Made by a program: the position numbers and the translations under genes. From Patescibacteria group bacterium (lineage in GTDB: Bacteria; Patescibacteriota; UBA1384; XYA2-FULL-43-10; 1-14-0-10-43-13), in contig JBAZNP010000001.1 in assembly GCA_041649155.1 (NCBI GenBank), positions 238,564 through 302,563 on the forward strand: DNA of 64,000 bases, in the 5' to 3' direction. The notes under the pieces were generated by a model, which had not been told where the DNA came from, did not search any database, and saw nothing but the letters and a program-made list of their open reading frames with translations. This document shows, piece by piece, positions 1 to 64,000 of this stretch (the stretch's first letter is position 1; each line of letters begins with the position of its first letter).

Positions 1-456
1 ATTTGAACCAGGACGATTATCGCCCATTAAGAAATATTCATTGGAAGCAAGCTGCCATGATCCATTTGGATCAGTCTCAACGCCAAAAGAAATATAGTTC
101 TCAGAATAAATAACATCGTTTATATAGACCTTGCCGCTATCAATTGATACTTTGTCTCCCGGCAATCCAATCACGCGTTTAATATATTTTTTATTATCAG
201 GATCTCCGGGGTATTTAACCGCCACGACTTGACCTCTTTCCGGACTTGTCGAGCTAGTGTATCTCTTTAGCAAAACCAGTTCTTTGTCATGAATTGTGGG
301 CTCCATTGAAAGACCATCGACGATAAAGATTGTGAACCAAAATTTATGTATCAAAACCAATAGCACAGCAGCTAAAATTACCCATTTACACAGATCAAAT
401 AGAATTCCGCCACCATATAGAAAACGGTTAAAGAATTTATTTTTGGTTATCGACAT
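1..456 (-). CDS. lepB: Signal peptidase I (S26 family), 3' end cut by window edge
   Basis: Minus-strand translation from ATG at 456..454 reads MSITKNKFF...IVDGLSMEPTIHDKELVLL...VIGLPGDKV...LMGDNRPGSN. The SMEPT serine box and GDNR box are hallmarks of signal peptidase I. Absent from the ORF track because no stop codon lies inside the window. Confidence 0.8.
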   Translation of the reverse strand, partial: MSITKNKFFNRFLYGGGILFDLCKWVILAAVLLVLIHKFWFTIFIVDGLSMEPTIHDKELVLLKRYTSSTSPERGQVVAVKYPGDPDNKKYIKRVIGLPGDKVSIDSGKVYINDVIYSENYISFGVETDPNGSWQLASNEYFLMGDNRPGSN

Positions 457-514
457 CAAAACCTCTCTTATTAATTAATGACCCCACCTAACCTCCCCTT
501 CCTAAGGGGAGGGA

Positions 515-2005
515 CTATTCGAACCCTGGTTCTTTCAGAGCAGCCAGACTACGACCAACATATGACACTATCGGGAAGAGAGAAAGACAAAAATCTTCAA
601 TTCCTAAGCCAACTTTTTCAGTTAAAAACCAGTCAGGAACAACAAAATTGTGTTCCGAAAATCTTCTGGCCCAAGCCGCCTCACACTCCAAGACCAAGGC
701 ATAAGGAAGATATTTCTGAAAAATTTCCTGATTATTTTCTGAAAAAGGAATTTGTTCCGGATTAGATAAATATTTTTTAAATGCTAGCCAGTTGCTCAGA
801 ACTTCCTGACCAATAATGGTCCGGACCGGCATTCTGCTGGCAATAATTGAGATAATAAGAGCCGTCACCATCATTCCAACCCAGAAAAATACAACGTAAG
901 CAGGATCAGTAAACCAAAGCAGACTCGCAACAAAACCACCTAATGCAACAAAAAATGCAATTATGCCAATAAAACGATACTTGGCGTGAAGCGCTTGAGG
1001 ATTAACTTTAAAATAACCAAGACGAGTTGCTAAGGTATAAATTCCGGAAGATACAATCGAGATTTTTTTACTATAAAAATGATTATTTATCCTCTCCTCT
1101 ATATCAGAGCGATCAGAATATAGATTTTTTCGGAAAATCTTTGATAAAAGAACTTTTTCGAATCCTAAAAGTCTTTGATCAAATTTACTCTTACCAAATT
1201 CAAACCCTCTCTCCCGATCCACAATCACAATATCCCCTCTCATTGCCAGATCAATAAGAGTGGCGGCAATTTCTCTTGGCCCGACCTTCTGACCATAAAG
1301 AGCACCTACAATTGCAGGAGGAATAGCCATCGGAGGAGAAGAAATCTCCTGACTTGGCATATCTATTTTTTGCTGTTTTAGCTCGGACGACAACAAAGCT
1401 AGCATAATAATAAAAGTAAGAATGGGTAGCAGAACAGCAATCACAAACCAATAGCTCCCCTTGACCTGCTCAATTACCTTTAGAACCTTCCTCATCAAAG
1501 GAGGATCGACCGTGCCTTTGGGCATTTTTGCTACGACGGTTAATGTCGCCTGAGACGAAACATCTGTTGCAAGATAAGTGATTTTATTTGTACCGGAAAC
1601 TTTTGAACTGGTAGCTCCCACGCCGTGAATACCTAAAAACTCATGTTTTGTGTTTTCTGCCACACTTTTTGGCAGGGCCAGATTTACCGTTATTTTGTCA
1701 TAATATTGACCCGAACTATCCAAAATCGGCAAACGTAACTCATCAGAGTCGTTCAGCAAATCTATTCTTTGATCAATTTTCTCACTATCAACCGTAACGC
1801 TGCCATCATTTAATACAGATACATCAATTACACGATCACTAGAATTACTCACGATCTCTCCGGTATTCGTATCAGCTGAATAACGGTTATCCTGCACTAT
1901 CTTAATTCCAATAAATGCAAATATAAAAATAACAAGAAAGAACAGTGACTTTCTTTTATAGAAACTAATTATTCCTTTTTGGGGCTTTCCAAAATTCTTG
2001 ACCAA
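515..2005 (-). CDS. DUF2207-like predicted membrane protein
   Basis: 496 aa. N-terminal TM/signal, large extracytoplasmic region, then a cluster of C-terminal TM helices and a TLIDLAMRGDIVI-type motif, which matches DUF2207 architecture. Confidence 0.5.
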   Translation of the reverse strand: MVKNFGKPQKGIISFYKRKSLFFLVIFIFAFIGIKIVQDNRYSADTNTGEIVSNSSDRVIDVSVLNDGSVTVDSEKIDQRIDLLNDSDELRLPILDSSGQYYDKITVNLALPKSVAENTKHEFLGIHGVGATSSKVSGTNKITYLATDVSSQATLTVVAKMPKGTVDPPLMRKVLKVIEQVKGSYWFVIAVLLPILTFIIMLALLSSELKQQKIDMPSQEISSPPMAIPPAIVGALYGQKVGPREIAATLIDLAMRGDIVIVDRERGFEFGKSKFDQRLLGFEKVLLSKIFRKNLYSDRSDIEERINNHFYSKKISIVSSGIYTLATRLGYFKVNPQALHAKYRFIGIIAFFVALGGFVASLLWFTDPAYVVFFWVGMMVTALIISIIASRMPVRTIIGQEVLSNWLAFKKYLSNPEQIPFSENNQEIFQKYLPYALVLECEAAWARRFSEHNFVVPDWFLTEKVGLGIEDFCLSLFPIVSYVGRSLAALKEPGFE

Positions 2006-2104
2006 TTTCCCTCCGAGTTCAAGAGTGTCAATCGTACTTTCGTCTATTAAATTTTAACACTATTTACCGTTAACCGCAAAATAAATATTCGCTCACCGTC
2101 CCTT

Positions 2105-2207
2105 GTTGTCATCCCGAGCTTAGTCGAGGGATCTTTTAACGGAAGTTCAGATTAATTCTTAAGATTCCTCCGCCCCTGCGACAAAGCGCAGGGAGTCGGA
2201 ATGACAA
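2105..2207. repeat. Family A palindromic element, intergenic copy. Terminal inverted repeat (TIR) TTGTCATCCCGAG ... TCGGAATGACAA with internal hairpins
   Basis: The TIR matches copies at 7355..7436, 32466..32584 (reverse), 38390..38494 and 46450..46568. The internal stem CCCTGCG-acaaag-CGCAGGG here corresponds to CCTCAG-acaagg-CTGAGG in other copies, a compensatory change that keeps the hairpin. Confidence 0.85.
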
Positions 2208-2233
2208 TGGTGAATTAGTAAATACAGAGCTAT

Positions 2234-3202
2234 TCAAATATTGTCTTTGCAGATATTAACCGTCAGCAAAAGAAGTGCCAGACTAGGGCCAAGAAGGCCT
2301 GCTTTCATTTGCTTGTCTATATGAAACAAATTCAAATAGATTTTTTTAAACTTGGCTCTATCGTAATGGCGAAGCAATTCTCTACTTTTTGAAACAATAA
2401 AAGGATGTAATTTCGCTTCTTTGGCAATACTACCTGGAGTTAATCCTTTAGCATTTAATTCAAAAATAGAAAATAAATTCCTGAATTGGTAAACAATCAT
2501 TGAAAAAATGTAAAACTCGTCCTCTCCCGCATCAACCAGATTTTTAAGAGAAAGTAATGCTTTTTTTGAATTTTTCTGCGCAATAGCATCAATAAACTGA
2601 AATACATTGGAATTATTATTGGCTTTTACCAGTTCTTCAATATCCCCTGCTAAAATAACATTTCTATTCTGTGATTTAGCGAATAAGGCCAATTTTTTTA
2701 TTTCATTTTCCATTCGCCATAAATCAACGCCAACAAAAACCTGTAATTTAGTTTTCGCTTCACGATCAATCTCCATACCCGATTTTTTAGTTTCGTCCTG
2801 TATCCAATAACTTAATTTGTCGTTAGATAAAGCCGTTAACTTCTGAGAAAACTTTGGCTTGTTCAATGATTTAAACAAAGCTGTTCTCATATCAGGTAAT
2901 CCATATTCAACGAATAGAATAATTGATGTTTCCGGAATATTATTTAGACTATTCAATATTTTTTTTCTTAAAGAATCATCTTTTCCTAATAAAAGCAGGT
3001 TTTTGATAATTATTAATCTTTTTGTACCAAAAAATGGCAAAGAAGAAATGGCTTTGGAAAAATCGCCGTATGTTAAAATGCCACCCTCAAGACAGGTAAT
3101 ATTCAGGTCCCCAAATTGACTCTTTGAAAATTTTTCAGTCCACTCATTGACTTTTTTATTTATCAAAAATGTATTATCACCATAAAACATGTAAGGCATC
3201 AC
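2234..3202 (-). CDS. holA: DNA polymerase III delta subunit
   Basis: 322 aa. N-terminal clamp-loader delta-like region (FYGDNTFLINKKV...FGTKRLIIIKN) and the length are typical of HolA. Confidence 0.55.
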   Translation of the reverse strand: MMPYMFYGDNTFLINKKVNEWTEKFSKSQFGDLNITCLEGGILTYGDFSKAISSLPFFGTKRLIIIKNLLLLGKDDSLRKKILNSLNNIPETSIILFVEYGLPDMRTALFKSLNKPKFSQKLTALSNDKLSYWIQDETKKSGMEIDREAKTKLQVFVGVDLWRMENEIKKLALFAKSQNRNVILAGDIEELVKANNNSNVFQFIDAIAQKNSKKALLSLKNLVDAGEDEFYIFSMIVYQFRNLFSIFELNAKGLTPGSIAKEAKLHPFIVSKSRELLRHYDRAKFKKIYLNLFHIDKQMKAGLLGPSLALLLLTVNICKDNI

Positions 3203-3257
3203 AAAAATTCCTTTAATGAGATAAGGTAATAGTACTATAAAAATTGGATAGATAAAA

Positions 3258-4454
3258 CTATTGTCTTAAAGCATCAATTGGAGCCAGTCTTTGAGCTCTG
3301 GTAGTCGGATATATGCCGGCAAACACAGAGATTAACACTGCCACTAAAACCATTGCCATGGCAAAATTAATCGGTGTTACAAAAACATCAAGATGTTGTT
3401 CGCTAGAGCGAATAAACATGTTTAAGACATAATTAAAAATTGATCCGAAAGCAACAGCCAGCCCAACTCCCGCCAACCCGCCGATTAGACCGATTAAAGA
3501 TGACTCAAGCAGGAAAAGCATTCTAATGTTGTGATTTGACGCGCCAATTGCTTTCATTATCCCAATCTCATGAGTTCTTTCAAGCAACGATATAGTCATT
3601 GTATTAATGATCCCCAAGGAAGAGACCAACAACCCTATGCCGGCGATTAAACCTAATATGATCTGGACCAATAAAAAGATTTTGTCTATCTGATCAATCA
3701 AATCTTTGATTGTAGTAACTTGATAACCCATCCTTTTTATCTGAGCGCTAACCGTATCCACATCCTGTCTCGATTCAACTTTGACTTTTAAGGTCGAATA
3801 TTTATCAAATTTTGTTATGTTATAAATTTTATCAATCGGAACATAAACTAAATTTGTAGTTTCGCTAGCGTCAATTCCGACTATTTTCAAATTAATTTCC
3901 TTCGATTGAAAATCATATCCGGCACCGGAATCACTCAAAATTTTAATGGTGATTTCTTTGCCCAAAACACTGTCGTGATCACTATTAAAAGCAGAAGCCA
4001 AAGCAGATGATATCACCGCCTCATTTGATGACTTGTCTTTGATTAATACACCGTGATCTAATCCGGAAATTTCAAGATTAATATTTGAAACATCTATACC
4101 ATATACAATTGCTCCGGCACTAGTACCGGTACTAACTACATTTGCCGGAACATTTACGCTAGGTGTAACATCTTTCACGCTATCCATTTTTTTAATTTTA
4201 TTTACCAGTTCTGCATCCAGCTTTGGGCCTTCTTCCATGGTTGATGTTGCAGGAGTCTGGGAAATTGTTAATGTTGTTAGGGCACCCATTCCAGCAACCT
4301 GATCAGCTGTAATTTTTTGTAAACCAACACCTAAAGACACAAAAGCAACTATTGCCGAAATGCCGATAACGACTCCAAGTATTGTTAAAAATGACCGGAA
4401 TTTCGTTCTCCATAAATTCTGCAATGCAAGTTTTATAGAATCGTCAAGTCGCAT
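3258..4454 (-). CDS. ABC transporter permease, FtsX/MacB-like
   Basis: 398 aa. N-terminal TM, large periplasmic domain, and three C-terminal TM helices with a conserved FtsX-like region (LLERTHEIGIMKAIGASN). Its start overlaps the ATPase gene upstream. Confidence 0.75.
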   Translation of the reverse strand: MRLDDSIKLALQNLWRTKFRSFLTILGVVIGISAIVAFVSLGVGLQKITADQVAGMGALTTLTISQTPATSTMEEGPKLDAELVNKIKKMDSVKDVTPSVNVPANVVSTGTSAGAIVYGIDVSNINLEISGLDHGVLIKDKSSNEAVISSALASAFNSDHDSVLGKEITIKILSDSGAGYDFQSKEINLKIVGIDASETTNLVYVPIDKIYNITKFDKYSTLKVKVESRQDVDTVSAQIKRMGYQVTTIKDLIDQIDKIFLLVQIILGLIAGIGLLVSSLGIINTMTISLLERTHEIGIMKAIGASNHNIRMLFLLESSLIGLIGGLAGVGLAVAFGSIFNYVLNMFIRSSEQHLDVFVTPINFAMAMVLVAVLISVFAGIYPTTRAQRLAPIDALRQ

Positions 4455-5157
4455 TTTTTAAACTCCTTTGCACGCTCACTTCTCCCTTTTGAATATAGAT
4501 AATCTTGTCGGCAAATTTTGTATAATTTGGATTATGTGTCGATAAAATAATGGTCGTGCTTCTCTCCTTATAAAGAGAGTAAATCGTTTCCATTATTTCT
4601 GTCGCATTGGCGATGTCCAATCCTCCAGTAAGTTCATCGGCGATTAAAATCTTCGGATTATTCGCCAGTGCTCTTGCAATTGCGACTCTTTGTTGCTCTC
4701 CACCAGAAAGCAAATTTGAATTATGATAAAGACGTTCTTTTAAACCGACGCTTCGAAGCAAAGAAAGAGCTCTGGCTTTTCTCTCCTTTTTGCCAACCCC
4801 CTTAAAAACCATGGGCAAAACAACATTATCCGCTGCTGACATGTAAGGCATAAGATTATATGATTGAAAGACTATGCCGATATTGTCACCTCTCCATCTG
4901 GATAATTTACTTAATGACAATTTTGCAATGTCATCGCCATCAACTAAAATTTGTCCCTCGGTTGGTTTATCAAGCGCGGCCAGCATGTTTAATAGTGTGG
5001 TTTTGCCGGCTCCGGACGCTCCCAAAACCACAACAAAATCACCTTTATTTATACTTAAATTGGCTTTATTAATTACACAAAAGTCTTTTTTTCCGACTCT
5101 AAAAGTCTTGGTTACATCAATTAATTGAATGAAAGAGTCCATATGATTAAAAATCAC
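4444..5157 (-). CDS. ABC transporter ATP-binding protein (MacB/LolD-like)
   Basis: Walker A GASGAGKTTLLN, ABC signature LSGGEQQRVAIARAL, Walker B ILIADELTGGLD. Confidence 0.85.
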   Translation of the reverse strand: MIFNHMDSFIQLIDVTKTFRVGKKDFCVINKANLSINKGDFVVVLGASGAGKTTLLNMLAALDKPTEGQILVDGDDIAKLSLSKLSRWRGDNIGIVFQSYNLMPYMSAADNVVLPMVFKGVGKKERKARALSLLRSVGLKERLYHNSNLLSGGEQQRVAIARALANNPKILIADELTGGLDIANATEIMETIYSLYKERSTTIILSTHNPNYTKFADKIIYIQKGEVSVQRSLKNAT

Positions 5158-5416
5158 CTATCTTTTTATTTTCGTCATCGTCACAGTTATTTTTTGATTT
5201 AAGAATTACCCCGTTCAAAAAGAAAAATATCGCTGGAAACAACATCACAATCAAGATAATAAGAAGTGCATAAATTTTATTTTCCCAATCAGCGTCAACC
5301 TTGAAAAAGGAAAATATTAAAACTGCAACAAAAATAACCAGGCATATTGCTGATAAAAACCAATTTATCCACGCAAATACATTTATCAATTTTTTTACAG
5401 ATCTAATCTCCCTCAA
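5147..5416 (-). CDS. Small hypothetical membrane protein
   Basis: 89 aa with two predicted TM helices. Overlaps the ABC ATPase start codon. Confidence 0.35.
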   Translation of the reverse strand: MREIRSVKKLINVFAWINWFLSAICLVIFVAVLIFSFFKVDADWENKIYALLIILIVMLFPAIFFFLNGVILKSKNNCDDDENKKIGDF

Positions 5417-5437
5417 ATCCCCTCCTTGAAAAAACCT

Positions 5438-5614
5438 TTATTCTTTTTTGCTCTTTTTTCCCTTAGAACCAAGTAAAGGCTTTGTGATTACAGAGACGCC
5501 AAACAGTATTATAATCAGAGGCCAGATAACATCCCAAATATCTCCGGTAACAATACCCAAGTTCTCTAAGAGAAAAACAATCCCGATAATAATTAACAAA
5601 AGACCAAAAAACAT
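5438..5614 (-). CDS. Small membrane protein (58 aa), not in ORF track
   Basis: Minus-strand ATG at 5614 is preceded by a strong SD sequence (AGGAGG). Translation MFFGLLLIIIGIVFLLENLGIVTGDIWDVIWPLIIILFGVSVITKPLLGSKGKKSKKE gives two TM helices and a basic tail. Confidence 0.45.
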   Translation of the reverse strand: MFFGLLLIIIGIVFLLENLGIVTGDIWDVIWPLIIILFGVSVITKPLLGSKGKKSKKE

Positions 5615-5665
5615 TTTCCTCCTTATATGTCTAAATTATACCACAGTATTAAATTGTGACAAACT

Positions 5666-6943
5666 TTAAATCTTTAGAACTTTCATCTCCCCCCAGTTAT
5701 TCCCGACTTTAACCTCGGCAACAATCGGAACGCAAAGCTTAATCACTTGTTCCATTGTCTCTTTGACAATTTTTGCAACCTCCGAAACAGCAGAATCCAC
5801 AACTTCGATTATAAGTTCATCATGAATGGTTAAGAGCATTTGAGCTTTAAATTTATTTTTATTTAAATCGTCCAGCTTTTTTTCGAGATCAATCATAGCT
5901 AATTTCAAAATTTCGGCCGCCGACCCTTGCACTGGAGTATTTATCGCCATTCTTTCTTCCGCATTGGCAATATTGCGATAATGAGAATCAATATTCGGCA
6001 GCATTCTTTTGAAACCAAATATTGTTTCGACGTACCCTTCATCATGCGCTTTTCCGATCATCCGATTGCAGTAATCCTTAATTCCAGAATGAGCTGTGAA
6101 ATATCGACTTATGAAGTCCGCCGCTTTTTCTTGTTCTATACTTAAAGACTGCGACAAACCATAAGGGCTCATGCCATACAAAACTCCAAAATTAACGGTC
6201 TTAGCCACCCGTCTCTGGTCACTGGTTACCTTATTTGTTTTTGTATCAAATATTTCAGCAGCAGTTTTTGCATGAATGTCCTGATGTTGAATAAAAGCTT
6301 CTTTCATTACCTTGTCATTGGCCAGACAGGCCACAACTCTTAGTTCGATTTGAGAATAATCGGCAGAAATTAACTTCATTCCTTTTGAAGCGACAAAAGC
6401 TTTTCTAATTTTCTGACCCAGCTCTCCTTTTATGGGAATGTTTTGTAAGTTTGGTTCATTTGAAGTTAATCTGCCGGTAGTTGTATCCTGCCCATAAGAG
6501 GTATGAAGCCTGGATTTTTCATCAACCAACAAGGGCAGTGGTTTCAAATATGTTGATAGCAATTTTGAAAGTTCTCTGTACTCCAAAATTGGCTTGATGA
6601 TCTTATGTTTTCCTTCGAGTTTTTTAAGTTCATTGGCGGCCGTAGAATAACCGTTTTTAGTCTTTTTAATTTCACCATTTAACAGTTTAAACTTTTTATA
6701 AAGAATTTCTGCCATCTGCATCGGGGAATTGATGTTAAATTCTTCACCGGCCAGCTTCCAGATCTGTTTCTCAATTTTCCTTAATTTTCCTTCAGTATCT
6801 TTAGCTAGTGAATTTAATGATTTCACATCAATCTCAACACCGATTTTTTCCATCCGACGCAAAACCGGACCAATCTGTTCATTAATTTCCTTTGATGTTA
6901 TTTTTGGCAATTCAATGCCTTGTTCTTTTAAATGGGACCACAT
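5666..6943 (-). CDS. polA: DNA polymerase I, polymerase (palm/fingers/thumb) domain as a stand-alone gene
   Basis: 425 aa. Aligns with the Pol I C-terminal domain: NLQNIPIK, SADYSQIELRVVA, QRRVAKTVNFGVLYGMS, TIHDELIIEV. It begins exactly at the start of the polymerase domain; no 3'-5' exonuclease domain is present. Confidence 0.85.
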   Translation of the reverse strand: MWSHLKEQGIELPKITSKEINEQIGPVLRRMEKIGVEIDVKSLNSLAKDTEGKLRKIEKQIWKLAGEEFNINSPMQMAEILYKKFKLLNGEIKKTKNGYSTAANELKKLEGKHKIIKPILEYRELSKLLSTYLKPLPLLVDEKSRLHTSYGQDTTTGRLTSNEPNLQNIPIKGELGQKIRKAFVASKGMKLISADYSQIELRVVACLANDKVMKEAFIQHQDIHAKTAAEIFDTKTNKVTSDQRRVAKTVNFGVLYGMSPYGLSQSLSIEQEKAADFISRYFTAHSGIKDYCNRMIGKAHDEGYVETIFGFKRMLPNIDSHYRNIANAEERMAINTPVQGSAAEILKLAMIDLEKKLDDLNKNKFKAQMLLTIHDELIIEVVDSAVSEVAKIVKETMEQVIKLCVPIVAEVKVGNNWGEMKVLKI

Positions 6944-6955
6944 AGTAAGTTTGAA

Positions 6956-7032
6956 TTAAGAATTTTGAATTATGAATTATGAAATAGCAGCTCTACCTAT
7001 TAGCCATGATTCTTGATTCTAGATTCATGATT
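6956..7032. repeat. Family C palindromic element (GAATCATGAAT...AGAATCAAGAATCATGG core)
   Basis: The reverse complement closely matches 33466..33556 (agaatcatgaatNtagaatcaagaatcatgg). Both have flanking inverted arms (gaatcatgaat / attcataattc). Confidence 0.75.
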
Positions 7033-8130
7033 CTATAAAAGCTTCAGCTGTTCGTCTTTCTGCTTCTGCTCGGATGCTTCCTTAGTTTTTGGCGGCTCGG
7101 ATTTTTCAATTCCAAATCTTTTCAAAAGCGAATGAAACCCAAGTTCTAAAAATAACTCTTTCACTTTCTCTTTATCGTATTCTCCCCATTTGGCGTCATT
7201 GAGATCGAAATCAATCGGAACTTCCTTGTAAATTGTAGCCAGACTTTGCGACAAAAATGCCTGTTCCTTATATTGTATCAAAAGCTGCAAGATACGTGGT
7301 TTTATGTTTAATTTTTTGGCAGCCTCAACCAATTTATCATTTTCCATTTCACTGTTGTCATCCCGAGCGTAGTCGAGGGATCTTTTATTGGAAGATTTCT
7401 CCGCCCTCAGACAAGGCTGAGGAGTCGAAATGACAATATTTTTTTCAATTTTTTCATACAAATTTTTAAGCGTGTCAAATTGCTGGAGCAATTTAGTGGC
7501 AGTAACATTTCCGATATTCGGCACCCCTGGAATGTTGTCTGATGGATCACCAGCCAGTGCTTTTAGGTCAATAAAATCTTCCGGATCAAGACCATATTCA
7601 TCTTTAATAACTTTTCGATCTACCACCGCCATTTGAGACAGTCCTTTTCGAAGACTGTAAACAAAAATATTGCCATCTATCAACTGATAAATATCTTTAT
7701 CACCCGAAACAATATAAACTTCCAAGCCTTCATTCGGAATATGCTGGCATTTTGAATTATGTTCATGGCAGTTTTTAACTATTGTGCCAATACAATCATC
7801 AGCCTCATAACCTTCTTTTTCGTATATTGGAATTTCAAAAGCAGATAGCAATTCCTTTACCCTTGGCATTTGGTCATATAATTCCTGATCGGCTTTTACT
7901 CTTGTTGCCTTATAAGCCGCATATTGCTCGGTCCGAAAAGTTGCTTTTGAGACGTCAAAAGAAGCTGCTACATAATCCGGATGCAGGTCTTCCAGCGTTT
8001 TAATTAAAGTGGTTGTAAAGCCATATACAGCATTGGTCTGCTCACCCTTTCGGGTGGACATGCTTTTGGGTAACGCATGATAGGCACGATGTATCACCGC
8101 GTTAGAATCAATTAAGACAAGCTTTTTCAT
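7033..8130 (-). CDS. polA: DNA polymerase I 5'-3' exonuclease (FEN-like) domain as a stand-alone gene
   Basis: 365 aa. Starts MKKLVLIDSNAVIHRAYHAL...YGFT; acidic metal-binding clusters and helix-hairpin-helix GDPSDNIPGVPNIG match the 5' nuclease domain. Lys/Glu-rich C-terminal tail. Confidence 0.85.
   Translation of the reverse strand: MKKLVLIDSNAVIHRAYHALPKSMSTRKGEQTNAVYGFTTTLIKTLEDLHPDYVAASFDVSKATFRTEQYAAYKATRVKADQELYDQMPRVKELLSAFEIPIYEKEGYEADDCIGTIVKNCHEHNSKCQHIPNEGLEVYIVSGDKDIYQLIDGNIFVYSLRKGLSQMAVVDRKVIKDEYGLDPEDFIDLKALAGDPSDNIPGVPNIGNVTATKLLQQFDTLKNLYEKIEKNIVISTPQPCLRAEKSSNKRSLDYARDDNSEMENDKLVEAAKKLNIKPRILQLLIQYKEQAFLSQSLATIYKEVPIDFDLNDAKWGEYDKEKVKELFLELGFHSLLKRFGIEKSEPPKTKEASEQKQKDEQLKLL
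7355..7436. repeat. Family A palindromic element copy inside the polA 5'-nuclease CDS, reading frame kept
   Basis: Same TTGTCATCCCGAGC ... TCGAAATGACAA termini as 2105..2207. Translated on the minus strand it contributes about 27-30 extra residues (NIVISTPQPCLRAEKSSNKRSLDYARDDNS) between conserved 5'-nuclease blocks. Confidence 0.8.
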
Positions 8131-8195
8131 AGCTAAATCTTATCGCAAATACTGCTCGAATGAAAGAGATAATTTACTTACAACTGATTTACTGA

Positions 8196-8891
8196 CTACT
8201 TACCACTCTTTCTAAATGCTTTTATGACTTGCAAAATTATCCAACAAAAAGCAAAGGTGACCACGAGCCAACGGGCTTTGATAATGCCTTCGATAATTCC
8301 CGAACCAAAAAAGCAAAATGCTCCCCAGAATGTGCACCATGCCAGTATGGCAAATATGGAAGTTATCAAAAATTTTCTAAATGGCATTTTCAAAATGCCG
8401 TAGGCCGTAGAAGTAAAAGCTCCAATATTTGGATGAAAGTATGAAAGCCAGATCCATCTGTCACCATGTTTTTCTATTTTTGCTTTACTATTGTCCAAAG
8501 CGTCGCCAAGGCCGAATTTAACAAATATTTTAAACCAGCCATGCTTGCCAATGAAATAATTTATTATAAATCCAATCAGCATTGCGGCACCGGTTACCAA
8601 AACGACTGAGAAAATGTTGAGAGTTCCCTGTCTGCTAAAAGCTGCAGCTAATAAAACAATCGATGAACCAGGGAAATATAGGCAAATAACCGGAATGGAT
8701 TCAATAAGGGTTGAGAAAAAGAGAACTGGATAGCCATATTTCTCAAAATATACTTTCATCACACCAATCAATTCTTCATTAGAAGGAATATGAAATATTT
8801 TGAAAACTGCAATGAAAGAGATCAAAAGGACCAACAAGAGAAGAGGAAAGGCCAGTTTTTTGCGAGTTTTTTTATCCAGAGCCATAATCAT
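8196..8891 (-). CDS. DedA/VTT-family membrane protein
   Basis: Multi-TM protein with the DedA-type region (LESIPVICLYFPGSSIVLLAAAF...GAFTSTAYGILKMP). The likely start is an internal ATG at 8891 (MIMALDKK) preceded by GAGGA; the first 42 codons of the longer track ORF are probably not translated. Confidence 0.65.
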   Translation of the reverse strand: MIMALDKKTRKKLAFPLLLLVLLISFIAVFKIFHIPSNEELIGVMKVYFEKYGYPVLFFSTLIESIPVICLYFPGSSIVLLAAAFSRQGTLNIFSVVLVTGAAMLIGFIINYFIGKHGWFKIFVKFGLGDALDNSKAKIEKHGDRWIWLSYFHPNIGAFTSTAYGILKMPFRKFLITSIFAILAWCTFWGAFCFFGSGIIEGIIKARWLVVTFAFCWIILQVIKAFRKSGK

Positions 8892-8973
8892 TCCTCTGTA
8901 ATTTTTAAAAAAAAAGATCTGGGCGCACATGAAAGTGCTGTACGCCCAGAAAAGTCGCCACCCCGATGAAACG

Positions 8974-9222
8974 TTACGCCGCTGCCAAAGACGGTTCTGA
9001 GTTAAGATAATTGGCAATTAATTGCTCAATTCCTAGAAAAGTAGGATTGTTCCATAGATCGTCTGGAACAGAGCACCTAATCCACTCTTTATTTTCATCT
9101 CTACCGGCGATGATCTTGCCGCGTTCCTCGGTTTCAATAGGCATCAAGTTCTCACAGTCAAGTTGATCGCCAACTTGTCGGACAATGTCTCTCAGCATAT
9201 CTAAATTAACCATTTTCCCCAC
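8974..9222 (-). CDS. Hypothetical small protein
   Basis: 82 aa, no recognisable motif. Local GC is somewhat above the neighbours. Confidence 0.3.
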   Translation of the reverse strand: MGKMVNLDMLRDIVRQVGDQLDCENLMPIETEERGKIIAGRDENKEWIRCSVPDDLWNNPTFLGIEQLIANYLNSEPSLAAA

Positions 9223-9288
9223 CTAGTACAGAAATTAGTTCTAATTTATTTATAACATAGTATTTCAAATATCAACAAATATTATTTA

Positions 9289-9318
9289 GGAGTCTTCGGT
9301 CTAAACCGAAGACTCCTT
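9289..9318 (-). terminator. Stem-loop terminator overlapping the stop of the 9301..9621 gene
   Basis: Perfect hairpin GGAGTCTTCGG-tctaaa-CCGAAGACTCC with T-rich flanks on both strands. Confidence 0.5.
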
Positions 9319-9621
9319 TGTTTCCCCCTCAGATGATCGCTGCGCATCATACATTTTTCTCAATATACCCTGTTCAATGCTCTCTCTAAGAGACACGCTC
9401 GACTTAATCATCTCGTGCACCTTTTCAAGAATTAGCATGAAACCACAAAAAACCATAACAAGTAATACGAGAAAAAATAATGTATTGGCACTACTCCCTG
9501 CCAAAATCGATAAAGAGATAGCAGTAATGATTGTTTTGCCTATATCTAATAGGAAAAATAATGCCACTGCTATGGGAAGTACCGTAGTTATTACAGATAT
9601 CATTATCAGCCCCCTTAACAC
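9301..9621 (-). CDS. Hypothetical small membrane protein
   Basis: 106 aa, three predicted TM helices, charged C-terminus. Confidence 0.35.
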   Translation of the reverse strand: MLRGLIMISVITTVLPIAVALFFLLDIGKTIITAISLSILAGSSANTLFFLVLLVMVFCGFMLILEKVHEMIKSSVSLRESIEQGILRKMYDAQRSSEGETKESSV

Positions 9622-9800
9622 ATTTGATACTAGTGTATCTGTATCATAATTTAATATAAAAAAACAAGCTAAATCGTTTGACTTATTTTCTTTGACTGCT
9701 ATATTTTAAAGCACTATCAAAAAAAAGGCGGCCAGATGATTACAAAACTCTCTAAAAAAGACTTTTCAACTTTACCCGAACTAAAATAGCTATTCTCATA

Positions 9801-9870
9801 TTGTCATTCCAGACTTGATCTGGAATCTATATAAATAGTAACTGGATCCTGAATCAAGTTCAGGATGACA
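9801..9870. repeat. Family A-like variant element in the yhhQ leader (TTGTCATTCC ... GGATGACA termini, two internal hairpins)
   Basis: tgtcattccagacttgatctggaat and atcctgaatcaagttcaggat hairpins are bracketed by TGTCAT / ATGACA ends. It sits between a TTGACT-N16-TATATT promoter-like site near 9690 and the yhhQ start codon. Confidence 0.6.
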
Positions 9871-9883
9871 CGGAAGGATTATT

Positions 9884-10555
9884 ATGTTTGGAAAAATTCA
9901 AAAGTTCGATTTGTTAGTCTCAATATTTATTTTTTGCACCATTGTCTCAGAACTGATGGGAGCAAAAACTTTCCCGTTGGCAACCATTGGCTCTTTTCAT
10001 TTAAATGCCAGTGTAGCAATCTTTGTTATTCCGGTTCTTTTTGCTGTTGACGACATTATCACTGAAGTATTCGGCAAGGAAAGAGCTAGAAGTGTTATTC
10101 GCTCAAGTCTGGTTGTGATTGTTCTCCTTTCTCTCTTCTCTCTTTTGGCGACACATCTTGCGCCTTCAACCCGATTTGCACCATCCGAAAGTGCATACGA
10201 TCAGATTTTTCTGATTTCAATACGTATGTCTGTCGCAAGCCTAATTGCCTTTGGATTTGCAGAGCTTTTAGATGTTTATATTTTCTCGACAATAAGACAA
10301 AAACTCGGCAAAAAGAATCTTTGGCTCAGAACCAACGCTTCCAACTTCATAGCACAGTTCATGGACACTTCAATCTTCATATTTATCGCCTTTTATGCTT
10401 TAAATAAACCGTTTGGCGACAATTTTAGCTTTTTATTTGGTCTAATATTGCCCTACTGGCTCTTAAAATGTTTCATGTCCATAATCGAAACACCGTTTGT
10501 TTATTTGGGTGTCGGCTGGCTGAAAAAAGAACGGTTGTCAGTTGTAAGTGAATAA
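9884..10555 (+). CDS. yhhQ: Queuosine-precursor transporter YhhQ (DUF165 / VUT family)
   Basis: 223 aa, 6 TM helices, with the conserved FAVDDIITEVFG and YALNKPFG motifs of the YhhQ/COG1738 family. Confidence 0.7.
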   Translation: MFGKIQKFDLLVSIFIFCTIVSELMGAKTFPLATIGSFHLNASVAIFVIPVLFAVDDIITEVFGKERARSVIRSSLVVIVLLSLFSLLATHLAPSTRFAPSESAYDQIFLISIRMSVASLIAFGFAELLDVYIFSTIRQKLGKKNLWLRTNASNFIAQFMDTSIFIFIAFYALNKPFGDNFSFLFGLILPYWLLKCFMSIIETPFVYLGVGWLKKERLSVVSE

Positions 10556-10571
10556 GTTGTAAGTTTAAATT

Positions 10572-11321
10572 GTGAAAATAACCTCCATAAAAACAAATAA
10601 GATAGTTCCCGCACAATCGGATATTTTTTCTGTGCTTGATAAATATTTGCCGGATCTGGAAGATGGTTCCATTCTGGCAATTACTTCAAAAGTAGTTTCA
10701 ATTTGCGAAAGCAATGTTGTTAAAGTTGGAGAGGAAGGAAAAGAAGAACTCATCAAAAATGAAGCCGATTTTTATCTGCCTCCGACTAGTAATAAGTATA
10801 AATATTCCTTAACGATTAAAAATAATATTTTGCTGCCGGCCAGCGGAGTCGACGAATCAAATGGCAACGGTTATCACATTCTCTGGCCCAAAGATCCGCA
10901 AAAGAGTGCAAATAAGATAAGGGAATATTTGATAAAGAGGTTTGGATTAAAAAAAGTCGGAGTAATAATCACCGATAGCAAAACCATGCCTCTTCGTTGG
11001 GGTACAACCGGAGTCTGCATCGCGCACAGCGGCTTTAAAGCGCTCAATGACTACATCGGCAAACCGGATATTTTCGGGGCTAAAATGCAGGTGACTAAAG
11101 CTAATATTATAGATGCCTTGGCTGTGTCGGCAGTTTTAATAATGGGTGAAGGATCCGAACAGACACCAATGGCTGTAATCTCAAATATTCCCTTTGTTAA
11201 GTTTAAAAAAAACAATCCAACAAAAAAAGAGCTCGATGAGCTCAAAATTGATATTGAAGACGATCTTTATGCGCCCATACTAAAGAGCGTTAAATGGCAA
11301 AAAAGAAGAGCCCGCCGTTAG
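10572..11321 (+). CDS. CofE-like gamma-glutamyl ligase (F420-0:gamma-glutamyl ligase family)
   Basis: A block (KKVGVIITDSKTMPLRWGTTGVCIAHSGFKALNDYIGKPDIFGAKMQVTKANIIDALAVSAVLIMGEGSEQTPMAVI) aligns closely with archaeal CofE. Confidence 0.7.
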   Translation: MKITSIKTNKIVPAQSDIFSVLDKYLPDLEDGSILAITSKVVSICESNVVKVGEEGKEELIKNEADFYLPPTSNKYKYSLTIKNNILLPASGVDESNGNGYHILWPKDPQKSANKIREYLIKRFGLKKVGVIITDSKTMPLRWGTTGVCIAHSGFKALNDYIGKPDIFGAKMQVTKANIIDALAVSAVLIMGEGSEQTPMAVISNIPFVKFKKNNPTKKELDELKIDIEDDLYAPILKSVKWQKRRARR

Positions 11322-11339
11322 GCGAGCCCAATATGTGCT

Positions 11340-11936
11340 CTAAGCGAGCTGATTTGCGGCAATGTATTTCGCAACCTTCTGTTGCATTTCCGGTTCGACC
11401 TTGCCTGCAGATACAAGAACTTCCAACACCTCAGAAAGTTTTCCGAGCGAATGAAGCTTGTATCCAGCTTTGGCAAGAATCTTGTCGCCGCCTTGTTCAC
11501 GGTCAAGGATAACTAAAACATCTTCCACTACCAGGCCTGCTTCCTTGAGTGGAGCAATGGCTTCGATCTTGCTGGCGCCGTCAGTGATAATGTCATCGAT
11601 CACCAAGACTCTATCACCCTCCTCGTACTCGCCTTCGATCAGCTTCTTGGTACCATATTCCTTGACTTCCTTGCGTGAGTAAATCATTGGAATATTTCCT
11701 TCGAGAGAAGCAGATACTCCAAGTGGAATGCCAGCATAAGGAATTCCAGCGATCAGATCGCATCCGATTTCTTTTGCCTTATTAGACAATGCACAACCGA
11801 TTTCCGAAAGAAGCTCCGGTTTGGAAACCAATCCGCGAAAGTCGCAATAAACTGGAGACGTACTCCCATTTTTAAGAATGAACTCTCCAAATTTAATGCA
11901 TCCAGCGTCAAAGATATTTCCATACAATTCTTTCAT
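11340..11936 (-). CDS. pyrE: Orotate phosphoribosyltransferase
   Basis: PRPP-binding motif VLVIDDIITDGASK and an OPRTase N-terminal region. GC is about 50%, against about 35% in the flanks. Confidence 0.9.
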   Translation of the reverse strand: MKELYGNIFDAGCIKFGEFILKNGSTSPVYCDFRGLVSKPELLSEIGCALSNKAKEIGCDLIAGIPYAGIPLGVSASLEGNIPMIYSRKEVKEYGTKKLIEGEYEEGDRVLVIDDIITDGASKIEAIAPLKEAGLVVEDVLVILDREQGGDKILAKAGYKLHSLGKLSEVLEVLVSAGKVEPEMQQKVAKYIAANQLA

Positions 11937-11980
11937 AGTTTCACCTCCTTTCTCTCACGTGAGTGATGAAACTTGAGGAC

Positions 11981-12916
11981 TCATCCCCTGTGAATGTAGA
12001 CAGGATATCCGATCTTTGTCTCCAAGGCCTGGTTTAGATCCCTGTTTGCGTCATCGATAGCTGCTGCAACCAAGGTAAGCGGGTCACCCTCTCGAGGTTT
12101 CCCAGATTTACGGTCAAACCAGCTATCAAGTGTGATGCCTCGCGAGCTGTTGACAGTACCCATCAGCTCCTTGCGAGTGTTGACAAGACCTTCTACTGCT
12201 CCAGCAGCTCCTCCACCTTGCGCTCCATATCCTGGAATCAGGAGGAAAACTTCATCCCCAGCATGCTGGCGACAGCTTGTTGCCTGCTCGGGCCAAGTCG
12301 CACCCACTACTCCGCCGACTCGGCCGAGATTGTTTGTAGCAGCCATGACCTGCTCGTTCCACGCTTTGACTCCCTCGGCCAAAAACTCGTAAACAAGTAA
12401 TCCCGAATCGAGCTTCTGGTCTTGGAGCCATGCTGCTTCGGGATTACTTGTGCGAATCATGGAAATAACCATGCAACCGCTTGCCAAGTCGTTCATCCAA
12501 GACAATGTGCCCTTGTTCGCCATGAATGTCGGACCAAGATAAGGAATAAAGGTACATGCATCTACGCCATATCTTCCGAATACCTCATCTGCATACTGAG
12601 CCATTGTCTCGCCTATATCTCCGCGCTTAGCATCGAGAATAACTAAGAGCCCCTTGCTCTTAGCGTAGGCTATAATGCGGATCATCATTTGGATGCCGCT
12701 TGGACCAAAAGCTCCATAATAGGCATACTGCGGTTTGACTACTGCAACTTTCTCAGCTGCAAGATCAATAACTGCCTCAAGGTATCTTTCCAATGCTGGA
12801 AGACCCTTATGCCCAAATGTTTTAGGCACATGCTGGAAGGTTGGATCCAATCCAACACAGAGAACAGACTTCTTGACCAATACTGCTTTTAAATAACGAG
12901 TTACAAAGCTCTGCAC
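11981..12916 (-). CDS. pyrF: Orotidine-5'-phosphate decarboxylase (long, type 2 form)
   Basis: 311 aa with VKPQYAYY...ILDAKRGDIGET motifs. GC is about 50-53%, which produces several long antisense ORFs that are artefacts. Confidence 0.85.
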   Translation of the reverse strand: MQSFVTRYLKAVLVKKSVLCVGLDPTFQHVPKTFGHKGLPALERYLEAVIDLAAEKVAVVKPQYAYYGAFGPSGIQMMIRIIAYAKSKGLLVILDAKRGDIGETMAQYADEVFGRYGVDACTFIPYLGPTFMANKGTLSWMNDLASGCMVISMIRTSNPEAAWLQDQKLDSGLLVYEFLAEGVKAWNEQVMAATNNLGRVGGVVGATWPEQATSCRQHAGDEVFLLIPGYGAQGGGAAGAVEGLVNTRKELMGTVNSSRGITLDSWFDRKSGKPREGDPLTLVAAAIDDANRDLNQALETKIGYPVYIHRG

Positions 12917-13070
12917 TAATGGAAACCTCCTCCAAAAAGATAGGAGGCATTTCAGCCTCCTTCCGATATTTTATACAATAAAAACACTTAAAAGGCAAAC
13001 AAAAATTCGCAACCAGTGCAAAAAATTTGTTAACATATATTTGAGCAATTATATTTAACAAAGGAGAAAT

Positions 13071-13478
13071 ATGGGAGAATTAATGACCGAAATGTCACAA
13101 GAAGAAACCAAAGAAACAAAGGAGCGAACTGACTTTGCCAAAATTGCAGAGATAAATAAAAATGCTGCTTTAGAAATTGAAGGTCTCAGATTGTCGCAGA
13201 AAGAAAACTACTCAACTCAAAGTTTAGAGGAGTTATTAAACTGGCTAGAACAACCAATAGAAAATGAAGAACTTTTGGAAATTATTGAAAAATCTTTAAA
13301 GGCAGCTCATATTATGGCTGATGATGAGAAAACGAACATCCAGACAGAAATTAATACAGTTAAAGACGATTTAAGCAATATGATTCATGATCGTAATTTC
13401 ATCACACAATTTCATACAAAAACAGAGGGTTTATTTGAATTCTGTAAAGCCCTCTCTTATTTCTCTTTAATGAAATAA
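13071..13478 (+). CDS. Hypothetical acidic protein
   Basis: 135 aa, Glu-rich and predicted helical, no motif recognised. It is the only plus-strand gene inside a run of minus-strand genes. Confidence 0.3.
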   Translation: MGELMTEMSQEETKETKERTDFAKIAEINKNAALEIEGLRLSQKENYSTQSLEELLNWLEQPIENEELLEIIEKSLKAAHIMADDEKTNIQTEINTVKDDLSNMIHDRNFITQFHTKTEGLFEFCKALSYFSLMK

Positions 13479-13516
13479 CTGTATCTTAAAATATTGTAGA
13501 TTGTTTTAATTGGAAT

Positions 13517-13550
13517 AAAAAAACAGGGCCTGCCATCATGGCAAGTCCTG
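13517..13550 (-). terminator. Rho-independent terminator for the radical-SAM gene
   Basis: Hairpin CAGGGCCTGCC...GGCAAGTCCTG followed on the minus strand by TTTTTTT. Confidence 0.5.
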
Positions 13551-13568
13551 CTGTAAGCATTCCCTCAC

Positions 13569-14999
13569 TTAGTCTGCAAGATGGTAAAGCCGCATTCCTG
13601 TCGGCTCTGGTACACTGTCTTCCGGAGTCCTTGGGAAATAATATAATTTTCCTTCTTTATTCCTTCTGCTTCCCCATTCGAAATCCGGTTTCTTTTTCAC
13701 TTCTCCGTTAACCCGGATATGTATACCGTCTATATTTGCATCCGGATCCCAATTTTCGTAATCGTCTCCTTTCCGCAATTCAACCGCTCGCCCAGTTCGA
13801 AAGGAAATTGGGGTGAGTAAGATATTACTTTTGATCCCCAATTTCTTCTCCATTAGACCACTAAACAATATGGCCATCATTTCCACAATCCGGCGGTCTT
13901 CATCATCTCCTTTATCGTAATACAGATTTACAAGCGGATTAAGAGAAGCTGCCTCACTAATCATTCTCTCGATCTCAGAAACATAAAGGCGGGAATCTTT
14001 CCTAAAATGCCGCTCTCCCGTTGAAACCGAAATTCGGTGTCGTTTACTATCAACCAGATGATTTTCGGCACAAATTTCGACGACTTTCTTCATCGCCCGA
14101 CAAGCGATTTTATCTTCAGAAAACCATCCTGCTGTTGTCACTGTAACTGGCCGAATGCACGTGGACATCAAACGAAAAACATCACCATAGTCTGCCGGAG
14201 TTCCATCCTGATGTAGAAAACGAAAATCACGATATTCAAGCGGATCATTATCCTCATAGTTGGAGACACAATTGATAATTGACCCTAAGTTAATTGGGAC
14301 GAAATGAAGATAGCGCCCCCTTAAGGCGTTCAGAGGCAAAGACTCCTCAAACGGGACTCTCAGTTTTAAAACCTTGCGGGGGAATTTCTCCCACTCGGCT
14401 AAAAGAAGATTAAAAAAGCCTATCAGCTCATTTTTACGGGCTGTGTTGACAAATTTCCGCACTCGAAATTTCTTAAAATCAACAATTTTCGCTTTCCTAA
14501 GATGTTCTTCCCAATCCTTCCACTCTTGGCAACCAAGTTTTTCGTACTTCCACTTCTTTTCCGCAATTTTCGCAATAGCCGCGAAAGGCGTCATCTCCAG
14601 TCGACAAGCAGCGTCTCTGTAGCACTGTTTACACTGGTGAGTACAACCTTTATGGGACTGAACGCAACTCAATCCCCAACCGAATACTTCCACCTCCTGC
14701 TCTGGAGTAAGATCAAAATCAGCGAAGAGTTCAAGTCTTGGATTCTCAACCGTAGGGAGAATGTCGACATACTTCGCTGGTATACTACCAGCGGCAAGAA
14801 AAGACTGTGCTTCTTTTTTTAACTCCATGCCTAATTCCGATAGCGGATACCGTTGGTGCAAGAACGCTCTTGCAATTAGATAAGCGATCTCCTCAGTGCT
14901 TTTTTTAGTAGTTCTCAATATTGCCACCACCTTTCCACATAGAATGTGCTCCTCTCTTGAGGCCGCGCCAACTATACCACGAAAAGAGTATTTTTTCAA
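13569..14999 (-). CDS. Radical SAM domain protein, family unassigned
   Basis: 476 aa with a canonical CxxxCxxC cluster (GCTHQCKQCY). No SPASM-like second cluster seen. GC is about 45%. Confidence 0.65.
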   Translation of the reverse strand: MKKYSFRGIVGAASREEHILCGKVVAILRTTKKSTEEIAYLIARAFLHQRYPLSELGMELKKEAQSFLAAGSIPAKYVDILPTVENPRLELFADFDLTPEQEVEVFGWGLSCVQSHKGCTHQCKQCYRDAACRLEMTPFAAIAKIAEKKWKYEKLGCQEWKDWEEHLRKAKIVDFKKFRVRKFVNTARKNELIGFFNLLLAEWEKFPRKVLKLRVPFEESLPLNALRGRYLHFVPINLGSIINCVSNYEDNDPLEYRDFRFLHQDGTPADYGDVFRLMSTCIRPVTVTTAGWFSEDKIACRAMKKVVEICAENHLVDSKRHRISVSTGERHFRKDSRLYVSEIERMISEAASLNPLVNLYYDKGDDEDRRIVEMMAILFSGLMEKKLGIKSNILLTPISFRTGRAVELRKGDDYENWDPDANIDGIHIRVNGEVKKKPDFEWGSRRNKEGKLYYFPRTPEDSVPEPTGMRLYHLAD

Positions 15000-15219
15000 G
15001 CCAAAAACAGTTCATTCACAAACTGGCTCAAGTCTGCTAGAATAAGCTCATTATGTCACTAAAGATCGGAACTCGCAGCTCGCTACTCCAACTTTACAAT
15101 TCAAGTTTATGTACGTACTCCCAGCACCCAGAAAAGAACGAATCATCGTTCAACGAGACCGTTTAGGCAGAATTGTTCACTCAAAGCCACCAAAAATGAG
15201 AGTTTGAATACAAATAGTA

Positions 15220-16185
15220 CTATTGCAATTGATTTTTGCTTAGAAAATCTCGAACTAAATAAGATATAATTTTATTGCCTTGGTAAAAGCCAAGCATTTT
15301 TTGTAAGCTATCAGCTTCTTTTGAGTAGCCGTATTTATAAGACCATTTTACTCTATCGAGATTTATTTTTTCAGCTTCGATAAGATTGATTTGCTTTCGT
15401 TTTATCTTTTTGCCTGGCAAGTTAGGGTCAATCATTTCTATTACTATTTTAGGAGTCATCACAAAAACGTGTTTCCTTTCAAGAAAAGTCGGTCCATATG
15501 GTCCTTTTCTTTCTGGGAAAATCTCAATGACTGGCGTATCGGAGGTGATAAATCGTTCATCAAGCGAAATATAGATTCGCCATTTCTTGCCTAAAACAAG
15601 ATTCACAAACCCTTTCATATCCGTCATTAAATTGAGGTGAGAGGTGTTATCAATTTTTAATTCATAATCACCTGATTGAAAAAGTTCTTTGGCTTGCTTA
15701 ACTAATTCATCATTTTCAGCTTCGCCTCGTTGTTTCATTATTTTGTGTACAGATTCATCAAAACCTGGAAAATGAGCATATTTCTTGAATATCTGCTTCC
15801 TCATATCTTCGTTCATTTTGTTTATATTTTCTCGCATCATTGGATTTCGCATCCAAAGAGCAGCCATAAACCAAGCCAATCTATATTGGTCCTCTTCGCT
15901 TATTGGCTTGTAATTAAGAATATCCTCCGCAATCCTGTCGTAATCAGGAGCAATTATGTCCTCTGTTTGCTTGAGAAACGTCTCGATTTCTTGACTTACT
16001 TCATCAGGAACGCCTGTTTCTTGAGCATAATAAAAATCAGCGTAGCAAACGCCAGAATAGGGCTTAGATTTAACAATCTTCGCATTTTTTATATCTAAGA
16101 CCTGCAGCAGATTATCGCTTGCTGCAAAACGCTTAAAATAGAACTTGGGGGCAAAATGTTGCTTGGCAGTTATTTGTTCGGCCAT
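15220..16185 (-). CDS. DUF4238-like protein
   Basis: 321 aa. The N-terminus (KQHFAPKFYFKRFAA...LQVLD) matches the characteristic DUF4238 start (H-x-P-x-F-Y-L-x-x-F). Its start abuts the stop of the ABC ATPase gene. Confidence 0.5.
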   Translation of the reverse strand: MAEQITAKQHFAPKFYFKRFAASDNLLQVLDIKNAKIVKSKPYSGVCYADFYYAQETGVPDEVSQEIETFLKQTEDIIAPDYDRIAEDILNYKPISEEDQYRLAWFMAALWMRNPMMRENINKMNEDMRKQIFKKYAHFPGFDESVHKIMKQRGEAENDELVKQAKELFQSGDYELKIDNTSHLNLMTDMKGFVNLVLGKKWRIYISLDERFITSDTPVIEIFPERKGPYGPTFLERKHVFVMTPKIVIEMIDPNLPGKKIKRKQINLIEAEKINLDRVKWSYKYGYSKEADSLQKMLGFYQGNKIISYLVRDFLSKNQLQ

Positions 16186-17841
16186 CTAATCTAAGTCAAT
16201 TAACATATCATCCAAGGCGATGGTTGATGACATTTGAGATTCTTTTTTCCAAATCTCGCTTGTATCACTAAAATACTTTTCAATAACTTGCTTATTTTTC
16301 TCAAAGAACTTTTCGTTCTCTTCTTTATCAAACAGTTTTAGCTTTTCCATTTGATTCTTCAATTCAACTTTAGAAATCATCAGCGAGTGAGCTATGATAC
16401 CGCTTGATTCTTCAAGATTCTTATTATAATAATCTACTGTCCTCTCCCAAACGGAAACAATCTTTTTAACCTCACTTTTTCTTGCCTGAATTGTTTCTTC
16501 CTTGGCAACCAATACATCGAATATGGCAGGGTATTCCAAAGTTGAGGCCAGTAATTTTCCGCCAGATAAGTTCTTGGCCTGGGTCAGCCAAGGTTCGAAT
16601 GTAACTGCAGCATCCACCTTGTCAGAGATTAGGGCAGCGCCAATATCGCTCCCCTTCAAGTGGACCAGCTTTACATCCTCCGAGGAAAGGTTATTTTGTT
16701 TAAGCAAATATAACAAGAAAAAATGACTTACCCAGTTTTCCTCAACAGCAATTTTTTTACCTTTTAGGTCATTGAAATTAGAAATATCCTTATTTACGAT
16801 TAGCCCATCCCCACCCACAGATTGATTGAGAGCCATTATTATCTTCAGGTCTTTTATTTTCTCTTTGGCGAGTATTGCAGTATCCAGCGTTGAAACAAAT
16901 AAATCCACATTCCTTTCAATCAATGGCTCGACTCGGTTTTCTTGTTTCTCAAGGTCAATCAATTCAACATCGAGTTTATTTTTATCAAACAAACCAAGTT
17001 CTCTCGCAATGTAAAACGGACTATTCCCAGGCCAAGCGTGAAGACCAATTTTAAGCGAATTGGGGTTGATTTCTTTGTACGATAGCCCTGCAGATTTTAG
17101 TGCCTCACCTCTTACCAAATAGGTCAAATGCTTCTTTACTTCAAAGAACTCTTGAGAAAGCTTGATGCTCGATATTCTTGGACGAGGCAAACCAATTGGG
17201 ACCACCTCTTTGATAGTTCCAGGACGAGCGCTCATAACATAAACACTATCAGCCAAAAATATAGCTTCCTCAATATCGTGAGTTACAAACAAAACCGTTT
17301 TTTTACTCTCTTCCCAAATAGAGGAAATAAGTTCTTGCATCAAACTTTTTGTTTGTGTATCCAAGCTAGAAAATGGCTCATCCATTAACAAAACATCAGG
17401 GTTTCGAGCCAAAACTGTGGCAATAGCCACCCTCTGTCTCATTCCACCAGATAGTTCACTAATATAGGCATTTTCAACCCCCTTCAACCCTACGGCATTG
17501 ATAAAATACCTGGTTATCTCATTTTTCTTCTTCCTGTCCATCTTACTGTCTAGCCCAAAAGCAATGTTATCTCGAACACTTAGCCAGGGAAAAGCAACGT
17601 AATTTTGGAAAACAAAACCAATCTTTTCATTGGGAAACTCGATTTTTTTACTGCCATAAAAAACATCGCCTGAATCTGGTTTTATCATTCCAGCAATCGT
17701 TTTTAATAGTGTTGTCTTACCGCACCCAGAAGGACCAACAATTGCAATAAACTTCTTATCCTCCGCTGAGACAGAAATGTCTTTTAGCACTTGGTTCTTA
17801 TCAAATGCAACGAATAGATTTTTTATATTTAATATGCTCAT
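16186..17841 (-). CDS. ABC ATPase (NitT/TauT family) fused to a C-terminal NMT1/SsuA-like substrate-binding-protein domain
   Basis: N-terminal Walker A GPSGCGKTT, signature LSGGMRQRVAIA, Walker B LLMDEPFSSLD. Residues about 250-551 resemble the separate binding protein at 20419..21450; both carry DAAVTFEPWL. Confidence 0.8.
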   Translation of the reverse strand: MSILNIKNLFVAFDKNQVLKDISVSAEDKKFIAIVGPSGCGKTTLLKTIAGMIKPDSGDVFYGSKKIEFPNEKIGFVFQNYVAFPWLSVRDNIAFGLDSKMDRKKKNEITRYFINAVGLKGVENAYISELSGGMRQRVAIATVLARNPDVLLMDEPFSSLDTQTKSLMQELISSIWEESKKTVLFVTHDIEEAIFLADSVYVMSARPGTIKEVVPIGLPRPRISSIKLSQEFFEVKKHLTYLVRGEALKSAGLSYKEINPNSLKIGLHAWPGNSPFYIARELGLFDKNKLDVELIDLEKQENRVEPLIERNVDLFVSTLDTAILAKEKIKDLKIIMALNQSVGGDGLIVNKDISNFNDLKGKKIAVEENWVSHFFLLYLLKQNNLSSEDVKLVHLKGSDIGAALISDKVDAAVTFEPWLTQAKNLSGGKLLASTLEYPAIFDVLVAKEETIQARKSEVKKIVSVWERTVDYYNKNLEESSGIIAHSLMISKVELKNQMEKLKLFDKEENEKFFEKNKQVIEKYFSDTSEIWKKESQMSSTIALDDMLIDLD

Positions 17842-18605
17842 ATCACCGACTTTCTAAACCAAGGGAAAAGCAGTTTTCGTGACACCTTAAAAAGCTGGTC
17901 AAATGATATTCCGAGCAATCCAACAATGATAATTGCGAAAATAACATTTTCAGTTTTTAATAATCTTTGAGATTGGATAATTACGAAACCAATTCCTGAA
18001 GTTGAGCCAACGATTTCAGCGATTAGCAAACTAGACCACGCCCAGCCAAGAGAAACTCGCATATCATCAACAATTCGAGGCCAACTATAAGGCAAGACGA
18101 CCCTGCTAACAACATTTAATCTGTTTAGACCTAACGTTCTTCCAAATTGAATCATATCGCCAGGGACTTGAGAGACAGAATTGGCTATCATCAGAACAAG
18201 TTGAAAGAAAACACTAGCAGAAATTATCACGATTTTTTCAGTTTCACCAATACCCAGCCAGAGGATAAGAAGAGGAACAAACGCAGGAATAGGAGTATAT
18301 CGCACAAAATCGATAACAGGTTCGAGAAAAAGTTCTATGCTCTTATTCGAGCCAATCAATAGCCCTAGCGGTATGGCTAAAATTACCCCAGCAGTAAAAC
18401 CCAGAAATATCCTTGCCAAGCTATATAATATGTCATTAGAAAAATTATTATTAACAAACAAAAGATACCCAGCTTTAGCAACGCTGATTGGACTTGGTAG
18501 AAAGTAGGACTGCACTAATCCGTTTCTGGTAACTAGATACCAAATTAAAATAATTGCTATGAAGGGCAACAATATAATAATTATATTTTTTCTTCTGTTT
18601 GTCAC
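17838..18605 (-). CDS. ABC transporter permease (NitT/TauT family, SsuC/TauC-like)
   Basis: 255 aa, 6 TM helices, with the EAA-like loop of binding-protein-dependent permeases. Overlaps its neighbours by 4 nt (ATGA) at both ends. Confidence 0.8.
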   Translation of the reverse strand: MTNRRKNIIIILLPFIAIILIWYLVTRNGLVQSYFLPSPISVAKAGYLLFVNNNFSNDILYSLARIFLGFTAGVILAIPLGLLIGSNKSIELFLEPVIDFVRYTPIPAFVPLLILWLGIGETEKIVIISASVFFQLVLMIANSVSQVPGDMIQFGRTLGLNRLNVVSRVVLPYSWPRIVDDMRVSLGWAWSSLLIAEIVGSTSGIGFVIIQSQRLLKTENVIFAIIIVGLLGISFDQLFKVSRKLLFPWFRKSVI

Positions 18606-20404
18606 GGTTTCACCACGTTATCTTTTCCTTCTTCTCCATTTTTCTTTTTAAGTATCGCTGCGAGTTCCTTGGTCCTTTCGAATATGTCTTGGATTTCCTC
18701 TTTCGACAAAACAACGTTTCCTTCAGAATCAACGTGTTCATACGTTGCCTGGTCACTAAATAATGCCTTCTTACTGGTCTCTTCAAGGTCTGCGTCGAAC
18801 TTTAGGTCTCTGCCTATAACCTTAGATTTTCTGGCAGAAGTCCCTGGAAGCGGAACAAAGACGTGTGCTTCAAGTTCACTGATTAGCCCTTCATCAACGA
18901 GTTTTTTCAAGAAAGCCAACGATTGTTCTTCCCTTTCTTTGGTAGCTCCTGGCAATCCGATAATCCAAAAAGCACCAACACCGATTCCTGCTTCTTTCAA
19001 GCGTCTGCAAGCTGGTTCTACCCATTCAACCTCTGTATCCTTCAAACTAGCGTCCAATATCTCTTGAGAACCGCTCTCAATTCCCAACAGGACAAAGTTC
19101 ACCCCACTCTCTCTCATATCACCTAAAACTCTTTCTGGCTCACCAATTAGAGTATTGGCCCTTGGATTTCTTCTTTTTTCAACAGCTTCATTTTCCCTTC
19201 CTCGAAGATGACCGACTCTTGCTTGAGCAATAAAGTTGATGTCAGGATATTGTTGATGGATTTCTTTGAGTATGGGTTCGATAACTTCAAACACTGTCTT
19301 TTTCTCTACTGCTTCCGATTCTTTGTCAGTGACTTTTCCATCAGCGTCAAACCATAGCTCAAGCAGTAAGTCATCATCCAATATACCAACATTTTTCTCT
19401 CTGCCTTCTCTTTTATTTACCGCTTCAGCAACGTAACCCAATTCTTCTCTGAAGGACTCAAGCCCTATGTTTGTTATAAAATGACGATACATTTCGCTAC
19501 TCGTACAGAAAGCACAGCGCCCAAGGCAACCTCTAGCAAATAAAACATAATGGTTGAAGTCGCCAATATCAGTCCCTTCTGGAAGAATTACTTTGTCATA
19601 GTTCAAAGGTCCGATTTCTACTGGATTGCCTCGTTCCCTCCGACCAGTTCGTTTAACTTCTTCTCCACCCCAATAGCTCAATCCCTTGATTGACGATAAA
19701 TCAACTGGCGCATCCTCGCCCTGTTTTTTCATCTCTTCCATTAAATCCAGCATTGTCCATTCGCCCTCATAATCGATAATGGCATCAGCTCCAACTCCCT
19801 CTGGCGAAAGCATCTGTTTTCTTGAGTTTTCATCGAATGACGCAGCATTTCCACCAATAACAACTAACGTGTCAGGAAAGTTTTGTTTAATATACCTGGC
19901 CATTGCTAAAACAGAGCGCTCTGTAGGCGAAAACATATAGCTAAATGCAATTACTTTCGGATTTCTTTCTTCAATCAATTTATGTACAGTTTCACGCATC
20001 TTGGTAACGAAAAAAACTTCGTTGGCGACTCCCCTTTGAAGCTGTTGAGTTGATTCTTGTTCAGTAGGAGCAAAATTATCTCCAATTATCTGATTTATCT
20101 CGTCCCTACCTCCGATAAAATCCTGGTTTATAAAAGCATCCATAGGGACAACATTCGCCTCAAATCCCTTCCTGCCTAGTAATGTTGCAACACTTAATGC
20201 GCCTCTTGGGATTTCTTTGCTCATTCCTGAATCATCAAGCGCTTGTCCAGACAGTTCAGGGTCAGAATGAAAAGGAGCATCGAAAATAAGAATGTCAGAT
20301 TGTTCTGGGGGCAATTTTTCCTTACTTTCAATTTGTTGAATTGATTCTGGCTGTTCTATATCTGTTTCTTCTTGATGGAAACCACCACTGCTTTCTATGC
20401 TCAT
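18602..20404 (-). CDS. Cobalamin-binding radical SAM enzyme (class B radical SAM)
   Basis: 600 aa. N-terminal B12-binding-like Rossmann region (KVIAFSYMFS...LVVIGGNAASF) followed by a radical SAM core with FARGCLGRCAFCTS (CxxxCxxC). Confidence 0.75.
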   Translation of the reverse strand: MSIESSGGFHQEETDIEQPESIQQIESKEKLPPEQSDILIFDAPFHSDPELSGQALDDSGMSKEIPRGALSVATLLGRKGFEANVVPMDAFINQDFIGGRDEINQIIGDNFAPTEQESTQQLQRGVANEVFFVTKMRETVHKLIEERNPKVIAFSYMFSPTERSVLAMARYIKQNFPDTLVVIGGNAASFDENSRKQMLSPEGVGADAIIDYEGEWTMLDLMEEMKKQGEDAPVDLSSIKGLSYWGGEEVKRTGRRERGNPVEIGPLNYDKVILPEGTDIGDFNHYVLFARGCLGRCAFCTSSEMYRHFITNIGLESFREELGYVAEAVNKREGREKNVGILDDDLLLELWFDADGKVTDKESEAVEKKTVFEVIEPILKEIHQQYPDINFIAQARVGHLRGRENEAVEKRRNPRANTLIGEPERVLGDMRESGVNFVLLGIESGSQEILDASLKDTEVEWVEPACRRLKEAGIGVGAFWIIGLPGATKEREEQSLAFLKKLVDEGLISELEAHVFVPLPGTSARKSKVIGRDLKFDADLEETSKKALFSDQATYEHVDSEGNVVLSKEEIQDIFERTKELAAILKKKNGEEGKDNVVKP

Positions 20405-20418
20405 TTATGCCTCAACTT

Positions 20419-21450
20419 TCAAAGGTTATTTATGATGCTCTTATCAACCGCATCGTCGATATTTGGTTTAGATTTTATCGAACCAATTTCGAGAAAAGCA
20501 TTGCTGAAAGTATCAGCAACGTCAAAGAACTTTCCCTTCTGATTTCCGACTCCAAAATACGTCTTATTTTCATCAAGCATCGGCCACTTAACACCTGTAA
20601 TTAGGTCAGCAAACTCAGAAGTTGACACGTTATAATGTTTGGCCATTATCTCGTTTGATTCTTGAGGATTAGCTTTCCAATAATCGAGCGCCTTAAACCA
20701 ACCTCTCACAACCTTTTTAACTGTATCTGGGTGATTTTTTAGATAACTTGCGTTTATTGACAAGGTATCAACAATTACTCCTGGTTCATCCGCACTGCTA
20801 ACCAACACTTTACCATCTTTTCTTTCTTTCGCCTTTGAAAGCCAGGGTTCAAATGTAACCGCTGCATCGACTTGTCCAGAAGCAAAGGCAGCTCCAGCCG
20901 CACCAGATTCAGTGTCTACTTCATCAACGTCAGATAAAGACATACCATTTTTCTTTAGAACATACATTAGGAAACTTTCACCGACAAAGTTTTTCTGGAC
21001 AGCAATTTTTTTGCCTTTCAAACCTTGGACGGTTTTGATGTCATTTTTCGTTACAATTCCATCAGCACCGTTGGATTCATCTACTTGTAAAACAGTTACA
21101 GATGGCACGCCTTCATCCCTCGAGAGAACCAATAAATCGACTGTGTCACCCAAACCGTCAACAGTCCCATTCATCATTGCAGCTTTTCTCTGGGCTGTAT
21201 CTTCGAGAGTCGTGATATTAACATTAACACCTTCATCTTTGAAAAACCCTTTTTCTTGGGCAAGGTATAATGGGCCGTAGCCAACCCAAGTATTCACGCT
21301 TAAATTAAACTGGTCCAGTCCCTCCGAACCCTTATTGTTTTTGTGATACAAAAAGTAAACTCCACCAGCAATAAGTCCTACTAAAATGACACCGAGAAAA
21401 GCAATTAACCATTTTCTTTTTGAATTGTCAGGTGAGATTTCGTCTTCCAT
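20419..21450 (-). CDS. NMT1/SsuA-type periplasmic substrate-binding protein with N-terminal membrane anchor
   Basis: 343 aa, single N-terminal TM helix, SsuA/ThiY-like fold motifs (GKKIAVQKNFVGESF...DAAVTFEPWL). Confidence 0.7.
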   Translation of the reverse strand: MEDEISPDNSKRKWLIAFLGVILVGLIAGGVYFLYHKNNKGSEGLDQFNLSVNTWVGYGPLYLAQEKGFFKDEGVNVNITTLEDTAQRKAAMMNGTVDGLGDTVDLLVLSRDEGVPSVTVLQVDESNGADGIVTKNDIKTVQGLKGKKIAVQKNFVGESFLMYVLKKNGMSLSDVDEVDTESGAAGAAFASGQVDAAVTFEPWLSKAKERKDGKVLVSSADEPGVIVDTLSINASYLKNHPDTVKKVVRGWFKALDYWKANPQESNEIMAKHYNVSTSEFADLITGVKWPMLDENKTYFGVGNQKGKFFDVADTFSNAFLEIGSIKSKPNIDDAVDKSIINNL

Positions 21451-21463
21451 ACTTACTCCCTTT

Positions 21464-22231
21464 CTATTTAATTATGGCTTTTGATTCAAATAACTCAAAC
21501 TTCACTGGGTGGGTTTCTACGGATTCAACACTTGCAATCGTACGAAATGTAAACCCATTATTTTTTATAAGCTCCTTTAACTTTTCAATATGCCCTAGCG
21601 TTGAAGAAAAACCGATTAGCAATCGGCCACCTTCTTTTAAGTGATTTTTTGCCTCTTCGATAAAAGTTCTTGTTGATTTGTATCCAGGGTCAAAAACTGC
21701 TTTTTCTAGGGTTGTGACATCTTCATTTTCAGTATATCCAAAAGGAGTATTCCAAAAAACCGTATCGAATTTTTTATCACCGATTGGAGAGTAAAGATTC
21801 CCTTCGTAAACGCTAACTTGTTTTTCCATCTTGTGTATTTTAGCGTTCTCCTGTGTGTTTTTAACTGCATCAGGATTTATATCAACAGCGGCCACTATAG
21901 CGCCCTTCAATGCCATCCAAACGCTAACGACACCACTTCCTGGCCCAATTTCCAAAAACTCTTCGCCCTGTTCCACAAAAATCTCTTTAGCAAAAAACTC
22001 TGTGTCAAAAAAATACTTTGGGCTGAAAACATTTGGATAAACTATAAACTTTTTGCCTAATATCTCTACCCAGTAAGGCGAAGTTTCTTTTTGGCTTTCA
22101 TCAAGGACCTTTTTAGTGCCATCAAGATATTTTTTCTTTTCTTTCATACAAAACTTCCAATCGATAATTATACGATTAGTATCTACATAAATTATAGCAC
22201 TGTCGGCTACTATCTGTCGACTTGTCAACAA
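21464..22231 (-). CDS. Class I SAM-dependent methyltransferase (small-domain MTase family)
   Basis: Gly-rich SAM site LEIGPGSGVV, an acidic residue ending beta-2 (VDIN), and an NTPF tetrad in the position of the NPPY/DPPF motif. Confidence 0.6.
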   Translation of the reverse strand: MLTSRQIVADSAIIYVDTNRIIIDWKFCMKEKKKYLDGTKKVLDESQKETSPYWVEILGKKFIVYPNVFSPKYFFDTEFFAKEIFVEQGEEFLEIGPGSGVVSVWMALKGAIVAAVDINPDAVKNTQENAKIHKMEKQVSVYEGNLYSPIGDKKFDTVFWNTPFGYTENEDVTTLEKAVFDPGYKSTRTFIEEAKNHLKEGGRLLIGFSSTLGHIEKLKELIKNNGFTFRTIASVESVETHPVKFELFESKAIIK

Positions 22232-22256
22232 TACCTTTGCAAACTAGAATTAAGAT

Positions 22257-22982
22257 ATGAAACTAGAAGAACACCTTTCTTTTTTACTTAATGATAACTC
22301 GTTCAAAAAGATTATTTTTGATTTGAGAAAACAAGTAGGTATTTCAGAAGATGGCTTCAAAAAAGACGAGGATTTTAATTCCTGGAATGAAACTTATTCC
22401 GCTGATGCCCTGCAAAAAATAGTAAAAAGCCCAGGGACTATAATTGATGAAACATCACAAAAACTCATTCGCAGTTTAAGCGAGGCGGAAGACAAAAAAA
22501 TTGATAAGCGAAAACTTGATGCAATTGTTTCCAAAGTACTAAAAAAATATAAATTGCCAAGTGCTGCCAGTCAGAGCATATTAAGCTTCTTGATTTTCAA
22601 TAAAATTGAAGTAACCCCAGACAAGACCAAAAATTATAAAGCTTTTTTGTCTTATGAAGATGGTCAGTGGAATCTCTATTTGAAATTGTCAGGAATATGT
22701 CGAGCTGAAGACATCTCCTGGAAAAAAGACATTCGACCTTTGCAAAAGTTCCTGGCTGATTACACAGGCAGCTTACGACCATTAAAAGATGCGAGCGATT
22801 ATAAATTGATTACCTCTAAGAGAAACTCTAAAACAAAAAGGAAGTGGAAAGGGATTGCTTATAGCTCGTTGCCTGAAGAAATTAACTTAATTGATAGCAG
22901 CGAAAGTAAAGTTCTGGTCAATAAAAGAAAAAACCAACTCAAAGCGAAAAACGCTCGTTTAAGAAGGAAATTGAACACTTAA
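22257..22982 (+). CDS. Hypothetical basic protein
   Basis: 241 aa, Lys-rich, no motif recognised. Confidence 0.3.
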   Translation: MKLEEHLSFLLNDNSFKKIIFDLRKQVGISEDGFKKDEDFNSWNETYSADALQKIVKSPGTIIDETSQKLIRSLSEAEDKKIDKRKLDAIVSKVLKKYKLPSAASQSILSFLIFNKIEVTPDKTKNYKAFLSYEDGQWNLYLKLSGICRAEDISWKKDIRPLQKFLADYTGSLRPLKDASDYKLITSKRNSKTKRKWKGIAYSSLPEEINLIDSSESKVLVNKRKNQLKAKNARLRRKLNT

Positions 22983-23027
22983 AACCTCCGAAATAAACGT
23001 AACCTGGTAAATAGGTCTATTTTGTTA

Positions 23028-23049
23028 CGCTTAGCGTAGCGTTTTTTTA
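23028..23049 (+). terminator. Rho-independent terminator after the 22257..22982 gene
   Basis: Hairpin ACGCT-tagcgt-AGCGT followed by TTTTTTT. Confidence 0.5.
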
Positions 23050-23274
23050 ATTGAAAACACTTCAAGTCGCGGAGGTCCTGTCAGCTGGATTGCATTGCGA
23101 CTCAAAATAAGTTTGCAGGAGAACTGGCCCCATACGCAAAACCACACGGATACCTCATTCTCAGGCAGTCAGTAGTAAGTATTTAATCTTAATAACTTAA
23201 ATACCTACTGCCTAGAAAAGGAAACGGCTGGAAGGCGGAGGGAGGGTCTAATAGTAGGAATCTGGAGGTAATAA

Positions 23275-23454
23275 ATGAGTCAACAAATCGTCAAAAAGAC
23301 AAAGCAAATCAGAATCAGCACAGAGCTGCACAAGCTTTTGAAAGTCGAAGCGGCAGAAGCTGGTAAATCAATCAAAACCGTCCTGGAGGAGAAGCTGGAC
23401 TTTGTACCCCCTACCCCCACTTGCGAAGCAAGCGAAGAGGGTTCAGATGAGTAA
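23275..23454 (+). CDS. Ribbon-helix-helix (CopG/Arc-like) DNA-binding protein, 59 aa, not in ORF track
   Basis: MSQQIVKKTKQIRISTELHKLLKVEAAEAGKSIKTVLEEKL... has the beta-strand / helix / helix pattern of RHH regulators. Its stop overlaps the next ORF's start (ATGA). Confidence 0.55.
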   Translation: MSQQIVKKTKQIRISTELHKLLKVEAAEAGKSIKTVLEEKLDFVPPTPTCEASEEGSDE

Positions 23455-23818
23455 GTGCAGCTTTATCAAAAAAGACGGTAACAAGTGCAGAGCTAATGCA
23501 ATGCACGATTCAAAGCTTTGTTTTGTTCATAATCCAGAGTGCGAAACAGAAAGACAAAAAGCCATCGTTGACGGAGGCAAGCAAACCAGAAAGCCGAGAG
23601 TATCAACGGAGGCAATAACGCTTGAGAAGATTGAGGATATTCTACCCTTTCTTAACAAGCTCATCAACGAGGTCAGGCGTGGGGATTTAACTTCAAAATC
23701 GGCAAATGCAATCGGTTATTTAATTAACATCGCAATTGATGCCCTTAAACAAACGGACATCGAACGAAGATTAAAGGAGATAGAAAATGCAATCAAATTA
23801 CGAGAAAAAGAGCTTTGA
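23447..23818 (+). CDS. Hypothetical protein (element cargo)
   Basis: 124 aa counted from the ATG overlapping the RHH stop. N-terminal Cys/His cluster (CSFIKKDGNKCRANAMHDSKLCFVHNPEC) that could be a zinc-binding motif. Confidence 0.35.
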   Translation: MSKCSFIKKDGNKCRANAMHDSKLCFVHNPECETERQKAIVDGGKQTRKPRVSTEAITLEKIEDILPFLNKLINEVRRGDLTSKSANAIGYLINIAIDALKQTDIERRLKEIENAIKLREKEL

Positions 23819-24404
23819 GCTTTTTGACAAGCTGGACATTTACGAAAAGTACAAGGTGATGATGTCCGAAAAAAGCGTTGTGAATACCAGGACTTTGCGG
23901 TCCAGGTTATCAACGGAGGAAGAGCAACAATTTTGGCAGATTTTAGACGATAGCAAAAAGTTTGCTCAAAACCTCAAGGAGTTATTGCTGTTGTCCTTAC
24001 TCAGAAAAGACGTTATGCAGGATATTTTGAAACTGCACCTCAAGCTCGTCGAGGACCAACCATTCAGAAAAACCGATGATGAACTTTTGGAAATCGTTAG
24101 TCAAATAAAAGATTCTGGGGCGGAGCTGGATAAATTAAACAATCAAATGCTTGAACTAATCGAAGAGACGGAATCATTGCAGCAATCCCTGCACCGCCTG
24201 AATTATCCTATCGCTTTTACTCCTGAAATGAATCCAGAAAAGATACGAATACAAGCAGAATTGTTTAAGGGGCTAACCGACATCGAAAATCCACAAGTTT
24301 TTATTCAGCAAGCGAGAGCTTTGGAAGTTCGAGAAATGGTTCAAGGTAATGAGTTAAGAGAAAACTTTATCAATCAAATCAATAAATGGCTTGAGGTCAT
24401 TTAA
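23787..24404 (+). CDS. Hypothetical protein (element cargo)
   Basis: 205 aa, predicted helical / coiled-coil, no motif recognised. Confidence 0.3.
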   Translation: MQSNYEKKSFELFDKLDIYEKYKVMMSEKSVVNTRTLRSRLSTEEEQQFWQILDDSKKFAQNLKELLLLSLLRKDVMQDILKLHLKLVEDQPFRKTDDELLEIVSQIKDSGAELDKLNNQMLELIEETESLQQSLHRLNYPIAFTPEMNPEKIRIQAELFKGLTDIENPQVFIQQARALEVREMVQGNELRENFINQINKWLEVI

Positions 24405-24422
24405 GGAATTAAGAGTTTAGCA

Positions 24423-24602
24423 ATGAAGCGAGTAATGCCAATTAAAACCGAGTTCAAACTACTGGAAAACGACGAAACAAAGAGTCGTGTTCAGTTGGCA
24501 TATAATCGCATCTTTACCATTGCTAATCAGAATCTTATGAAGCAAGAAATGGCAAAAAGGCAAGCAAAAAAGAAAGGAGGTATTGACAGTAATGTACAGT
24601 AA
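24423..24602 (+). CDS. Small hypothetical protein, 59 aa, not in ORF track
   Basis: MKRVMPIKTEFKLLENDETKSRVQLAYNRIFTIANQNLMKQEMAKRQAKKKGGIDSNVQ. Position and size fit a phage-type small regulator. Confidence 0.3.
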   Translation: MKRVMPIKTEFKLLENDETKSRVQLAYNRIFTIANQNLMKQEMAKRQAKKKGGIDSNVQ

Positions 24603-24639
24603 AGTACAATAAGAGTACATAAACAAAGGAGAGCTGATT

Positions 24640-24813
24640 ATGGAAAAACAAGAAAATGAGTTCCTAACCGTTGAAGAAGTAGCTGAAAAATATCGAGTCG
24701 CTGTTGCTACAATCTACCGAATGGTTAGAAAAGGAGAAATCCCAGCCATCAAGTTTGGCAAAGTGTGGAGAATTAAAAAGAACGAACTGGAAGAAAAATT
24801 AAGCAATAAATAA
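24640..24813 (+). CDS. xis: Excisionase / AlpA-family helix-turn-helix protein (57 aa), not in ORF track
   Basis: MEKQENEFLTVEEVAEKYRVAVATIYRMVRKGEIPAIKFGKVWRIKKNELEEKL matches the excisionase-family HTH_17 pattern (LT..E.A..L.VS..TIYR....G..P..K.G..WR.....L). It lies directly upstream of the serine recombinase. Confidence 0.7.
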   Translation: MEKQENEFLTVEEVAEKYRVAVATIYRMVRKGEIPAIKFGKVWRIKKNELEEKLSNK

Positions 24814-24868
24814 AACAAAGCCAGAGTCCTAACGACGAATTAGAAGCACTCTGGCTAAGGAGGAGTCA

Positions 24869-26509
24869 ATGTCCCCAATTCATAATACAAAAGAGAGCGA
24901 AAGTTCTCAACCCCTCATTGCAGGAATGTACGCTCGTGTTTCGACAGGACGACAGGAGCAAGAGGAAACCATCGAATCACAACTCGATGAAATTAAATCA
25001 AAAATAGAAGAAGACGGAAACATCTTGCCAAGCGAGAACGTATTTGTTGACGATGGCTGGAGCGGCGAGATTTTCATTCGTCCAGAGCTTGATAAGCTCA
25101 GAGATGCCATCAGAGCAAAAACGTTTCAGGTGTTATATGTCTATGACCGAGGAAGAATTGCTCGAAAGTTCGCCTATCAAGAGATTGTTTTAGAAGAGTT
25201 AATCAACGCTGAAATACAATTCATCACATTGCACGACTCGCCAGGCAATACACCTGAAGAAAAAGTCCTACAAGCGATGCAGGGAGTTTTTGCGGAGTAT
25301 GAACGTATCAAGATTTATGAAAGATTTCGACGAGGTAAACTTTATAAGGCGAAAAGCAAGATTCTGATAAACGGTCATTCGCTTTATGGCTACAACTACA
25401 TTAAGAAAACCGAAGAAGTCCCAGCTCATTACGAAATCAACGAGGAAGAAACCAGAATAGTCCGAATGATATTTGAATGGGTTGGAGTCGAACAAATATC
25501 CTTACGAGAAGTTATAAGACGTTTGTATGACCTTGGAATACCGCCCAGAAAGCACAAGAGCGAGTTTTGGACCAAAGGCCCTATTGTTCGCCTTTTACAG
25601 TGCGAGGCGTACTCTAAGGGCAAAATCTACTATAATAAATCGGAGGCAGTAGTTCCGAAAAAGCCACTGAAGGATACCAAATACAGAAAAATCAAAAGAA
25701 GCAGTCGTAAAGTTCGGCCACGTGAAGAATGGTATGCTTTCGACGTTCCAACCATACTTGAAGATAATGGCCTATTTGAAAAAGTCCAGGAAATCCTTAG
25801 CTCCAATCAGAAATACGCCACCAAAAATCGAAAGTACGAGTACCTTTTGACCAGCAAAGTATATTGTACGTGTGGTAGCCCTCGTGCAGGTGATGGAAGC
25901 AATGCTGGTGGTCATCATTATTATCGTTGTGCTGAACGCATCTATAAGTTCCCAAAAGAGCACAAGTGCAAGCTTCCAGGCGTAAACGCAGAGGTACTAG
26001 ATAAAACGCTCTGGGATAATCTGCTAAAGTTTATGAGCAATCCAGTGCCGCTGCAGCAAGCTGCTGAAGAATATCTCAAGTTTGAAACCGAAAAGGGGTG
26101 TAATTCGGAACGTGAAGAAAAGCAGATTGCAGCTTACGTTGCCAAAATTCAAGAGGAAGAAAAACGCTACGCCAAAGCATACGGCACGGAAGCGATTGAC
26201 TTTGAAAGCTTCAAAGACCTGATGAAAGAGTGCAAGAAAAGGACGCAATCTTATACAAAGCAGCTCAAAGAGATTCAGAGTAAAAAAGAAGAGTCAAAAA
26301 TAAATCCGTCAAAGCTAAACCAGCTTTGCCAAGAAGCTCGAAAAGTGCTAGAATTACTAGATATAAGCAACAAAATACAGATAGTCAGAGATTTAATTGA
26401 TAAAGTAACGATAAAAGAAGATAGAAAGGTAGAGGTATTGGGTCATATACCCTTAATGCCCCTAAAGTTGGAATATGAACCTATCAGTCGGGATCGTCGG
26501 CCTCCCTAA
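24869..26509 (+). CDS. Large serine recombinase (serine integrase)
   Basis: N-terminal resolvase catalytic domain (YARVSTGRQ, catalytic Ser), a recombinase domain, then a zinc-ribbon-like Cys cluster (CTCGS...CAERIYKFPKEHKCKLPG) and a coiled-coil region. Confidence 0.9.
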   Translation: MSPIHNTKESESSQPLIAGMYARVSTGRQEQEETIESQLDEIKSKIEEDGNILPSENVFVDDGWSGEIFIRPELDKLRDAIRAKTFQVLYVYDRGRIARKFAYQEIVLEELINAEIQFITLHDSPGNTPEEKVLQAMQGVFAEYERIKIYERFRRGKLYKAKSKILINGHSLYGYNYIKKTEEVPAHYEINEEETRIVRMIFEWVGVEQISLREVIRRLYDLGIPPRKHKSEFWTKGPIVRLLQCEAYSKGKIYYNKSEAVVPKKPLKDTKYRKIKRSSRKVRPREEWYAFDVPTILEDNGLFEKVQEILSSNQKYATKNRKYEYLLTSKVYCTCGSPRAGDGSNAGGHHYYRCAERIYKFPKEHKCKLPGVNAEVLDKTLWDNLLKFMSNPVPLQQAAEEYLKFETEKGCNSEREEKQIAAYVAKIQEEEKRYAKAYGTEAIDFESFKDLMKECKKRTQSYTKQLKEIQSKKEESKINPSKLNQLCQEARKVLELLDISNKIQIVRDLIDKVTIKEDRKVEVLGHIPLMPLKLEYEPISRDRRPP

Positions 26510-27566
26510 CGTCGGCAAGTCAACATTATTTAACGCATTGGTCAAAGGTTCAAAGGCAGAAGCGGCTAATTATCCGTTCTGCACCATTGAGCCTAATGTT
26601 GGCATTGTAGAGGTTCCTGATGAGAGATTGGCTCCTTTAGTTGAAGTTTCCAAGTCAAAAAAGGTCGTTCCGACCGTAATTGAGTTTGTTGATATCGCCG
26701 GTTTGGTAAGAGGTGCATCGAAGGGAGAGGGATTGGGCAACCAGTTTCTTGCTCACATTCGCGAATGCGACGCTATCGCTATGGTTGTCCGCTTCTTTGA
26801 AGACGGAAATATCGCTCATGTCGATGGCAAAATTGATCCGCTTTCTGATATTGAAACAATTGAAACCGAGCTTCAGCTTGCCGACATTGCCACTGTTGAG
26901 AAAAGACAGTTTTCAGTCGAAAAAGAATTGAGATCGGGCTCGAAAGAGTCAAAATTCGCTCATTCAGGCCTTCAGAAAATCAAAGATGTTCTATATGACG
27001 GTAAAAATGCCCGAACAGCCAAGCTTGATGAGTTAGAAACAGAAGCCCTTAAAGGCTTGCAGTTAATGACACAAAAGCCAATTTTATATATTGCCAATGT
27101 TTCAGAAGACGAACTCGCCCATTTTGACGAGATAAAAGAAAGACCAGGATTTAAAAATATTGAATTATTACCCATCTCGGCACGAATTGAGAGTGAATTG
27201 AATGAACTAAATGAGCTGGAAAAGAAAGAATACCTTGAAGCTCTAGGTGTTAATGATACCGGACTTAACAACTTGATCAAAAAAGCATATGAAACGCTAG
27301 GATTAATCACCTACCTCACCTCAGGAGAGCAGGAAACCAGAGCTTGGACTATTAAAAAAGGCTTCAAAGCCCCCCAAGCTGCCGGAGTAATTCACACCGA
27401 TTTTGAAAAAGGCTTCATTGCCGCGGATGTGATCCCATGGCAAGATTTGTACGCTCAGGGAGGCTGGACCGGAGCTCGTGCCAAAGGCCTTGTTCGAACT
27501 GAAGGCAAGGAATATGTCGTTAAAGATGGCGACGTATGCTTGTTTAAATTTAATGTGAAAAAATAG
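26475..27566 (+). CDS. ychF: Ribosome-binding ATPase YchF
   Basis: G1 motif GIVGLPNVGKST, the NYPFCTIEPN segment, a TGS-like C-terminus. The first 35 nt overlap the 3' end of the recombinase gene. Confidence 0.9.
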   Translation: MNLSVGIVGLPNVGKSTLFNALVKGSKAEAANYPFCTIEPNVGIVEVPDERLAPLVEVSKSKKVVPTVIEFVDIAGLVRGASKGEGLGNQFLAHIRECDAIAMVVRFFEDGNIAHVDGKIDPLSDIETIETELQLADIATVEKRQFSVEKELRSGSKESKFAHSGLQKIKDVLYDGKNARTAKLDELETEALKGLQLMTQKPILYIANVSEDELAHFDEIKERPGFKNIELLPISARIESELNELNELEKKEYLEALGVNDTGLNNLIKKAYETLGLITYLTSGEQETRAWTIKKGFKAPQAAGVIHTDFEKGFIAADVIPWQDLYAQGGWTGARAKGLVRTEGKEYVVKDGDVCLFKFNVKK

Positions 27567-27597
27567 CTTGTCCTACTACTAATATCAACTCAAATTG

Positions 27598-27626
27598 ATT
27601 GACGTTTGAGTTCTTTTATGTTATAT
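27598..27626 (+). promoter_or_regulatory. Sigma70-like promoter candidate, TTGACG-N17-TATATT
   Basis: Hexamers with 17-nt spacing about 30 nt upstream of the AAGGGAG SD and the ATG at 27656. Confidence 0.35.
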
Positions 27627-27655
27627 TCGAGCTGCCCCGAAAGGGAGTACACAAC

Positions 27656-29290
27656 ATGGAGACGGGAAAAATGGCAGTCTTAGAAGAAGTGCTTGATAAA
27701 GAAATGGGAAAGAAAGTAGCAAGAGAACTTTACCGGCTGCCAGAAGATCTTTGTGCGAGATGGCTGGTTCAGTGTTCATTTAGCACTAGAAGTCGTATAG
27801 AAGCAAACCAAAATATATTGAGGAAGCGGTCCCAGCGGAACAAAGAGTTCGCTCAAGCTCTCTTCGACTATCTTGGAGAAGATTTGCAATATGTGGTCAA
27901 AGTGTATTATGCAGGAGTTGCTAACAACTTGGTAAGCTTTCGAGAAGAACTGGTCCGTTTAACAGAGGCATTAAGAATTGCTAAAAGATGGTACATCTTA
28001 TATCGTCACGACTGGCCAATAGATCAGCTACCTATTATTAGCAAGATCATCGATTTGCTTAAAGGATCAGAAAGAACAACGTTTTGGTTCCACTATTTGC
28101 TTGGAGTTGATATCCGAAATATTGCAAAACAGATAGAAAAAACTGAATACGAAACAAAAAGGTTGCTTAAGAAAGCAATCAAAAAGGTAATGAGCAGCTA
28201 CAGCCTGACCGATGAAGGTTTTTTCATTGAAAAGATAATCAGTCCATCAGTTTGGCTTAGCAACCGCTCTGGTCAAAAAGTTGAAACAATAGAGGAAATA
28301 GCTCACGCCGAGGCCATACTCGAGAGTTTTTCAACAGAAACATCTGGCAAAATAAGAGCTACCTATGAAGCAAAAACATACTCCGAAGCTGCTACTATAA
28401 TTGGCTGTACCGATAAAATGATAGAAGGCGCAGTTAATAGAGCAGCTAAATTAAGTAAGACCTGGTGGAGAATGGCGACGCTTGGTTGGACGCCCGAAGA
28501 ATGCAAAGAGGCCATGTTCCTTCTTAAACACCTTGTTCTTGATGAAAGGATCATACTTGGAGCATACTGGCTTGATGGCAAAACAGATTTTTCTGACAGA
28601 GAGGAAGCTAGACTAGCTAATTGCCTTAAGTTCGCTAGCCTTAAGTACGAACTTAAGCCATTCAAACCACTCAAACTCAAGAAAGAAACAACAATTATTA
28701 GCCCTAGAATAGAGGCTAAACTCATCCGGCAGACATACCAGAAATTGATTGCTCTGGCTGATAATGAGGGCAGAATCACCGGTAATCTTAAAGACATAGC
28801 TCCGATAGTTTTTCCGGAAGTCACACATAAAAAGGCTTTAAGGAACCTCTATCACGCTCACCGTTGGTTAATATTAGCGAGATGGATTGAGTACGATCGC
28901 ACAATTGATAATACAGATACGTTCTTCGTGCTTGATCAGGACAGGCCAGACATTAACCCATCCCAAAAAGAAAATGCAAAAGCAGGAGGACTATTTGTTT
29001 CTTACTGGGAGATTCTGGATGAGATGATTCTGCAGCTTAGAGATCGAATATCATGTGAAAATGATTTATTTCCAGCATCTCTTCGTGAACTTTCCAGGCA
29101 GGCTCTTCTTGCAAAGTTACCTCCTGAATGCAAAGTTAGCCCTGAACGAATTCAAAGATTCGCTATATCAGCAAGTTTCTACTTTAGACGAAAAAAAATC
29201 TTCCTGAGGAACCCTGGGTCGCAGGAGAACAACAGCACATACCGACTTGGTGAAAAAGCGATAGAAGTATATCGTCGGCTATGTAATTAA
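27656..29290 (+). CDS. Hypothetical protein with two sigma-70 region-4-like helix-turn-helix modules
   Basis: Likely start at 27656 (good SD); the track ORF starts earlier. Segments LKGSERTTFWFHYLLGVDIRNIAKQIEKTEYETKRLLKKAIKKV and TYSEAATIIGCTDKMIEGAVNRAAKL look like sigma region 4 / LuxR-type HTH. The rest is unrecognised. Confidence 0.4.
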   Translation: METGKMAVLEEVLDKEMGKKVARELYRLPEDLCARWLVQCSFSTRSRIEANQNILRKRSQRNKEFAQALFDYLGEDLQYVVKVYYAGVANNLVSFREELVRLTEALRIAKRWYILYRHDWPIDQLPIISKIIDLLKGSERTTFWFHYLLGVDIRNIAKQIEKTEYETKRLLKKAIKKVMSSYSLTDEGFFIEKIISPSVWLSNRSGQKVETIEEIAHAEAILESFSTETSGKIRATYEAKTYSEAATIIGCTDKMIEGAVNRAAKLSKTWWRMATLGWTPEECKEAMFLLKHLVLDERIILGAYWLDGKTDFSDREEARLANCLKFASLKYELKPFKPLKLKKETTIISPRIEAKLIRQTYQKLIALADNEGRITGNLKDIAPIVFPEVTHKKALRNLYHAHRWLILARWIEYDRTIDNTDTFFVLDQDRPDINPSQKENAKAGGLFVSYWEILDEMILQLRDRISCENDLFPASLRELSRQALLAKLPPECKVSPERIQRFAISASFYFRRKKIFLRNPGSQENNSTYRLGEKAIEVYRRLCN

Positions 29291-29302
29291 TTTGTTATTT
29301 TA

Positions 29303-29338
29303 GCCCGATGCATAATTATGCATCGGGCAATCTTTTTT
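29303..29338 (+). terminator. Rho-independent terminator
   Basis: GCCCGATGCATAATTATGCATCGGGC hairpin followed by AATCTTTTTTA. Confidence 0.7.
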
Positions 29339-29416
29339 ATAAGGACTTTAAAAAAGAGTCTGAAAATGATAATTTAACAATGTAAAAGAGATAAGCGAAT
29401 ACCCAGAAAGAGAACT

Positions 29417-31636
29417 ATGAATTTTAAAAAGGGAAATTGGGACAAAGAAATTAATGTTAGAGACTTTATCTTCAATAACTACACTGGTTATGATGGAGAT
29501 GAGTCTTTTTTAGAAAAACCAAGCGATAAAACAAAAAAACTCTGGAAAGAATGTCAGCGCTTGATGAAAAAAGAATTTAATTCCAAAGGCGGAGTTCTCG
29601 ATATTGACACAGATACAATTTCAACAATCATAAGTCATAAAGCCGGATATATTAAAAAAGAAGATGAATTAATAGTCGGCCTCCAGACAAACAAACCGCT
29701 TAAAAGAGCAATTAAACCTTTTGGCGGAATTAGAGTGGTTGAAAAGGCTTGCGCGGAATACGATCGAACCGTTAATCCGGAGGTCTCTGAAATGTGCAAA
29801 AAATATCGCAAAACTCACAATGACGGTGTTTTCGATGTTTATACAAAGGAAATGAGAACCCTTCGATCTCTTGGTATTTTAACCGGTCTGCCGGACAACT
29901 ATGCCAGAGGCAGAATTATCGGCGACTACAGAAGAGTCGCTCTCTATGGAATAGACCAGTTAATCGAAATTAAAGAAATCGACAGAGAAAATCTGGTCGG
30001 ACTAATGACCGATGAACTAATTCGTCTTCGCGAAGAAATTAGCGAACAAATTAAAGCACTTCATATGATAAAGGAAATGGCTGCTTCATACGGTTTTGAT
30101 ATTGCAAAACCAGCAAAAAACGCTCAGGAAGCAATCCAATGGACATATTTTGCTTACCTTGCTGCACTCAAAGAGCACGATGGTGCCGCGATGAGCCTTG
30201 GCAACGTAAGCGGGTTTTTTGATGTTTATCTGGAAAAAGATTTGTCTGAAGGAAAAATTACAGAAAAAAAGGCACAAGAATTGGTTGATCAGTTCATTAT
30301 CAAATTAAGAATGGTCAGACATTTGAGAGCTCCGGAATACAACGACTTGTTTGCCGGTGATCCAGCTTGGTTAACGGAATCCCTTGGTGGAGTCTGGCTA
30401 AACGGCAAGCACAAAGTAACAAAAACAACCTATCGATTTTTGCAAACTCTTTATAATCTTGGTCCTTCTCCAGAGCCTAACTTAACCGTACTTTGGTCGG
30501 AAAAATTACCGGAAAATTTCAAAAAATTCTGCGCCAAAGTTTCAATAGATACTTCCTCACTGCAATATGAAAATGATGATCTGATGCGAGAAACCGCTTG
30601 CTACGATGACTATGGAATTAGCTGCTGTGTCTCTTTGTTAAAAACCGGCAAAATGATGCAGTATTTTGGCGCACGCTGTAACTTAGCAAAAATACTTCTT
30701 ATGGCAATTAACGGCGGCAGGGATGAAATGACCGGCACAAAAGTCGTTGACGATATTCCTGAACTAAAAGGCAAAACCTTAAAGTATGATGAAGTAATAA
30801 AAAATTACAATAAAGTGTCAGCTAAAATCGCAGAGGATTATGTCAATGTGATGAATATCATACATTATATGCATGATAAATATTATTATGAACGAGCTCA
30901 AATGTCCTTGCTTGACTCACAGCCTGAACGAGTTATTGCATTTGGCGCTGCCGGACTTTCCGTCGTTACTGATTCATTATCAGCGATAAAATACGCGAAA
31001 GTAACTCCGGTTCGGAATGAAGACGGTATTGCCATTGATTTCAAAATTGAGGGCAATTTTCCAAAATACGGAAATGATAATGATAAAGTTGACTCTATCG
31101 CCAAAAAACTTGCTGCTGATTTTAATAAAGAATTAGGCAAATATCAAACTTATAGAAATGCAAAAGCGACTCTTTCAATTTTAACCATTACATCAAATAT
31201 TGTTTACGGTAAAAAAACCGGCGCGACTCCAGATGGGAGAAAAGCGCATGAGCCATTTGCTCCTGGCGCTAACCCAATGCATGGAAGAGACACTTCCGGT
31301 GCTATTGCCTCTCTAAACTCTGTTGCTAAACTTCAATATGCTAACTCAAGAGACGGCATTTCAAATACTTTCTCAATTATACCTGCCACATTGGGCGCTG
31401 ACGGGAATGAAAGAATCGACAATCTTGTTTCGCTGCTTGATGGTTACTTCAAACAAAAAGCGCATCATTTAAATGTGAATGTTCTAGATAAAGAAACTCT
31501 TCTTGATGCCATGAATCATCCCGAGAATTATCCTCAATTAACAATTAGAATTTCCGGCTATGCTGTTAATTTTATTAAACTTAGCAAAAAGCAGCAGGAA
31601 GAAGTGTTGGCTAGAACATTTTTTGAGAAACTTTAA
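29417..31636 (+). CDS. pflB: Pyruvate formate-lyase (formate C-acetyltransferase), glycyl radical enzyme
   Basis: Active-site Cys-Cys (GISCCVSL) and the C-terminal glycyl-radical motif RISGYAV. Confidence 0.9.
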
Positions 31637-31699
31637 ATACATTTTATTATTCTTCGAACGAAGTGAGAAGTTCTCAGCCGTTGGCTTCGAACAATAACT

Positions 31700-32437
31700 A
31701 TGAATAATTCTATAAAAATCAGCTCAATTGAAACACTAGGGACACATGAAGGACCTGGTATTCGCTTTGTTATTTTTACCCAAGGTTGTAATTTTAAATG
31801 CCTCTACTGCCACAACCCCGAAACACAGTGTATTAACTCTAAATCAGAAGAATATTCGGTAGCTGAACTGGTTGAAAAGATTAAAAAGTGTAAACCCTAT
31901 TTCGGCAAGGAAGGCGGAGTTACAATTTCCGGCGGTGAGCCAATCTTACAAGCGAAAAAAATAATTAGGCTTTTTTCTGAATTAAAAAAAGCAGGAATTC
32001 ATACCGCGTTAGATACCAACGGTTCAATTTTAACTGACGATGTTGAGAAGCTACTAAAAATTACTGGGCTGGTGTTATTAGACATAAAACATATTGATAA
32101 CGAATGGCATAAAAAGATTAGTGGTCATTCAAATGAATTAGTTCTGAAGTTTGCAGAATATTTGGAAAAAAACAACATTAAATTCTGGATCAGATATGTT
32201 TTAGTCCCCAATCTCTCAGATCAAGATGAATTTTTAATACAATTCAGTGAACATTTTAAAGATTATAAAAACCTTGAACGTGTGGAAATATTACCATATC
32301 ATACGCTTGGAATCAGCAAGTACAAAGAATTGAATATCCCCTACTCGCTCCTCAAAACTCCAGTTCCAGATGAGAAACTAATTAAAAAAGCAAAAGACAT
32401 TTTTGAAAAATGTTTTAATAAAGTGGTAGTTAGATAA
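31700..32437 (+). CDS. pflA: Pyruvate formate-lyase activating enzyme (radical SAM)
   Basis: CNFKCLYCHN cluster, a Gly-rich SAM motif, and a size of about 245 aa right after pflB. Confidence 0.9.
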   Translation: MNNSIKISSIETLGTHEGPGIRFVIFTQGCNFKCLYCHNPETQCINSKSEEYSVAELVEKIKKCKPYFGKEGGVTISGGEPILQAKKIIRLFSELKKAGIHTALDTNGSILTDDVEKLLKITGLVLLDIKHIDNEWHKKISGHSNELVLKFAEYLEKNNIKFWIRYVLVPNLSDQDEFLIQFSEHFKDYKNLERVEILPYHTLGISKYKELNIPYSLLKTPVPDEKLIKKAKDIFEKCFNKVVVR

Positions 32438-32465
32438 TCCGATCATTCATAATTACTTACCCACG

Positions 32466-32584
32466 ATGTCATTTCGACTCCTCAGCCTTGTCTGAGGGTG
32501 GACCTGCCTGCCGGCAGGCAGGGAAATCTTAAAATAGATTATTATTTCTATTAGAAGATCCCTCCACGTTGGTCGGGATGACAC
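32466..32584. repeat. Family A palindromic element (reverse orientation) carrying the 20-bp palindrome CCTGCCTGCCGGCAGGCAGG
   Basis: Its reverse complement aligns almost base-for-base with 46450..46568, including TIRs TGTCATCCCGACC ... TCGAAATGACA. Confidence 0.85.
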
Positions 32585-32742
32585 AGGGTAAGTGAGCAGT
32601 TGCGATCGTTTATGTTGACTCAATCACAATTTTCTGATATTATCTAACAAAATTAATATTTAACTTTTTCCCCGATGAACATCGGGGAGCTGGAGTCCGA
32701 ACTAATTTGGACACTAAACACCAGCGCCAAGAAAGGAAATCA

Positions 32743-33468
32743 ATGAGAGAATACGAACTTACGTATTTAATTTCTGATAATGTGCCTGAATCAGATTTAA
32801 ATAAGGTTACCGGTAAAGTCGGTGGCTATGTTACTAGTCTTAACGGAAAAATTTTAAAAGAAGAAATCTGGGGTAGAAGAAAACTAGCTTATCCTATTAA
32901 AAAACAGGATTTTGCTACTTACGTAACTTTGAATTTCAGCTTGCCTGCTGAAAAAGCAAACGAATTTGAACACAACATTTTTATGTCTTCAAAAATAATT
33001 CGTCACCTAATGATTGTTCAAGATTACGGATCAGAAGAGTTAACTTTGACCAAAGAGGATGTTGCTGAAACAGAAGAAATTACCAAAGTAATTGGCGGTG
33101 AAAAATCATTTGAGGCCGTTATCGGAGAAACAGAGGAAAGCAAAGATTTAATGGCAGTTCGCGGGGACGAAGTAGAGACAGAAGAACCTAAAAAAGAAAC
33201 CAAGAAAGAAAAAACTCCAGAAAAAACAGAACTTGAAGAGGAAGTTGAAGACGCCGCATCCACCGAAGGTGGAGCAGGCGCCCCTGCTTCCACTGAAAGT
33301 GGAATGCGGGGAGAACCTAAAAAAGCTGCAAAAACAACGAAGAAAGCTGAAACTCCTAAAAAACCAGCCAAGACAGCTAAAAAAGCAGAGAAAAAGCCAG
33401 AAGATGAAGCAGACAGACTGTCTAAACTAGACAAAGAACTGGACGATATTCTTGGCGATGACCTGTAA
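32743..33468 (+). CDS. rpsF: 30S ribosomal protein S6 with a long low-complexity Lys/Glu-rich C-terminal extension
   Basis: MREYELTYLISDNV...IWGRRKLAYPIKK is a canonical S6 N-terminal domain. Start at 32743, not the upstream ATG of the track ORF. It is followed by ssb and rpsR as in the conserved operon. Confidence 0.85.
   Translation: MREYELTYLISDNVPESDLNKVTGKVGGYVTSLNGKILKEEIWGRRKLAYPIKKQDFATYVTLNFSLPAEKANEFEHNIFMSSKIIRHLMIVQDYGSEELTLTKEDVAETEEITKVIGGEKSFEAVIGETEESKDLMAVRGDEVETEEPKKETKKEKTPEKTELEEEVEDAASTEGGAGAPASTESGMRGEPKKAAKTTKKAETPKKPAKTAKKAEKKPEDEADRLSKLDKELDDILGDDL
33250..33311. repeat. Family E palindromic element inside the rpsF coding sequence
   Basis: gacgccgcatccaccgaaggtggagcaggcgcccctgcttcc...ggaatgcgggg matches 40199..40255 in pyrG. 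The first hairpin, tccacc/ggtgga here versus tccgc/gcgga in pyrG, is kept by compensatory changes. It encodes DAASTEGGAGAPAS..GMRG. Confidence 0.8.
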
Positions 33469-33556
33469 AACCAGAATCATGAATATAGAATCAAGAATCA
33501 TGGGATTGATTAAAGTGCTATAATATTCTTAATTCATAATTCTAATCAAAAGGAGC
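33466..33556. repeat. Family C palindromic element, second copy
   Basis: agaatcatgaatatagaatcaagaatcatgg ... attcataattc matches the reverse complement of 6956..7032. Confidence 0.75.
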
Positions 33557-33559
33557 AAA

Positions 33560-34033
33560 ATGTTAAATTTAAACAGAGCACAAATCTTGGGCAACCTAAC
33601 ACGTGATCCCGAGATGAGATATACACCAAATGGTCAGGCAGTTTCTAGTTTTACCGTTGCAACAAACAGGAAATGGAAGGGACGGGACGGAGCTCCGGAT
33701 GGCGAAGACACTCAATATCACGACATCGTAGTTTGGGGCAAACAGGCTGAAGCAATTACCCCAATGTTAAAAAAAGGCTCTCCGGCTTTCGTTGAAGGAA
33801 GACTTCAAACAAGAAACTGGGAAGGTCAGGACGGAGTAAAAAGATACAAGACTGAAATTATCGCCGACAACATAATTGTGTTGAGCAGCAGAAGTGGTGA
33901 CAATAGTAACTTCATGGCCCGATCACAAAGTAATCCTGTTGACGACATTTCAAACTCATCAACTAGCACAGACAAAAAAACCAATACCCCACCCGCTGAA
34001 GATGAGATCGACATAGAAGAAATACCTTTTTAA
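33560..34033 (+). CDS. ssb: Single-stranded DNA-binding protein
   Basis: OB-fold N-terminus (ILGNLTRDPEMRYTPNG), a disordered linker, and an acidic C-terminal tip DIDIEEIPF. Confidence 0.9.
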   Translation: MLNLNRAQILGNLTRDPEMRYTPNGQAVSSFTVATNRKWKGRDGAPDGEDTQYHDIVVWGKQAEAITPMLKKGSPAFVEGRLQTRNWEGQDGVKRYKTEIIADNIIVLSSRSGDNSNFMARSQSNPVDDISNSSTSTDKKTNTPPAEDEIDIEEIPF

Positions 34034-34035
34034 AA

Positions 34036-34150
34036 TTATTAATAATTTTAAAAAGAATATTCAAGATACAAGAAACAATAAACAAATAAATCACAATATT
34101 CAATAATCAAATTTCAAATATACTTGTATTTTGTTACTTGGAACTTGGTT
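34036..34150. repeat. Family D palindromic element (CAAGATACAAGAAACAA ... TTGTATCTTG arms)
   Basis: Shares acaagaaacaat..caaa..aa...caatattcaataa and inverted arms with 43575..43716. Confidence 0.7.
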
Positions 34151-34170
34151 ATTGCGACTGAAAGGAGCCC

Positions 34171-34395
34171 ATGGCTTATCAAACAATTAGAACAAGCAAA
34201 AAATGTCTATTCTGCAAAACAAAATTAGAAGCTATAGACTACAAAGATGTTAATACTTTATCCAAGTATTTAAATCGTTGGAATAAAATAGACTCAGGTG
34301 CTAGATCTGGCAATTGCACTAAACACCAGCGAGAGCTAACCAGAGCAGTAAAAAGGGCAAGACACTTAGCTTTGCTTCCTTTTACAGTACGGTAA
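34171..34395 (+). CDS. rpsR: 30S ribosomal protein S18
   Basis: 74 aa with a CLFC zinc-type motif and the conserved [19 protein letters not shown]-terminus. Confidence 0.9.
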
Positions 34396-34528
34396 TAAAT
34401 AATTACAAAATCCTAATTCCAAATTACAAACAAAATTTCAAATGTCTAATGTCAAAGTTTTGAATTTTTTAATTTAATATTTGGGATTTGATTAGAAATT
34501 AGTCATTAGAAATTAGGAATTTATTACT

Positions 34529-35086
34529 ATGTTATCAATCACCAACCTAAAAAACGGCACAAAGATCACTCTCACCGGAGAACCTTATGTGGTTTTGTCT
34601 TATTACCATTCCAAAATGGGACGAGGCGGAGCCGTGGTTAAAACAAAATTGAAAAATTTGAAAACCGGCGGAGTAATAGATAAAACTTTTCAGGGAGCAG
34701 ATAAAGTTGAGGAGGCAAATTTAACTAAAAGAAACGCAACTTATCTTTATTCTGATGAAAATAGTTCATACTTCATGGACACAGAAAGTTATGATCAGTT
34801 TGAAATCTCTCTGGAAAAAGTCGGCGATGATAAAAAGTATTTAGTTGAAAACTCCAGTGTTGATCTCCTCTACTTCAACAATGAACCTATAAACATAGAG
34901 CTACCGATTAAAATGACTTTCAAAGTAGTTAGTGCTCCTCCTGCAGTTAAGGGAAATTCTGCCGGCTCAGTAACCAAAAAAGTAACTATCGAAACCGGAA
35001 CTCAAGTGGATGCTCCACTTTTTATCAAAGAAAATGATAAAATAGTAGTAGACACAAGAAGCGGCTCTTACGTTGAACGTGCATAA
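34529..35086 (+). CDS. efp: Elongation factor P
   Basis: 185 aa. KPGKG-equivalent loop (SKMGRGGAVVKTKLKNL) and three OB domains. Confidence 0.9.
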   Translation: MLSITNLKNGTKITLTGEPYVVLSYYHSKMGRGGAVVKTKLKNLKTGGVIDKTFQGADKVEEANLTKRNATYLYSDENSSYFMDTESYDQFEISLEKVGDDKKYLVENSSVDLLYFNNEPINIELPIKMTFKVVSAPPAVKGNSAGSVTKKVTIETGTQVDAPLFIKENDKIVVDTRSGSYVERA

Positions 35087-35138
35087 CCACTCTGATTTTA
35101 AACACAGATAGACGCTGATAGCTCTACCACTAAAATCT

Positions 35139-35696
35139 GTGATGATCAGTGAAAAAATCAGTGAGATAATTTCAATACAATTTATGATTTTTCCCTACAC
35201 AAAAATAGTTAAACTCGAGGTTTTTGATCTAAAAAATCAAAGAGGAGTTGGCGCTGTCAAAGAAATCATAATTCAAAAAAAAGACTTTAAAATCTCCGGA
35301 ATAATCTTGGAAAATTCGTTTTTAGATCGTGGCATCAAGATTGTAAATAGCACCGATATTGTTGATATCTCTCCGGAAGGAGTTGTGATAAACGATAGCG
35401 ACTCGATTTCCAGCCCAAAAGAAAACGTTAGACTAGCGGAAGCAATAAAAGATGGCTTATATGGAATTGGTCAAAAAGTTGTGACCAAAGATGGCAAATC
35501 TTTAGGCAGAGTAAATGATTTATTTGTCTCTACTGAAACTTTAATGATCTCCAAAATCTTCATAAAAAATATCTTCTCAGAAAGAGTTATCCCTTCATCA
35601 GCAATTGTTGAAATTAAGGGCAAAAAGATAATAGTTAAAAATAATTTTGAAACAGTCAGAGTTTCCGTACCCGAGATTAGCGCCAGCGTTGTATAG
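35139..35696 (+). CDS. PRC-barrel domain protein (two repeats)
   Basis: Two segments (e.g. LKNQRGVGAVKEIIIQKKDFKISGIIL and GQKVVTKDGKSLGRVNDLFVSTETLMISKIFI) resemble PRC-barrel / RimM-type barrels. Confidence 0.4.
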   Translation: MMISEKISEIISIQFMIFPYTKIVKLEVFDLKNQRGVGAVKEIIIQKKDFKISGIILENSFLDRGIKIVNSTDIVDISPEGVVINDSDSISSPKENVRLAEAIKDGLYGIGQKVVTKDGKSLGRVNDLFVSTETLMISKIFIKNIFSERVIPSSAIVEIKGKKIIVKNNFETVRVSVPEISASVV

Positions 35697-35700
35697 ATAG

Positions 35701-35803
35701 CAGAATACAGATATCAGATAACAGTTATATGAAAACAATATGTAAAAAATCCCGCCACTATGCGGGATTTTTTACTATCAAATTTCTGTTATCTGTATTG
35801 CTG
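35701..35803. repeat. Family F inverted repeat (CAGAATACAGATATCAGATAACAG / CTGTTATCTGTATTGCTG) around a bidirectional terminator
   Basis: The arms flank AAAAAATCCCGCCACTATGCGGGATTTTTT (35745..35774), a perfect hairpin with A-run and T-run between the convergent PRC-barrel and groEL genes. The motif cagaatacagatatcag recurs inside the GT2 gene at 59383..59414. Confidence 0.7.
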
Positions 35804-35822
35804 TCAACTGTTAGCTATTTTA

Positions 35823-37472
<1,650 letters not shown>

Positions 37473-37545
37473 CTAATAGCTAATTTAACTAATTAAGCTA
37501 ATACAATGAATTGGTTTTATTCGCTGCATTAGTCATTCGTCCTGA

Positions 37546-37821
37546 TTACAAAATTCCAAGTATCTCTTCTTCTCTCATCACTTTATATTCGACGCCTTCA
37601 ATCTTTAACTCTTCGCCTGAATATTTGCCAAATAGAACTTTGTCGCCTTTTTTAACTGAAAACTCGTATTTTTTACCCTCTTTTATACCACTGCCCAATG
37701 CGATAATTTCTCCTTCAGCTCTCTCTTCCTGAGCTGACGCTGGGATAATAATTCCGGATTTAGTTGTTTCTTCTTTTTGGACCGGCTGGACCAAGACTCT
37801 ATCTCCTAGTGGTTGAAACAT
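37546..37821 (-). CDS. groES: Co-chaperonin GroES
   Basis: True start is the internal ATG at 37821 (MFQPLGDRVLVQP...) with an AGGAAGG SD. The 22 upstream codons of the track ORF run into the palindromic repeat and are not coding. Confidence 0.9.
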   Translation of the reverse strand: MFQPLGDRVLVQPVQKEETTKSGIIIPASAQEERAEGEIIALGSGIKEGKKYEFSVKKGDKVLFGKYSGEELKIEGVEYKVMREEEILGIL

Positions 37822-37846
37822 AATGCCTTCCTTTCTACATACACAG

Positions 37847-37866
37847 ATCTCGTACACCTGCCTGCC
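37847..37866. repeat. 20-bp perfect palindrome CCTGCCTGCCGGCAGGCAGG in the groES 5' leader
   Basis: Identical to the cores inside the family A copies at 32503..32522 and 46512..46531. It is nested in a larger inverted repeat (cacagatc ... gatctgcacag) between the groES promoter and the start codon. Confidence 0.8.
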
Positions 37867-37925
37867 GGCAGGCAGGCTGATCTGCACAGATAATTTTATA
37901 TAATTTTTAAACTCAATTTTACTGA

Positions 37926-37955
37926 TATATAAGCGATTGTAAAGTATACTTTACT
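37926..37955 (-). promoter_or_regulatory. Sigma70-like promoter candidate for groES-groEL (TTGACA-N18-TACAAT on minus strand)
   Basis: The minus strand reads ttgacaaaaaagtaaagtatactttacaat about 100 nt upstream of the groES ATG. No CIRCE (TTAGCACTC-N9-GAGTGCTAA) is present. Confidence 0.4.
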
Positions 37956-38174
37956 TTTTTGTCAAGAGTCGATACTACATCGGCTCGCAGACCCCCGACA
38001 AAGCGACACCATGATGCATGGACGTAGACCATGAGAATGGAGAAGCGAAGTGGGGTCACTACCGATAACAAGGGATAAAACAAAAAAAAGAGGATTTCCC
38101 TCTCAACGCTCCCCCTAAATTTAATATGTTCCCGTGATCATCAGTAGTTATCAGTGTAATAGATCAGCGTAGTT

Positions 38175-38217
38175 AAAAAGGTGGCGGTAGTGCAAGGGGG
38201 GCACACTACCACCAACC
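38175..38217 (-). terminator. Rho-independent terminator of the nucleotidyltransferase gene
   Basis: GC-rich hairpin GGTTGGTGGTAGTGTGCCCCCCTTGCACTACCGCCACC followed by TTTTT on the minus strand. Confidence 0.65.
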
Positions 38218-38245
38218 TCAATATAGCGCAACTTAAGCTCAAAAG

Positions 38246-38938
38246 TCAAGATGATTTTGGTGGATGGAAACGAAGTTCTCGATCGTTGTAAACAATCAGA
38301 TCTGGGTATTTTTTAGTCCTCGGATCGCTTTCTATTTTTTTGATCTGATATGATTTTAATAGTTTTTCAAGCCGATTACTAATAATTGATGTCATTTCGA
38401 ACAGAGTGAGAAATCTCCTGTTCTGCTTGCGATAGGATCTCTCGCTTTGCTTAACCCACCTCGCCGGTGGACTCGCAAAGTGTCGAGATGACAATTTTTG
38501 TTTACAATTATATTTTTCAAACAGTTCTTCGTTGGCTCTTAAAAACTCCTCGAATAATCCCCCGTCTCCTGCAATAAACTTGCTGGCACTATAATTCTCC
38601 GCACAGTATTTATCAATTTTTTCTCCCCGACCAGTTGGAATTTTTAGATAACTCTCCGTTAAGAAATAATTGAAACAAAATTTACCGGCATGGCCTTTTG
38701 ACTCATCCTTTGATCTTTTTATGCCAAATAATAATGCGAAAATATTTATAAAAAATCTAGCCGTAAAAATACGACCGTCTTTGGCAATAATCAAGATATC
38801 AATATCAGAGCTCTTCTTGGATTTGCCTTGTGCCAACGAACCATTTAATATCACGCAACGCACAAAAGGCAGTCGGGCGATTGTTCGGCCAATAATTTTT
38901 GCTTGGGATAATCTTTTGTTCAGTAATTCTTTCTTCAT
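38246..38938 (-). CDS. Nucleotidyltransferase-domain protein (Pol-beta-like minimal NTase)
   Basis: N-terminal GS...DxD signature (ILNGSLAQGKSKKSSDIDILIIAK). Confidence 0.55.
   Translation of the reverse strand: MKKELLNKRLSQAKIIGRTIARLPFVRCVILNGSLAQGKSKKSSDIDILIIAKDGRIFTARFFINIFALLFGIKRSKDESKGHAGKFCFNYFLTESYLKIPTGRGEKIDKYCAENYSASKFIAGDGGLFEEFLRANEELFEKYNCKQKLSSRHFASPPARWVKQSERSYRKQNRRFLTLFEMTSIISNRLEKLLKSYQIKKIESDPRTKKYPDLIVYNDRELRFHPPKSS
38390..38494. repeat. Family A-type element (TGTCATTTCGA ... TCGAGATGACAA) inside the nucleotidyltransferase CDS, frame kept
   Basis: 105 bp (35 codons) bounded by the family A TIRs. It encodes ...SPPARWVKQSERSYRKQNRRFLTLFEM... within the C-terminal part of the protein. 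Confidence 0.7.
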
Positions 38939-39181
38939 CGCCTCAAATTTCTAAGCTCTAATTTTTAATTTCAAATAATTTAGACTTTTATTCGTTATTT
39001 GTAATTTGGATTTTGTCATTTGATAAGTTGTCCCCAACTTTTTTAATTGTAACAGAAAATATGGGTGTGCTATCATATAGTTAAAATAAAATATCGTTAA
39101 AAAAAACTCCAACTGAATAAAAAACCTAGGAGTTTTTTAAATTGTTCTAATTATAATCATAAGTTCTATTTCGGAGGAAAA

Positions 39182-40885
39182 ATGAGTTCAAAATACATCT
39201 TTGTTGTTGGCGGTGTAATGTCTTCTGTCGGTAAAGGAATCGCTTCTGCATCAATTGGAACGATCTTAAAAAGTAAGGGCTATAAAGTTACAGCAATTAA
39301 AGCCGATCCTTATATAAATGTTGATGCCGGCACCATGAACCCGACTGAACACGGAGAAGTTTTTGTAACAAAAGACGGCGATGAATGCGATCAGGACATG
39401 GGAAATTATGAAAGATTTCTAGACGAAAGCCTGACCAAGATAAATTACATGACAACCGGCCGAATCTACCAGTCTGTTATTAACAAAGAAAGAAATCTTG
39501 ATTATAAAGGCAAATGCGTTGAAGTTGTGCCTCACATTCCGGAAGAAATAATTAATCGGATTAAAACAGCGAGCAAGAATGCCAAAGCTGATATCACTAT
39601 TATTGAAATTGGCGGGACAATCGGTGAATATCAAAATCTCCTTTTCCTTGAGGCAGCCAGAATGATGAAACAGGAAAATCCTGAAGATGTAATATTCATT
39701 CTAGTTTCATATCTACCAATCCCCTCAAAAGTCGGGGAGATGAAAACAAAACCAACCCAAATGGCTTCACGCGAATTAAATTCTTGCGGAATTCAGACAG
39801 ATTTTATCTTCTGTCGTTCCGAGCGCCCGATTGACCAAAAACGAAGAGAAAAGCTGGCAACATTCTGCGGAATTAAACCGGAAAATGCCATTTCTGCTCC
39901 AGACGAAGATTCAATCTACGACATCCCTGTAAATTTTGAGAATGAAAATCTGGGCGAAAAGATACTAAAACAATTAAGGTTAGAACCCAAACAAACCGAT
40001 CTGGTTGGCTGGCGCAAAATGGTGAAAGAGGCTAAAGAAGCAAAAGGAAGCGTAAAAATAGGTATTGTCGGTAAATATTTTGACACAGGCGATTTTGTTC
40101 TCGCTGATTCATATATTTCAGTTATTGAAGCCGTAAAACATGCTAGTTGGAAAGAAGGTTTGAAACCAGAACTAGTTTGGCTTTCTTCTGACAAATATGA
40201 TGCCGCATCCGCTAAAAGCGGAGCAGGCACCCCTGCTTCCGTAGGAATGCGGGGGAAAAGTAAGAAAAATTTAGAAGAATTAAAACAGTATGACGGTATC
40301 ATAATTCCAGGGGGATTTGGTTCTCGTGGAATTGAAGGGAAAATCGCTGTCGCAGGTTTTTGTCGAGAAAACATGATCCCGTATTTCGGTCTATGTTACG
40401 GCATGCAAATTGCCACTATTGATTTTGCCAGAAATGTCTGCGGTTTAAAAAAAGCCAATTCTCAAGAACTTGACCCCAAAACTCCTCATCCTGTTATTCA
40501 TATAATGTCCGATCAGAAGAAGAAATTGGAAGAAAAAGATTTTGGTGGATCAATGAGATTGGGATCTTATGATTGTAAGCTAGTTAAAAACACCCTGTCA
40601 TATAGGGCTTATTCCAATTTAAAAAAATCTATATCAGGAGAGCCGCCTTTAATTTCTGAGCGCCATCGACATCGTTATGAATTTAACAATGAGTATAAAG
40701 ACCTAATTACTAAAAAAGGCCTGAAAATAGCAGGTCTTAATCCGGAGAGAAAATTGGTTGAAATAATTGAAATCCCAAATCACCCGTTCTTTGTCGGAGT
40801 ACAATTCCATCCGGAATTCCAGTCACGACCAGGACGACCACATCCACTGTTTTTAGAGTTCATTAGAGCAGCCAGAAAGAAATAA
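39182..40885 (+). CDS. pyrG: CTP synthase
   Basis: N-terminal synthetase domain (VVGGVMSSVGKGIASAS), C-terminal glutamine amidotransferase with GLCYGMQ and HPEF. Confidence 0.95.
   Translation: MSSKYIFVVGGVMSSVGKGIASASIGTILKSKGYKVTAIKADPYINVDAGTMNPTEHGEVFVTKDGDECDQDMGNYERFLDESLTKINYMTTGRIYQSVINKERNLDYKGKCVEVVPHIPEEIINRIKTASKNAKADITIIEIGGTIGEYQNLLFLEAARMMKQENPEDVIFILVSYLPIPSKVGEMKTKPTQMASRELNSCGIQTDFIFCRSERPIDQKRREKLATFCGIKPENAISAPDEDSIYDIPVNFENENLGEKILKQLRLEPKQTDLVGWRKMVKEAKEAKGSVKIGIVGKYFDTGDFVLADSYISVIEAVKHASWKEGLKPELVWLSSDKYDAASAKSGAGTPASVGMRGKSKKNLEELKQYDGIIIPGGFGSRGIEGKIAVAGFCRENMIPYFGLCYGMQIATIDFARNVCGLKKANSQELDPKTPHPVIHIMSDQKKKLEEKDFGGSMRLGSYDCKLVKNTLSYRAYSNLKKSISGEPPLISERHRHRYEFNNEYKDLITKKGLKIAGLNPERKLVEIIEIPNHPFFVGVQFHPEFQSRPGRPHPLFLEFIRAARKK
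40199..40255. repeat. Family E palindromic element inside the pyrG coding sequence
   Basis: gatgccgcatccgctaaaagcggagcaggcacccctgcttccgtaggaatgcggggg adds about 20 residues (AASAKSGAGTPASVGMRGKS) in the linker before the GATase domain, compared with E. coli PyrG. It is homologous to 33250..33311. Confidence 0.8.
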
Positions 40886-40917
40886 AAAAATACTTCTTAG
40901 AATAAGTAAAGTAACAG

Positions 40918-43536
40918 TTAAGCCTCTGACTTTTCAAGCTTGGCTGTTTTTTTATCGAAATAATATCTTGTGACCTCAGCAAAGAGAAAAGCTAAAATTG
41001 TAGCAAATACTAACACAATAATTTCTTTTATATTTAGCGAGACGATACTAAATGCATTTGCCAATGGCTTAATAAAGATGACCAACTGCAACACAGCAGG
41101 AATAATTAAGGCGACAATCAAGAAACGATTGGTAAAAAATCCTCTTAAATTCTGCCAGATCCTCTCCGGAGATCTTATAGAAAAACAGAAAGCCAACTCA
41201 GAATAAACAGAGAATGTGAAAACAATAGTTCGAGCCTTCTCTACCGAGAACTGAAGCTCCCACATATAAAGAATAAGTCCTATTATAAATAATAATAAAG
41301 CGAGGTAAAGAGAATAAAGTATCGGTCTGGCCATAGAATTTGTTTTTATAGATCTAGGCCTTTCTTTTAAAACAGTTGGGGAAGGTTTTTCAAAAGCCAA
41401 AGCAATCGCCGGCAAAGAGTCCGTGATCATATTGATCCAAAGTATTTGTATTGTCAGAAGCGGAATAGGTAAATCAAAAAGGAAAGCAAAACCGATCAGG
41501 AAAAGCTCGTCTATGTTGCCGGAAAGAAGAAATATTATCGCGTTTCTAATGTTATCGTAGATTGCACGCCCATATTCTACGGCCGAAATGATTGTACCAA
41601 ACTTATCATCAGAAAGAATTATATCTGCTGAATCCTTTGCTACATCCGTACCCTTTATTCCCATAGCGATACCGACATGAGCTTCTTTTAAGGCGGGAGC
41701 ATCATTTATGCCATCCCCCGTCACAGCAACAGAATAACCTATTTTTTGTAGTAGTTTAACTATATTGATTTTATCCTCAGGAGTAATTCGAGCAAAAACT
41801 TTTACTTTTTGAAGATGTTTCTTTAAAGATGCTTCGGATAAAGTTTCTAGTTCTTTCCCTGTCATTATTTCCTCATCAGAGACAGAAAGGCCGATTTTCT
41901 CTGCAATAAATCGGGCAGTTTCAGGATGATCACCCGTAATCATGATCGGGCGAATTCCAGCACTAATTGCCTCTTTTATAGCTTCCGAGATGCCCTCGGC
42001 AGGTTCATCCACCAAAGCAAACAAACCAACAAAGTCCATTCCGTTCAAAGTGTTTGAACCGTTATTGTTAATTTGTTTACATGACAAAGCTATCACCTTG
42101 AGACCCTCTTTACTCATTTCCGAAGCTTTGCTCAGAATAGTTCTCTTTGCTTTTGCAGGAATGTTACAAAAAGAAATAATTTTCTCAGCCGATCCTTTAG
42201 CAATTATTTCTTTTTTGCCGTTTTGGTTCACTGTAACAGACATAAACTTGTGCTCAGAATCAAAGGGTATTTCTAATTCACGTTTATATAATTTGCTTTT
42301 TGCGATTAGACCTTTTCTAAAATTTTTAGCGGCAGATACGATCGCAACTTCAAGTGGATCACCTAGAATGTCTCCATTTTCATCTTTAAGGCTCACATTT
42401 GAACAAACTACTCCTTTAATAAATAATTCCAAGGTTTCCTTGTTTGGATTGGTTTCGTTCATATCCAGCTCAAGTAATTCAGAGCTATTTTTCATAACTA
42501 CTGCCCTATCCACCACTAACTCGTTATTTGTTAGGGTACCGGTTTTATCTGTCGCTATAATATTCACCGTACCAAGCGTTTCCACAACGGCCAGCTTCCT
42601 GACAATAGCTTTTCTCTTCGCCATTCTGGAAACACCGATTGCCATAGATAAAGTTATTACAGTCGGCAAACTTTCCGGCACAGCAGCCACCAAGAGAGCT
42701 ATTGTTAAAGTTAAGAGAGACCAGACTTCAAATCCCCTCATATATCCAAGAGCAAATATTATAGCAGCAATAATTATTGAAATAATACTAAGAACTTTTC
42801 CTAGGTACAAAATCTGTTTTTCTAAAGGAGTTTTCTCAAGAGTTGCTCCTTGTACTAAATCGGCCACTTTACCGAATTCTGTTTTTTGCCCAATTCCCAC
42901 AACAACACCCTTTGCGCGTCCCTGTACTACTACTGTTGATCCAAAAAGCATATTCGTTCGATCAGCCAAAGCTGTATTTAACTCTAAAACTCCAGCGAAT
43001 TTACCCACAGGAAGAGATTCACCAGTCAAAGCTGATTCATTAACACTTAATGACTCACTTTCAACTACTCTAAGGTCAGCAGGCACTCTGTCACCAGTAT
43101 CGAGAACTACCATGTCGCCTACAACCAGCTCCTCACTTGGAATAGTTCTGATTTTTCCGTCTCTCAAAACCTTGCTTTCAGACTTAAAGGTTTCTTTTAG
43201 AGCTTCCAATGCTTTTTGTGCTTTAAATTCCTGAAAAAATCCCAAAAAAACATTTAATAAAATTATAGAAATTAAGATTGCAGCCTGAAATAGTCCATCA
43301 ACAAAATATGAAATGATTGCAGCAACAAAAAGCAATAAGATAAAGATGTTGTAAAACTGCCTTAAAAAAATAGTAAAGACACTAATATCTTTCAAATTTT
43401 CCAGAGAATTGTTACCATCTTCCAGCAACCTAAAACGAGCCCTTTTCTGCGTTAGTCCATCTTTAAAATCAACGTCGAAATGACGCTTAAGATCATCGTT
43501 AGTCCATTGATGATAAAAAAATGCCCGCTCCTCCAT
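40918..43536 (-). CDS. P-type cation-transporting ATPase (Ca2+/Mg2+-type, P2-like)
   Basis: Phosphorylation motif DKTGTLT, hinge VTGDGINDAPAL, TGES actuator motif, 10 TM segments. Confidence 0.9.
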   Translation of the reverse strand: MEERAFFYHQWTNDDLKRHFDVDFKDGLTQKRARFRLLEDGNNSLENLKDISVFTIFLRQFYNIFILLLFVAAIISYFVDGLFQAAILISIILLNVFLGFFQEFKAQKALEALKETFKSESKVLRDGKIRTIPSEELVVGDMVVLDTGDRVPADLRVVESESLSVNESALTGESLPVGKFAGVLELNTALADRTNMLFGSTVVVQGRAKGVVVGIGQKTEFGKVADLVQGATLEKTPLEKQILYLGKVLSIISIIIAAIIFALGYMRGFEVWSLLTLTIALLVAAVPESLPTVITLSMAIGVSRMAKRKAIVRKLAVVETLGTVNIIATDKTGTLTNNELVVDRAVVMKNSSELLELDMNETNPNKETLELFIKGVVCSNVSLKDENGDILGDPLEVAIVSAAKNFRKGLIAKSKLYKRELEIPFDSEHKFMSVTVNQNGKKEIIAKGSAEKIISFCNIPAKAKRTILSKASEMSKEGLKVIALSCKQINNNGSNTLNGMDFVGLFALVDEPAEGISEAIKEAISAGIRPIMITGDHPETARFIAEKIGLSVSDEEIMTGKELETLSEASLKKHLQKVKVFARITPEDKINIVKLLQKIGYSVAVTGDGINDAPALKEAHVGIAMGIKGTDVAKDSADIILSDDKFGTIISAVEYGRAIYDNIRNAIIFLLSGNIDELFLIGFAFLFDLPIPLLTIQILWINMITDSLPAIALAFEKPSPTVLKERPRSIKTNSMARPILYSLYLALLLFIIGLILYMWELQFSVEKARTIVFTFSVYSELAFCFSIRSPERIWQNLRGFFTNRFLIVALIIPAVLQLVIFIKPLANAFSIVSLNIKEIIVLVFATILAFLFAEVTRYYFDKKTAKLEKSEA

Positions 43537-43574
43537 ATTTTATAGTATAGCAGATAACAGTAGACAGTGCACAG

Positions 43575-43716
43575 AATAATAAGAAAACAAGAGACAAGAA
43601 ACAATGACCAAACAATATTCAATAAACAATTACCAATACCTCAAATATTTGAATGCTTTCTAAGTTGGATATTTGGAATTTGTTTGTATCTTGTAACTTG
43701 TATCTTGTTTCTTCAA
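43575..43716. repeat. Family D palindromic element, second copy
   Basis: aagaaaacaagagacaagaaacaatgaccaaacaatattcaataaacaa ... ttgtatcttgtaacttgtatcttgtttcttc with inverted arms; homologous to 34036..34150. Confidence 0.7.
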
Positions 43717-45600
43717 TTAAGTCGCTGGCACTACTGGCACTACTGGCGCAGGAGTAGCTTCTGGCGTTGGCGCTGGTGCTGGCGCTGGCGCTGGCGCGGC
43801 TTTACCCACTAACCACTTTTCCTGCCACGGTACATATTTAGATACAAAATCTTTTTCTTGGAGAATATCGCTTCCGCGAGTTACCTTATAATGAAATGTT
43901 GCTGTCGCTCCTGGATGAGCACTGTCAATCTTCTTTTTCTCACCTGGCGCCAAAGTATCAGTTTCTGTATAAAGAGGTGGATCAGGTTGAGTAACGTTCG
44001 TTACTACTGGTTCAGATACCTCGGAAGTTCTTCCATCTTTAGTGCCATAGATATCAAAGGTAATTTTCGTTCCGACAACTTTTGATTGAATTAAAACATA
44101 TTTTCCGTAATTATTAACAAATTTAAAATCAGGCGCAGGATCATAGATGGTTGCATCCATACCAACTGGAGGTTCGTAATAACTTACCCTATATTTATGG
44201 TTTTGTCTCTCGGTTATTTTCATGCCTGCATTGAGGGCAGCTCTGAATAAAGTCGATGAAACCTGACACAGTCCACCGCCAAACTCGGGAATGGTTTTAT
44301 TTTCCTTAATCACCAGCTCTTCCAAGTATCCGCTTGAAGCATCAATAGTTCCAAGTTGCTTGAGAGTTGAAAAAGTCTCATCAGGTTTTAGAAGAACACC
44401 GTTAATTGCCGCTGCGCCAATCTGAATATTATGAACCCTATTCGAGGACGAACCAACAAAGTTAGTTGTTGCTGTTCCCACCAGCTCAACAATTCCCAAA
44501 TCACTGATTTTCTGTTCCGAAACTTCCGGTTCTTTTAATGCCACCTTTAAAGTTATTGCTGCAAAATCAGGATTGACTTCTTTTGAATCCATACGTAATT
44601 TTATATTATTTTCAATATCAATTTTTGTCTGTGCTCTGTCCAGTGTTCTACCGGTTATCGATGTCTCAACAACCGTTGCCATACCATCAGATATGGTTAA
44701 TTTCGCATTTTTAGCTTCAACATCAATACTCTTTCCAATGGAGTCGATAAAAGATTTTATACGATCGTCATTTAGTACAATTTCTAAGTCATCACCGTTT
44801 GATTTTGATTTCACAAAGCCACCGATCGTATCATCATCAGCTTTAAATTCCTGATTATCATATTTCAAAATCAAATCGCCTTGTTCGATAATTTTATTAG
44901 CCTTGGCAAGAGCTGCCATAGCTTTATCTTTATCAACCTGAGGTTTAAAATTTTCAGTTTTAAATGATGTTTTCGCAATTTTAAAATCACCAATCTGAGA
45001 TTCAATATCATTAATTATTTCCGCCTGATCAATTCTGTGACCCTCTTTTCGATCTTCTGATAATTTAAATTTACCGTCGCCGTAAACCAATAAATAGTCT
45101 TTTTCTGGATCATCAAGCTCGATAGCAATATTTTTAACTTTTAACGTCAGTCCCTCTAAATTTAGAGAGTAAATAGCCTCATGATCAGTACCAGCAAACA
45201 CTGATTTTAATTGCTCAAGAAAAGATTTAAAAGTCCCCTTGCTTCTTCCTTGTCCCCAAACTTCATCAACTGTAGCTTTAACGTCATATTGAAGTCCTAT
45301 TTCAGAAGGATCAATGACATAAATTTTCTCATCAGAGTTATCATTCTGATATTTTAATTCAATCTTAGCGCCCCCAACTTCTTTTGACTTATCCTCTATT
45401 ATTCTTTGAATTTCTTCTTTGGTTTTGCCACTAAAATTTATTTCACCTATATATTGATGAGCATAAACTTTTTTTGAGAAAGCCAAAGAATATATTCCAA
45501 AAGCAATAAGAAAAACGATAACCAACCCAGAAAAACCAAGCAGGCATATCTTGGCGTATTTTTTAGCTTTTGGGCTTTTAAATATTTTTACTTTTTTCAT
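43717..45600 (-). CDS. VanW-family protein with N-terminal membrane anchor and C-terminal Pro/Ala-rich tail
   Basis: VanW-domain motif GGGLCQVSSTLFRAALNAG. The tail (A/P)n is encoded by the GC-rich microsatellite at 43717..43800. Confidence 0.7.
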   Translation of the reverse strand: MKKVKIFKSPKAKKYAKICLLGFSGLVIVFLIAFGIYSLAFSKKVYAHQYIGEINFSGKTKEEIQRIIEDKSKEVGGAKIELKYQNDNSDEKIYVIDPSEIGLQYDVKATVDEVWGQGRSKGTFKSFLEQLKSVFAGTDHEAIYSLNLEGLTLKVKNIAIELDDPEKDYLLVYGDGKFKLSEDRKEGHRIDQAEIINDIESQIGDFKIAKTSFKTENFKPQVDKDKAMAALAKANKIIEQGDLILKYDNQEFKADDDTIGGFVKSKSNGDDLEIVLNDDRIKSFIDSIGKSIDVEAKNAKLTISDGMATVVETSITGRTLDRAQTKIDIENNIKLRMDSKEVNPDFAAITLKVALKEPEVSEQKISDLGIVELVGTATTNFVGSSSNRVHNIQIGAAAINGVLLKPDETFSTLKQLGTIDASSGYLEELVIKENKTIPEFGGGLCQVSSTLFRAALNAGMKITERQNHKYRVSYYEPPVGMDATIYDPAPDFKFVNNYGKYVLIQSKVVGTKITFDIYGTKDGRTSEVSEPVVTNVTQPDPPLYTETDTLAPGEKKKIDSAHPGATATFHYKVTRGSDILQEKDFVSKYVPWQEKWLVGKAAPAPAPAPAPTPEATPAPVVPVVPAT

Positions 45601-45672
45601 TCGTAACTCTTAGATACATTCCAACACCAACAGTATACTAGTTAAATCCCAAATCAACAACTATTGTAGAAA

Positions 45673-45694
45673 GCGTCCCGATTAATCGGGACGC
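45673..45694 (-). terminator. Hairpin terminator downstream of the PEP-CTERM gene
   Basis: Perfect stem GCGTCCCGAT-ta-ATCGGGACGC with a T-rich minus-strand downstream flank. Confidence 0.45.
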
Positions 45695-45708
45695 CCTGTT
45701 ATGAGCCG

Positions 45709-46290
45709 CTAAGCGGCTCGTCTGTGGAGGAGGAGTCCCCCCAGACCGCTCAGGCCGAGTCCTATGGCAAGTAAAGAACTCGGTTCCGGAACGACTGATG
45801 AATTAAAGTCAACTGTGAAGTCGAAATTACCGCCCATATAGAGGTTTGTTGAATCCCACTCTAGCGGGAGATAGAAACTATTGCTAAAACCGTTCTGAAA
45901 AAAAGTGATCTTTGGTTCAACCATTGGAGGATCCCATGGTCCGCCAGTACTACAATCGATGTAACCGAACAACACATCATAATCGCAAGGATTATCGCAC
46001 AGGATTGAGCCATAAAAGACCCAGTTTCCGGTAAAATCCCGAATATCACAGGCTAGACCATTTCCCAACACAATGTGAACATTGGAATCAGCGTTATAGT
46101 TATTGTTCCACTCAGCGGTTCTGGGTTCCCATGAAAAGCCCATGGTGACAGACTCCCACTGATCAGATCCTTCTTCACTAACCCAGATACCCAAGCCAAA
46201 GTCGGTCTCGCTAGCCAACGCCATCGTTTCAATGACGCCCGCAAGCGTTATGGCAAATAATATTACAGCTGCCATTGTAAACTTACGCAT
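45709..46290 (-). CDS. PEP-CTERM-anchored secreted protein
   Basis: The C-terminus VVPEPSSLLAIGLGLSGLGGLLLHRRAA is a textbook PEP-CTERM sorting signal (PEP, then a TM helix, then an Arg cluster). Likely start at 46290 (MRKFTMAAVILFAITLAGV, a signal peptide). GC is about 49%, against about 35% around it. Confidence 0.65.
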   Translation of the reverse strand: MRKFTMAAVILFAITLAGVIETMALASETDFGLGIWVSEEGSDQWESVTMGFSWEPRTAEWNNNYNADSNVHIVLGNGLACDIRDFTGNWVFYGSILCDNPCDYDVLFGYIDCSTGGPWDPPMVEPKITFFQNGFSNSFYLPLEWDSTNLYMGGNFDFTVDFNSSVVPEPSSLLAIGLGLSGLGGLLLHRRAA

Positions 46291-46449
46291 TACCCTATAT
46301 TCCCCCTCAAAACCAGCATTACGCCATATCGACGTTTGATTCAAAATAACAAAAATAATATTAAAAAATGATTAAGGAAAGATTAAATATTTATTAAGGC
46401 GTTCGTTTTTTTATCTGTAAATTAAAAGTAGTTACTTACCTACCCCTTG

Positions 46450-46568
46450 TGTCATCCCGACCAGAGTGGAGGGATCTTCTGATAGTAATCAGAATTTATT
46501 TTTAAGATTTCCCTGCCTGCCGGCAGGCAGGTCCGTCCTCAGACAAGGCTGAGGAGTCGAAATGACAA
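46450..46568. repeat. Family A palindromic element carrying the 20-bp palindrome CCTGCCTGCCGGCAGGCAGG
   Basis: TIRs TGTCATCCCGACC ... TCGAAATGACAA. Near-identical to the reverse complement of 32466..32584. Confidence 0.85.
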
Positions 46569-46590
46569 TTGCGAGTAAGCGGTTATATTT

Positions 46591-46618
46591 AAAAAAATCC
46601 CCTTTCAGGGATTTTTTT
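46591..46618. terminator. Bidirectional rho-independent terminator
   Basis: AAAAAAATCCCCTTTCAGGGATTTTTTT, with an A-run and a T-run flanking the hairpin. Confidence 0.6.
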
Positions 46619-46656
46619 AATTCAGTGTCAAATATCTAAGATCAAAGTTCTCAGTT

Positions 46657-46893
46657 CTAAATATGGAGTATTTCGTTTAAAATATCTTTTGCTTTTGACT
46701 CTTTTCTATTTCTTTCAGCAGAGTCAGTAGCAAATGTAACAACTACAACCTCACCCTCTTTGGTGTCCCTCGGCAATAAGCTTACTGGCACCACACATTT
46801 TTTTTCATCTGAAATTAAAACTGCGTTGTCACCTTCAAAGCGATCCAAAGTCATTTCCGTTGAAATAATATCTTTTTCTTGTTTCTTACTCAT
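46657..46893 (-). CDS. DUF3006-like small protein
   Basis: 78 aa. LDRFEGDNAVLISDEKKCVVPVSLLPRDTKEGEVVVV matches the DUF3006 pattern (IDRIEGD.AVL......I.VP...LP....EGDV). Confidence 0.5.
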   Translation of the reverse strand: MSKKQEKDIISTEMTLDRFEGDNAVLISDEKKCVVPVSLLPRDTKEGEVVVVTFATDSAERNRKESKAKDILNEILHI

Positions 46894-46896
46894 TAT

Positions 46897-49035
46897 CTAC
46901 TGTGCAACTTTTTCTTTAAGTTTTTTATTTTCCAAAACCACGGTAGACTTTTTACCAAAAATCATAATAGCAGCAACGGCAATAATAAGAACAGCAATGA
47001 TGACAGCTTTCCAAATAGAATCAAGATTTACTTTGATGATAATTGGAGCAATCAATAAAGCGATGATGTTTACAACTTTAATAATTGGGTTGATAGCTGG
47101 ACCGGCAGTATCTTTGTACGGATCACCAACTGTGTCACCAGTAACAGCTGCTTGGTGAGCAAGTGAACCTTTGCCGCCAAAATTACCTTCTTCGATGTAT
47201 TTCTTAGAATTATCCCAAGCACCGCCGCCAGAAGTCATTGAAATCGCAACGAATAATCCGGTAACAATTGTACCAATCAAAAAGCCGCCAAGAGCAACCG
47301 GACCCAAGATAAAGCCAACCAATAAAGGAGCCAATACTGTCACGCTTGCAGGAAGGATCATTTCGTGAATTGCAGCTTTTGTGACAATATCAACCGCTTT
47401 TTTGTAGTCAGGAGTAGCCTTGCCTTCCATTATACCTTTGATCTCTCTGAACTGTCTTCTAACTTCCTCTACAACGGCACCACCAGCTTTACCAACAGCT
47501 TCCATGGCAAGTGATCCAAAATAGTAAGGCAAAAGTCCACCAAGAAGCAAACCTACAAGCACATAAGGATCTTTTAGATCGAAGGCAAAGATATTACCAG
47601 TAGCATGTGATAGCTTTTCTGTGTAATCTGCAAATAAAACCATTGCTGCCAAACCAGCAGAACCAATAGCATAACCCTTGGTAACAGCTTTTGTAGTGTT
47701 TCCGACTGAATCAAGAGCATCAGTGTGGACTCGAACGTCGGCTGGCATTTCCGACATTTCTGCAATACCACCGGCATTATCTACAACTGGACCGAAAGCA
47801 TCAATGGCAACAATAATTCCTGCCATTGAAAGCATACTCATAGCAGCGATTGCCACACCATAAAGACCAGCTAAGCTGTATGCAGCCAAAATACCGGCAG
47901 CAATTACCAAAACAGGCATTGCGGTTGATCTCATTGAAACAGCCAAACCAGTAATAACATTTGTACCATGTCCAGTCATAGAGCTCTGGGCAATTGATTT
48001 AACCGGAGCATATTTTTGTGAAGTAAAGTATTCAGTAATAACAACCAAAAGAGCAGTTACAGCTAAACCGATTAGAGAAGCAAAATATACGTCATTAACT
48101 TCATATGTTCCGTTTCCTTCCATCATCCAACGAGTAATGAAATAGAAAGCTCCAGCAGCCAAAACACCGGCTACAATTAAACCGCGATAAAGCGTTCCCA
48201 TGATATTTTTTGAATTCTTTCCAAGACGAACAAACCAAGTGCCGATGATCGAAGTAACAATTGATGCAGCACCTAGAACTAATGGAAATAGAACCGCATT
48301 TTCAAAATTAGCAAAGAATAAGTGGCCTAAAAGCATAGCAGCAACTGCTGTAACAGAATAAGTTTCAAAAAGATCAGCAGCCATACCAGCACAATCGCCA
48401 ACGTTATCGCCAACGTTATCAGCAATTACAGCTGGATTTCTAGGATCATCTTCTGGAATTCCAGCTTCGACTTTTCCGACCAAATCAGCACCAACGTCAG
48501 CACCTTTTGTAAAAATACCACCGCCAAGACGGGCAAAAATTGAGATCAAAGAACCACCAAAGGCAAGTCCGATTAAACTTTCAGTATCCCTGAAAATAGC
48601 ATAAAAACCAGCAACAGACAGAAGACCAAGACCTACTACAAATAACCCTGTAATAGCGCCAGACTTAAAAGCCACGTCCATTCCGGCAGGTAAACCTTTT
48701 CTGGAGGCTTCCGCAGTACGAACGTTGCCCCTAACTGACACATTCATGCCAATGTAGCCGGCAAGAGCAGAAAAAGCCGCGCCAATTAAAAACCCGAGTG
48801 CAACTTTCCAGCCAATAGCATAAAGAAGCACAACAAACAAAACGGCTGCAACGACTGCAACAGTTGAGTACTGTCTATTTAGAAAAGCTTTCGCCCCGTC
48901 TTGAATTGCCTTAGCAATATCAACCATTTTTTTGTTACCCTGAGGCTTCTTCATGACATTTGAAATCAGGATGAAACCATAGATAACAGCGAGCAGTGAA
49001 GCTCCAAGAGCAATGATGATCGAAGTGGTAAACAT
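46897..49035 (-). CDS. hppA: Membrane-bound proton/sodium-translocating pyrophosphatase
   Basis: About 16 TM helices, with [22 protein letters not shown] and other H+-PPase motifs. Start at the internal ATG 49035 ([11 protein letters not shown]) preceded by GGAG; the longer track ORF overlaps the upstream GT4 gene. Confidence 0.9.
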
Positions 49036-49099
49036 AGAAAACTCCGTTTTTAATTGAAAATTTAATGTTAATTTATCATAACCAAGCTTGCAATTCAAC

Positions 49100-50341
49100 C
49101 TATTGACCAAGAACCTCTTTATAAACTCCCAGTGTCTTTTTTGCCGTGTCATCCCAAGAATATTTTCTCACTTGTTCTAATCCGGCAGGAATCATTTCTT
49201 TTCGCAGGCCTTCATCTGTAATGATTTTTTCCATTGCTTTGGCCATGTCGTCTGTATCATAAGGATCGAAATATAACGGTACGTCACCTAAAATTTCCGG
49301 CATACAAGATTCTTTTGAAGAGATAACGGGCGTTCCGCAAGCCATAGCCTCAAGAGGCGGAAGACCAAATCCCTCGGAGAGCGAGGGTATGATATATGCC
49401 GATGCTCCGGCATAGGCCAATGGCAATTCTTCCTCTAGCACAAATCCAGTAGTAACCACGGCCTTTCTTCTCAATGATTTGTTAAGATCCTCAATTCTCC
49501 TCAATACTTCTGGCTCATCCTTATCAATCTTTCCAGCCATAACCAACTGAACTTTTCTATCTTTGATTTCCCCTTTCGTTGCCGCTTTCTCAAATGCCTC
49601 AAGCATTCTGAGTAAATTTTTGTGTCTCTTCCACATTCCAGTGTAGAGGATGTATTGGTCTAAAATTTTGTATTTTCTTTTAAAGCTTTCAATTTTTGAG
49701 TTCTTATTCCTAACCTGAAGATCATATTTACTATCTGTTCCTAAATAAGTGACTATGATTTTATCTTTGGGAGTACCATAATACTCAATTATTTCTTTTT
49801 TTGATGTTTCCGAGACAGTTAGAATCTTGGCTGAATTTTTTGCAGCTGCCGCCATCACTTTATTAAAAGCAATTACTTTGATTTGATTTTGGCGATGTAA
49901 ATGCCCAAACAATGTTAAATCATGAACAGTAACAATAAATTTTCCTTTATACAAAACAGGGTGATTAAATTGGGCAAAATGAATTAAATCAAACTTCTTT
50001 TCTTTCAAATATTTATACAGCTTGGTCTGCTCTTTAAGACTATAATGCTTAATATCAATAATTTCTAAATCTAAGTTTTTATATTTAGATTTGCAATTCT
50101 CAATGAGTTTTTGCAGCTTTAATTTCTCCTGATTTTTCTGGGCCTTAAAATCCATAATCTCCGGTTCATAAGCTGGAATTTTAAAAAATTCCGCAAAAAC
50201 ATCAGCCCCGCAAGGACGAATTAGTAGTGTGTATTCATTTTCCTGGTCCGATTTAATAATGCGGCTCAATATCTCAAGCGTGTACCTTGATACTGATTCG
50301 CCAACTCCGACAAACCGTCCATCAATTAAGATTTTTGCCAT
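49100..50341 (-). CDS. Glycosyltransferase family 4 (GT-B)
   Basis: C-terminal [20 protein letters not shown] motif (the E-X7-E region) typical of GT4. Confidence 0.85.
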
Positions 50342-51563
50342 TTTTTTCTCCTATTGCTAATCCACTCATTAATATCAGTAAATATAATCCCGCCTGACCA
50401 GTATAAATATTTATAAATAATCCAGCAAGCAAAAAACTCATCAGCAAAGAAAACTCTGCTCTGTCCTCTTTAATATTTTTCTTATTATATATAATATAGC
50501 CCAAAATAACTAAAAAAATTAGAAACAAAGATAGCCCGATCAGGCCAGTCTCTTCGAACATATCGAAATAAATATTTTCAGTCCAGTGGTTTGGCCCCCC
50601 ATCAATTCTATTTTGAGAAGATGGCCCAGCCGTGCCCATTCCACGTCCCAAAATACCGATTTCATACCGTTGATCCCATACTCTTCGATATTGTTCAACC
50701 CTTTCGGTCGAAGAAGCGCCGTGAGTTATTAGCGAATTAAAAGAAACTGATTGATATCCGAACCAGAAAACCAAGGATATTAAAAACACGAAAGAGGCAA
50801 ACCAACTCGATGCGGCAAAAGATCCAAATCGCTTTTTTAAGTAATAGAATATTAGTAATAAGAATAATGCCAATAACCCAATCCATGAACTTCTGGAAAA
50901 AGTTAAAACCAAAGCTGCAATAAATAACGGGCAGAACCATAAAAAATTTTTATTTAAATAAGCGCTAGCGAATACCAAAAAAGAGACAATCGAAAGGAGA
51001 TACAATCCAAGGGCATTCGGACCAGCTAAGACTGATTGGAGTCTAGTAAATTCTCCTCCGACAGCATGAATTGTATTAAGCGATCCTTCGCTTGATATTT
51101 CAGAGATTAGAGGTATTTTAAATTTAAAAAATTCCAAAATAGTTAATGTAAGCACTATTAATGAACTTAGAAATACAGACCAGTAAATATTTTTGCGTTG
51201 ATTTTTCGAAAAATCAAATAGTTGCAAAGAAATTAAGAGTAAAACCGGAACAAACGTAAATCTGAAACCTCTGAGCCATTGTAATGCACTTGCTTCTTTC
51301 CAAAAAAATGTCAGGAGTCCCCATAATATGAAAAGCGAGGAAATAAAAATTAAATTCTTGTTATTAATTTTTTCCCTTGTAAATAAAATCGCTGCGAGAC
51401 CTAAAAGGAATAAAAATATCACAAGCACATCCCTAACTAAGCTTAGGGATGGCTTGCCCGTAATGCTCACCAACCAGGAGCTAAATGGAAGAAAAAAGAA
51501 TAGCGCTATGAGTACAAATGTGGCCAAGCTAGTTGTTGATTTCTTTAGTTTCATTTTTACCAC
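50322..51563 (-). CDS. O-antigen ligase / Wzy-like polytopic membrane protein, paralogue 1
   Basis: 413 aa, at least 10 TM helices, a large external loop near the C-terminal third as in the Wzy_C domain. Confidence 0.55.
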   Translation of the reverse strand: MVKMKLKKSTTSLATFVLIALFFFLPFSSWLVSITGKPSLSLVRDVLVIFLFLLGLAAILFTREKINNKNLIFISSLFILWGLLTFFWKEASALQWLRGFRFTFVPVLLLISLQLFDFSKNQRKNIYWSVFLSSLIVLTLTILEFFKFKIPLISEISSEGSLNTIHAVGGEFTRLQSVLAGPNALGLYLLSIVSFLVFASAYLNKNFLWFCPLFIAALVLTFSRSSWIGLLALFLLLIFYYLKKRFGSFAASSWFASFVFLISLVFWFGYQSVSFNSLITHGASSTERVEQYRRVWDQRYEIGILGRGMGTAGPSSQNRIDGGPNHWTENIYFDMFEETGLIGLSLFLIFLVILGYIIYNKKNIKEDRAEFSLLMSFLLAGLFINIYTGQAGLYLLILMSGLAIGEKNGKNLN

Positions 51564-52767
51564 TAATAATAATTGAAAAAGCGAAAATCAACCAAAAGAT
51601 AGCCGAGAGATCATTTTTAAAATAAGTTGTATCAAAAAGTCCATGAACCATTATCGCCGTCATGGCAGCCAAAATTGTTGCTTTGATTTTTAAATCAGAA
51701 GAAAAAGCATTTTTTAAAAAATCTATTAAAATCACAACAAACAGTAGTAGTCCCAAAATCCCCAGATTGAGCCAAATCGCCAAGAGCAAATTGTGAGGAT
51801 GCAATGCATAAGGCAAAATAAAATACTTAAAGTAAGAGTCATTTACCGAAATTTGAGCTATCGCACTCTGAAAACCACCCAAACCAACTCCATTAACCAG
51901 ATGGTTTTTCAATAGTTGAACAGAATATTTGTAAATTTCTTTTCTTGATTCGTTGCTTCCCGATAAATCAACCAAATGAGAAACTATATAAAAATAGAGA
52001 TAATTTCCGACAAACAAACAGGCAGCAATTAAAGTAGCAAAGACGGGACGTCGGTCCCTACTTTTTTGCTTGTTAATGTATGTATAATTTAAATAAACCA
52101 ACATTCCGATTATAAAGGCCCATAAGCCACCTTTTGATTTTGAAAAACAAAGGGCGACTATCGGAAACAGTGAAAGCAAAAGAAATAATACTTTTTCATA
52201 CTTTTTCTTGAGAGTGCCCCAGATTGATAATGACAGAAAAAACACAGGCACAATGAACATAGCCAAGAAATTTGGTGATTCAAAAGGTCCAAATACACGT
52301 TTATCGTTCATGTATGGCAGAAAAGTAGCGTCACCCGACTGATAGAACAAAGTACCAATAATATCAAAACGTTGAAGTATAGCCCAGAATGAAACTATTA
52401 TTAACGATGCAAAAAGTGGAACACAAAGTCTCAGAAGTTCATTTCTTTTAAAGTTATTAATAATAAGCCAATAAAAAACTACCGGCGCAAAAAACCAACC
52501 TTTAAATATTCCCAAGGCAGTCGTTTTGTCGGGAGAAAAATAAACTGAGATTAAAGCGATAATCAAAAGAAGAGAAGGCCAAACCGAACCATAGATTACT
52601 TTCTTCTTTTCTTTTATTAGAAGTACTATAAATGATAAAAATGAGAGCAAAATGGCAATTTCAAAAACATTGGTCTTAATCCCCAAAACTGAAAAACGAA
52701 AAAAATAAAAGGGAATCAAGAAAACAGATGCTGCTATTAAATATTTATTTATCTTTTGGATAGTCAT
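51529..52767 (-). CDS. O-antigen ligase / Wzy-like polytopic membrane protein, paralogue 2
   Basis: 412 aa, same architecture as paralogue 1. The three genes are arranged head-to-tail and overlap. Confidence 0.55.
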   Translation of the reverse strand: MTIQKINKYLIAASVFLIPFYFFRFSVLGIKTNVFEIAILLSFLSFIVLLIKEKKKVIYGSVWPSLLLIIALISVYFSPDKTTALGIFKGWFFAPVVFYWLIINNFKRNELLRLCVPLFASLIIVSFWAILQRFDIIGTLFYQSGDATFLPYMNDKRVFGPFESPNFLAMFIVPVFFLSLSIWGTLKKKYEKVLFLLLSLFPIVALCFSKSKGGLWAFIIGMLVYLNYTYINKQKSRDRRPVFATLIAACLFVGNYLYFYIVSHLVDLSGSNESRKEIYKYSVQLLKNHLVNGVGLGGFQSAIAQISVNDSYFKYFILPYALHPHNLLLAIWLNLGILGLLLFVVILIDFLKNAFSSDLKIKATILAAMTAIMVHGLFDTTYFKNDLSAIFWLIFAFSIIISGKNETKEINN

Positions 52768-54058
52768 TGGATTGATTTGGCTTATTATCAGCTAAAGCAG
52801 TTGATATTAGGACCAGAAAAGGGAGCAAGATTAAAATATATAGCAATGTATTATTAAAGAAAGAACCGGCAATCCAAGCTACAAGGAATGATAGAAGCGA
52901 CCATGCTAACCAATCTTTCTTTTCCTTAAACTTAAGGAAAAGCTTGAAACCAAGACTGGTAAAGAATGATAAGAATAAAACTAAACCGACAATTCCTGTA
53001 GTGGCAAAAATATTTAAAAGAGAACTGTCTGAACCCTGACTAGACATACCAGTTAAAGATTTGTCTTTCGACAATCCAGAATTTGTCAAAGCTGTTCCGT
53101 ACGCATTATATCCAACCCCATATAACCAATGATTAGTTGCTAGCTTTAGTCCTCTTTTTAAAGACTCCCCTCTAGCTGCGGCGCTGGGATCAAAATCACT
53201 ATCCTGTGTTGTTGAAGTGGAGGAAGATTGAAATATACTTCCACTCTGAGCAATTCTGCTTCCTAATCTTGTTGGTACGAATACCATAATAATAAAAATT
53301 GCTAACACACCCAATGCCAACTTCCAGTTTTTTCTATAAGCGACTAAAGGAAGGGCAATTGCCCCTTGCGCCCAAGCACTTCTTGAGTATGTAAAATACA
53401 ATGCAATCCAGCTTAAAATGAAAAACGCAATTAGAATATTTTTTAACTTCCGGTTAGAACTCCCCAATCCAACTCCCAATAACACTGATAATAAAAGCAC
53501 AAGAAAGGCACCTAAATAGTTGGGATCAAAAAAAGTGGAAAGCATTCTACCTTGATGGGGATCCCAGCCAAAAAGAGCCATAAAACTAAAATCAGGAACA
53601 AAAATGAGTTGAAGATACCCAAAAACTAGTATTACTGCTGACCAGATTAAAAAGTTTTCTAAAAACTTCGCTGTTTCAATTATCCTCTCTTTTAAGAGAT
53701 AAAACATTACCGTGACATTAAATACTAATATAGAAAGCCTTGCCCAATAAGAAAAAGCATTTAATATCTGTCCAGAGGAATAAGCAGCACTATTGATAGC
53801 CAAAGAAATCACAGCCCAAACTAAAAATATAATCAATATTCTCCAAGGGAGACATTTCCATATTTTTTTTAAATAATCTATTAAATTCTTTGTTGACAAT
53901 AAGTAACTAAAAAATATAATTGAAAAGATAATCAACAAACAATCAACCGCTAGTAAGGTTACTCTTGGGCTTTCTGAGACATTAAATCTTACTGCCTGAC
54001 CAGCAGCTACTGAAACGAATAAGAGAAGGGGCGTTAGAAATGATAGAATTTTTTTCAT
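52745..54058 (-). CDS. O-antigen ligase / Wzy-like polytopic membrane protein, paralogue 3
   Basis: Same architecture. Probable start at the internal ATG 54058 (MKKILSFLTPLLLF); the first 27 codons of the track ORF look like spurious extension. Confidence 0.5.
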   Translation of the reverse strand: MKKILSFLTPLLLFVSVAAGQAVRFNVSESPRVTLLAVDCLLIIFSIIFFSYLLSTKNLIDYLKKIWKCLPWRILIIFLVWAVISLAINSAAYSSGQILNAFSYWARLSILVFNVTVMFYLLKERIIETAKFLENFLIWSAVILVFGYLQLIFVPDFSFMALFGWDPHQGRMLSTFFDPNYLGAFLVLLLSVLLGVGLGSSNRKLKNILIAFFILSWIALYFTYSRSAWAQGAIALPLVAYRKNWKLALGVLAIFIIMVFVPTRLGSRIAQSGSIFQSSSTSTTQDSDFDPSAAARGESLKRGLKLATNHWLYGVGYNAYGTALTNSGLSKDKSLTGMSSQGSDSSLLNIFATTGIVGLVLFLSFFTSLGFKLFLKFKEKKDWLAWSLLSFLVAWIAGSFFNNTLLYILILLPFLVLISTALADNKPNQSNDYPKDK

Positions 54059-54177
54059 TTTGCTTAATTTTTTACACAGTTTAAGTTTATAAAAATAACT
54101 TACCATAACTAATATTTTCTTTCCAGAACAAACGACCATCTGGCATTTATTTAATTTTTTGTGCTATTATTTAAACA

Positions 54178-54666
54178 ATGAACATAAAAGATAAAAAAAT
54201 AGTTTTTGTTATTTTTCTTATTTTGTTAGCTATTGCAGTTATTTCAGTCTTAGTTATTTATTTTCCAATGAAAAATAAGGTGAAGGCTCCAATCAGTTCA
54301 GGCGATAGCACACTGGAATCTCAATCAAACTCTAATTCAAGTACTCAATTTGATGCTAAAAGTGAAGTAAATGATCCTAACCAAAATATTAGCAAGCCCG
54401 CTTCATCAAATAGTGCGGAAAATTATTACAATGAAGGACTAAAGGATATTGCAAATAAAGATTATAGCGAAGCAATATTTAATTTTTCCAAAGCGATCGA
54501 ACTCGACCCCAAACAGGAAAACTACTACAGCAAAAAAGCTGAAGCACAAGTCTTAGCTGGAGATAAAAACGGAGCCATAGCAACAGTTCAAACAGGACTA
54601 AAAGCATTACCGGACGATCAATTACTTTTGAATAAATTGGATATAATTAATGCAACGGTAAAATGA
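54178..54666 (+). CDS. TPR-repeat protein with N-terminal membrane anchor
   Basis: TM helix, then about three TPR-like repeats (YNEGLKDIANKDYSEAIFNFSKAIELDP...). Confidence 0.5.
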   Translation: MNIKDKKIVFVIFLILLAIAVISVLVIYFPMKNKVKAPISSGDSTLESQSNSNSSTQFDAKSEVNDPNQNISKPASSNSAENYYNEGLKDIANKDYSEAIFNFSKAIELDPKQENYYSKKAEAQVLAGDKNGAIATVQTGLKALPDDQLLLNKLDIINATVK

Positions 54667-56276
54667 TGATAAAAAAAACAATTTCAATTTTATTAATGGT
54701 CGGACTGTTTGCATCTTTTTTGCCTAACTCGTTAACAAATAAGGCAAATGCGTCTGATCGGACAGTCAGTGAATTTATGGCTGGTCAATACTATAACAGC
54801 GTTATTCCTGACTATGATTTTGTAGACATCAATTCTCTTGGTGTGTCTGATATACAAAGAGTTCTAGTGGATAATAACTCTTTTCTTAAAGACTATCATG
54901 ATAACTCAGCTACAGGTGCAGGAAGAAGCGCAGCTCAAATAATTTATGATGCGTCACATGCAAGCTACGATGCCGCGGCCGGTAGCATCAATGGCATTAC
55001 AATCAACACTTCCACCGGTACAATCAGCCCCAAAGTTCTTCTTGTTATGCTTCAGAAAGAACAAAGTTTGGTATCGATGCAGGCGCAAAATGATACAGCT
55101 TTAAACAGAGCCATGGGATATCAATGTCCCGATGGTGGCGGCTGTGATCCAGCCTATGCTGGTTTTGCCATGCAAGTCGGTTGGGCCGCCTGGCAATTGA
55201 GATATAACTATGAATATGCTGCTCGCGGTATTAAAAATCCAGGCTTCACCATCCACTATGTTAAAAACGAGGGCACAACACTAAGCGATTACACAGGAGC
55301 TTATGATGTAATAATGCTAAACAACGCAACTGCCGCACTTTACAGTTATACACCTCATGTATTCGACAGTGCTTATAATTTCTGGAAAATTTTCTACCGC
55401 TTGTTTACAGCAGCTACGCTACCAAACGATACCCCTCCGCCGTACGATGGCAATGGAACACAGATCTTTTATAGAACTCATGTGCAAAATATCGGTTGGA
55501 CGGACTGGAAAGGAAACGGGGAGACTTCGGGAACTACTGGTCTGGGACTAAGGGTTGAAGCTATTCAGATGGCACTGGTTGGAAATCCAAGTCTTGGCTT
55601 CGAGTTTCGCGCACATATACAAAATAGAGGGTGGTCTGAATGGATGAGTAATAGCGGCATTATTGGCACAACTGGTTTGGATTTACGAATTGAGGCAATA
55701 GAAGCTAGAATTACTAATTCTAACGATTATAATGTTTACTATCAAACCCATGTTGAAGAACATGGCTGGATGGAGGCAACACACGATGCCAACATGGCAG
55801 GAACAACTGGACAAAACCTAAGAATTGAGGCAATAAAAATGGAGGTTAATAGAAGATACACCGTTAATCCCCTTGCATTAGAACTCAATGCTAGAGCCCA
55901 TGTACAAAATGTTGGGTGGACCAGCTTGGTTGGCCAAAATAAGTTACTCGGAACGTCTGGAAGAGGTTTAAGACTGGAAGCTATTCAATTATCATTGGCT
56001 AACGCTCCAGCGGGTACATCTATTTTATACAGAGTCCATGTACAGAATATAGGCTGGATGGATTGGGCGAGAGATGGTCAAACAGCAGGAACAGAAGGCC
56101 AATCCTTGAGAATTGAGGCAATTGAAATCAGAGTAGAAGGACCTCAAACTATCCATGTATTTTATGATGGACATGTACAAAATATTGGTTGGATGAACCA
56201 ATATTATGACGGCAATGCTATTGGAACAGCTGGACAAGGCCTAAGGTTGGAAGCATTGGTACTAAATTTCCGATAA
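54663..56276 (+). CDS. Secreted protein with six C-terminal ChW (clostridial hydrophobic-W) repeats
   Basis: Signal peptide, an unassigned N-terminal domain of about 230 aa, then six repeats of about 50 aa, each like YRTHVQNIGWTDW..G...GTTG..LRLEAI.I. This matches the ChW repeat consensus with its invariant GW. Confidence 0.6.
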   Translation: MMIKKTISILLMVGLFASFLPNSLTNKANASDRTVSEFMAGQYYNSVIPDYDFVDINSLGVSDIQRVLVDNNSFLKDYHDNSATGAGRSAAQIIYDASHASYDAAAGSINGITINTSTGTISPKVLLVMLQKEQSLVSMQAQNDTALNRAMGYQCPDGGGCDPAYAGFAMQVGWAAWQLRYNYEYAARGIKNPGFTIHYVKNEGTTLSDYTGAYDVIMLNNATAALYSYTPHVFDSAYNFWKIFYRLFTAATLPNDTPPPYDGNGTQIFYRTHVQNIGWTDWKGNGETSGTTGLGLRVEAIQMALVGNPSLGFEFRAHIQNRGWSEWMSNSGIIGTTGLDLRIEAIEARITNSNDYNVYYQTHVEEHGWMEATHDANMAGTTGQNLRIEAIKMEVNRRYTVNPLALELNARAHVQNVGWTSLVGQNKLLGTSGRGLRLEAIQLSLANAPAGTSILYRVHVQNIGWMDWARDGQTAGTEGQSLRIEAIEIRVEGPQTIHVFYDGHVQNIGWMNQYYDGNAIGTAGQGLRLEALVLNFR

Positions 56277-56511
56277 TAACTCCGATAAAAATATTGAGAA
56301 TTATTTCCTCATTTTTATTATTAATAACATTTACTTTATTGCTAATAAAAAAAACTGCAGAATTGATCTAGAGAAAATCAGATAATGAATAGCAATCCCA
56401 AACTGCATTTTGATTTGTCCAAGCATTATTCGTTTTCTTTATATTTTAACTATGCTTTGCTATATTAATGCAAGTAAGTGCTTGTTTTAATCTTAACAAT
56501 CCAGTAAACAA

Positions 56512-57834
56512 ATGAATCAAAAAAAAATCAGTGTTGCCTTAGTTTCGAACGATAAAATCGGTAAAATGATGGCTGGTCCGGGAATTAGGTACTTCGAGCT
56601 AGCCAAAACTTTTTCCAAATTTTTTAAAGTTACGCTTTTTGTACCTGATAACTGTGATATTTCTTCGGCTGATTTTAAAATAATAGTCTATAATTCAAAG
56701 AAACAAAGCTCCTCTATCGCAAACTCACTTCTAGGCATAGATGTTATCTTGGCTCAAAGCCTACGTCCTCCACTTTTGCGGGTCATTAATAATAAAAAAA
56801 TTAAGTTCATTGCCGATTTATACGACCCGTTGATTATTGAAATGCTTGAATATACCAAGCTTGATCCTGAAAGAATCCGAAAGAATATTTACGACTTTAA
56901 CTATCATACATTGTTGCTCCAGTTAAACACTGCTGACCATATTTTATGCTCTTCCGAGAAACAGAAGGACTTATACATCGGACTTTTATCCCGCGAGAAA
57001 AGAGTCACCCCTAACGAATATTCAGAATCTCCAGATTTAAAAAACTTAATTTCGATCCTGCCATTCGGCACCCCTTGTAAAAAATTCGAAAAAATAAATG
57101 CTGATTCGTTGGAAAATAAATTTCCTCAGATTAAAAGAACTGACACATTGATTTATTGGGGAGGAGGAATTTGGAACTGGTTTGATCCAATTACTGTCGT
57201 TAAGGCGATTGAAAATATTTCCAAGAAAAGAAAGGATATTAAGCTGTTATTTCTAGGAACAGCCCATCCTAACCCAAAAATCAAAACAATGGAAATGGTT
57301 CAAAGAACGGTTGACTTCTGTAAAGAGAAAGACCTCCTAGATAAAGTTGTTTTTTTCAATTTCGGCTGGACTCCTTATGAAGAGAGAGTTAAATATTTAT
57401 CAAGAGCCGATATTGCCATTTCAACTCATTTTAAAAATTTGGAAACTCGGTTTTCATTCAGAACCAGAATCTTAGATTATTTGTGGGCATCCATACCAAT
57501 GATCGTCACAAAAGGAGATGTTCTCTCTGAGTTCATTAATGACAAAAATCTCGGAAAAGTCGTTGGATACGAAAGCGTTAATGAGATAGAAGAGGCAATT
57601 TTACAATTAGCAGATGAAAAAATAGAAGTTCAAAGAATCAAAAAAAATATTGAAAAAATCAACACTGGCCTTTCTTGGGATAACGCTGCATCAAGCACAA
57701 TTTCAGTTATAAGCAATAACCTATTTAATATTCATAAGATTAATTGGCTAAAATTTGTGTGGCTATCTTTCAATTTTTACCTCAGCGGCTCGAAAAAAAA
57801 ATTAATGAGAAGAATTAATGAGCAAAGAAAGTAA
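56512..57834 (+). CDS. Putative GT-B fold glycosyltransferase
   Basis: 440 aa, two Rossmann-like halves, located in the glycan cluster. No diagnostic motif identified. Confidence 0.4.
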   Translation: MNQKKISVALVSNDKIGKMMAGPGIRYFELAKTFSKFFKVTLFVPDNCDISSADFKIIVYNSKKQSSSIANSLLGIDVILAQSLRPPLLRVINNKKIKFIADLYDPLIIEMLEYTKLDPERIRKNIYDFNYHTLLLQLNTADHILCSSEKQKDLYIGLLSREKRVTPNEYSESPDLKNLISILPFGTPCKKFEKINADSLENKFPQIKRTDTLIYWGGGIWNWFDPITVVKAIENISKKRKDIKLLFLGTAHPNPKIKTMEMVQRTVDFCKEKDLLDKVVFFNFGWTPYEERVKYLSRADIAISTHFKNLETRFSFRTRILDYLWASIPMIVTKGDVLSEFINDKNLGKVVGYESVNEIEEAILQLADEKIEVQRIKKNIEKINTGLSWDNAASSTISVISNNLFNIHKINWLKFVWLSFNFYLSGSKKKLMRRINEQRK

Positions 57835-59278
57835 CAAAATCGCGTCAAATACGCTTGTTCAAATTATTGGGCGAATGCTTGTAATGGTAATGGCTTTAAT
57901 TTCGACAAAACTAATTACCAACTACCTTGGACCAGAAGGAACGGGTTTTTACACCACCATAGTAACCTATTTCAATTTTATAATTGTAATCGCTGATTTT
58001 GGCTTATTTTCTGTTGCAGTTAGAGAAGTATCAAAAGACTATTCTAATTATAAAAAGATTCTTGGAAATATTTTTTATATTCGACTTATAAGTGCATTGA
58101 TTGCAACAATCATAGCAGTAATTATTATATTTTTTACAAAGTATCCAACTGAGATTAAAAATGGCGTCTTAATTGCTTCTTTGTTTCCAATATTTAACCT
58201 TACTGGAAGTGTCTATGATATGTTCTTGCAGGTTAAACTAGAAATGAAGAAAGTCGCCATTGCAGAAATAATATCTAAAATAATCGCTCTAGCTGGCGTG
58301 ATAATAGCAGTTGCCTTTAATCTGGGAATTTATATTATTATTACCACCGTATCACTAGCTGCTGTGAGCAATTTTCTAATTAAGATGTTGATTTCAAAAA
58401 AACAACTACCCCTAAATTTTCGTTATGACAAGTCAATTCTTCCACATTTTATTAAAATGTCAGTGCCGCTTGGAATAGTTTTTATCGTTAATAATATTTA
58501 TTTCAAGGTTGACTCTCTAATGCTTTTTTATTACAAAGGAGCTGCTGATGTCGGTATTTATGCTGTTGCCTATCGAGTACTAGAGACGACTCTTTTCGCT
58601 GGGTCCTATTTGACCAGCTCTCTGAAACCGCTTCTTTCTGTTTCAGTTGAAAATGACAAAGAAAAGACGACTAGAGCCTTAAAACAAGGAACTAATTTTT
58701 TGTTTTTTATGGCGCTCACTATTTCAATTATTTGCATTACTTTTCCTAAAGAAATTATACTGTTTCTTAGTAATGAAGAATTTATAAAAGGCGCCAATGT
58801 GACAATAATCCTAGGATTTGCCACAATTTTTATTTACCTGGGCGGCATGTTCGGAGAAATAATGATCGCCAAGGACATGAGAAGAACAATGCTTAAAATT
58901 TCTGGTTTTATCTTGCTGTTCAACGTGGCCTTAAATATGTATCTGATACCGCGTTATGGTTTTATTGGTGCTGCATATGCTACTTTAATTTCCGAAGTTG
59001 TCCTTCTTGCTATTAGCTGGAACGTGGCGAAAAAAGCAACTGAGATTTCTCTTGACTGGGCCAGGATCACCAAACTAGTATCAATCGGACTGTTTTCAGT
59101 TTTATTTGGATATTTTTTGAAAAGATTTGATATTTATTTCCTAATAAATATGTTATTTACGGTCATTACATATGTAGCGCTATCATACTTCTTGGATGCT
59201 ATACCAAAATCTGTAGTAAATAATTATCTAATATCTCTGAAAAGCAAATGGACAAAAAAGACCTCTCCATCATTATAG
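57818..59278 (+). CDS. Polysaccharide flippase (Wzx-like, MOP superfamily)
   Basis: 486 aa, about 12-14 TM helices, typical Wzx N-terminal region (LVQIIGRMLVMVMALISTKLIT). Confidence 0.65.
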   Translation: MSKESNKIASNTLVQIIGRMLVMVMALISTKLITNYLGPEGTGFYTTIVTYFNFIIVIADFGLFSVAVREVSKDYSNYKKILGNIFYIRLISALIATIIAVIIIFFTKYPTEIKNGVLIASLFPIFNLTGSVYDMFLQVKLEMKKVAIAEIISKIIALAGVIIAVAFNLGIYIIITTVSLAAVSNFLIKMLISKKQLPLNFRYDKSILPHFIKMSVPLGIVFIVNNIYFKVDSLMLFYYKGAADVGIYAVAYRVLETTLFAGSYLTSSLKPLLSVSVENDKEKTTRALKQGTNFLFFMALTISIICITFPKEIILFLSNEEFIKGANVTIILGFATIFIYLGGMFGEIMIAKDMRRTMLKISGFILLFNVALNMYLIPRYGFIGAAYATLISEVVLLAISWNVAKKATEISLDWARITKLVSIGLFSVLFGYFLKRFDIYFLINMLFTVITYVALSYFLDAIPKSVVNNYLISLKSKWTKKTSPSL

Positions 59279-60054
59279 TTCATCATAAATCAAAAAATAT
59301 TACTCTTGATTGCATTAAAAGCATCAGGGAACAGATATTTGGAATTTCTCATGAAGTAATCGTTGTTGATAACAGCGAAAACACAGAATACAGAATACAG
59401 AATACAGATATCAGCAAAATACTAGGGCCTTCTACCTTCTGCCTTCTACCTTCTGCCAACAAAGGCTTTGGCGCTGGCAATAATCTGGGCGCGAGCAAGG
59501 CAAACGGAGAATATTTATTGCTCCTGAATCCCGACACTATAGTATTTGATAATTCGATTGAGAAAATGCTTTCCTTTATTAAAAAACACGATGAAATTGG
59601 GGCATTGACGTGTCTATTGGGACCGGATAAAAAAACTCTACAGAAGAATTTCTTTGGTAGATTTCAATCTCTTCTTTCCGTCACGTTTCGACATTATAAT
59701 TATCAAAAAGTTGACCTTTCCAGGGAATTTTTTTATACCGATATAGTTACCGGCGCAGCCCTAATGATTAAAAAAGAAATTTTTGAAAAAGTCGGCAGAT
59801 TTGATGAGAGATTTTTCATGTATTTAGAAGACGACGACCTTTGCAAACGACTGGTTGATGCTGGATATAAAAATGCAGTTTTGAATACTGCAAAGATTAT
59901 TCACCTCGAAGGCAAAAGCATTTCAAAAAATGCCGAGCGCAAAAAGATTTATTATCAAAGCCAAAATCTCTATTGGCAAAAGCACAATGGATTGCTACCA
60001 ACCATTATAATGAGAGTTATTCGTTGGCCATACAAGTTCATACGCACTAAATAA
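59248..60054 (+). CDS. Glycosyltransferase family 2 (GT-A)
   Basis: LSIIIVHH...VIVVDN, then (after an inserted segment) GFGAGNNLG and LLLNPDTIVFD, which is the DXD-region architecture of GT2. Confidence 0.8.
   Translation: MDKKDLSIIIVHHKSKNITLDCIKSIREQIFGISHEVIVVDNSENTEYRIQNTDISKILGPSTFCLLPSANKGFGAGNNLGASKANGEYLLLLNPDTIVFDNSIEKMLSFIKKHDEIGALTCLLGPDKKTLQKNFFGRFQSLLSVTFRHYNYQKVDLSREFFYTDIVTGAALMIKKEIFEKVGRFDERFFMYLEDDDLCKRLVDAGYKNAVLNTAKIIHLEGKSISKNAERKKIYYQSQNLYWQKHNGLLPTIIMRVIRWPYKFIRTK
59383..59457. repeat. Tandem repeats inside the GT2 CDS: (CAGAATA)x3 followed by a 14-nt unit (CCTTCTACCTTCTG) x2
   Basis: acagaatacagaatacagaatacagatatcag shares cagaatacagatatcag with the family F element at 35701. 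It is inserted between the VIVVDN and GFGAGNN motifs, where most GT2 enzymes have only a few residues. Confidence 0.75.
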
Positions 60055-60151
60055 ACAGCAATAAGAACACAGCCATATTTCCAGAAAACAATTTCTCTGA
60101 TAAAATATATTAGTATAAAACAAAAAAACTATTAAAATAAAACCCACTTAA

Positions 60152-61687
60152 ATGAACAAGCTATTCACCTTTTTTAGAAATAGGCCTTATATTTATTGGA
60201 TCTTTATGGTCTTCATTTTTTTAATATTATTTTTTATTCAATATTATGCCCCGATAAGGGGTCGCTATGTAGTACCGCCCGGTGATGATCCATATAGCCA
60301 CTACTTATTCTTAAAGCCAATTTTAGATGGTCAGAGCAACTTTATAGACGCATTGAAGTTGGGAGCGTATCCACCTGGGTTTCATTTTATTATTGCTAAG
60401 ATTGCTGAGTCTACCCATACAGATCCCTTAAGAATTATGGTTCTAATTTATCCATTAATTTTTTTATTAATTTCGCTGGTTGTGTTTATTTTCTCCTATC
60501 TAATTTTTGGTCGAAAAGTTGCTCTAATAGCATTCTTGCTTTATGGTTTTACTCAAAATGCTCACTTGCAGCTTCAAAATGATGGTGGCTATCCAAATTT
60601 AATAGCAGCAGGAATCTTTCTGCCACTATTAATATTATCTGTGATTTATTTTTTCAAAAAAGACGGATTATTACACAAATTACTTTTTTTAATATTAAGC
60701 CTCATATTAGCAGCAGGAATCTTTGTAACCCATCACCTCTCTGCTATATATCTGCTTGGCCTTTTCTTAACTTCTTTCCCTGTTTTGATAATTTATTTAT
60801 GGATATCGAACAGATGGAGTTATGTGAAAGGATTAGTTTATTTTTTGCTTTATGCTGGCATATTATGCTTGACATTTTATATGTATCAATACAGCGAGAT
60901 GTTTGCTTCTGAAAGAAACCTGTCAAATATGATGGTTCAATTATTAAATAATTACCCATTTCTCAGAGTGATTCCAAGAGAAGAATCATCTGTTCTGCCT
61001 CTGTATCTTTATGATGATAATCTAGTAAAAATAATATTTATTATTGGCTTAATGGGCATACCATATGCTTTTTATTGTTTCAAAGAAAATCATAAGAAAC
61101 TTTATTTTCCGTTATTATTACTTACAACTTGGGCAATAATGCTTTTTATTGTCTCTAGAATGTCTTTTTTATCAGATCCAGGAAGAGCCATGAGAGACCT
61201 GACAATACCGCTAGTAATTTTTAGTGCAATATTTTTATCTGATATTTTAAACCGATTCAAAGATAAAGTATTTGCTGTCGCCATATTATTCGTATGCGCT
61301 TATTTTTGGCTCTGGGGAAGTGTCTTCCAGAGATTTATTTCAGCAAGATCATTTGAACCAATGGTAAGAATCACTGATGCTGATATCGATGCAATCAAGA
61401 CAATAAAAAATACTCCTGGAAAAAATAAAAGAATCCTAACCAATGTATCACATCCTTGGCTCAATTATTATTTATCTGATTATAATATTAATTATACTCA
61501 AGATTATATTAGAGATATAGACTTAATAAGCTATGATTTTGTATATCAAATTGATAATCAAATGGGATGGTCTTCAACGCCCATTAACTATAAATTTACA
61601 AAAAATATTTCTAATGGAGAACTAAAAATACTGGGTCAATACAGTACTCCAACTAATAATATTAATGTCTACGAAGTAATTAAATAA
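60152..61687 (+). CDS. Polytopic membrane protein, possibly a GT-C-like glycosyltransferase
   Basis: 511 aa, at least 11 TM helices in the N-terminal two thirds, a soluble C-terminal domain. Assignment is by architecture only. Confidence 0.3.
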   Translation: MNKLFTFFRNRPYIYWIFMVFIFLILFFIQYYAPIRGRYVVPPGDDPYSHYLFLKPILDGQSNFIDALKLGAYPPGFHFIIAKIAESTHTDPLRIMVLIYPLIFLLISLVVFIFSYLIFGRKVALIAFLLYGFTQNAHLQLQNDGGYPNLIAAGIFLPLLILSVIYFFKKDGLLHKLLFLILSLILAAGIFVTHHLSAIYLLGLFLTSFPVLIIYLWISNRWSYVKGLVYFLLYAGILCLTFYMYQYSEMFASERNLSNMMVQLLNNYPFLRVIPREESSVLPLYLYDDNLVKIIFIIGLMGIPYAFYCFKENHKKLYFPLLLLTTWAIMLFIVSRMSFLSDPGRAMRDLTIPLVIFSAIFLSDILNRFKDKVFAVAILFVCAYFWLWGSVFQRFISARSFEPMVRITDADIDAIKTIKNTPGKNKRILTNVSHPWLNYYLSDYNINYTQDYIRDIDLISYDFVYQIDNQMGWSSTPINYKFTKNISNGELKILGQYSTPTNNINVYEVIK

Positions 61688-63007
61688 TTAGTATCTATAG
61701 TGCTCTGGCTTGTATGGGCCATCAACGGGAATGCCGAGATATTCTGACTGCTTCGAAGTTAGTTTTGATAAATGAACTCCAAGTTTGTCCAAATGAAGTC
61801 TGGCTACTTCCTCGTCCAGTTTTTTAGGAAGTGTATAAACTTTGCCCTTCTCGTATTTTTCTTTTTCAGTGAACAAGCTTATTTGAGCCAAACATTGATT
61901 GGTAAAAGATGAGCTCATAACAAAACTTGGATGACCGTGGGCATTGCCAAGGTTAACTAATCGGCCACGGGAAAGGAGGATTAAACATTTGCTATTATTC
62001 CAGATAAATTTATCAACCTGAGGCTGAATGTTTTCTTCTTTAATATTTTTGTTTTCTTCCAACCACTTAACATCTATTTCACTATCAAAGTGACCAATGT
62101 TACAAACAATTGCTGCATCCTTCATTGCTTCCATGTGCTCGCCTCTTATTACATCGCAGCATCCGGTCGTCGTAACGAAAATGTCACCAACTTTTGCTGC
62201 CTCCTCCATTGTAACCACTTCGTAACCTTCCATGGCGGCCTGCAAAGCATTTATGGGGTCGATTTCAGTAACTAGCACTCTTGCCCCAAAACCGTCCATG
62301 CTTTGAGCACAACCCTTACCAACATCGCCATATCCAGCAATAACAACTACCTTGCCAGCAATCATAATATCTGTTGCTCGTTTTATTCCGTCAGCCAAAC
62401 TTTCGCGGCAACCATATTTATTATCAAACTTTGATTTAGTAACTGAGTCATTCACATTGATGGCAGGAAATTTTAATGTGCCCTTTTCCATCATTTGATA
62501 AAGTCGATGAACACCTGTTGTTGTTTCTTCTGAGACGCCAATAATATCTTTTACTAATTCTGGATGTTTATCATTAACTAGTAAAGTTAGATCGCCGCCA
62601 TCATCAAGAAGAAGATTGGGGCCTTTACTATTTTTTTCAAATTTGAGTGATTCTTCTACGCACCACCAATATTCTTCCTCAGTCTCGCCTTTCCAAGCAA
62701 AAACAGGAATACCGGCTTTAGCGATTGCAGCTGCCGCGTGATCTTGGGTTGAAAAAATATTACAACTCGACCACCTGACTTCTGCACCAAGTTCAATCAA
62801 AGTCTCAATTAAGACGGCTGTCTGAATTGTCATATGAAGACAGCCGGCAATTCTGGCGCCCTTCAATGGCTTCTTATCACCATACCGTTCTCGTAATGCC
62901 ATCAGTCCCGGCATCTCTTTTTCAGCCAAGATGATTTCTTTTCGACCCCATTCTGCGAGAGAAATATCTTTTACTTTAAAATTTTCTAATTTGTTCGAAG
63001 ATGCCAT
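61688..63007 (-). CDS. ahcY: Adenosylhomocysteinase (SAH hydrolase)
   Basis: N-terminus [26 protein letters not shown] and NAD site [16 protein letters not shown]. Confidence 0.9.
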
Positions 63008-63872
63008 AGCGTTCCTCTATTTCTTTGTTACTAATATTTTTTAAATAATTTAAGCTAAAATCTTCAGCACAGAATGAAGCTATTGTGCTGCCATAGATTA
63101 TTGCTTTTCTAATATTTGTTTCCGAGATATCACCTGTTTGCGATAAATACCCGACTAGCCCTCCAGCAAAGCTATCACCTGCCCCAGTTGGATCCTTAAC
63201 TTCTTCCAAAGGATAACCAGGCGCAGAAAAATACTTATCATCCGAAAAAAGCAGCGCCCCATGTTCACCTTTTTTAATCACGATATATTTTGCACCCATT
63301 TTTAAGGCTTGTCTTCCTGCTTTTATCAAATTTGGAGTATTAAAAAGCTGTCTTGCTTCTCCTTCATTTAAAACGAATAAATCAGTTTTCTTTATTACTT
63401 CCAGAAGTGAGTTTTTTTTACTCTCAATCCAGTAGTTCATCGTATCAGTTACAACAAATGGCTTATTATTCATCTGTGATAATACTTCGAGTTGAAGATC
63501 TGGATCAATATTTGCAAGAAATAAAAACTTGGCTTCTTTATAGTTATCGGGGATACTTGGCTTAAAATCAGCAAGCGAATTTAATTCTGTTTTGAGCGTT
63601 TTTGCTTCATTCATGTCAAATTCATAAAAACCAGACCAATGAAAAGTCTTGCCTGTTTTTTTGACCCCTGTAATATCTATCTTTCTTTTTCCAAGAAGAT
63701 TTATATACTCTTTTGGGATATCGTCTCCCATTACAGAAATTAAACCCGGATTTGTGAAAAATGATGCGGCAATGCTAGAGTAAACGCCGCTCCCGCCAAG
63801 GGCCGATACAACCTTTCCAAAAGGTGTCTCAACATCGTCTAAACCAATTGTTCCGATAATAACTAAATTCAT
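62976..63872 (-). CDS. PfkB-family carbohydrate/nucleoside kinase, probably adenosine kinase
   Basis: PfkB signature [12 protein letters not shown] and an N-terminal GG dipeptide region. Likely start at the internal ATG 63872 ([13 protein letters not shown]). The 3' end overlaps ahcY by 32 nt. Confidence 0.7.
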
Positions 63873-63879
63873 TTTTTTA

Positions 63880-64000
63880 TTATTTAATCTTTTTAACTTG
63901 TTCCCATGGCAGGTCGAGTTCCGGTCGACCGAAATGGCCATATGCAGCGCATTGACGGTAGATGGGCCTTCTGAGTCTTAGGTTCTTAATAATCATACCT
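63880..64000 (-). CDS. metK: S-adenosylmethionine synthetase, C-terminal fragment (5' part outside window)
   Basis: The minus-strand frame reads ...[30 protein letters not shown]-stop. AAYGHFGR and PWE are the conserved MetK C-terminal motifs. Confidence 0.8.

Follow-up and report, generated by a model that had tools for sequence, protein, structure and literature searches.

A compositionally anomalous pyrF-pyrE locus of a Patescibacteria bacterium as a probable mosaic, partly ameliorated foreign operon

Results

Organization of the pyrF-pyrE locus

The window, that is, the whole 64-kb stretch of DNA analyzed here, comes from a low-GC Patescibacteria (CPR) bacterium, on a contig of ~0.8 Mb. 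It carries two co-directional genes, pyrF and, downstream of it, pyrE (Table 1), which are predicted to encode as a self-contained operon the final two steps of UMP synthesis (orotate to OMP to UMP). PyrF matches the type 2 profile TIGR02127 (pyrF_sub2) over its full length with 212.7 bits (cutoff, 110.6), and PF00215 with an E-value of 9.5e-24 (84.9 bits; cutoff, 27). Like the solved type 2 OMP decarboxylases 3v75 and 3r89, it is a protein of ~300 aa with the K...DAKRGDIG motif; K61, D95, K97, and D100 (LDAKRGDIGET) do not vary across 22 members of its clade, and DAKRGDIGET aligns with DAKRGDIGST of PDB 3v75. PyrE scored 140.2 bits against TIGR00336 (cutoff, 106.8), and models of adenine, xanthine, and hypoxanthine phosphoribosyltransferases (PRTases) yielded at most 57 bits. 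Its best solved match is the orotate phosphoribosyltransferase (OPRT) domain of human UMP synthase (UMPS; 2wns, E 3.9e-47), to which the loop RVLVIDDIITDGASK aligns, and the PRPP-binding loop (hydrophobic stretch, D-D, T/S-G) reads VLVIDDIITDGASK in the translation. With these motifs intact, PyrF is predicted to act as a type 2 orotidine-5'-phosphate decarboxylase (OMP to UMP and CO2) and PyrE as a UMPS-type OPRT (orotate and PRPP to OMP).

Table 1. Positions in the window of the pyrF-pyrE locus and of other features referred to in the text
Feature	Position	Strand	Description
Leader hairpin	12942..12961	minus	AGGAGGC...GCCTCCT plus U-run, 25 nt 5' of pyrF start; terminator-site scan
pyrF	11981..12916	minus	Predicted type 2 OMP decarboxylase; 311 aa, GTG start, GGAGGAGG upstream
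pyrF-pyrE spacer	11937..11980	minus	44 bp, holds the pyrE ribosome-binding site; sequence read
pyrE	11340..11936	minus	Predicted UMPS-type orotate phosphoribosyltransferase; 198 aa, ATG start, AAGGAGGTG upstream
Terminator-like site inside pyrE	11833..11847		Weak (6 pairs, 3 G-C)
Intrinsic-terminator-like hairpin	11308..11329	minus	9 pairs (7 G-C) plus T-run; terminator-site scan, sequence
cofE-like gene	10572..11321		F420_ligase/CofE family, convergent with pyrE
ABC substrate-binding protein	20419..21450		NMT1/SsuA-type
Closest recombinase	24869..26509		12 kb from the pyr operon
pyrG	39182..40885		

An earlier note on this DNA had described a pyrE-pyrF pair lying tail-to-tail with the cofE-like gene, and both the TIGR profile matches and the convergent gap of 18 bp bear this out. 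The strong terminator-like hairpin directly follows the pyrE stop and overlaps the 3' end of the cofE-like gene, and the single terminator-like site reported near the pyrF-pyrE junction is the weak one inside pyrE. The two genes thus presumably form one operon, with ribosome-binding sites and a terminator-like hairpin of its own. Regulation by PyrR or by another RNA element already known was rejected, as an Rfam scan of positions 10500..14000, even at E<=1, retrieved no family at its gathering score, the PyrR element included, and the window has no pyrR gene, which leaves an unclassified hairpin with a U-run. The only Rfam match was FopS (25.5 bits of the 56 required), the fold of the leader is not significant (z −1.6), and its hairpin has no visible conservation among relatives; this hairpin could possibly act as an attenuator or a 5' stabilizer. 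Besides the cofE-like gene, the neighbors of the operon encode uncharacterized proteins of 135 and 476 aa. The latter contains a CX3CX2C motif and has no homology to the radical-SAM-like gene that adjoins pyrE in Paceibacter (L023).

Base composition of the locus

The stretch 11340..12916 has a GC content of 47.6%, against 37.5% in the remaining window; the elevation is therefore real, although smaller than the ~50% versus ~35% claimed earlier. Among 53 ORFs of the window, pyrF (GC 0.494, GC3 0.462) ranks first and pyrE (GC 0.451, GC3 0.437) third by GC content. Tetranucleotide usage, a check that the earlier note had proposed and that was run here on the 64 kb, singled out the same stretch as the most deviant of 313 sliding windows of 1577 bp, with an L1 distance of 0.436 versus 0.259 ± 0.036. 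Relative to the 64-kb window as the reference, the pair thus has the atypical composition that marks transferred islands.

The raw contrast nonetheless overstates how foreign these genes are, since PyrF is itself rich in Gly, Ala, Arg, and Pro (fraction of 0.305 versus 0.198). At host codon usage, pyrF would already have a GC content of 0.449, as compared with the window mean of 0.374, and this protein composition accounts for ~60% of its GC excess, the rest residing at synonymous sites. The purely synonymous excess is +0.044 in pyrF and +0.047 in pyrE, the top two values in the window, yet just ~2 sd over the other genes, some of which reach +0.035 to +0.040. By codon log-likelihood, two genes are more atypical than pyrF (z −4.6), and pyrE does not stand out (z −2.3). 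The GC observation is real but was overstated.

The earlier note had named a GC content normal for highly expressed genes as one outcome that would refute its proposal. This explanation was rejected: GC3 is equal or lower in GroEL, GroES, S6, and EF-P, with values of 0.28–0.32 for GroEL, S6, and EF-P, and no GC3 excess was found in the other conserved enzymes of the window (PyrG, AhcY, H+-PPase, and PFL). As for the borders, the GC step is abrupt on both sides. The elevated GC content is confined exactly to the two coding sequences, which would be expected of a property intrinsic to the genes, and neither a mobility gene, a tRNA, nor meaningful direct repeats were found at the borders; these last two observations speak against transfer.

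Relatives of PyrE

The best 120 matches of PyrE are 64–83% identical to it and, apart from the Patescibacteria record of the query itself, the only named organisms among them are Armatimonadota. Identity to the Armatimonadota-type enzymes, which have the same length (198 aa) and PRPP loop, amounts to 75–83% (77% to that of locus L055), and the window PyrE nests within their clade in a neighbor-joining (NJ) tree, which like that of PyrF is a simple one devoid of support values. The OPRT domain of human UMP synthase (2wns) and the bifunctional PRK05500 are relatives of these Armatimonadota OPRTs. In five of the related loci (L052 and L054–L057) pyrE matches its flanks in GC content (0.54–0.60) and adjoins carA-carB, and three of them (L054–L056) have the complete operon pyrR-pyrB-pyrC-pyrE-carA-carB. 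The Armatimonadota gene therefore lies between pyrC and carA in a PyrR-associated operon of host-like composition, whereas the window pyrE is detached from such an operon, follows a pyrF of other ancestry, and would have ameliorated about three quarters of the way to a GC3 of 34%. Its third-position identity to the Armatimonadota-type relatives is just 0.37–0.41, which indicates that the transfer is old. Collectively, these data strongly support that pyrE was acquired horizontally, as judged from its sequence relationships, probably from an Armatimonadota-like source.

The PyrF clade and its changing partners

The relatives of PyrF draw a different picture. At identities of at least 58%, its clade occurs only on contigs with flanks of 33–46% GC; including the basal member L006, the limits become 45% identity and 48% GC. 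These contigs are labeled Berkelbacteria, Patescibacteria, Saccharibacteria, or unclassified "bacterium". The clade is separate from other type 2 enzymes, with at most 45% identity to named PyrF proteins from outside Patescibacteria (Armatimonadota, Planctomycetes, and Clostridia; 40% for Armatimonadota), and differs from them in being found only on low-GC contigs of small genomes, where it is compositionally foreign. Indeed, pyrF shows a synonymous GC excess of +0.05 to +0.12 in 11 of 12 clade loci, exceeding every local host gene in 10 of these 11, and islands of the same kind are present in more than 15 unrelated assemblies. The recurrence of a GC-rich pyrF among relatives is thus a plain observation, and it occurs although four-fold sites of these relatives are saturated with respect to the window copy. 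Two clade members depart from it, L065 with an excess of just +0.004 and L026 with a GC3 of 0.32. A search of the genome and metagenome loci and of the longer contigs P0012, P0017, and P0036 yielded no GC-rich native host of the clade, and we identified no donor of pyrF, its clade being confined to low-GC, Patescibacteria-like contigs.

Across loci, at least five mutually unalignable types of PRTase are encoded 3' of pyrF. In other Patescibacteria, the pyrF-linked enzymes share at most 32% identity with the window PyrE or cannot be aligned with it; the closest relative with genomic context (L059; 71% PyrF identity) has a different, 245-aa type, and L058 has the UMPS type, as does the window. 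L004 and L023 share flanking synteny and have pyrF genes from different clades.

The proposal that pyrE and pyrF were co-transferred as one cassette was rejected on these grounds, that is, the 40% identity to Armatimonadota PyrF as opposed to 77–83% for PyrE, and the different partners among relatives. As PyrE is of Armatimonadota type and the PyrF clade belongs to low-GC, Patescibacteria-like contigs, the genes did not arrive together, and the single foreign pair envisaged earlier does not hold. Gene-by-gene, the phylogenies that the note had called for, run here as NJ trees, trace pyrE to an Armatimonadota-type lineage, so that its tree conflicts with the host, and place pyrF in a clade of Patescibacteria-like contigs. 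The earlier claim of horizontal acquisition accordingly stands for pyrE and is plausible for pyrF.

Discussion

A probable mosaic operon

We consider it likely that this two-gene operon is a mosaic of foreign DNA that has ameliorated in part, with pyrF from one gene pool and pyrE an Armatimonadota-like xenolog. PyrF would represent a type 2 lineage of its own, which moves among Patescibacteria-like genomes of low GC content and forms a GC-rich island nearly everywhere. PyrE would stem from an Armatimonadota-like donor of 54–60% GC and would have taken the slot that other, unrelated PRTases hold 3' of pyrF in relatives, probably by replacing one of them in situ. The elevated GC content would then combine Gly/Ala/Arg/Pro-rich proteins with incompletely ameliorated synonymous sites. 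GC3 in the two genes (0.44–0.46) lies between that of the host (0.34) and that of donor-type pyrE (0.61–0.78), which suggests an old rather than recent transfer; both its direction and its age are inferred from such comparisons. The locus would be a clean case of piecemeal operon assembly by transfer, within a broader pattern in which one pyrF clade has a high GC content in almost all of its low-GC hosts even though synonymous divergence is saturated.

Horizontal transfer into Patescibacteria is described as common, mostly intra-phylum, and old rather than recent (PMC12455944). The locus resembles the islands presented there in being a small metabolic set of atypical composition within a streamlined genome, and differs from them in that two adjacent genes have different sources. 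A term search found no Armatimonadota donor in the donor-phylum Table 1 or the main text of that article, and the parts available of it and of bioRxiv 10.64898/2026.06.21.733656 contain no description of a recurrent GC-rich pyrF clade spanning many hosts.

A possible route for orotate salvage

Patescibacteria are thought to depend on their hosts for nucleotides. Retention of the late pyrimidine steps, together with the origins of these genes, bears on which host-derived goods (RNA, nucleosides, or precursors such as orotate) are used. In line with the earlier note, the genome could lack carAB and pyrB/C/D, with imported or host-derived orotate being converted to UMP, possibly with the aid of the nearby NMT1/SsuA-type ABC transporter; we regard this salvage scheme as possible but somewhat doubtful. 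As claimed, no pyrB, pyrC, or pyrD exists in the window: tblastn and Pfam searches of the 64 kb recovered none of these, nor pyrK, pyrR, carA, or carB, and pyrG is present downstream of the pair. The study bioRxiv 10.64898/2026.06.21.733656 reports a scattered phylogenetic distribution of nucleotide-biosynthesis genes in Patescibacteria, with 93% of genomes lacking de novo pathways. The Chlamydiaceae, which keep pyrE without pyrB, pyrC, pyrD, or pyrF, provide a loose precedent (PMC3091639). They likewise have reduced, host-dependent genomes, and the window similarly combines late UMP steps and pyrG with early steps missing within 64 kb; Chlamydia, however, has no pyrF and cannot complete the route to UMP, whereas both enzymes are encoded here and orotate to UMP would be complete.

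On the other hand, pyrF genes of the same clade adjoin pyrD (L003, L004, and L065) or pyrB (L063), and there the module belongs to a longer pathway. The window contains no known orotate carrier. The ABC system is separated from the pyr operon by three unrelated genes and grouped with genes for a B12-radical-SAM protein and a methyltransferase; its best family matches are of the SsuA/taurine/nitrate type (TIGR01728; 165.9 bits) and not a pyrimidine binder. None of the flanking genes of the window (cofE-like, Vut_1, DUF4238, and the ABC system) was found beside pyrF in the GTDB relatives tested, and Pfam contexts of further pyrF relatives showed no such transporter. That this importer feeds PyrE and PyrF, as suggested earlier, is thus unsupported.

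A further reading, which we deem unlikely, would make pyrF with an interchangeable PRTase, and sometimes pyrD, a small cassette for completing UMP synthesis, passed repeatedly among Patescibacteria (perhaps also with DPANN-like hosts, as in L065). Such a cassette might stay GC-rich through turnover faster than amelioration or through selection, and might let nucleotide-auxotrophic episymbionts turn host-derived orotate or dihydroorotate into UMP.

Native genes or an assembly artefact as less likely explanations

Alternatively, both genes could be native and vertically inherited, their GC content being gene-intrinsic and reflecting the Gly/Ala/Arg/Pro-rich protein together with synonymous selection (for example, on mRNA stability or structure). 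The share of the pyrF excess explained by amino acid composition and the exact coincidence of the anomaly with coding sequences devoid of mobility signatures fit this reading, as does the persistence of a GC-rich pyrF in the low-GC loci, since neutral amelioration should have erased it during long residence. With synonymous divergence saturated and no GC-rich host found, a persistently high pyrF GC3 could indeed reflect selection and not repeated transfer. In addition, PyrF is 66% identical to a Berkelbacteria PyrF, in agreement with the 76% identity of host GroEL to a Berkelbacteria GroEL, which would be compatible with vertical descent of pyrF in a Berkelbacteria-like group. Native origin nevertheless fails for pyrE, which is 77–83% identical to Armatimonadota-type enzymes and only ~30% to the pyrF-linked PRTases of other Patescibacteria. 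For pyrF, the two departing clade members, L065 and L026, show that the protein tolerates host-like codons, other conserved and highly expressed genes of the window lack such a bias, and the syntenic site of L004 and L023 is occupied by pyrF genes of different clades. For the pair as a whole we therefore find this explanation quite improbable, and a mosaic origin preferable.

The abrupt GC steps might also suggest a higher-GC contaminant or chimera joined into a Patescibacteria contig, which is extremely improbable and was rejected because, among the three assemblies that carry this PyrF, both junctions recur with 100% identity in the independent ENA and Logan assemblies and are found in the JGI contig too, the spacing is tight, with the convergent gap and the hairpin reaching into the 3' end of the neighbor, GC3 is intermediate and not donor-like, and similar islands exist in unrelated assemblies. 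Finally, the long antisense ORFs noted earlier in this region are present, at a modest scale: a single 86-aa ORF, and stretches free of stops that extend to at most 130 aa.

Identity and layout of the pyrF-pyrE pair

PyrF and PyrE of the window (NCBI MFA4995776.1 and MFA4995777.1) are encoded on a 798,787-bp contig of a Patescibacteria-group MAG, whose GroEL is closest, among sequences with an organism name, to those of Patescibacteria and Candidatus Berkelbacteria (75-78% identity). The identities given to the two genes by the earlier note were borne out, with model scores above the cutoffs for both (table). In PyrF, the catalytic residue K61 and the motif D95-A-K97-R-G-D100 do not vary among 22 clade members, and they line up with the solved structure of OMP decarboxylase 3v75. 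PyrE has the PRPP loop VLVIDDIITDGASK, and its top solved-structure match is 2wns, the orotate phosphoribosyltransferase (OPRT) domain of human UMP synthase (E 3.9e-47). Every sequence-level feature of membership is present, and both proteins are unremarkable representatives of their families; together they are predicted to convert orotate and PRPP to UMP.

A spacing of 44 bp and a strong Shine-Dalgarno sequence ahead of each gene suggest a two-gene operon. The 3' arm of a hairpin in the pyrF leader might instead pair with the Shine-Dalgarno GGAGGAGG of pyrF. The hairpin, possibly an attenuator or an RBS switch, lacks clear conservation among relatives and drew no Rfam match that reaches a family's gathering score. 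The convergent neighbor, labeled cofE-like in the earlier note, fits at family level, but its best model is TIGR04132 ('putative folate metabolism gamma-glutamate ligase', 291 bits, under the cutoff of 350), with F420 CofE scoring lower.

Features of the pyrF-pyrE region and of the remaining window
Feature	Position	Strand	Description
Split DNA polymerase I	5666..8130	-	two genes: 5'-3' exonuclease 7033..8130; polymerase domain 5666..6943, 425 aa
Transporter and ligase genes	9884..11321	+	Vut_1/YhhQ-type transporter, then CofE-family ligase
Terminator-like hairpin	11308..11329	-	3' of pyrE; overlaps end of convergent cofE-like gene
pyrE	11340..11936	-	198 aa; TIGR00336 140.2 bits, cutoff 106.8
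pyrF	11981..12916	-	311 aa; PF00215 match; TIGR02127 (type 2 model) 212.7 bits, cutoff 110.6
Hairpin and U-run	12942..12961	-	AGGAGGC / GCCTCCT; in pyrF leader
Genes between pyrF and ABC transporter			135-aa gene (opposite strand); 476-aa gene; DUF4238 gene
CX3CX2C protein gene	13569..14999	-	476 aa; motif GCTHQCKQCY; faint Fer4_12 match only
Unusual transporter cluster	16186..22231	-	ABC ATPase fused to NMT1/SsuA-like binding domain (551 aa); permease; 600-aa B12-binding radical SAM; separate SsuA-family binding protein; methyltransferase
Atypical gene block	23402..29290		GC-shifted codon usage; adjoins ychF-like GTPase
Large serine recombinase	24869..26509		Resolvase + Zn_ribbon_recom; in 23402..29290 block with ORFs lacking known match
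pyrG	39182..40885
PEP-CTERM-like protein gene	45709..46344	-	211 aa; C-terminal sorting signal; GC 46.4%
Wzy_C/O-antigen-ligase-like genes	50322..54139	-	three tandem paralogous membrane proteins beside glycosyltransferases
ChW-repeat protein gene	54663..56276		near Wzy_C-like paralogues

Compositional anomaly

Whole-window GC is 37.7%. The strong GC elevation proposed earlier for the pair is real, if smaller than stated: positions 11340..12916 have 47.6% GC versus 37.5% for the remaining window, and they top 313 sliding windows in tetranucleotide deviation, at ~4.9 sd over the mean. pyrF (49.4%) and pyrE (45.1%) rank first and third in GC among the ORFs. To separate amino-acid from codon effects, we computed the GC that each gene would have if its protein were encoded with the synonymous codon usage of the window. 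The expectation for pyrF (0.449) is the window maximum (other genes, mean 0.374, maximum 0.428), so that ~60% of its excess is due to the high Gly, Ala, Arg and Pro content of the protein (fraction 0.305 vs 0.198 in the window). The synonymous remainders of pyrF (+0.044) and pyrE (+0.047) are nonetheless the two largest among 53 ORFs, followed closely (+0.035 to +0.040) by the serine-recombinase block 23402..26509, the PEP-CTERM-like gene and the 13569..14999 gene. Ranked by codon log-likelihood, pyrF comes third for atypicality (z -4.6), and pyrE departs only mildly (z -2.3).

An assembly chimera was ruled out by two assemblies of other origin, both of which match the window at 100% identity over the two borders. 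The earlier note had also named a GC content normal for highly expressed genes as an argument against foreign origin. This explanation was rejected: GC3 of GroEL (0.286), S6 (0.283) and EF-P (0.323) shifts in the opposite direction, and the conserved window enzymes PyrG, AhcY, H+-PPase and PFL show no GC excess.

Distinct ancestries of pyrE and pyrF

Of the best 120 database matches to PyrE, almost all are 197-203 aa in length, with identities of 64-83%; the query's own Patescibacteria record aside, Armatimonadota is the only organism name among them (seven times). Further matches lie on 1.9- and 8.2-Mb contigs, and hence come from large genomes. Armatimonadota-type relatives with retrieved context have pyrE GC of 0.54-0.60, equal to their flanks; in three of them (L054-L056) the gene sits within a full pyrR-pyrB-pyrC-pyrE-carA-carB operon, parts of which are visible in L052 and the truncated L057. 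A neighbor-joining tree nests the window PyrE within this clade, beside L052, whereas the PRTases (phosphoribosyltransferases) 3' of pyrF in other Patescibacteria are at most 32% identical to it or unalignable. The transfer appears old rather than recent, given a third-codon-position identity to the closest relatives of just 0.37-0.41 and a GC3 of 0.44, down from 0.61-0.78 in donor-type genes; with a host mean of 0.34, amelioration is ~3/4 complete under a simple exponential model.

PyrF has a different history, as its clade (58-78% identity to the window protein) is confined to low-GC contigs and Armatimonadota PyrF is only ~40% identical. These contigs are labeled Berkelbacteria, Patescibacteria, Saccharibacteria or unclassified 'bacterium', plus one of 1.5 kb from a 'Desulfitobacteriaceae'-labeled MAG; the ~40% relatives outside the clade also include Thermoguttaceae, Pirellula and Clostridia. 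Flanks were long enough for comparison at 12 clade loci; in 11 of them the synonymous GC excess of pyrF is +0.05 to +0.12, and in 10 of those 11 it is above that of every local host gene. The loci listed as GC-rich pyrF islands are L003, L004, L005, L025, L027, L029, L031, L061, L062 and L063, with GC of 62% against flanks of 42% in L025 (GC3 0.77) and 57% against 36% in L003 (Berkelbacteria). L065 is the exception (+0.004), and L026 has a host-like pyrF GC3 of 0.32. When the window copy is compared with each relative, four-fold degenerate sites are saturated (observed identity close to expected), so the copies parted long ago, yet most have kept a high GC content in their AT-rich hosts.

This recurrent state of one clade across low-GC hosts, specific to this case, has three possible readings: repeated import from a GC-rich reservoir not yet sampled, turnover within Patescibacteria outpacing amelioration, or selection on GC; no GC-rich host with a compositionally native pyrF of this clade was found among the loci retrieved. 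Horizontal acquisition, which the earlier note proposed for the pair, is right for pyrE, whose source is Armatimonadota-like and specific to this case, and plausible for pyrF, with separate histories. Transfer into Patescibacteria is documented as mostly old and mostly intra-phylum (PMC12455944).

The L065 contig, with L065:952-2562 and L065:6211-7902 as the stretches of note, also carries two further OMPdecase-family genes and genes resembling a signal peptide peptidase and an ELP3 radical SAM/acetyltransferase. Its gene content suggests an archaeal (DPANN-like) host, and the pyrF clade may cross domains.

Probable partner exchange at the pyrF locus

Across loci, the gene 3' of pyrF encodes PRTases of at least five types that do not align with one another. 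A PRTase-like gene of ~250 codons always lies directly 3' of pyrF in L003:3111-3914, L004:11047-11811, L059:2067-2804, L061:2567-3322, L063:5939-6697 and L006:11084-11821; those of its products that were scanned give weak, sub-cutoff scores with OPRT models, and the proteins may be fast-evolving or repeatedly replaced PyrE analogues. In L059, whose PyrF is the nearest (71% identity) among relatives with context, the PRTase is of a 245-aa type, whereas L058 and the window have the type resembling human UMP synthase. L004 and L023 share the flanking order holB-frr-rseP-proS-mreB-gatCA ... gyrB, but the pyrF genes at this syntenic site belong to different clades. The varied partners and this mismatch favor exchange at the locus. 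That a seemingly simple pyrF-pyrE operon combines two ancestries is specific to this case.

Orotate salvage and the neighboring transporter

As the earlier note held, pyrB, pyrC and pyrD are missing from the window; carA, carB, pyrK and pyrR are likewise absent within these 64 kb, where pyrG is present. According to a 2026 preprint (10.64898/2026.06.21.733656), 93% of Patescibacteria genomes are without de novo nucleotide pathways, whose genes are phylogenetically scattered, and Chlamydia offers a precedent for reduced genomes holding on to stray late pyr genes (PMC3091639). Salvage of external orotate to UMP by PyrE and PyrF is nevertheless a tentative and rather doubtful reading, with the absence of other pyr genes applying to the window: same-clade pyrF is adjoined by class 1 pyrD in L003, L004 and L065 and by pyrB in L063, and pyrD lies beside pyrF-pyrE in the more distant Paceibacter locus L023, so that the module often belongs to a longer pathway.

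The suggested link to a nearby NMT1/ThiY-type importer found no support. The transporter genes (16186..21450) lie three unrelated genes away from pyrF, best match SsuA/taurine/nitrate-type families (TIGR01728, 165.9 bits) and are never next to pyrF in the relatives examined. They are interleaved with the 600-aa B12-binding radical SAM gene and followed by the methyltransferase gene (21464..22231).

Other features of the window

The 13569..14999 gene, second in the window for atypical codon usage (z -5.1), may be foreign and encode a divergent radical SAM protein; it shares no homology with the radical-SAM-like gene next to pyrE in L023. The 23402..29290 block is probably an integrated mobile element. 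PEP-CTERM signals are normally paired with exosortase systems of Gram-negative bacteria, which makes the one encoded at 45709..46344 odd for a Patescibacterium. No 3'-5' exonuclease domain was detected in the split DNA polymerase I. The Wzy_C-like paralogues, the glycosyltransferases and the ChW-repeat protein form a cell-surface polysaccharide locus.

Follow-up and report, generated by a model that had tools for sequence, protein, structure and literature searches.

A probable new family of short, GC-rich palindromic elements residing in frame within conserved genes of low-GC Patescibacteria

We analyzed a 64-kb stretch of DNA from a metagenome-assembled Patescibacteria genome, referred to here as the window, in which the genes for ribosomal protein S6 (rpsF) and CTP synthase (pyrG) each contain, in frame within a long open reading frame, one copy of the same short element (Table 1). 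The core of the element, GGAGCAGGCRCCCCTGCTTCC, has two exact occurrences in the window (33271-33291 and 40220-40240), is still found only at these places when three mismatches are allowed, and had no match in 100 dinucleotide-preserving shuffles of the window. Likewise, GCCGCATCC and GGAATGCGGGG have exact window matches at the two copies only. The GC content of the element is 61-72%, compared to 38% for the window. Copy 1 encodes the third base of an Asp codon, AASTEGGAGAPASTESGMR, and the first two bases of a Gly codon, while copy 2 adds AASAKSGAGTPASVGMRG to PyrG and changes the ancestral Glu codon to Asp. Covariation between the leading C or T base and the central purine places that base within the element. 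Both copies are located where a preliminary description of this DNA had reported them. That description had placed the rpsF copy in the C-terminal tail, which agrees with its position beyond the S6 domain, and the pyrG copy in the linker before the GATase domain, whereas it lies inside that domain.

Table 1. Positions of the two element copies, their hairpins, and the host genes in the window
Feature	Coordinates	Strand	Description and evidence
rpsF, ribosomal protein S6, P0121, 241 aa	32743..33468	+	S6 domain residues 4-91; element in Lys/Glu-rich C-terminal tail
Element copy 1	33252..33311	+	60 nt, 20 aa; C-terminal tail of S6; covariance model 77 bits
Hairpin A, copy 1	33252..33280	+	C-GCCGC-(A)-TCCACC GAA GGTGGA-GC-(A)-GGC-G; MFE fold, RNAalifold consensus, covariation of pair 1-29 and tips
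Hairpin B, copy 1	33281..33311	+	CCCC-(T)-GC-TTCCACT GAA AGTGGAA-(T)-GCGGGG; MFE fold, RNAalifold
pyrG, CTP synthase, P0001, 567 aa	39182..40885	+	Element residues 341-358, inside GATase domain 307-562 (Pfam)
Element copy 2	40201..40254	+	54 nt, 18 aa, in PyrG; covariance model 83 bits
Hairpin A, copy 2	40201..40229	+	T-GCCGC-(A)-TCCGCT AAA AGCGGA-GC-(A)-GGC-A; MFE fold, covariation, RNAalifold
Hairpin B, copy 2, short form	40230..40254	+	CCCC-(T)-GC-TTCC GTA GGAA-(T)-GCGGGG; MFE fold, RNAalifold

RNAalifold and single-sequence folds agree that the unit consists of two adjacent imperfect hairpins of approximately 12 bp each. The minimum-free-energy folds of copies 1 and 2 reach -38.8 kcal/mol (z = -6.4) and -34.3 kcal/mol (z = -4.9), respectively, and none of 200 shuffles of either copy was as stable as the native fold. 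The hairpins proposed earlier, TCCACC-GAA-GGTGGA and TCCGCT-AAA-AGCGGA, are real, while the supposed loose tail behind them is a second long hairpin. Terminal inverted repeats were also found (5' YGCCGCAT and 3' ATGCGGGG), perfect over the six bases CCGCAT/ATGCGG and imperfect in the outer bases, and the two hairpin units are able to pair with one another. Another hairpin family in the same window is mostly intergenic.

We found that the PyrG insert is an exact addition of 54 nt, or 18 residues, that is missing from 119 of the 119 nearest homologues. The pyrG DNA of two relatives (L003 and L004) has a clean 54-nt gap at the insert. Overall, four syntenic relatives lack the element at the window sites, pyrG being without it in L003, L004, and L027 and both pyrG and rpsF in L028, and the sequences of all four contain no match to the covariance model anywhere. 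The S6 proteins of L003 and L028 are likewise without the element. In a further relative, L019, the S6 tail does carry a copy, but at a site other than that of the window, so the two related lineages differ in which site of this tail is occupied. The alignment of PyrG and S6 orthologues had been set beforehand as a test of in-frame insertion, and its outcome, together with the DNA gap, indicates that the insertions are lineage specific. At pyrG, the comparison of the empty site (TATGA/RAAAAGT) with the filled site reveals a clean 54-nt addition and no target-site duplication. The insert is a gap in the alignment with PDB 3nva, and the PyrG model, confident elsewhere, falls below a pLDDT of 50 at residues 342-359; the peptide is predicted to form a disordered surface loop.

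The suggestion that the two segments belong to one repeat family was borne out by 17 further copies, found by a metagenome scan and one protein match in unrelated genes on low-GC contigs. The resulting 19 copies, from the window and loci L005-L019 and L024, are distinct and have unrelated flanks. Since copies are present in independent assemblies (NCBI, ENA, JGI, and Logan), they are not an assembly artefact. The further copies were collected by exact match to a 20-nt core; this is a small sample, from which old or divergent copies are absent. In every one of the 19 copies the element reads along the sense strand of an open reading frame, with a common starting frame (AAS..GAG.PAS..GMRG), and in this small sample of exact-core matches none is intergenic or within an RNA gene. 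Ribosomal proteins host 10 of the 19 copies and RpoC is also a host. Further hosts are a GNAT protein, the tail of a membrane protein, a Cys-rich protein of 62 residues, and an RNHCP protein, with no evident function in common. The element is tolerated in the termini or tails of S1, S5, S6, S15, L1, and L15, at the end of one protein tail, and in loops of PyrG, RpoC, and L24. It enters between bases 2 and 3 of a NAN codon, usually GAR (Glu), within hydrophilic, Lys/Glu-rich, or loop segments.

Units are 54, 60, 66, or 72 nt long, with one variant of 87 nt; the span from GCC to GGGG measures 53, 59, 65, or 71 nt, to which the leading Y adds one base, giving steps of 6. In 18 of 19 copies the frame is maintained, with a length that is a multiple of 3 and no stop in the host frame. 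The exception (L009, 67 nt) lies beyond the final domain of the host protein, and a shifted frame does no harm there. The C-terminal copy of L017 contains extra 27-nt hairpins. With a length divisible by 3 and a reading frame free of stops, the unit gives its host 18-24 small residues (D/N-AAS-x3-GAG-x-PAS-x1-3-GMRG). The element is a GC-rich hairpin in the coding sequences of an AT-rich genome and occurs exclusively on the sense strand, which any process acting on RNA would demand. It might instead be absent from the protein, either excised from the mRNA or skipped by the ribosome, by analogy with yeast mitochondrial GC clusters and the 'byp' elements derived from GC clusters in Magnusiomyces mitochondrial genes (PMC8811140). 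We consider an untranslated element very improbable, since neither the multiple-of-3 length nor the absence of stops would be needed if it were skipped or removed, the tip lengths step by 6 in a way that preserves both pairing and frame, and no match to a ribozyme or intron family was found.

Copies residing in unrelated genes differ very little in nucleotide sequence, even at synonymous sites. Together with the orthologues that lack the segment, the absence of the core from all window shuffles, and the clear palindromy and covariation, this leaves almost no credence for an ancestral low-complexity Ala/Gly/Ser/Pro stretch or for chance or convergent similarity, even though both the peptide and the S6 tail around it are of low complexity. 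This explanation, whose ancestral form the preliminary description had named as what would refute its own reading, is refuted by the PyrG homologues without the insert, the gap in pyrG, and the copies in unrelated genes.

We found that the stem sequences are invariant across copies while the tips vary yet remain complementary. Paired cells amount to 98.7%, compared to 37-49% when the partners are slid. Pair 1-29, which closes hairpin A, is intact in every copy, as C-G in 11 and as T-A in the other 8; in the tips both partners of a pair change (A-T, G-C, and C-G), and in the L024 copy the outermost pair of hairpin B is T..A instead of C..G. Since the tip codons are mutual reverse complements (ACC/GGT, GCT/AGC, GCC/GGC, ACT/AGT, and CGC/GCG), amino acids change with the pairing kept. 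Covariation and RNAalifold support the earlier proposal that compensatory changes preserve pairing while the peptide varies. In the probably orthologous S1 genes of L016 and L017, third-position identity is 155/402 (39%) outside the element and 19/20 (95%) inside, and the two copies differ by a compensatory change at pair 1-29. The constraint in the S1 copies acts on nucleotides.

Such constraint could also be expected of a module useful to the host, either an mRNA structure in highly expressed genes (acting in pausing, stability, or regulator binding) or a peptide tag or linker, that spread to many genes and has been retained through selection. The invariant stems, the compensatory changes (that between the two S1 copies among them), the single strand and frame without intergenic copies, and the preponderance of ribosomal-protein hosts, plus RpoC, are all consistent with this explanation. 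Nevertheless, we regard it as unlikely: the same genes lack the element in close relatives, its position within a protein differs by lineage (as in the S6 tail), and it occupies disordered tails and loops rather than fixed functional positions. Furthermore, the peptide varies where DNA complementarity is required, which argues against selection on the peptide; the GNAT, membrane-protein, RNHCP, and Cys-rich hosts suggest no shared role; and the element matches no Rfam family.

Our data are best explained, with a probability of roughly 0.7, by a new family of mobile elements, very short, GC-rich, and non-autonomous, that reside within coding sequences of a low-GC Patescibacteria lineage. The double hairpin with its invariant stems, as single-stranded DNA, cruciform, or RNA, would be recognized by a mobilizing or recombination activity acting in trans, and repeated insertion or gene conversion may keep the copies alike. 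The single strand and frame could arise from a preference for purine-rich targets (A-W-G-A / A-R-A-A) plus purifying selection, which would purge copies that give a harmful peptide or strike structured parts of a protein. The element would be translated, and would be neutral or slightly harmful to its host rather than useful. The preliminary description called the repeat selfish, which is an inference, mobility being seen only through presence or absence and differing insertion sites. No mobilizing enzyme was found; HUH, RAYT, IS200, and DDE genes are absent from the window and its flanks (approximately 84 kb of an approximately 0.8-Mb genome), and none of the copies was seen to have a RAYT or IS gene nearby. 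The window and flanks contain a serine recombinase island only. Transposition itself is not demonstrated, since neither a target-site duplication nor an excision footprint was seen and the 19 flank pairs share no repeat.

Several observations are difficult to reconcile with mobile elements of this kind. If copies inserted at random and were then sorted by selection, many would be expected between genes, as is mostly the case for the other hairpin family of the window; that 0 of 19 are intergenic counts against this. Occurrences of the target motif in the window fall in sense phase 0 in approximately 35-43% of cases, in antisense in approximately 25%, and in intergenic DNA in approximately 5%; therefore, target preference alone cannot yield 19 of 19. 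The antisense frame PRIPSEAGAPAPPSVDAAS is free of stops and appears harmless, and is used by none of the 19 copies. Third positions of S1 outside the element look saturated, and the 95% identity inside exceeds what is expected of a decaying immobile insert and needs gene conversion, reinsertion at the same site, or a function at the level of the host. Given the entry of 19 of 19 copies between codon bases 2 and 3, the lack of any intergenic copy, and the conservation of synonymous sites in probably orthologous copies, the exclusive strand and phase might be intrinsic to a transcription- or translation-dependent insertion or maintenance rather than the outcome of selection on random insertions; alternatively, the translation apparatus of these reduced bacteria might have recruited the element as a functional module, in the form of RNA or peptide. 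We give this pair of ideas a slim chance.

Literature searches found no equivalent element described for Patescibacteria, as the preliminary description had supposed for such CPR-like genomes. Until now, Rickettsia has provided the best documentation of in-frame palindromic elements, and the family would extend the phenomenon to Patescibacteria. It would also provide a cleaner case for study, with units of 54-72 nt, a simple two-hairpin fold with covariation, and a strict bias of strand and frame, and its length rule (54 plus multiples of 6) satisfies base pairing and reading frame simultaneously. Through the element, ribosomal proteins, RpoC, and PyrG differ in length and sequence among close relatives, which bears on annotation, on phylogenies built from marker genes, and on structural studies of the ribosomes of these bacteria. 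With its conserved synonymous sites, its use of one frame, and its absence from intergenic DNA in the 19 copies, the family is a tractable case for studying how a DNA element colonizes essential genes.

Among known systems, REPs and REPINs, which are mobilized by RAYT (PMC3733652), are likewise short hairpin repeats that are non-autonomous and have imperfect inverted termini, and the inter-pairing of the two units resembles a REPIN doublet. However, REPs lie outside genes and bear a GTAG or CGTC tag, whereas the element is intragenic and has neither tetranucleotide conserved in a 17-copy alignment. The same holds for bacterial MITEs, of which some forms carry open frames and occur inside genes, with examples fused in frame to open reading frames (the 107-bp form of Correia, ERIC, and RU-3; PMC2229807), and the element shares their terminal inverted repeats; MITEs differ in being usually 100-400 bp long and mainly intergenic, with TA or other target duplications. 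Yeast mitochondrial GC clusters, of which optional in-frame members occur in the ribosomal-protein gene var1 (PMC8811140, which also covers the byps), are similarly short GC-rich palindromes of a very AT-rich genome and cause variation in protein size. In both, the loops are the fastest-changing parts and clusters merge or shuffle, to which the extra hairpins of L017 may be compared. In contrast, yeast clusters are mostly intergenic, with AG/TAG flanks read as target duplications, and no flanking AG/TAG repeats surround the 19 copies. Byps are skipped in translation and need no frame, whereas the element keeps it.

The element is RPE-like yet apparently unrelated to the Rickettsia palindromic elements (RPEs), and its hosts are a small group of low-GC Patescibacteria. 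It is not known to resemble RPEs in sequence. RPEs, above all RPE-1 to RPE-3 (Ogata et al. 2000, 2002), are summarized in PMC2229807, PMC10969869, and PMC3767692. As those summaries present them, RPEs are 100-150 bp long (PMC2229807 and PMC3767692), modelled as one long stem-loop, and found also in intergenic DNA and RNA genes (tmRNA and RNase P RNA), whereas the element measures 54-72 nt apart from its 87-nt variant, forms two adjacent hairpins, and lies, in all 19 copies, within open reading frames on one strand and in one frame. Further differences are the invariant stems, the retention of synonymous positions between orthologous copies, and a host phylum other than that of the Rickettsiales. 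The likeness drawn in the preliminary description nonetheless holds. Both are palindromic repeats of small AT-rich genomes with no known transposase, and both sit in frame in unrelated, often conserved housekeeping genes, where they encode a family-specific peptide in solvent-exposed parts. Like RPEs, the Patescibacteria element combines a stable palindromic stem-loop with in-frame insertion that adds a conserved peptide to exposed regions of unrelated proteins.

We found that the core of the repeat, GGAGCAGGCRCCCCTGCTTCC, occurs in the 64-kb window only inside rpsF and pyrG, even with up to three mismatches, and in 0 of 100 dinucleotide-preserving shuffles of the window. The terminal blocks GCCGCATCC and GGAATGCGGGG have exact matches in the window at these two copies only, and the host open reading frames (ORFs) match ribosomal protein S6 and CTP synthase, respectively, in Pfam. 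The sequence of the two stretches is as given in the preliminary description, and each copy folds far more stably than its own shuffles (-38.8 kcal/mol, z = -6.4 and -34.3 kcal/mol, z = -4.9), in keeping with the secondary structure proposed there. Rfam gave nothing at gathering score across the whole window, and scanning the rpsF copy at permissive settings yielded a single spurious miRNA match (E = 4.7).

The window PyrG (567 aa) is identical to a protein encoded on a 798,787-bp contig of a metagenome-assembled NCBI genome, and its closest named homologues, from Candidatus Berkelbacteria, are approximately 70% identical. When the 120 best PyrG sequences were aligned, the other 119 (65-88% identity) read ..YE|K.. 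at the point where the window protein alone reads ..YD-AASAKSGAGTPASVGMRG-K... The pyrG DNA of two syntenic relatives (L003 and L004) differs here from the window by a single, precise gap of 54 nt that separates TATGA from AAAAGT. S6 of the syntenic loci L003 and L028 is likewise without the 20 residues, and S6 of a further locus (L019, 78% identical) carries a copy elsewhere in the protein, directly after ..DLMSVRSEK. A covariance model built from the element copies found no copy at all in the four syntenic relatives (L003, L004, L027 and L028). By these sequence comparisons both window copies are insertions, and the earlier proposal of in-frame insertion into rpsF and pyrG is upheld. No target duplication was seen in the empty-versus-filled pyrG comparison or among the copy flanks; a 2-nt GA duplication was rejected because the pyrG addition would then have to be 56 nt and would break the frame.

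The pyrG copy had been placed in the linker before the glutamine amidotransferase (GATase) domain. This placement did not hold, since the inserted residues 341-358 lie inside the domain (Pfam 307-562) and opposite a gap in the CTP synthase structure 3nva, and in the AlphaFold model (mean pLDDT 84) residues 342-359, which follow a strand (327-335) and precede a helix (360-369), have values below 50. The element occupies N- or C-terminal regions in S1, S5, S6, S15, L1, L15 and a membrane protein, lies between domains in an MshEN-domain protein, and falls in lineage-specific loops in RpoC and L24.

The repeat family extends beyond the window, with 17 further copies in other genes. In a metagenome collection, the 20-nt core matched 15 contigs of low GC content (35-45%), each bearing a genuine copy in unrelated flanking sequence. 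Relaxing the search brought in a variant copy in L007 and, in L017, a second copy of greater length. An exhaustive search of representative proteins with a two-sequence profile yielded one more genuine copy, within a Cys-rich protein of 62 residues (P0123, from locus L024). Since L018 duplicates L017, the distinct copies, including the two in the window, number 19. Ribosomal proteins host 10 of the 19: S6 (two copies), S1 (three copies in two orthologues), S5, S15, L1, L24 and, probably, L15 (a weak Pfam match). The remaining hosts with Pfam matches are RpoC, PyrG, a GNAT acetyltransferase, the MshEN-domain protein, an RNHCP protein and the C-terminal end of the membrane protein; three have no family, namely unknown proteins in L005 and L015 and the small Cys-rich protein of L024. 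The two-sequence profile also matched two proteins from outside the window (P0122 and P0124) built of repeated RSTKAGAGTPAT, LNEGRGRNPGDT and AQRRPGPEPRRH units, which we read as one GC-rich DNA repeat translated by the gene caller in three frames and unrelated to the element.

Other searches gave no further copies. In a genome-contig collection the 20-nt core had two chance matches only, in GC-rich Oscillospiraceae and Paenarthrobacter; either the species is not represented there or its representative does not contain the core in exact form. A viral-contig collection gave no match to the core. A concatenated six-frame peptide query returned S6 itself only, as short matches cannot reach the E-value limit, and searching with a padded profile built from 16 insert peptides gave no match, though locally the profile scores approximately 50 bits against window PyrG and S6 (P0001 and P0121); we attribute this null to the word index. 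In approximately 290 kb of sequence, the covariance model detected neither additional nor divergent copies.

The copy alignment contains four invariant blocks, GCCGCATCC, GGAGCAGGC, CCCCTGCTTCC and GGAATGCGGGG, with two variable tips in between. RNAalifold, single-sequence folds and pair counts agree on two adjacent hairpins, A (Y-GCCGC(A)TCC-tip-GGA-GC(A)GGC-R) and B (CCCC(T)GC-TTCC-tip-GGAA(T)GCGGGG). Pair 1-29, formed by the base preceding GCC and the central purine, is C-G in 11 copies and T-A in 8 with no exceptions, so the first base belongs inside the element. A cloverleaf or four-way fold accommodates the invariant stems just as well, but in it positions 1 and 29, which covary perfectly, have no partner; the two-hairpin fold is therefore preferred. 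In the hairpin A tip, a loop codon (GAA or AAA) stands between two codons of which the second is the reverse complement of the first (ACC/GGT, GCT/AGC, GCC/GGC, ACT/AGT and CGC/GCG); the encoded amino acids thus vary (T..G, A..S, A..G, T..S and R..A) while pairing is kept. These switches on both sides of the tip and of pair 1-29 bear out the compensatory changes noted earlier. At the outermost pair of hairpin B, C..G is replaced by T..A in the L024 copy.

Counted with its leading Y, the inserted unit measures 54, 60, 66 or 72 nt, and steps of 6 nt preserve stem symmetry and reading frame alike. The C-terminal S1 copy of L017 has 27 extra nt (CCCACAAAAGGGGCCCCTCGGTGGGGC) between CCCCTGC and TTCC, which form two more small GC hairpins and keep the frame; the element thus seems able to gain hairpin modules. 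On a 1.7-kb contig (L009) two copies lie 450 nt apart, one with a T-A and one with a C-G closing pair and both with a long hairpin A tip. The second of these, of 67 nt, has a frame shift within the element, in the C-terminal tail of the RNHCP-domain protein, past its last domain.

Positions of the element, of a second hairpin family and of other features (window coordinates unless a contig is named)
Feature	Position	Host ORF or contig	Strand of ORF	Remarks
Element copy 1	33252-33311	ORF 32707/32743-33468 (rpsF)		core 33271-33291
Element copy 2	40201-40254	ORF 39182-40885 (pyrG)		core 40220-40240
Element, L009 pair	1057-1121; 1509-1575	L009		
Element, S1 C-terminal copy	127-212 (also L018 818-903)	L017		
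Second family	2104-2212; 32474-32533; 37846-37894; 46447-46569			
Second family, 84-nt copy	7353-7437	ORF 7033-8130 (5'-3' exonuclease)	minus	in frame, adds IVISTPQPCLRAEKSSNKRSLDYARDDN
Probable integrated element	~22200-26510			
Large serine recombinase	24869-26509			Resolvase + Zn_ribbon_recom
GCTGGCGCTGGCGC-type repeat run	43734-43830	ORF 43717-45600 (PG_binding_4/VanW)	minus	65% GC
GC-rich hairpin cluster	45687-45777	ORF 45709-46344, 3' end	minus	GAGCCGCTAAGCGGCTC and others; product 211 aa, no Pfam family

We found that the S1 genes of L016 and L017 both carry the element near the N-terminus with a homologous 3' junction. Third codon positions are 39% identical (155/402) outside the element and 95% identical (19/20) inside it, where first positions differ at 4 of 20 sites; at pair 1-29 the two copies differ in both bases. 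Were the two orthologous, selection, or gene conversion from elsewhere in the family, would be keeping the element constant as nucleic acid; were they independent insertions, the site would be a hotspot.

Without exception, the 19 copies are in sense orientation within the longest ORF and have the same start phase (GCC GCA TCC, Ala Ala Ser), and none is intergenic. Most other frames of the element are free of stops, including antisense PRIPSEAGAPAPPSVDAAS, which looks harmless, so an open frame alone does not explain the bias in strand and phase. The flank consensus is A-(A/T)-G-A on the 5' side and A-R-A-A on the 3' side. Insertion falls between the second and third bases of a GAR or AAR codon, and the adjoining codons have A as their second base, a mark of hydrophilic residues. 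Target-type motifs in the window are 35-43% in sense phase 0, approximately 25% antisense and approximately 5% intergenic. Target preference helps, but 19 of 19 must require selection too, and even so the fit is only fair. As for replication-strand-specific insertion as the cause of the bias, the window has genes in both orientations and its GC skew tracks gene direction.

The window also holds a second, unrelated family of GC-rich palindromic repeats, with outer arms ATTGTCATTTCGACTCC ... GATCCCTCGACTA(C/A)GCTCGGGATGACAAC and modular inner hairpins (TCAGCCTTGTCTGAGG; CCTGCCTGCCGGCAGGCAGG). This family is mostly intergenic, with partial copies just upstream of rpsF and groES, so the intergenic DNA of the genome is not closed to hairpin elements. 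The GCTGGCGCTGGCGC-type run has the look of a coding repeat rich in Ala, Pro and Ser, not of a hairpin element. Beside the serine recombinase are small genes with HTH_17 and Omega_Repress matches and several without a family.

The most economical reading of our data is a short mobile palindromic element specialised in coding sequence. In approximately 84 kb around the window a serine recombinase island is all that was seen, and no mobilising enzyme was recognised. The density of approximately 2 copies per 84 kb suggests, by extrapolation rather than by counting, approximately 20 copies per 0.8-Mb genome. Translation of the element is favoured, short of proof, by the length rule and the open frame. 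A host function or a phase-specific mechanism appears unlikely. Our full-text literature searches turned up no description of such an element in Patescibacteria (Candidate Phyla Radiation), though one may have been published.

The element does not appear to be a member of the Rickettsia palindromic element (RPE) or yeast GC-cluster families, given its length (half to a third of that of RPEs), its two hairpins where RPEs form one long stem, and the lack of a target duplication, of a REP tag and, so far, of any intergenic copy. The likeness to RPEs (PMC2229807, PMC10969869, PMC3767692) drawn in the preliminary description is one of behaviour, and as such it stands within the most economical reading. 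The GC clusters of yeast mitochondria, which include in-frame insertions in the ribosomal-protein gene var1 (PMC8811140), provide a second parallel.
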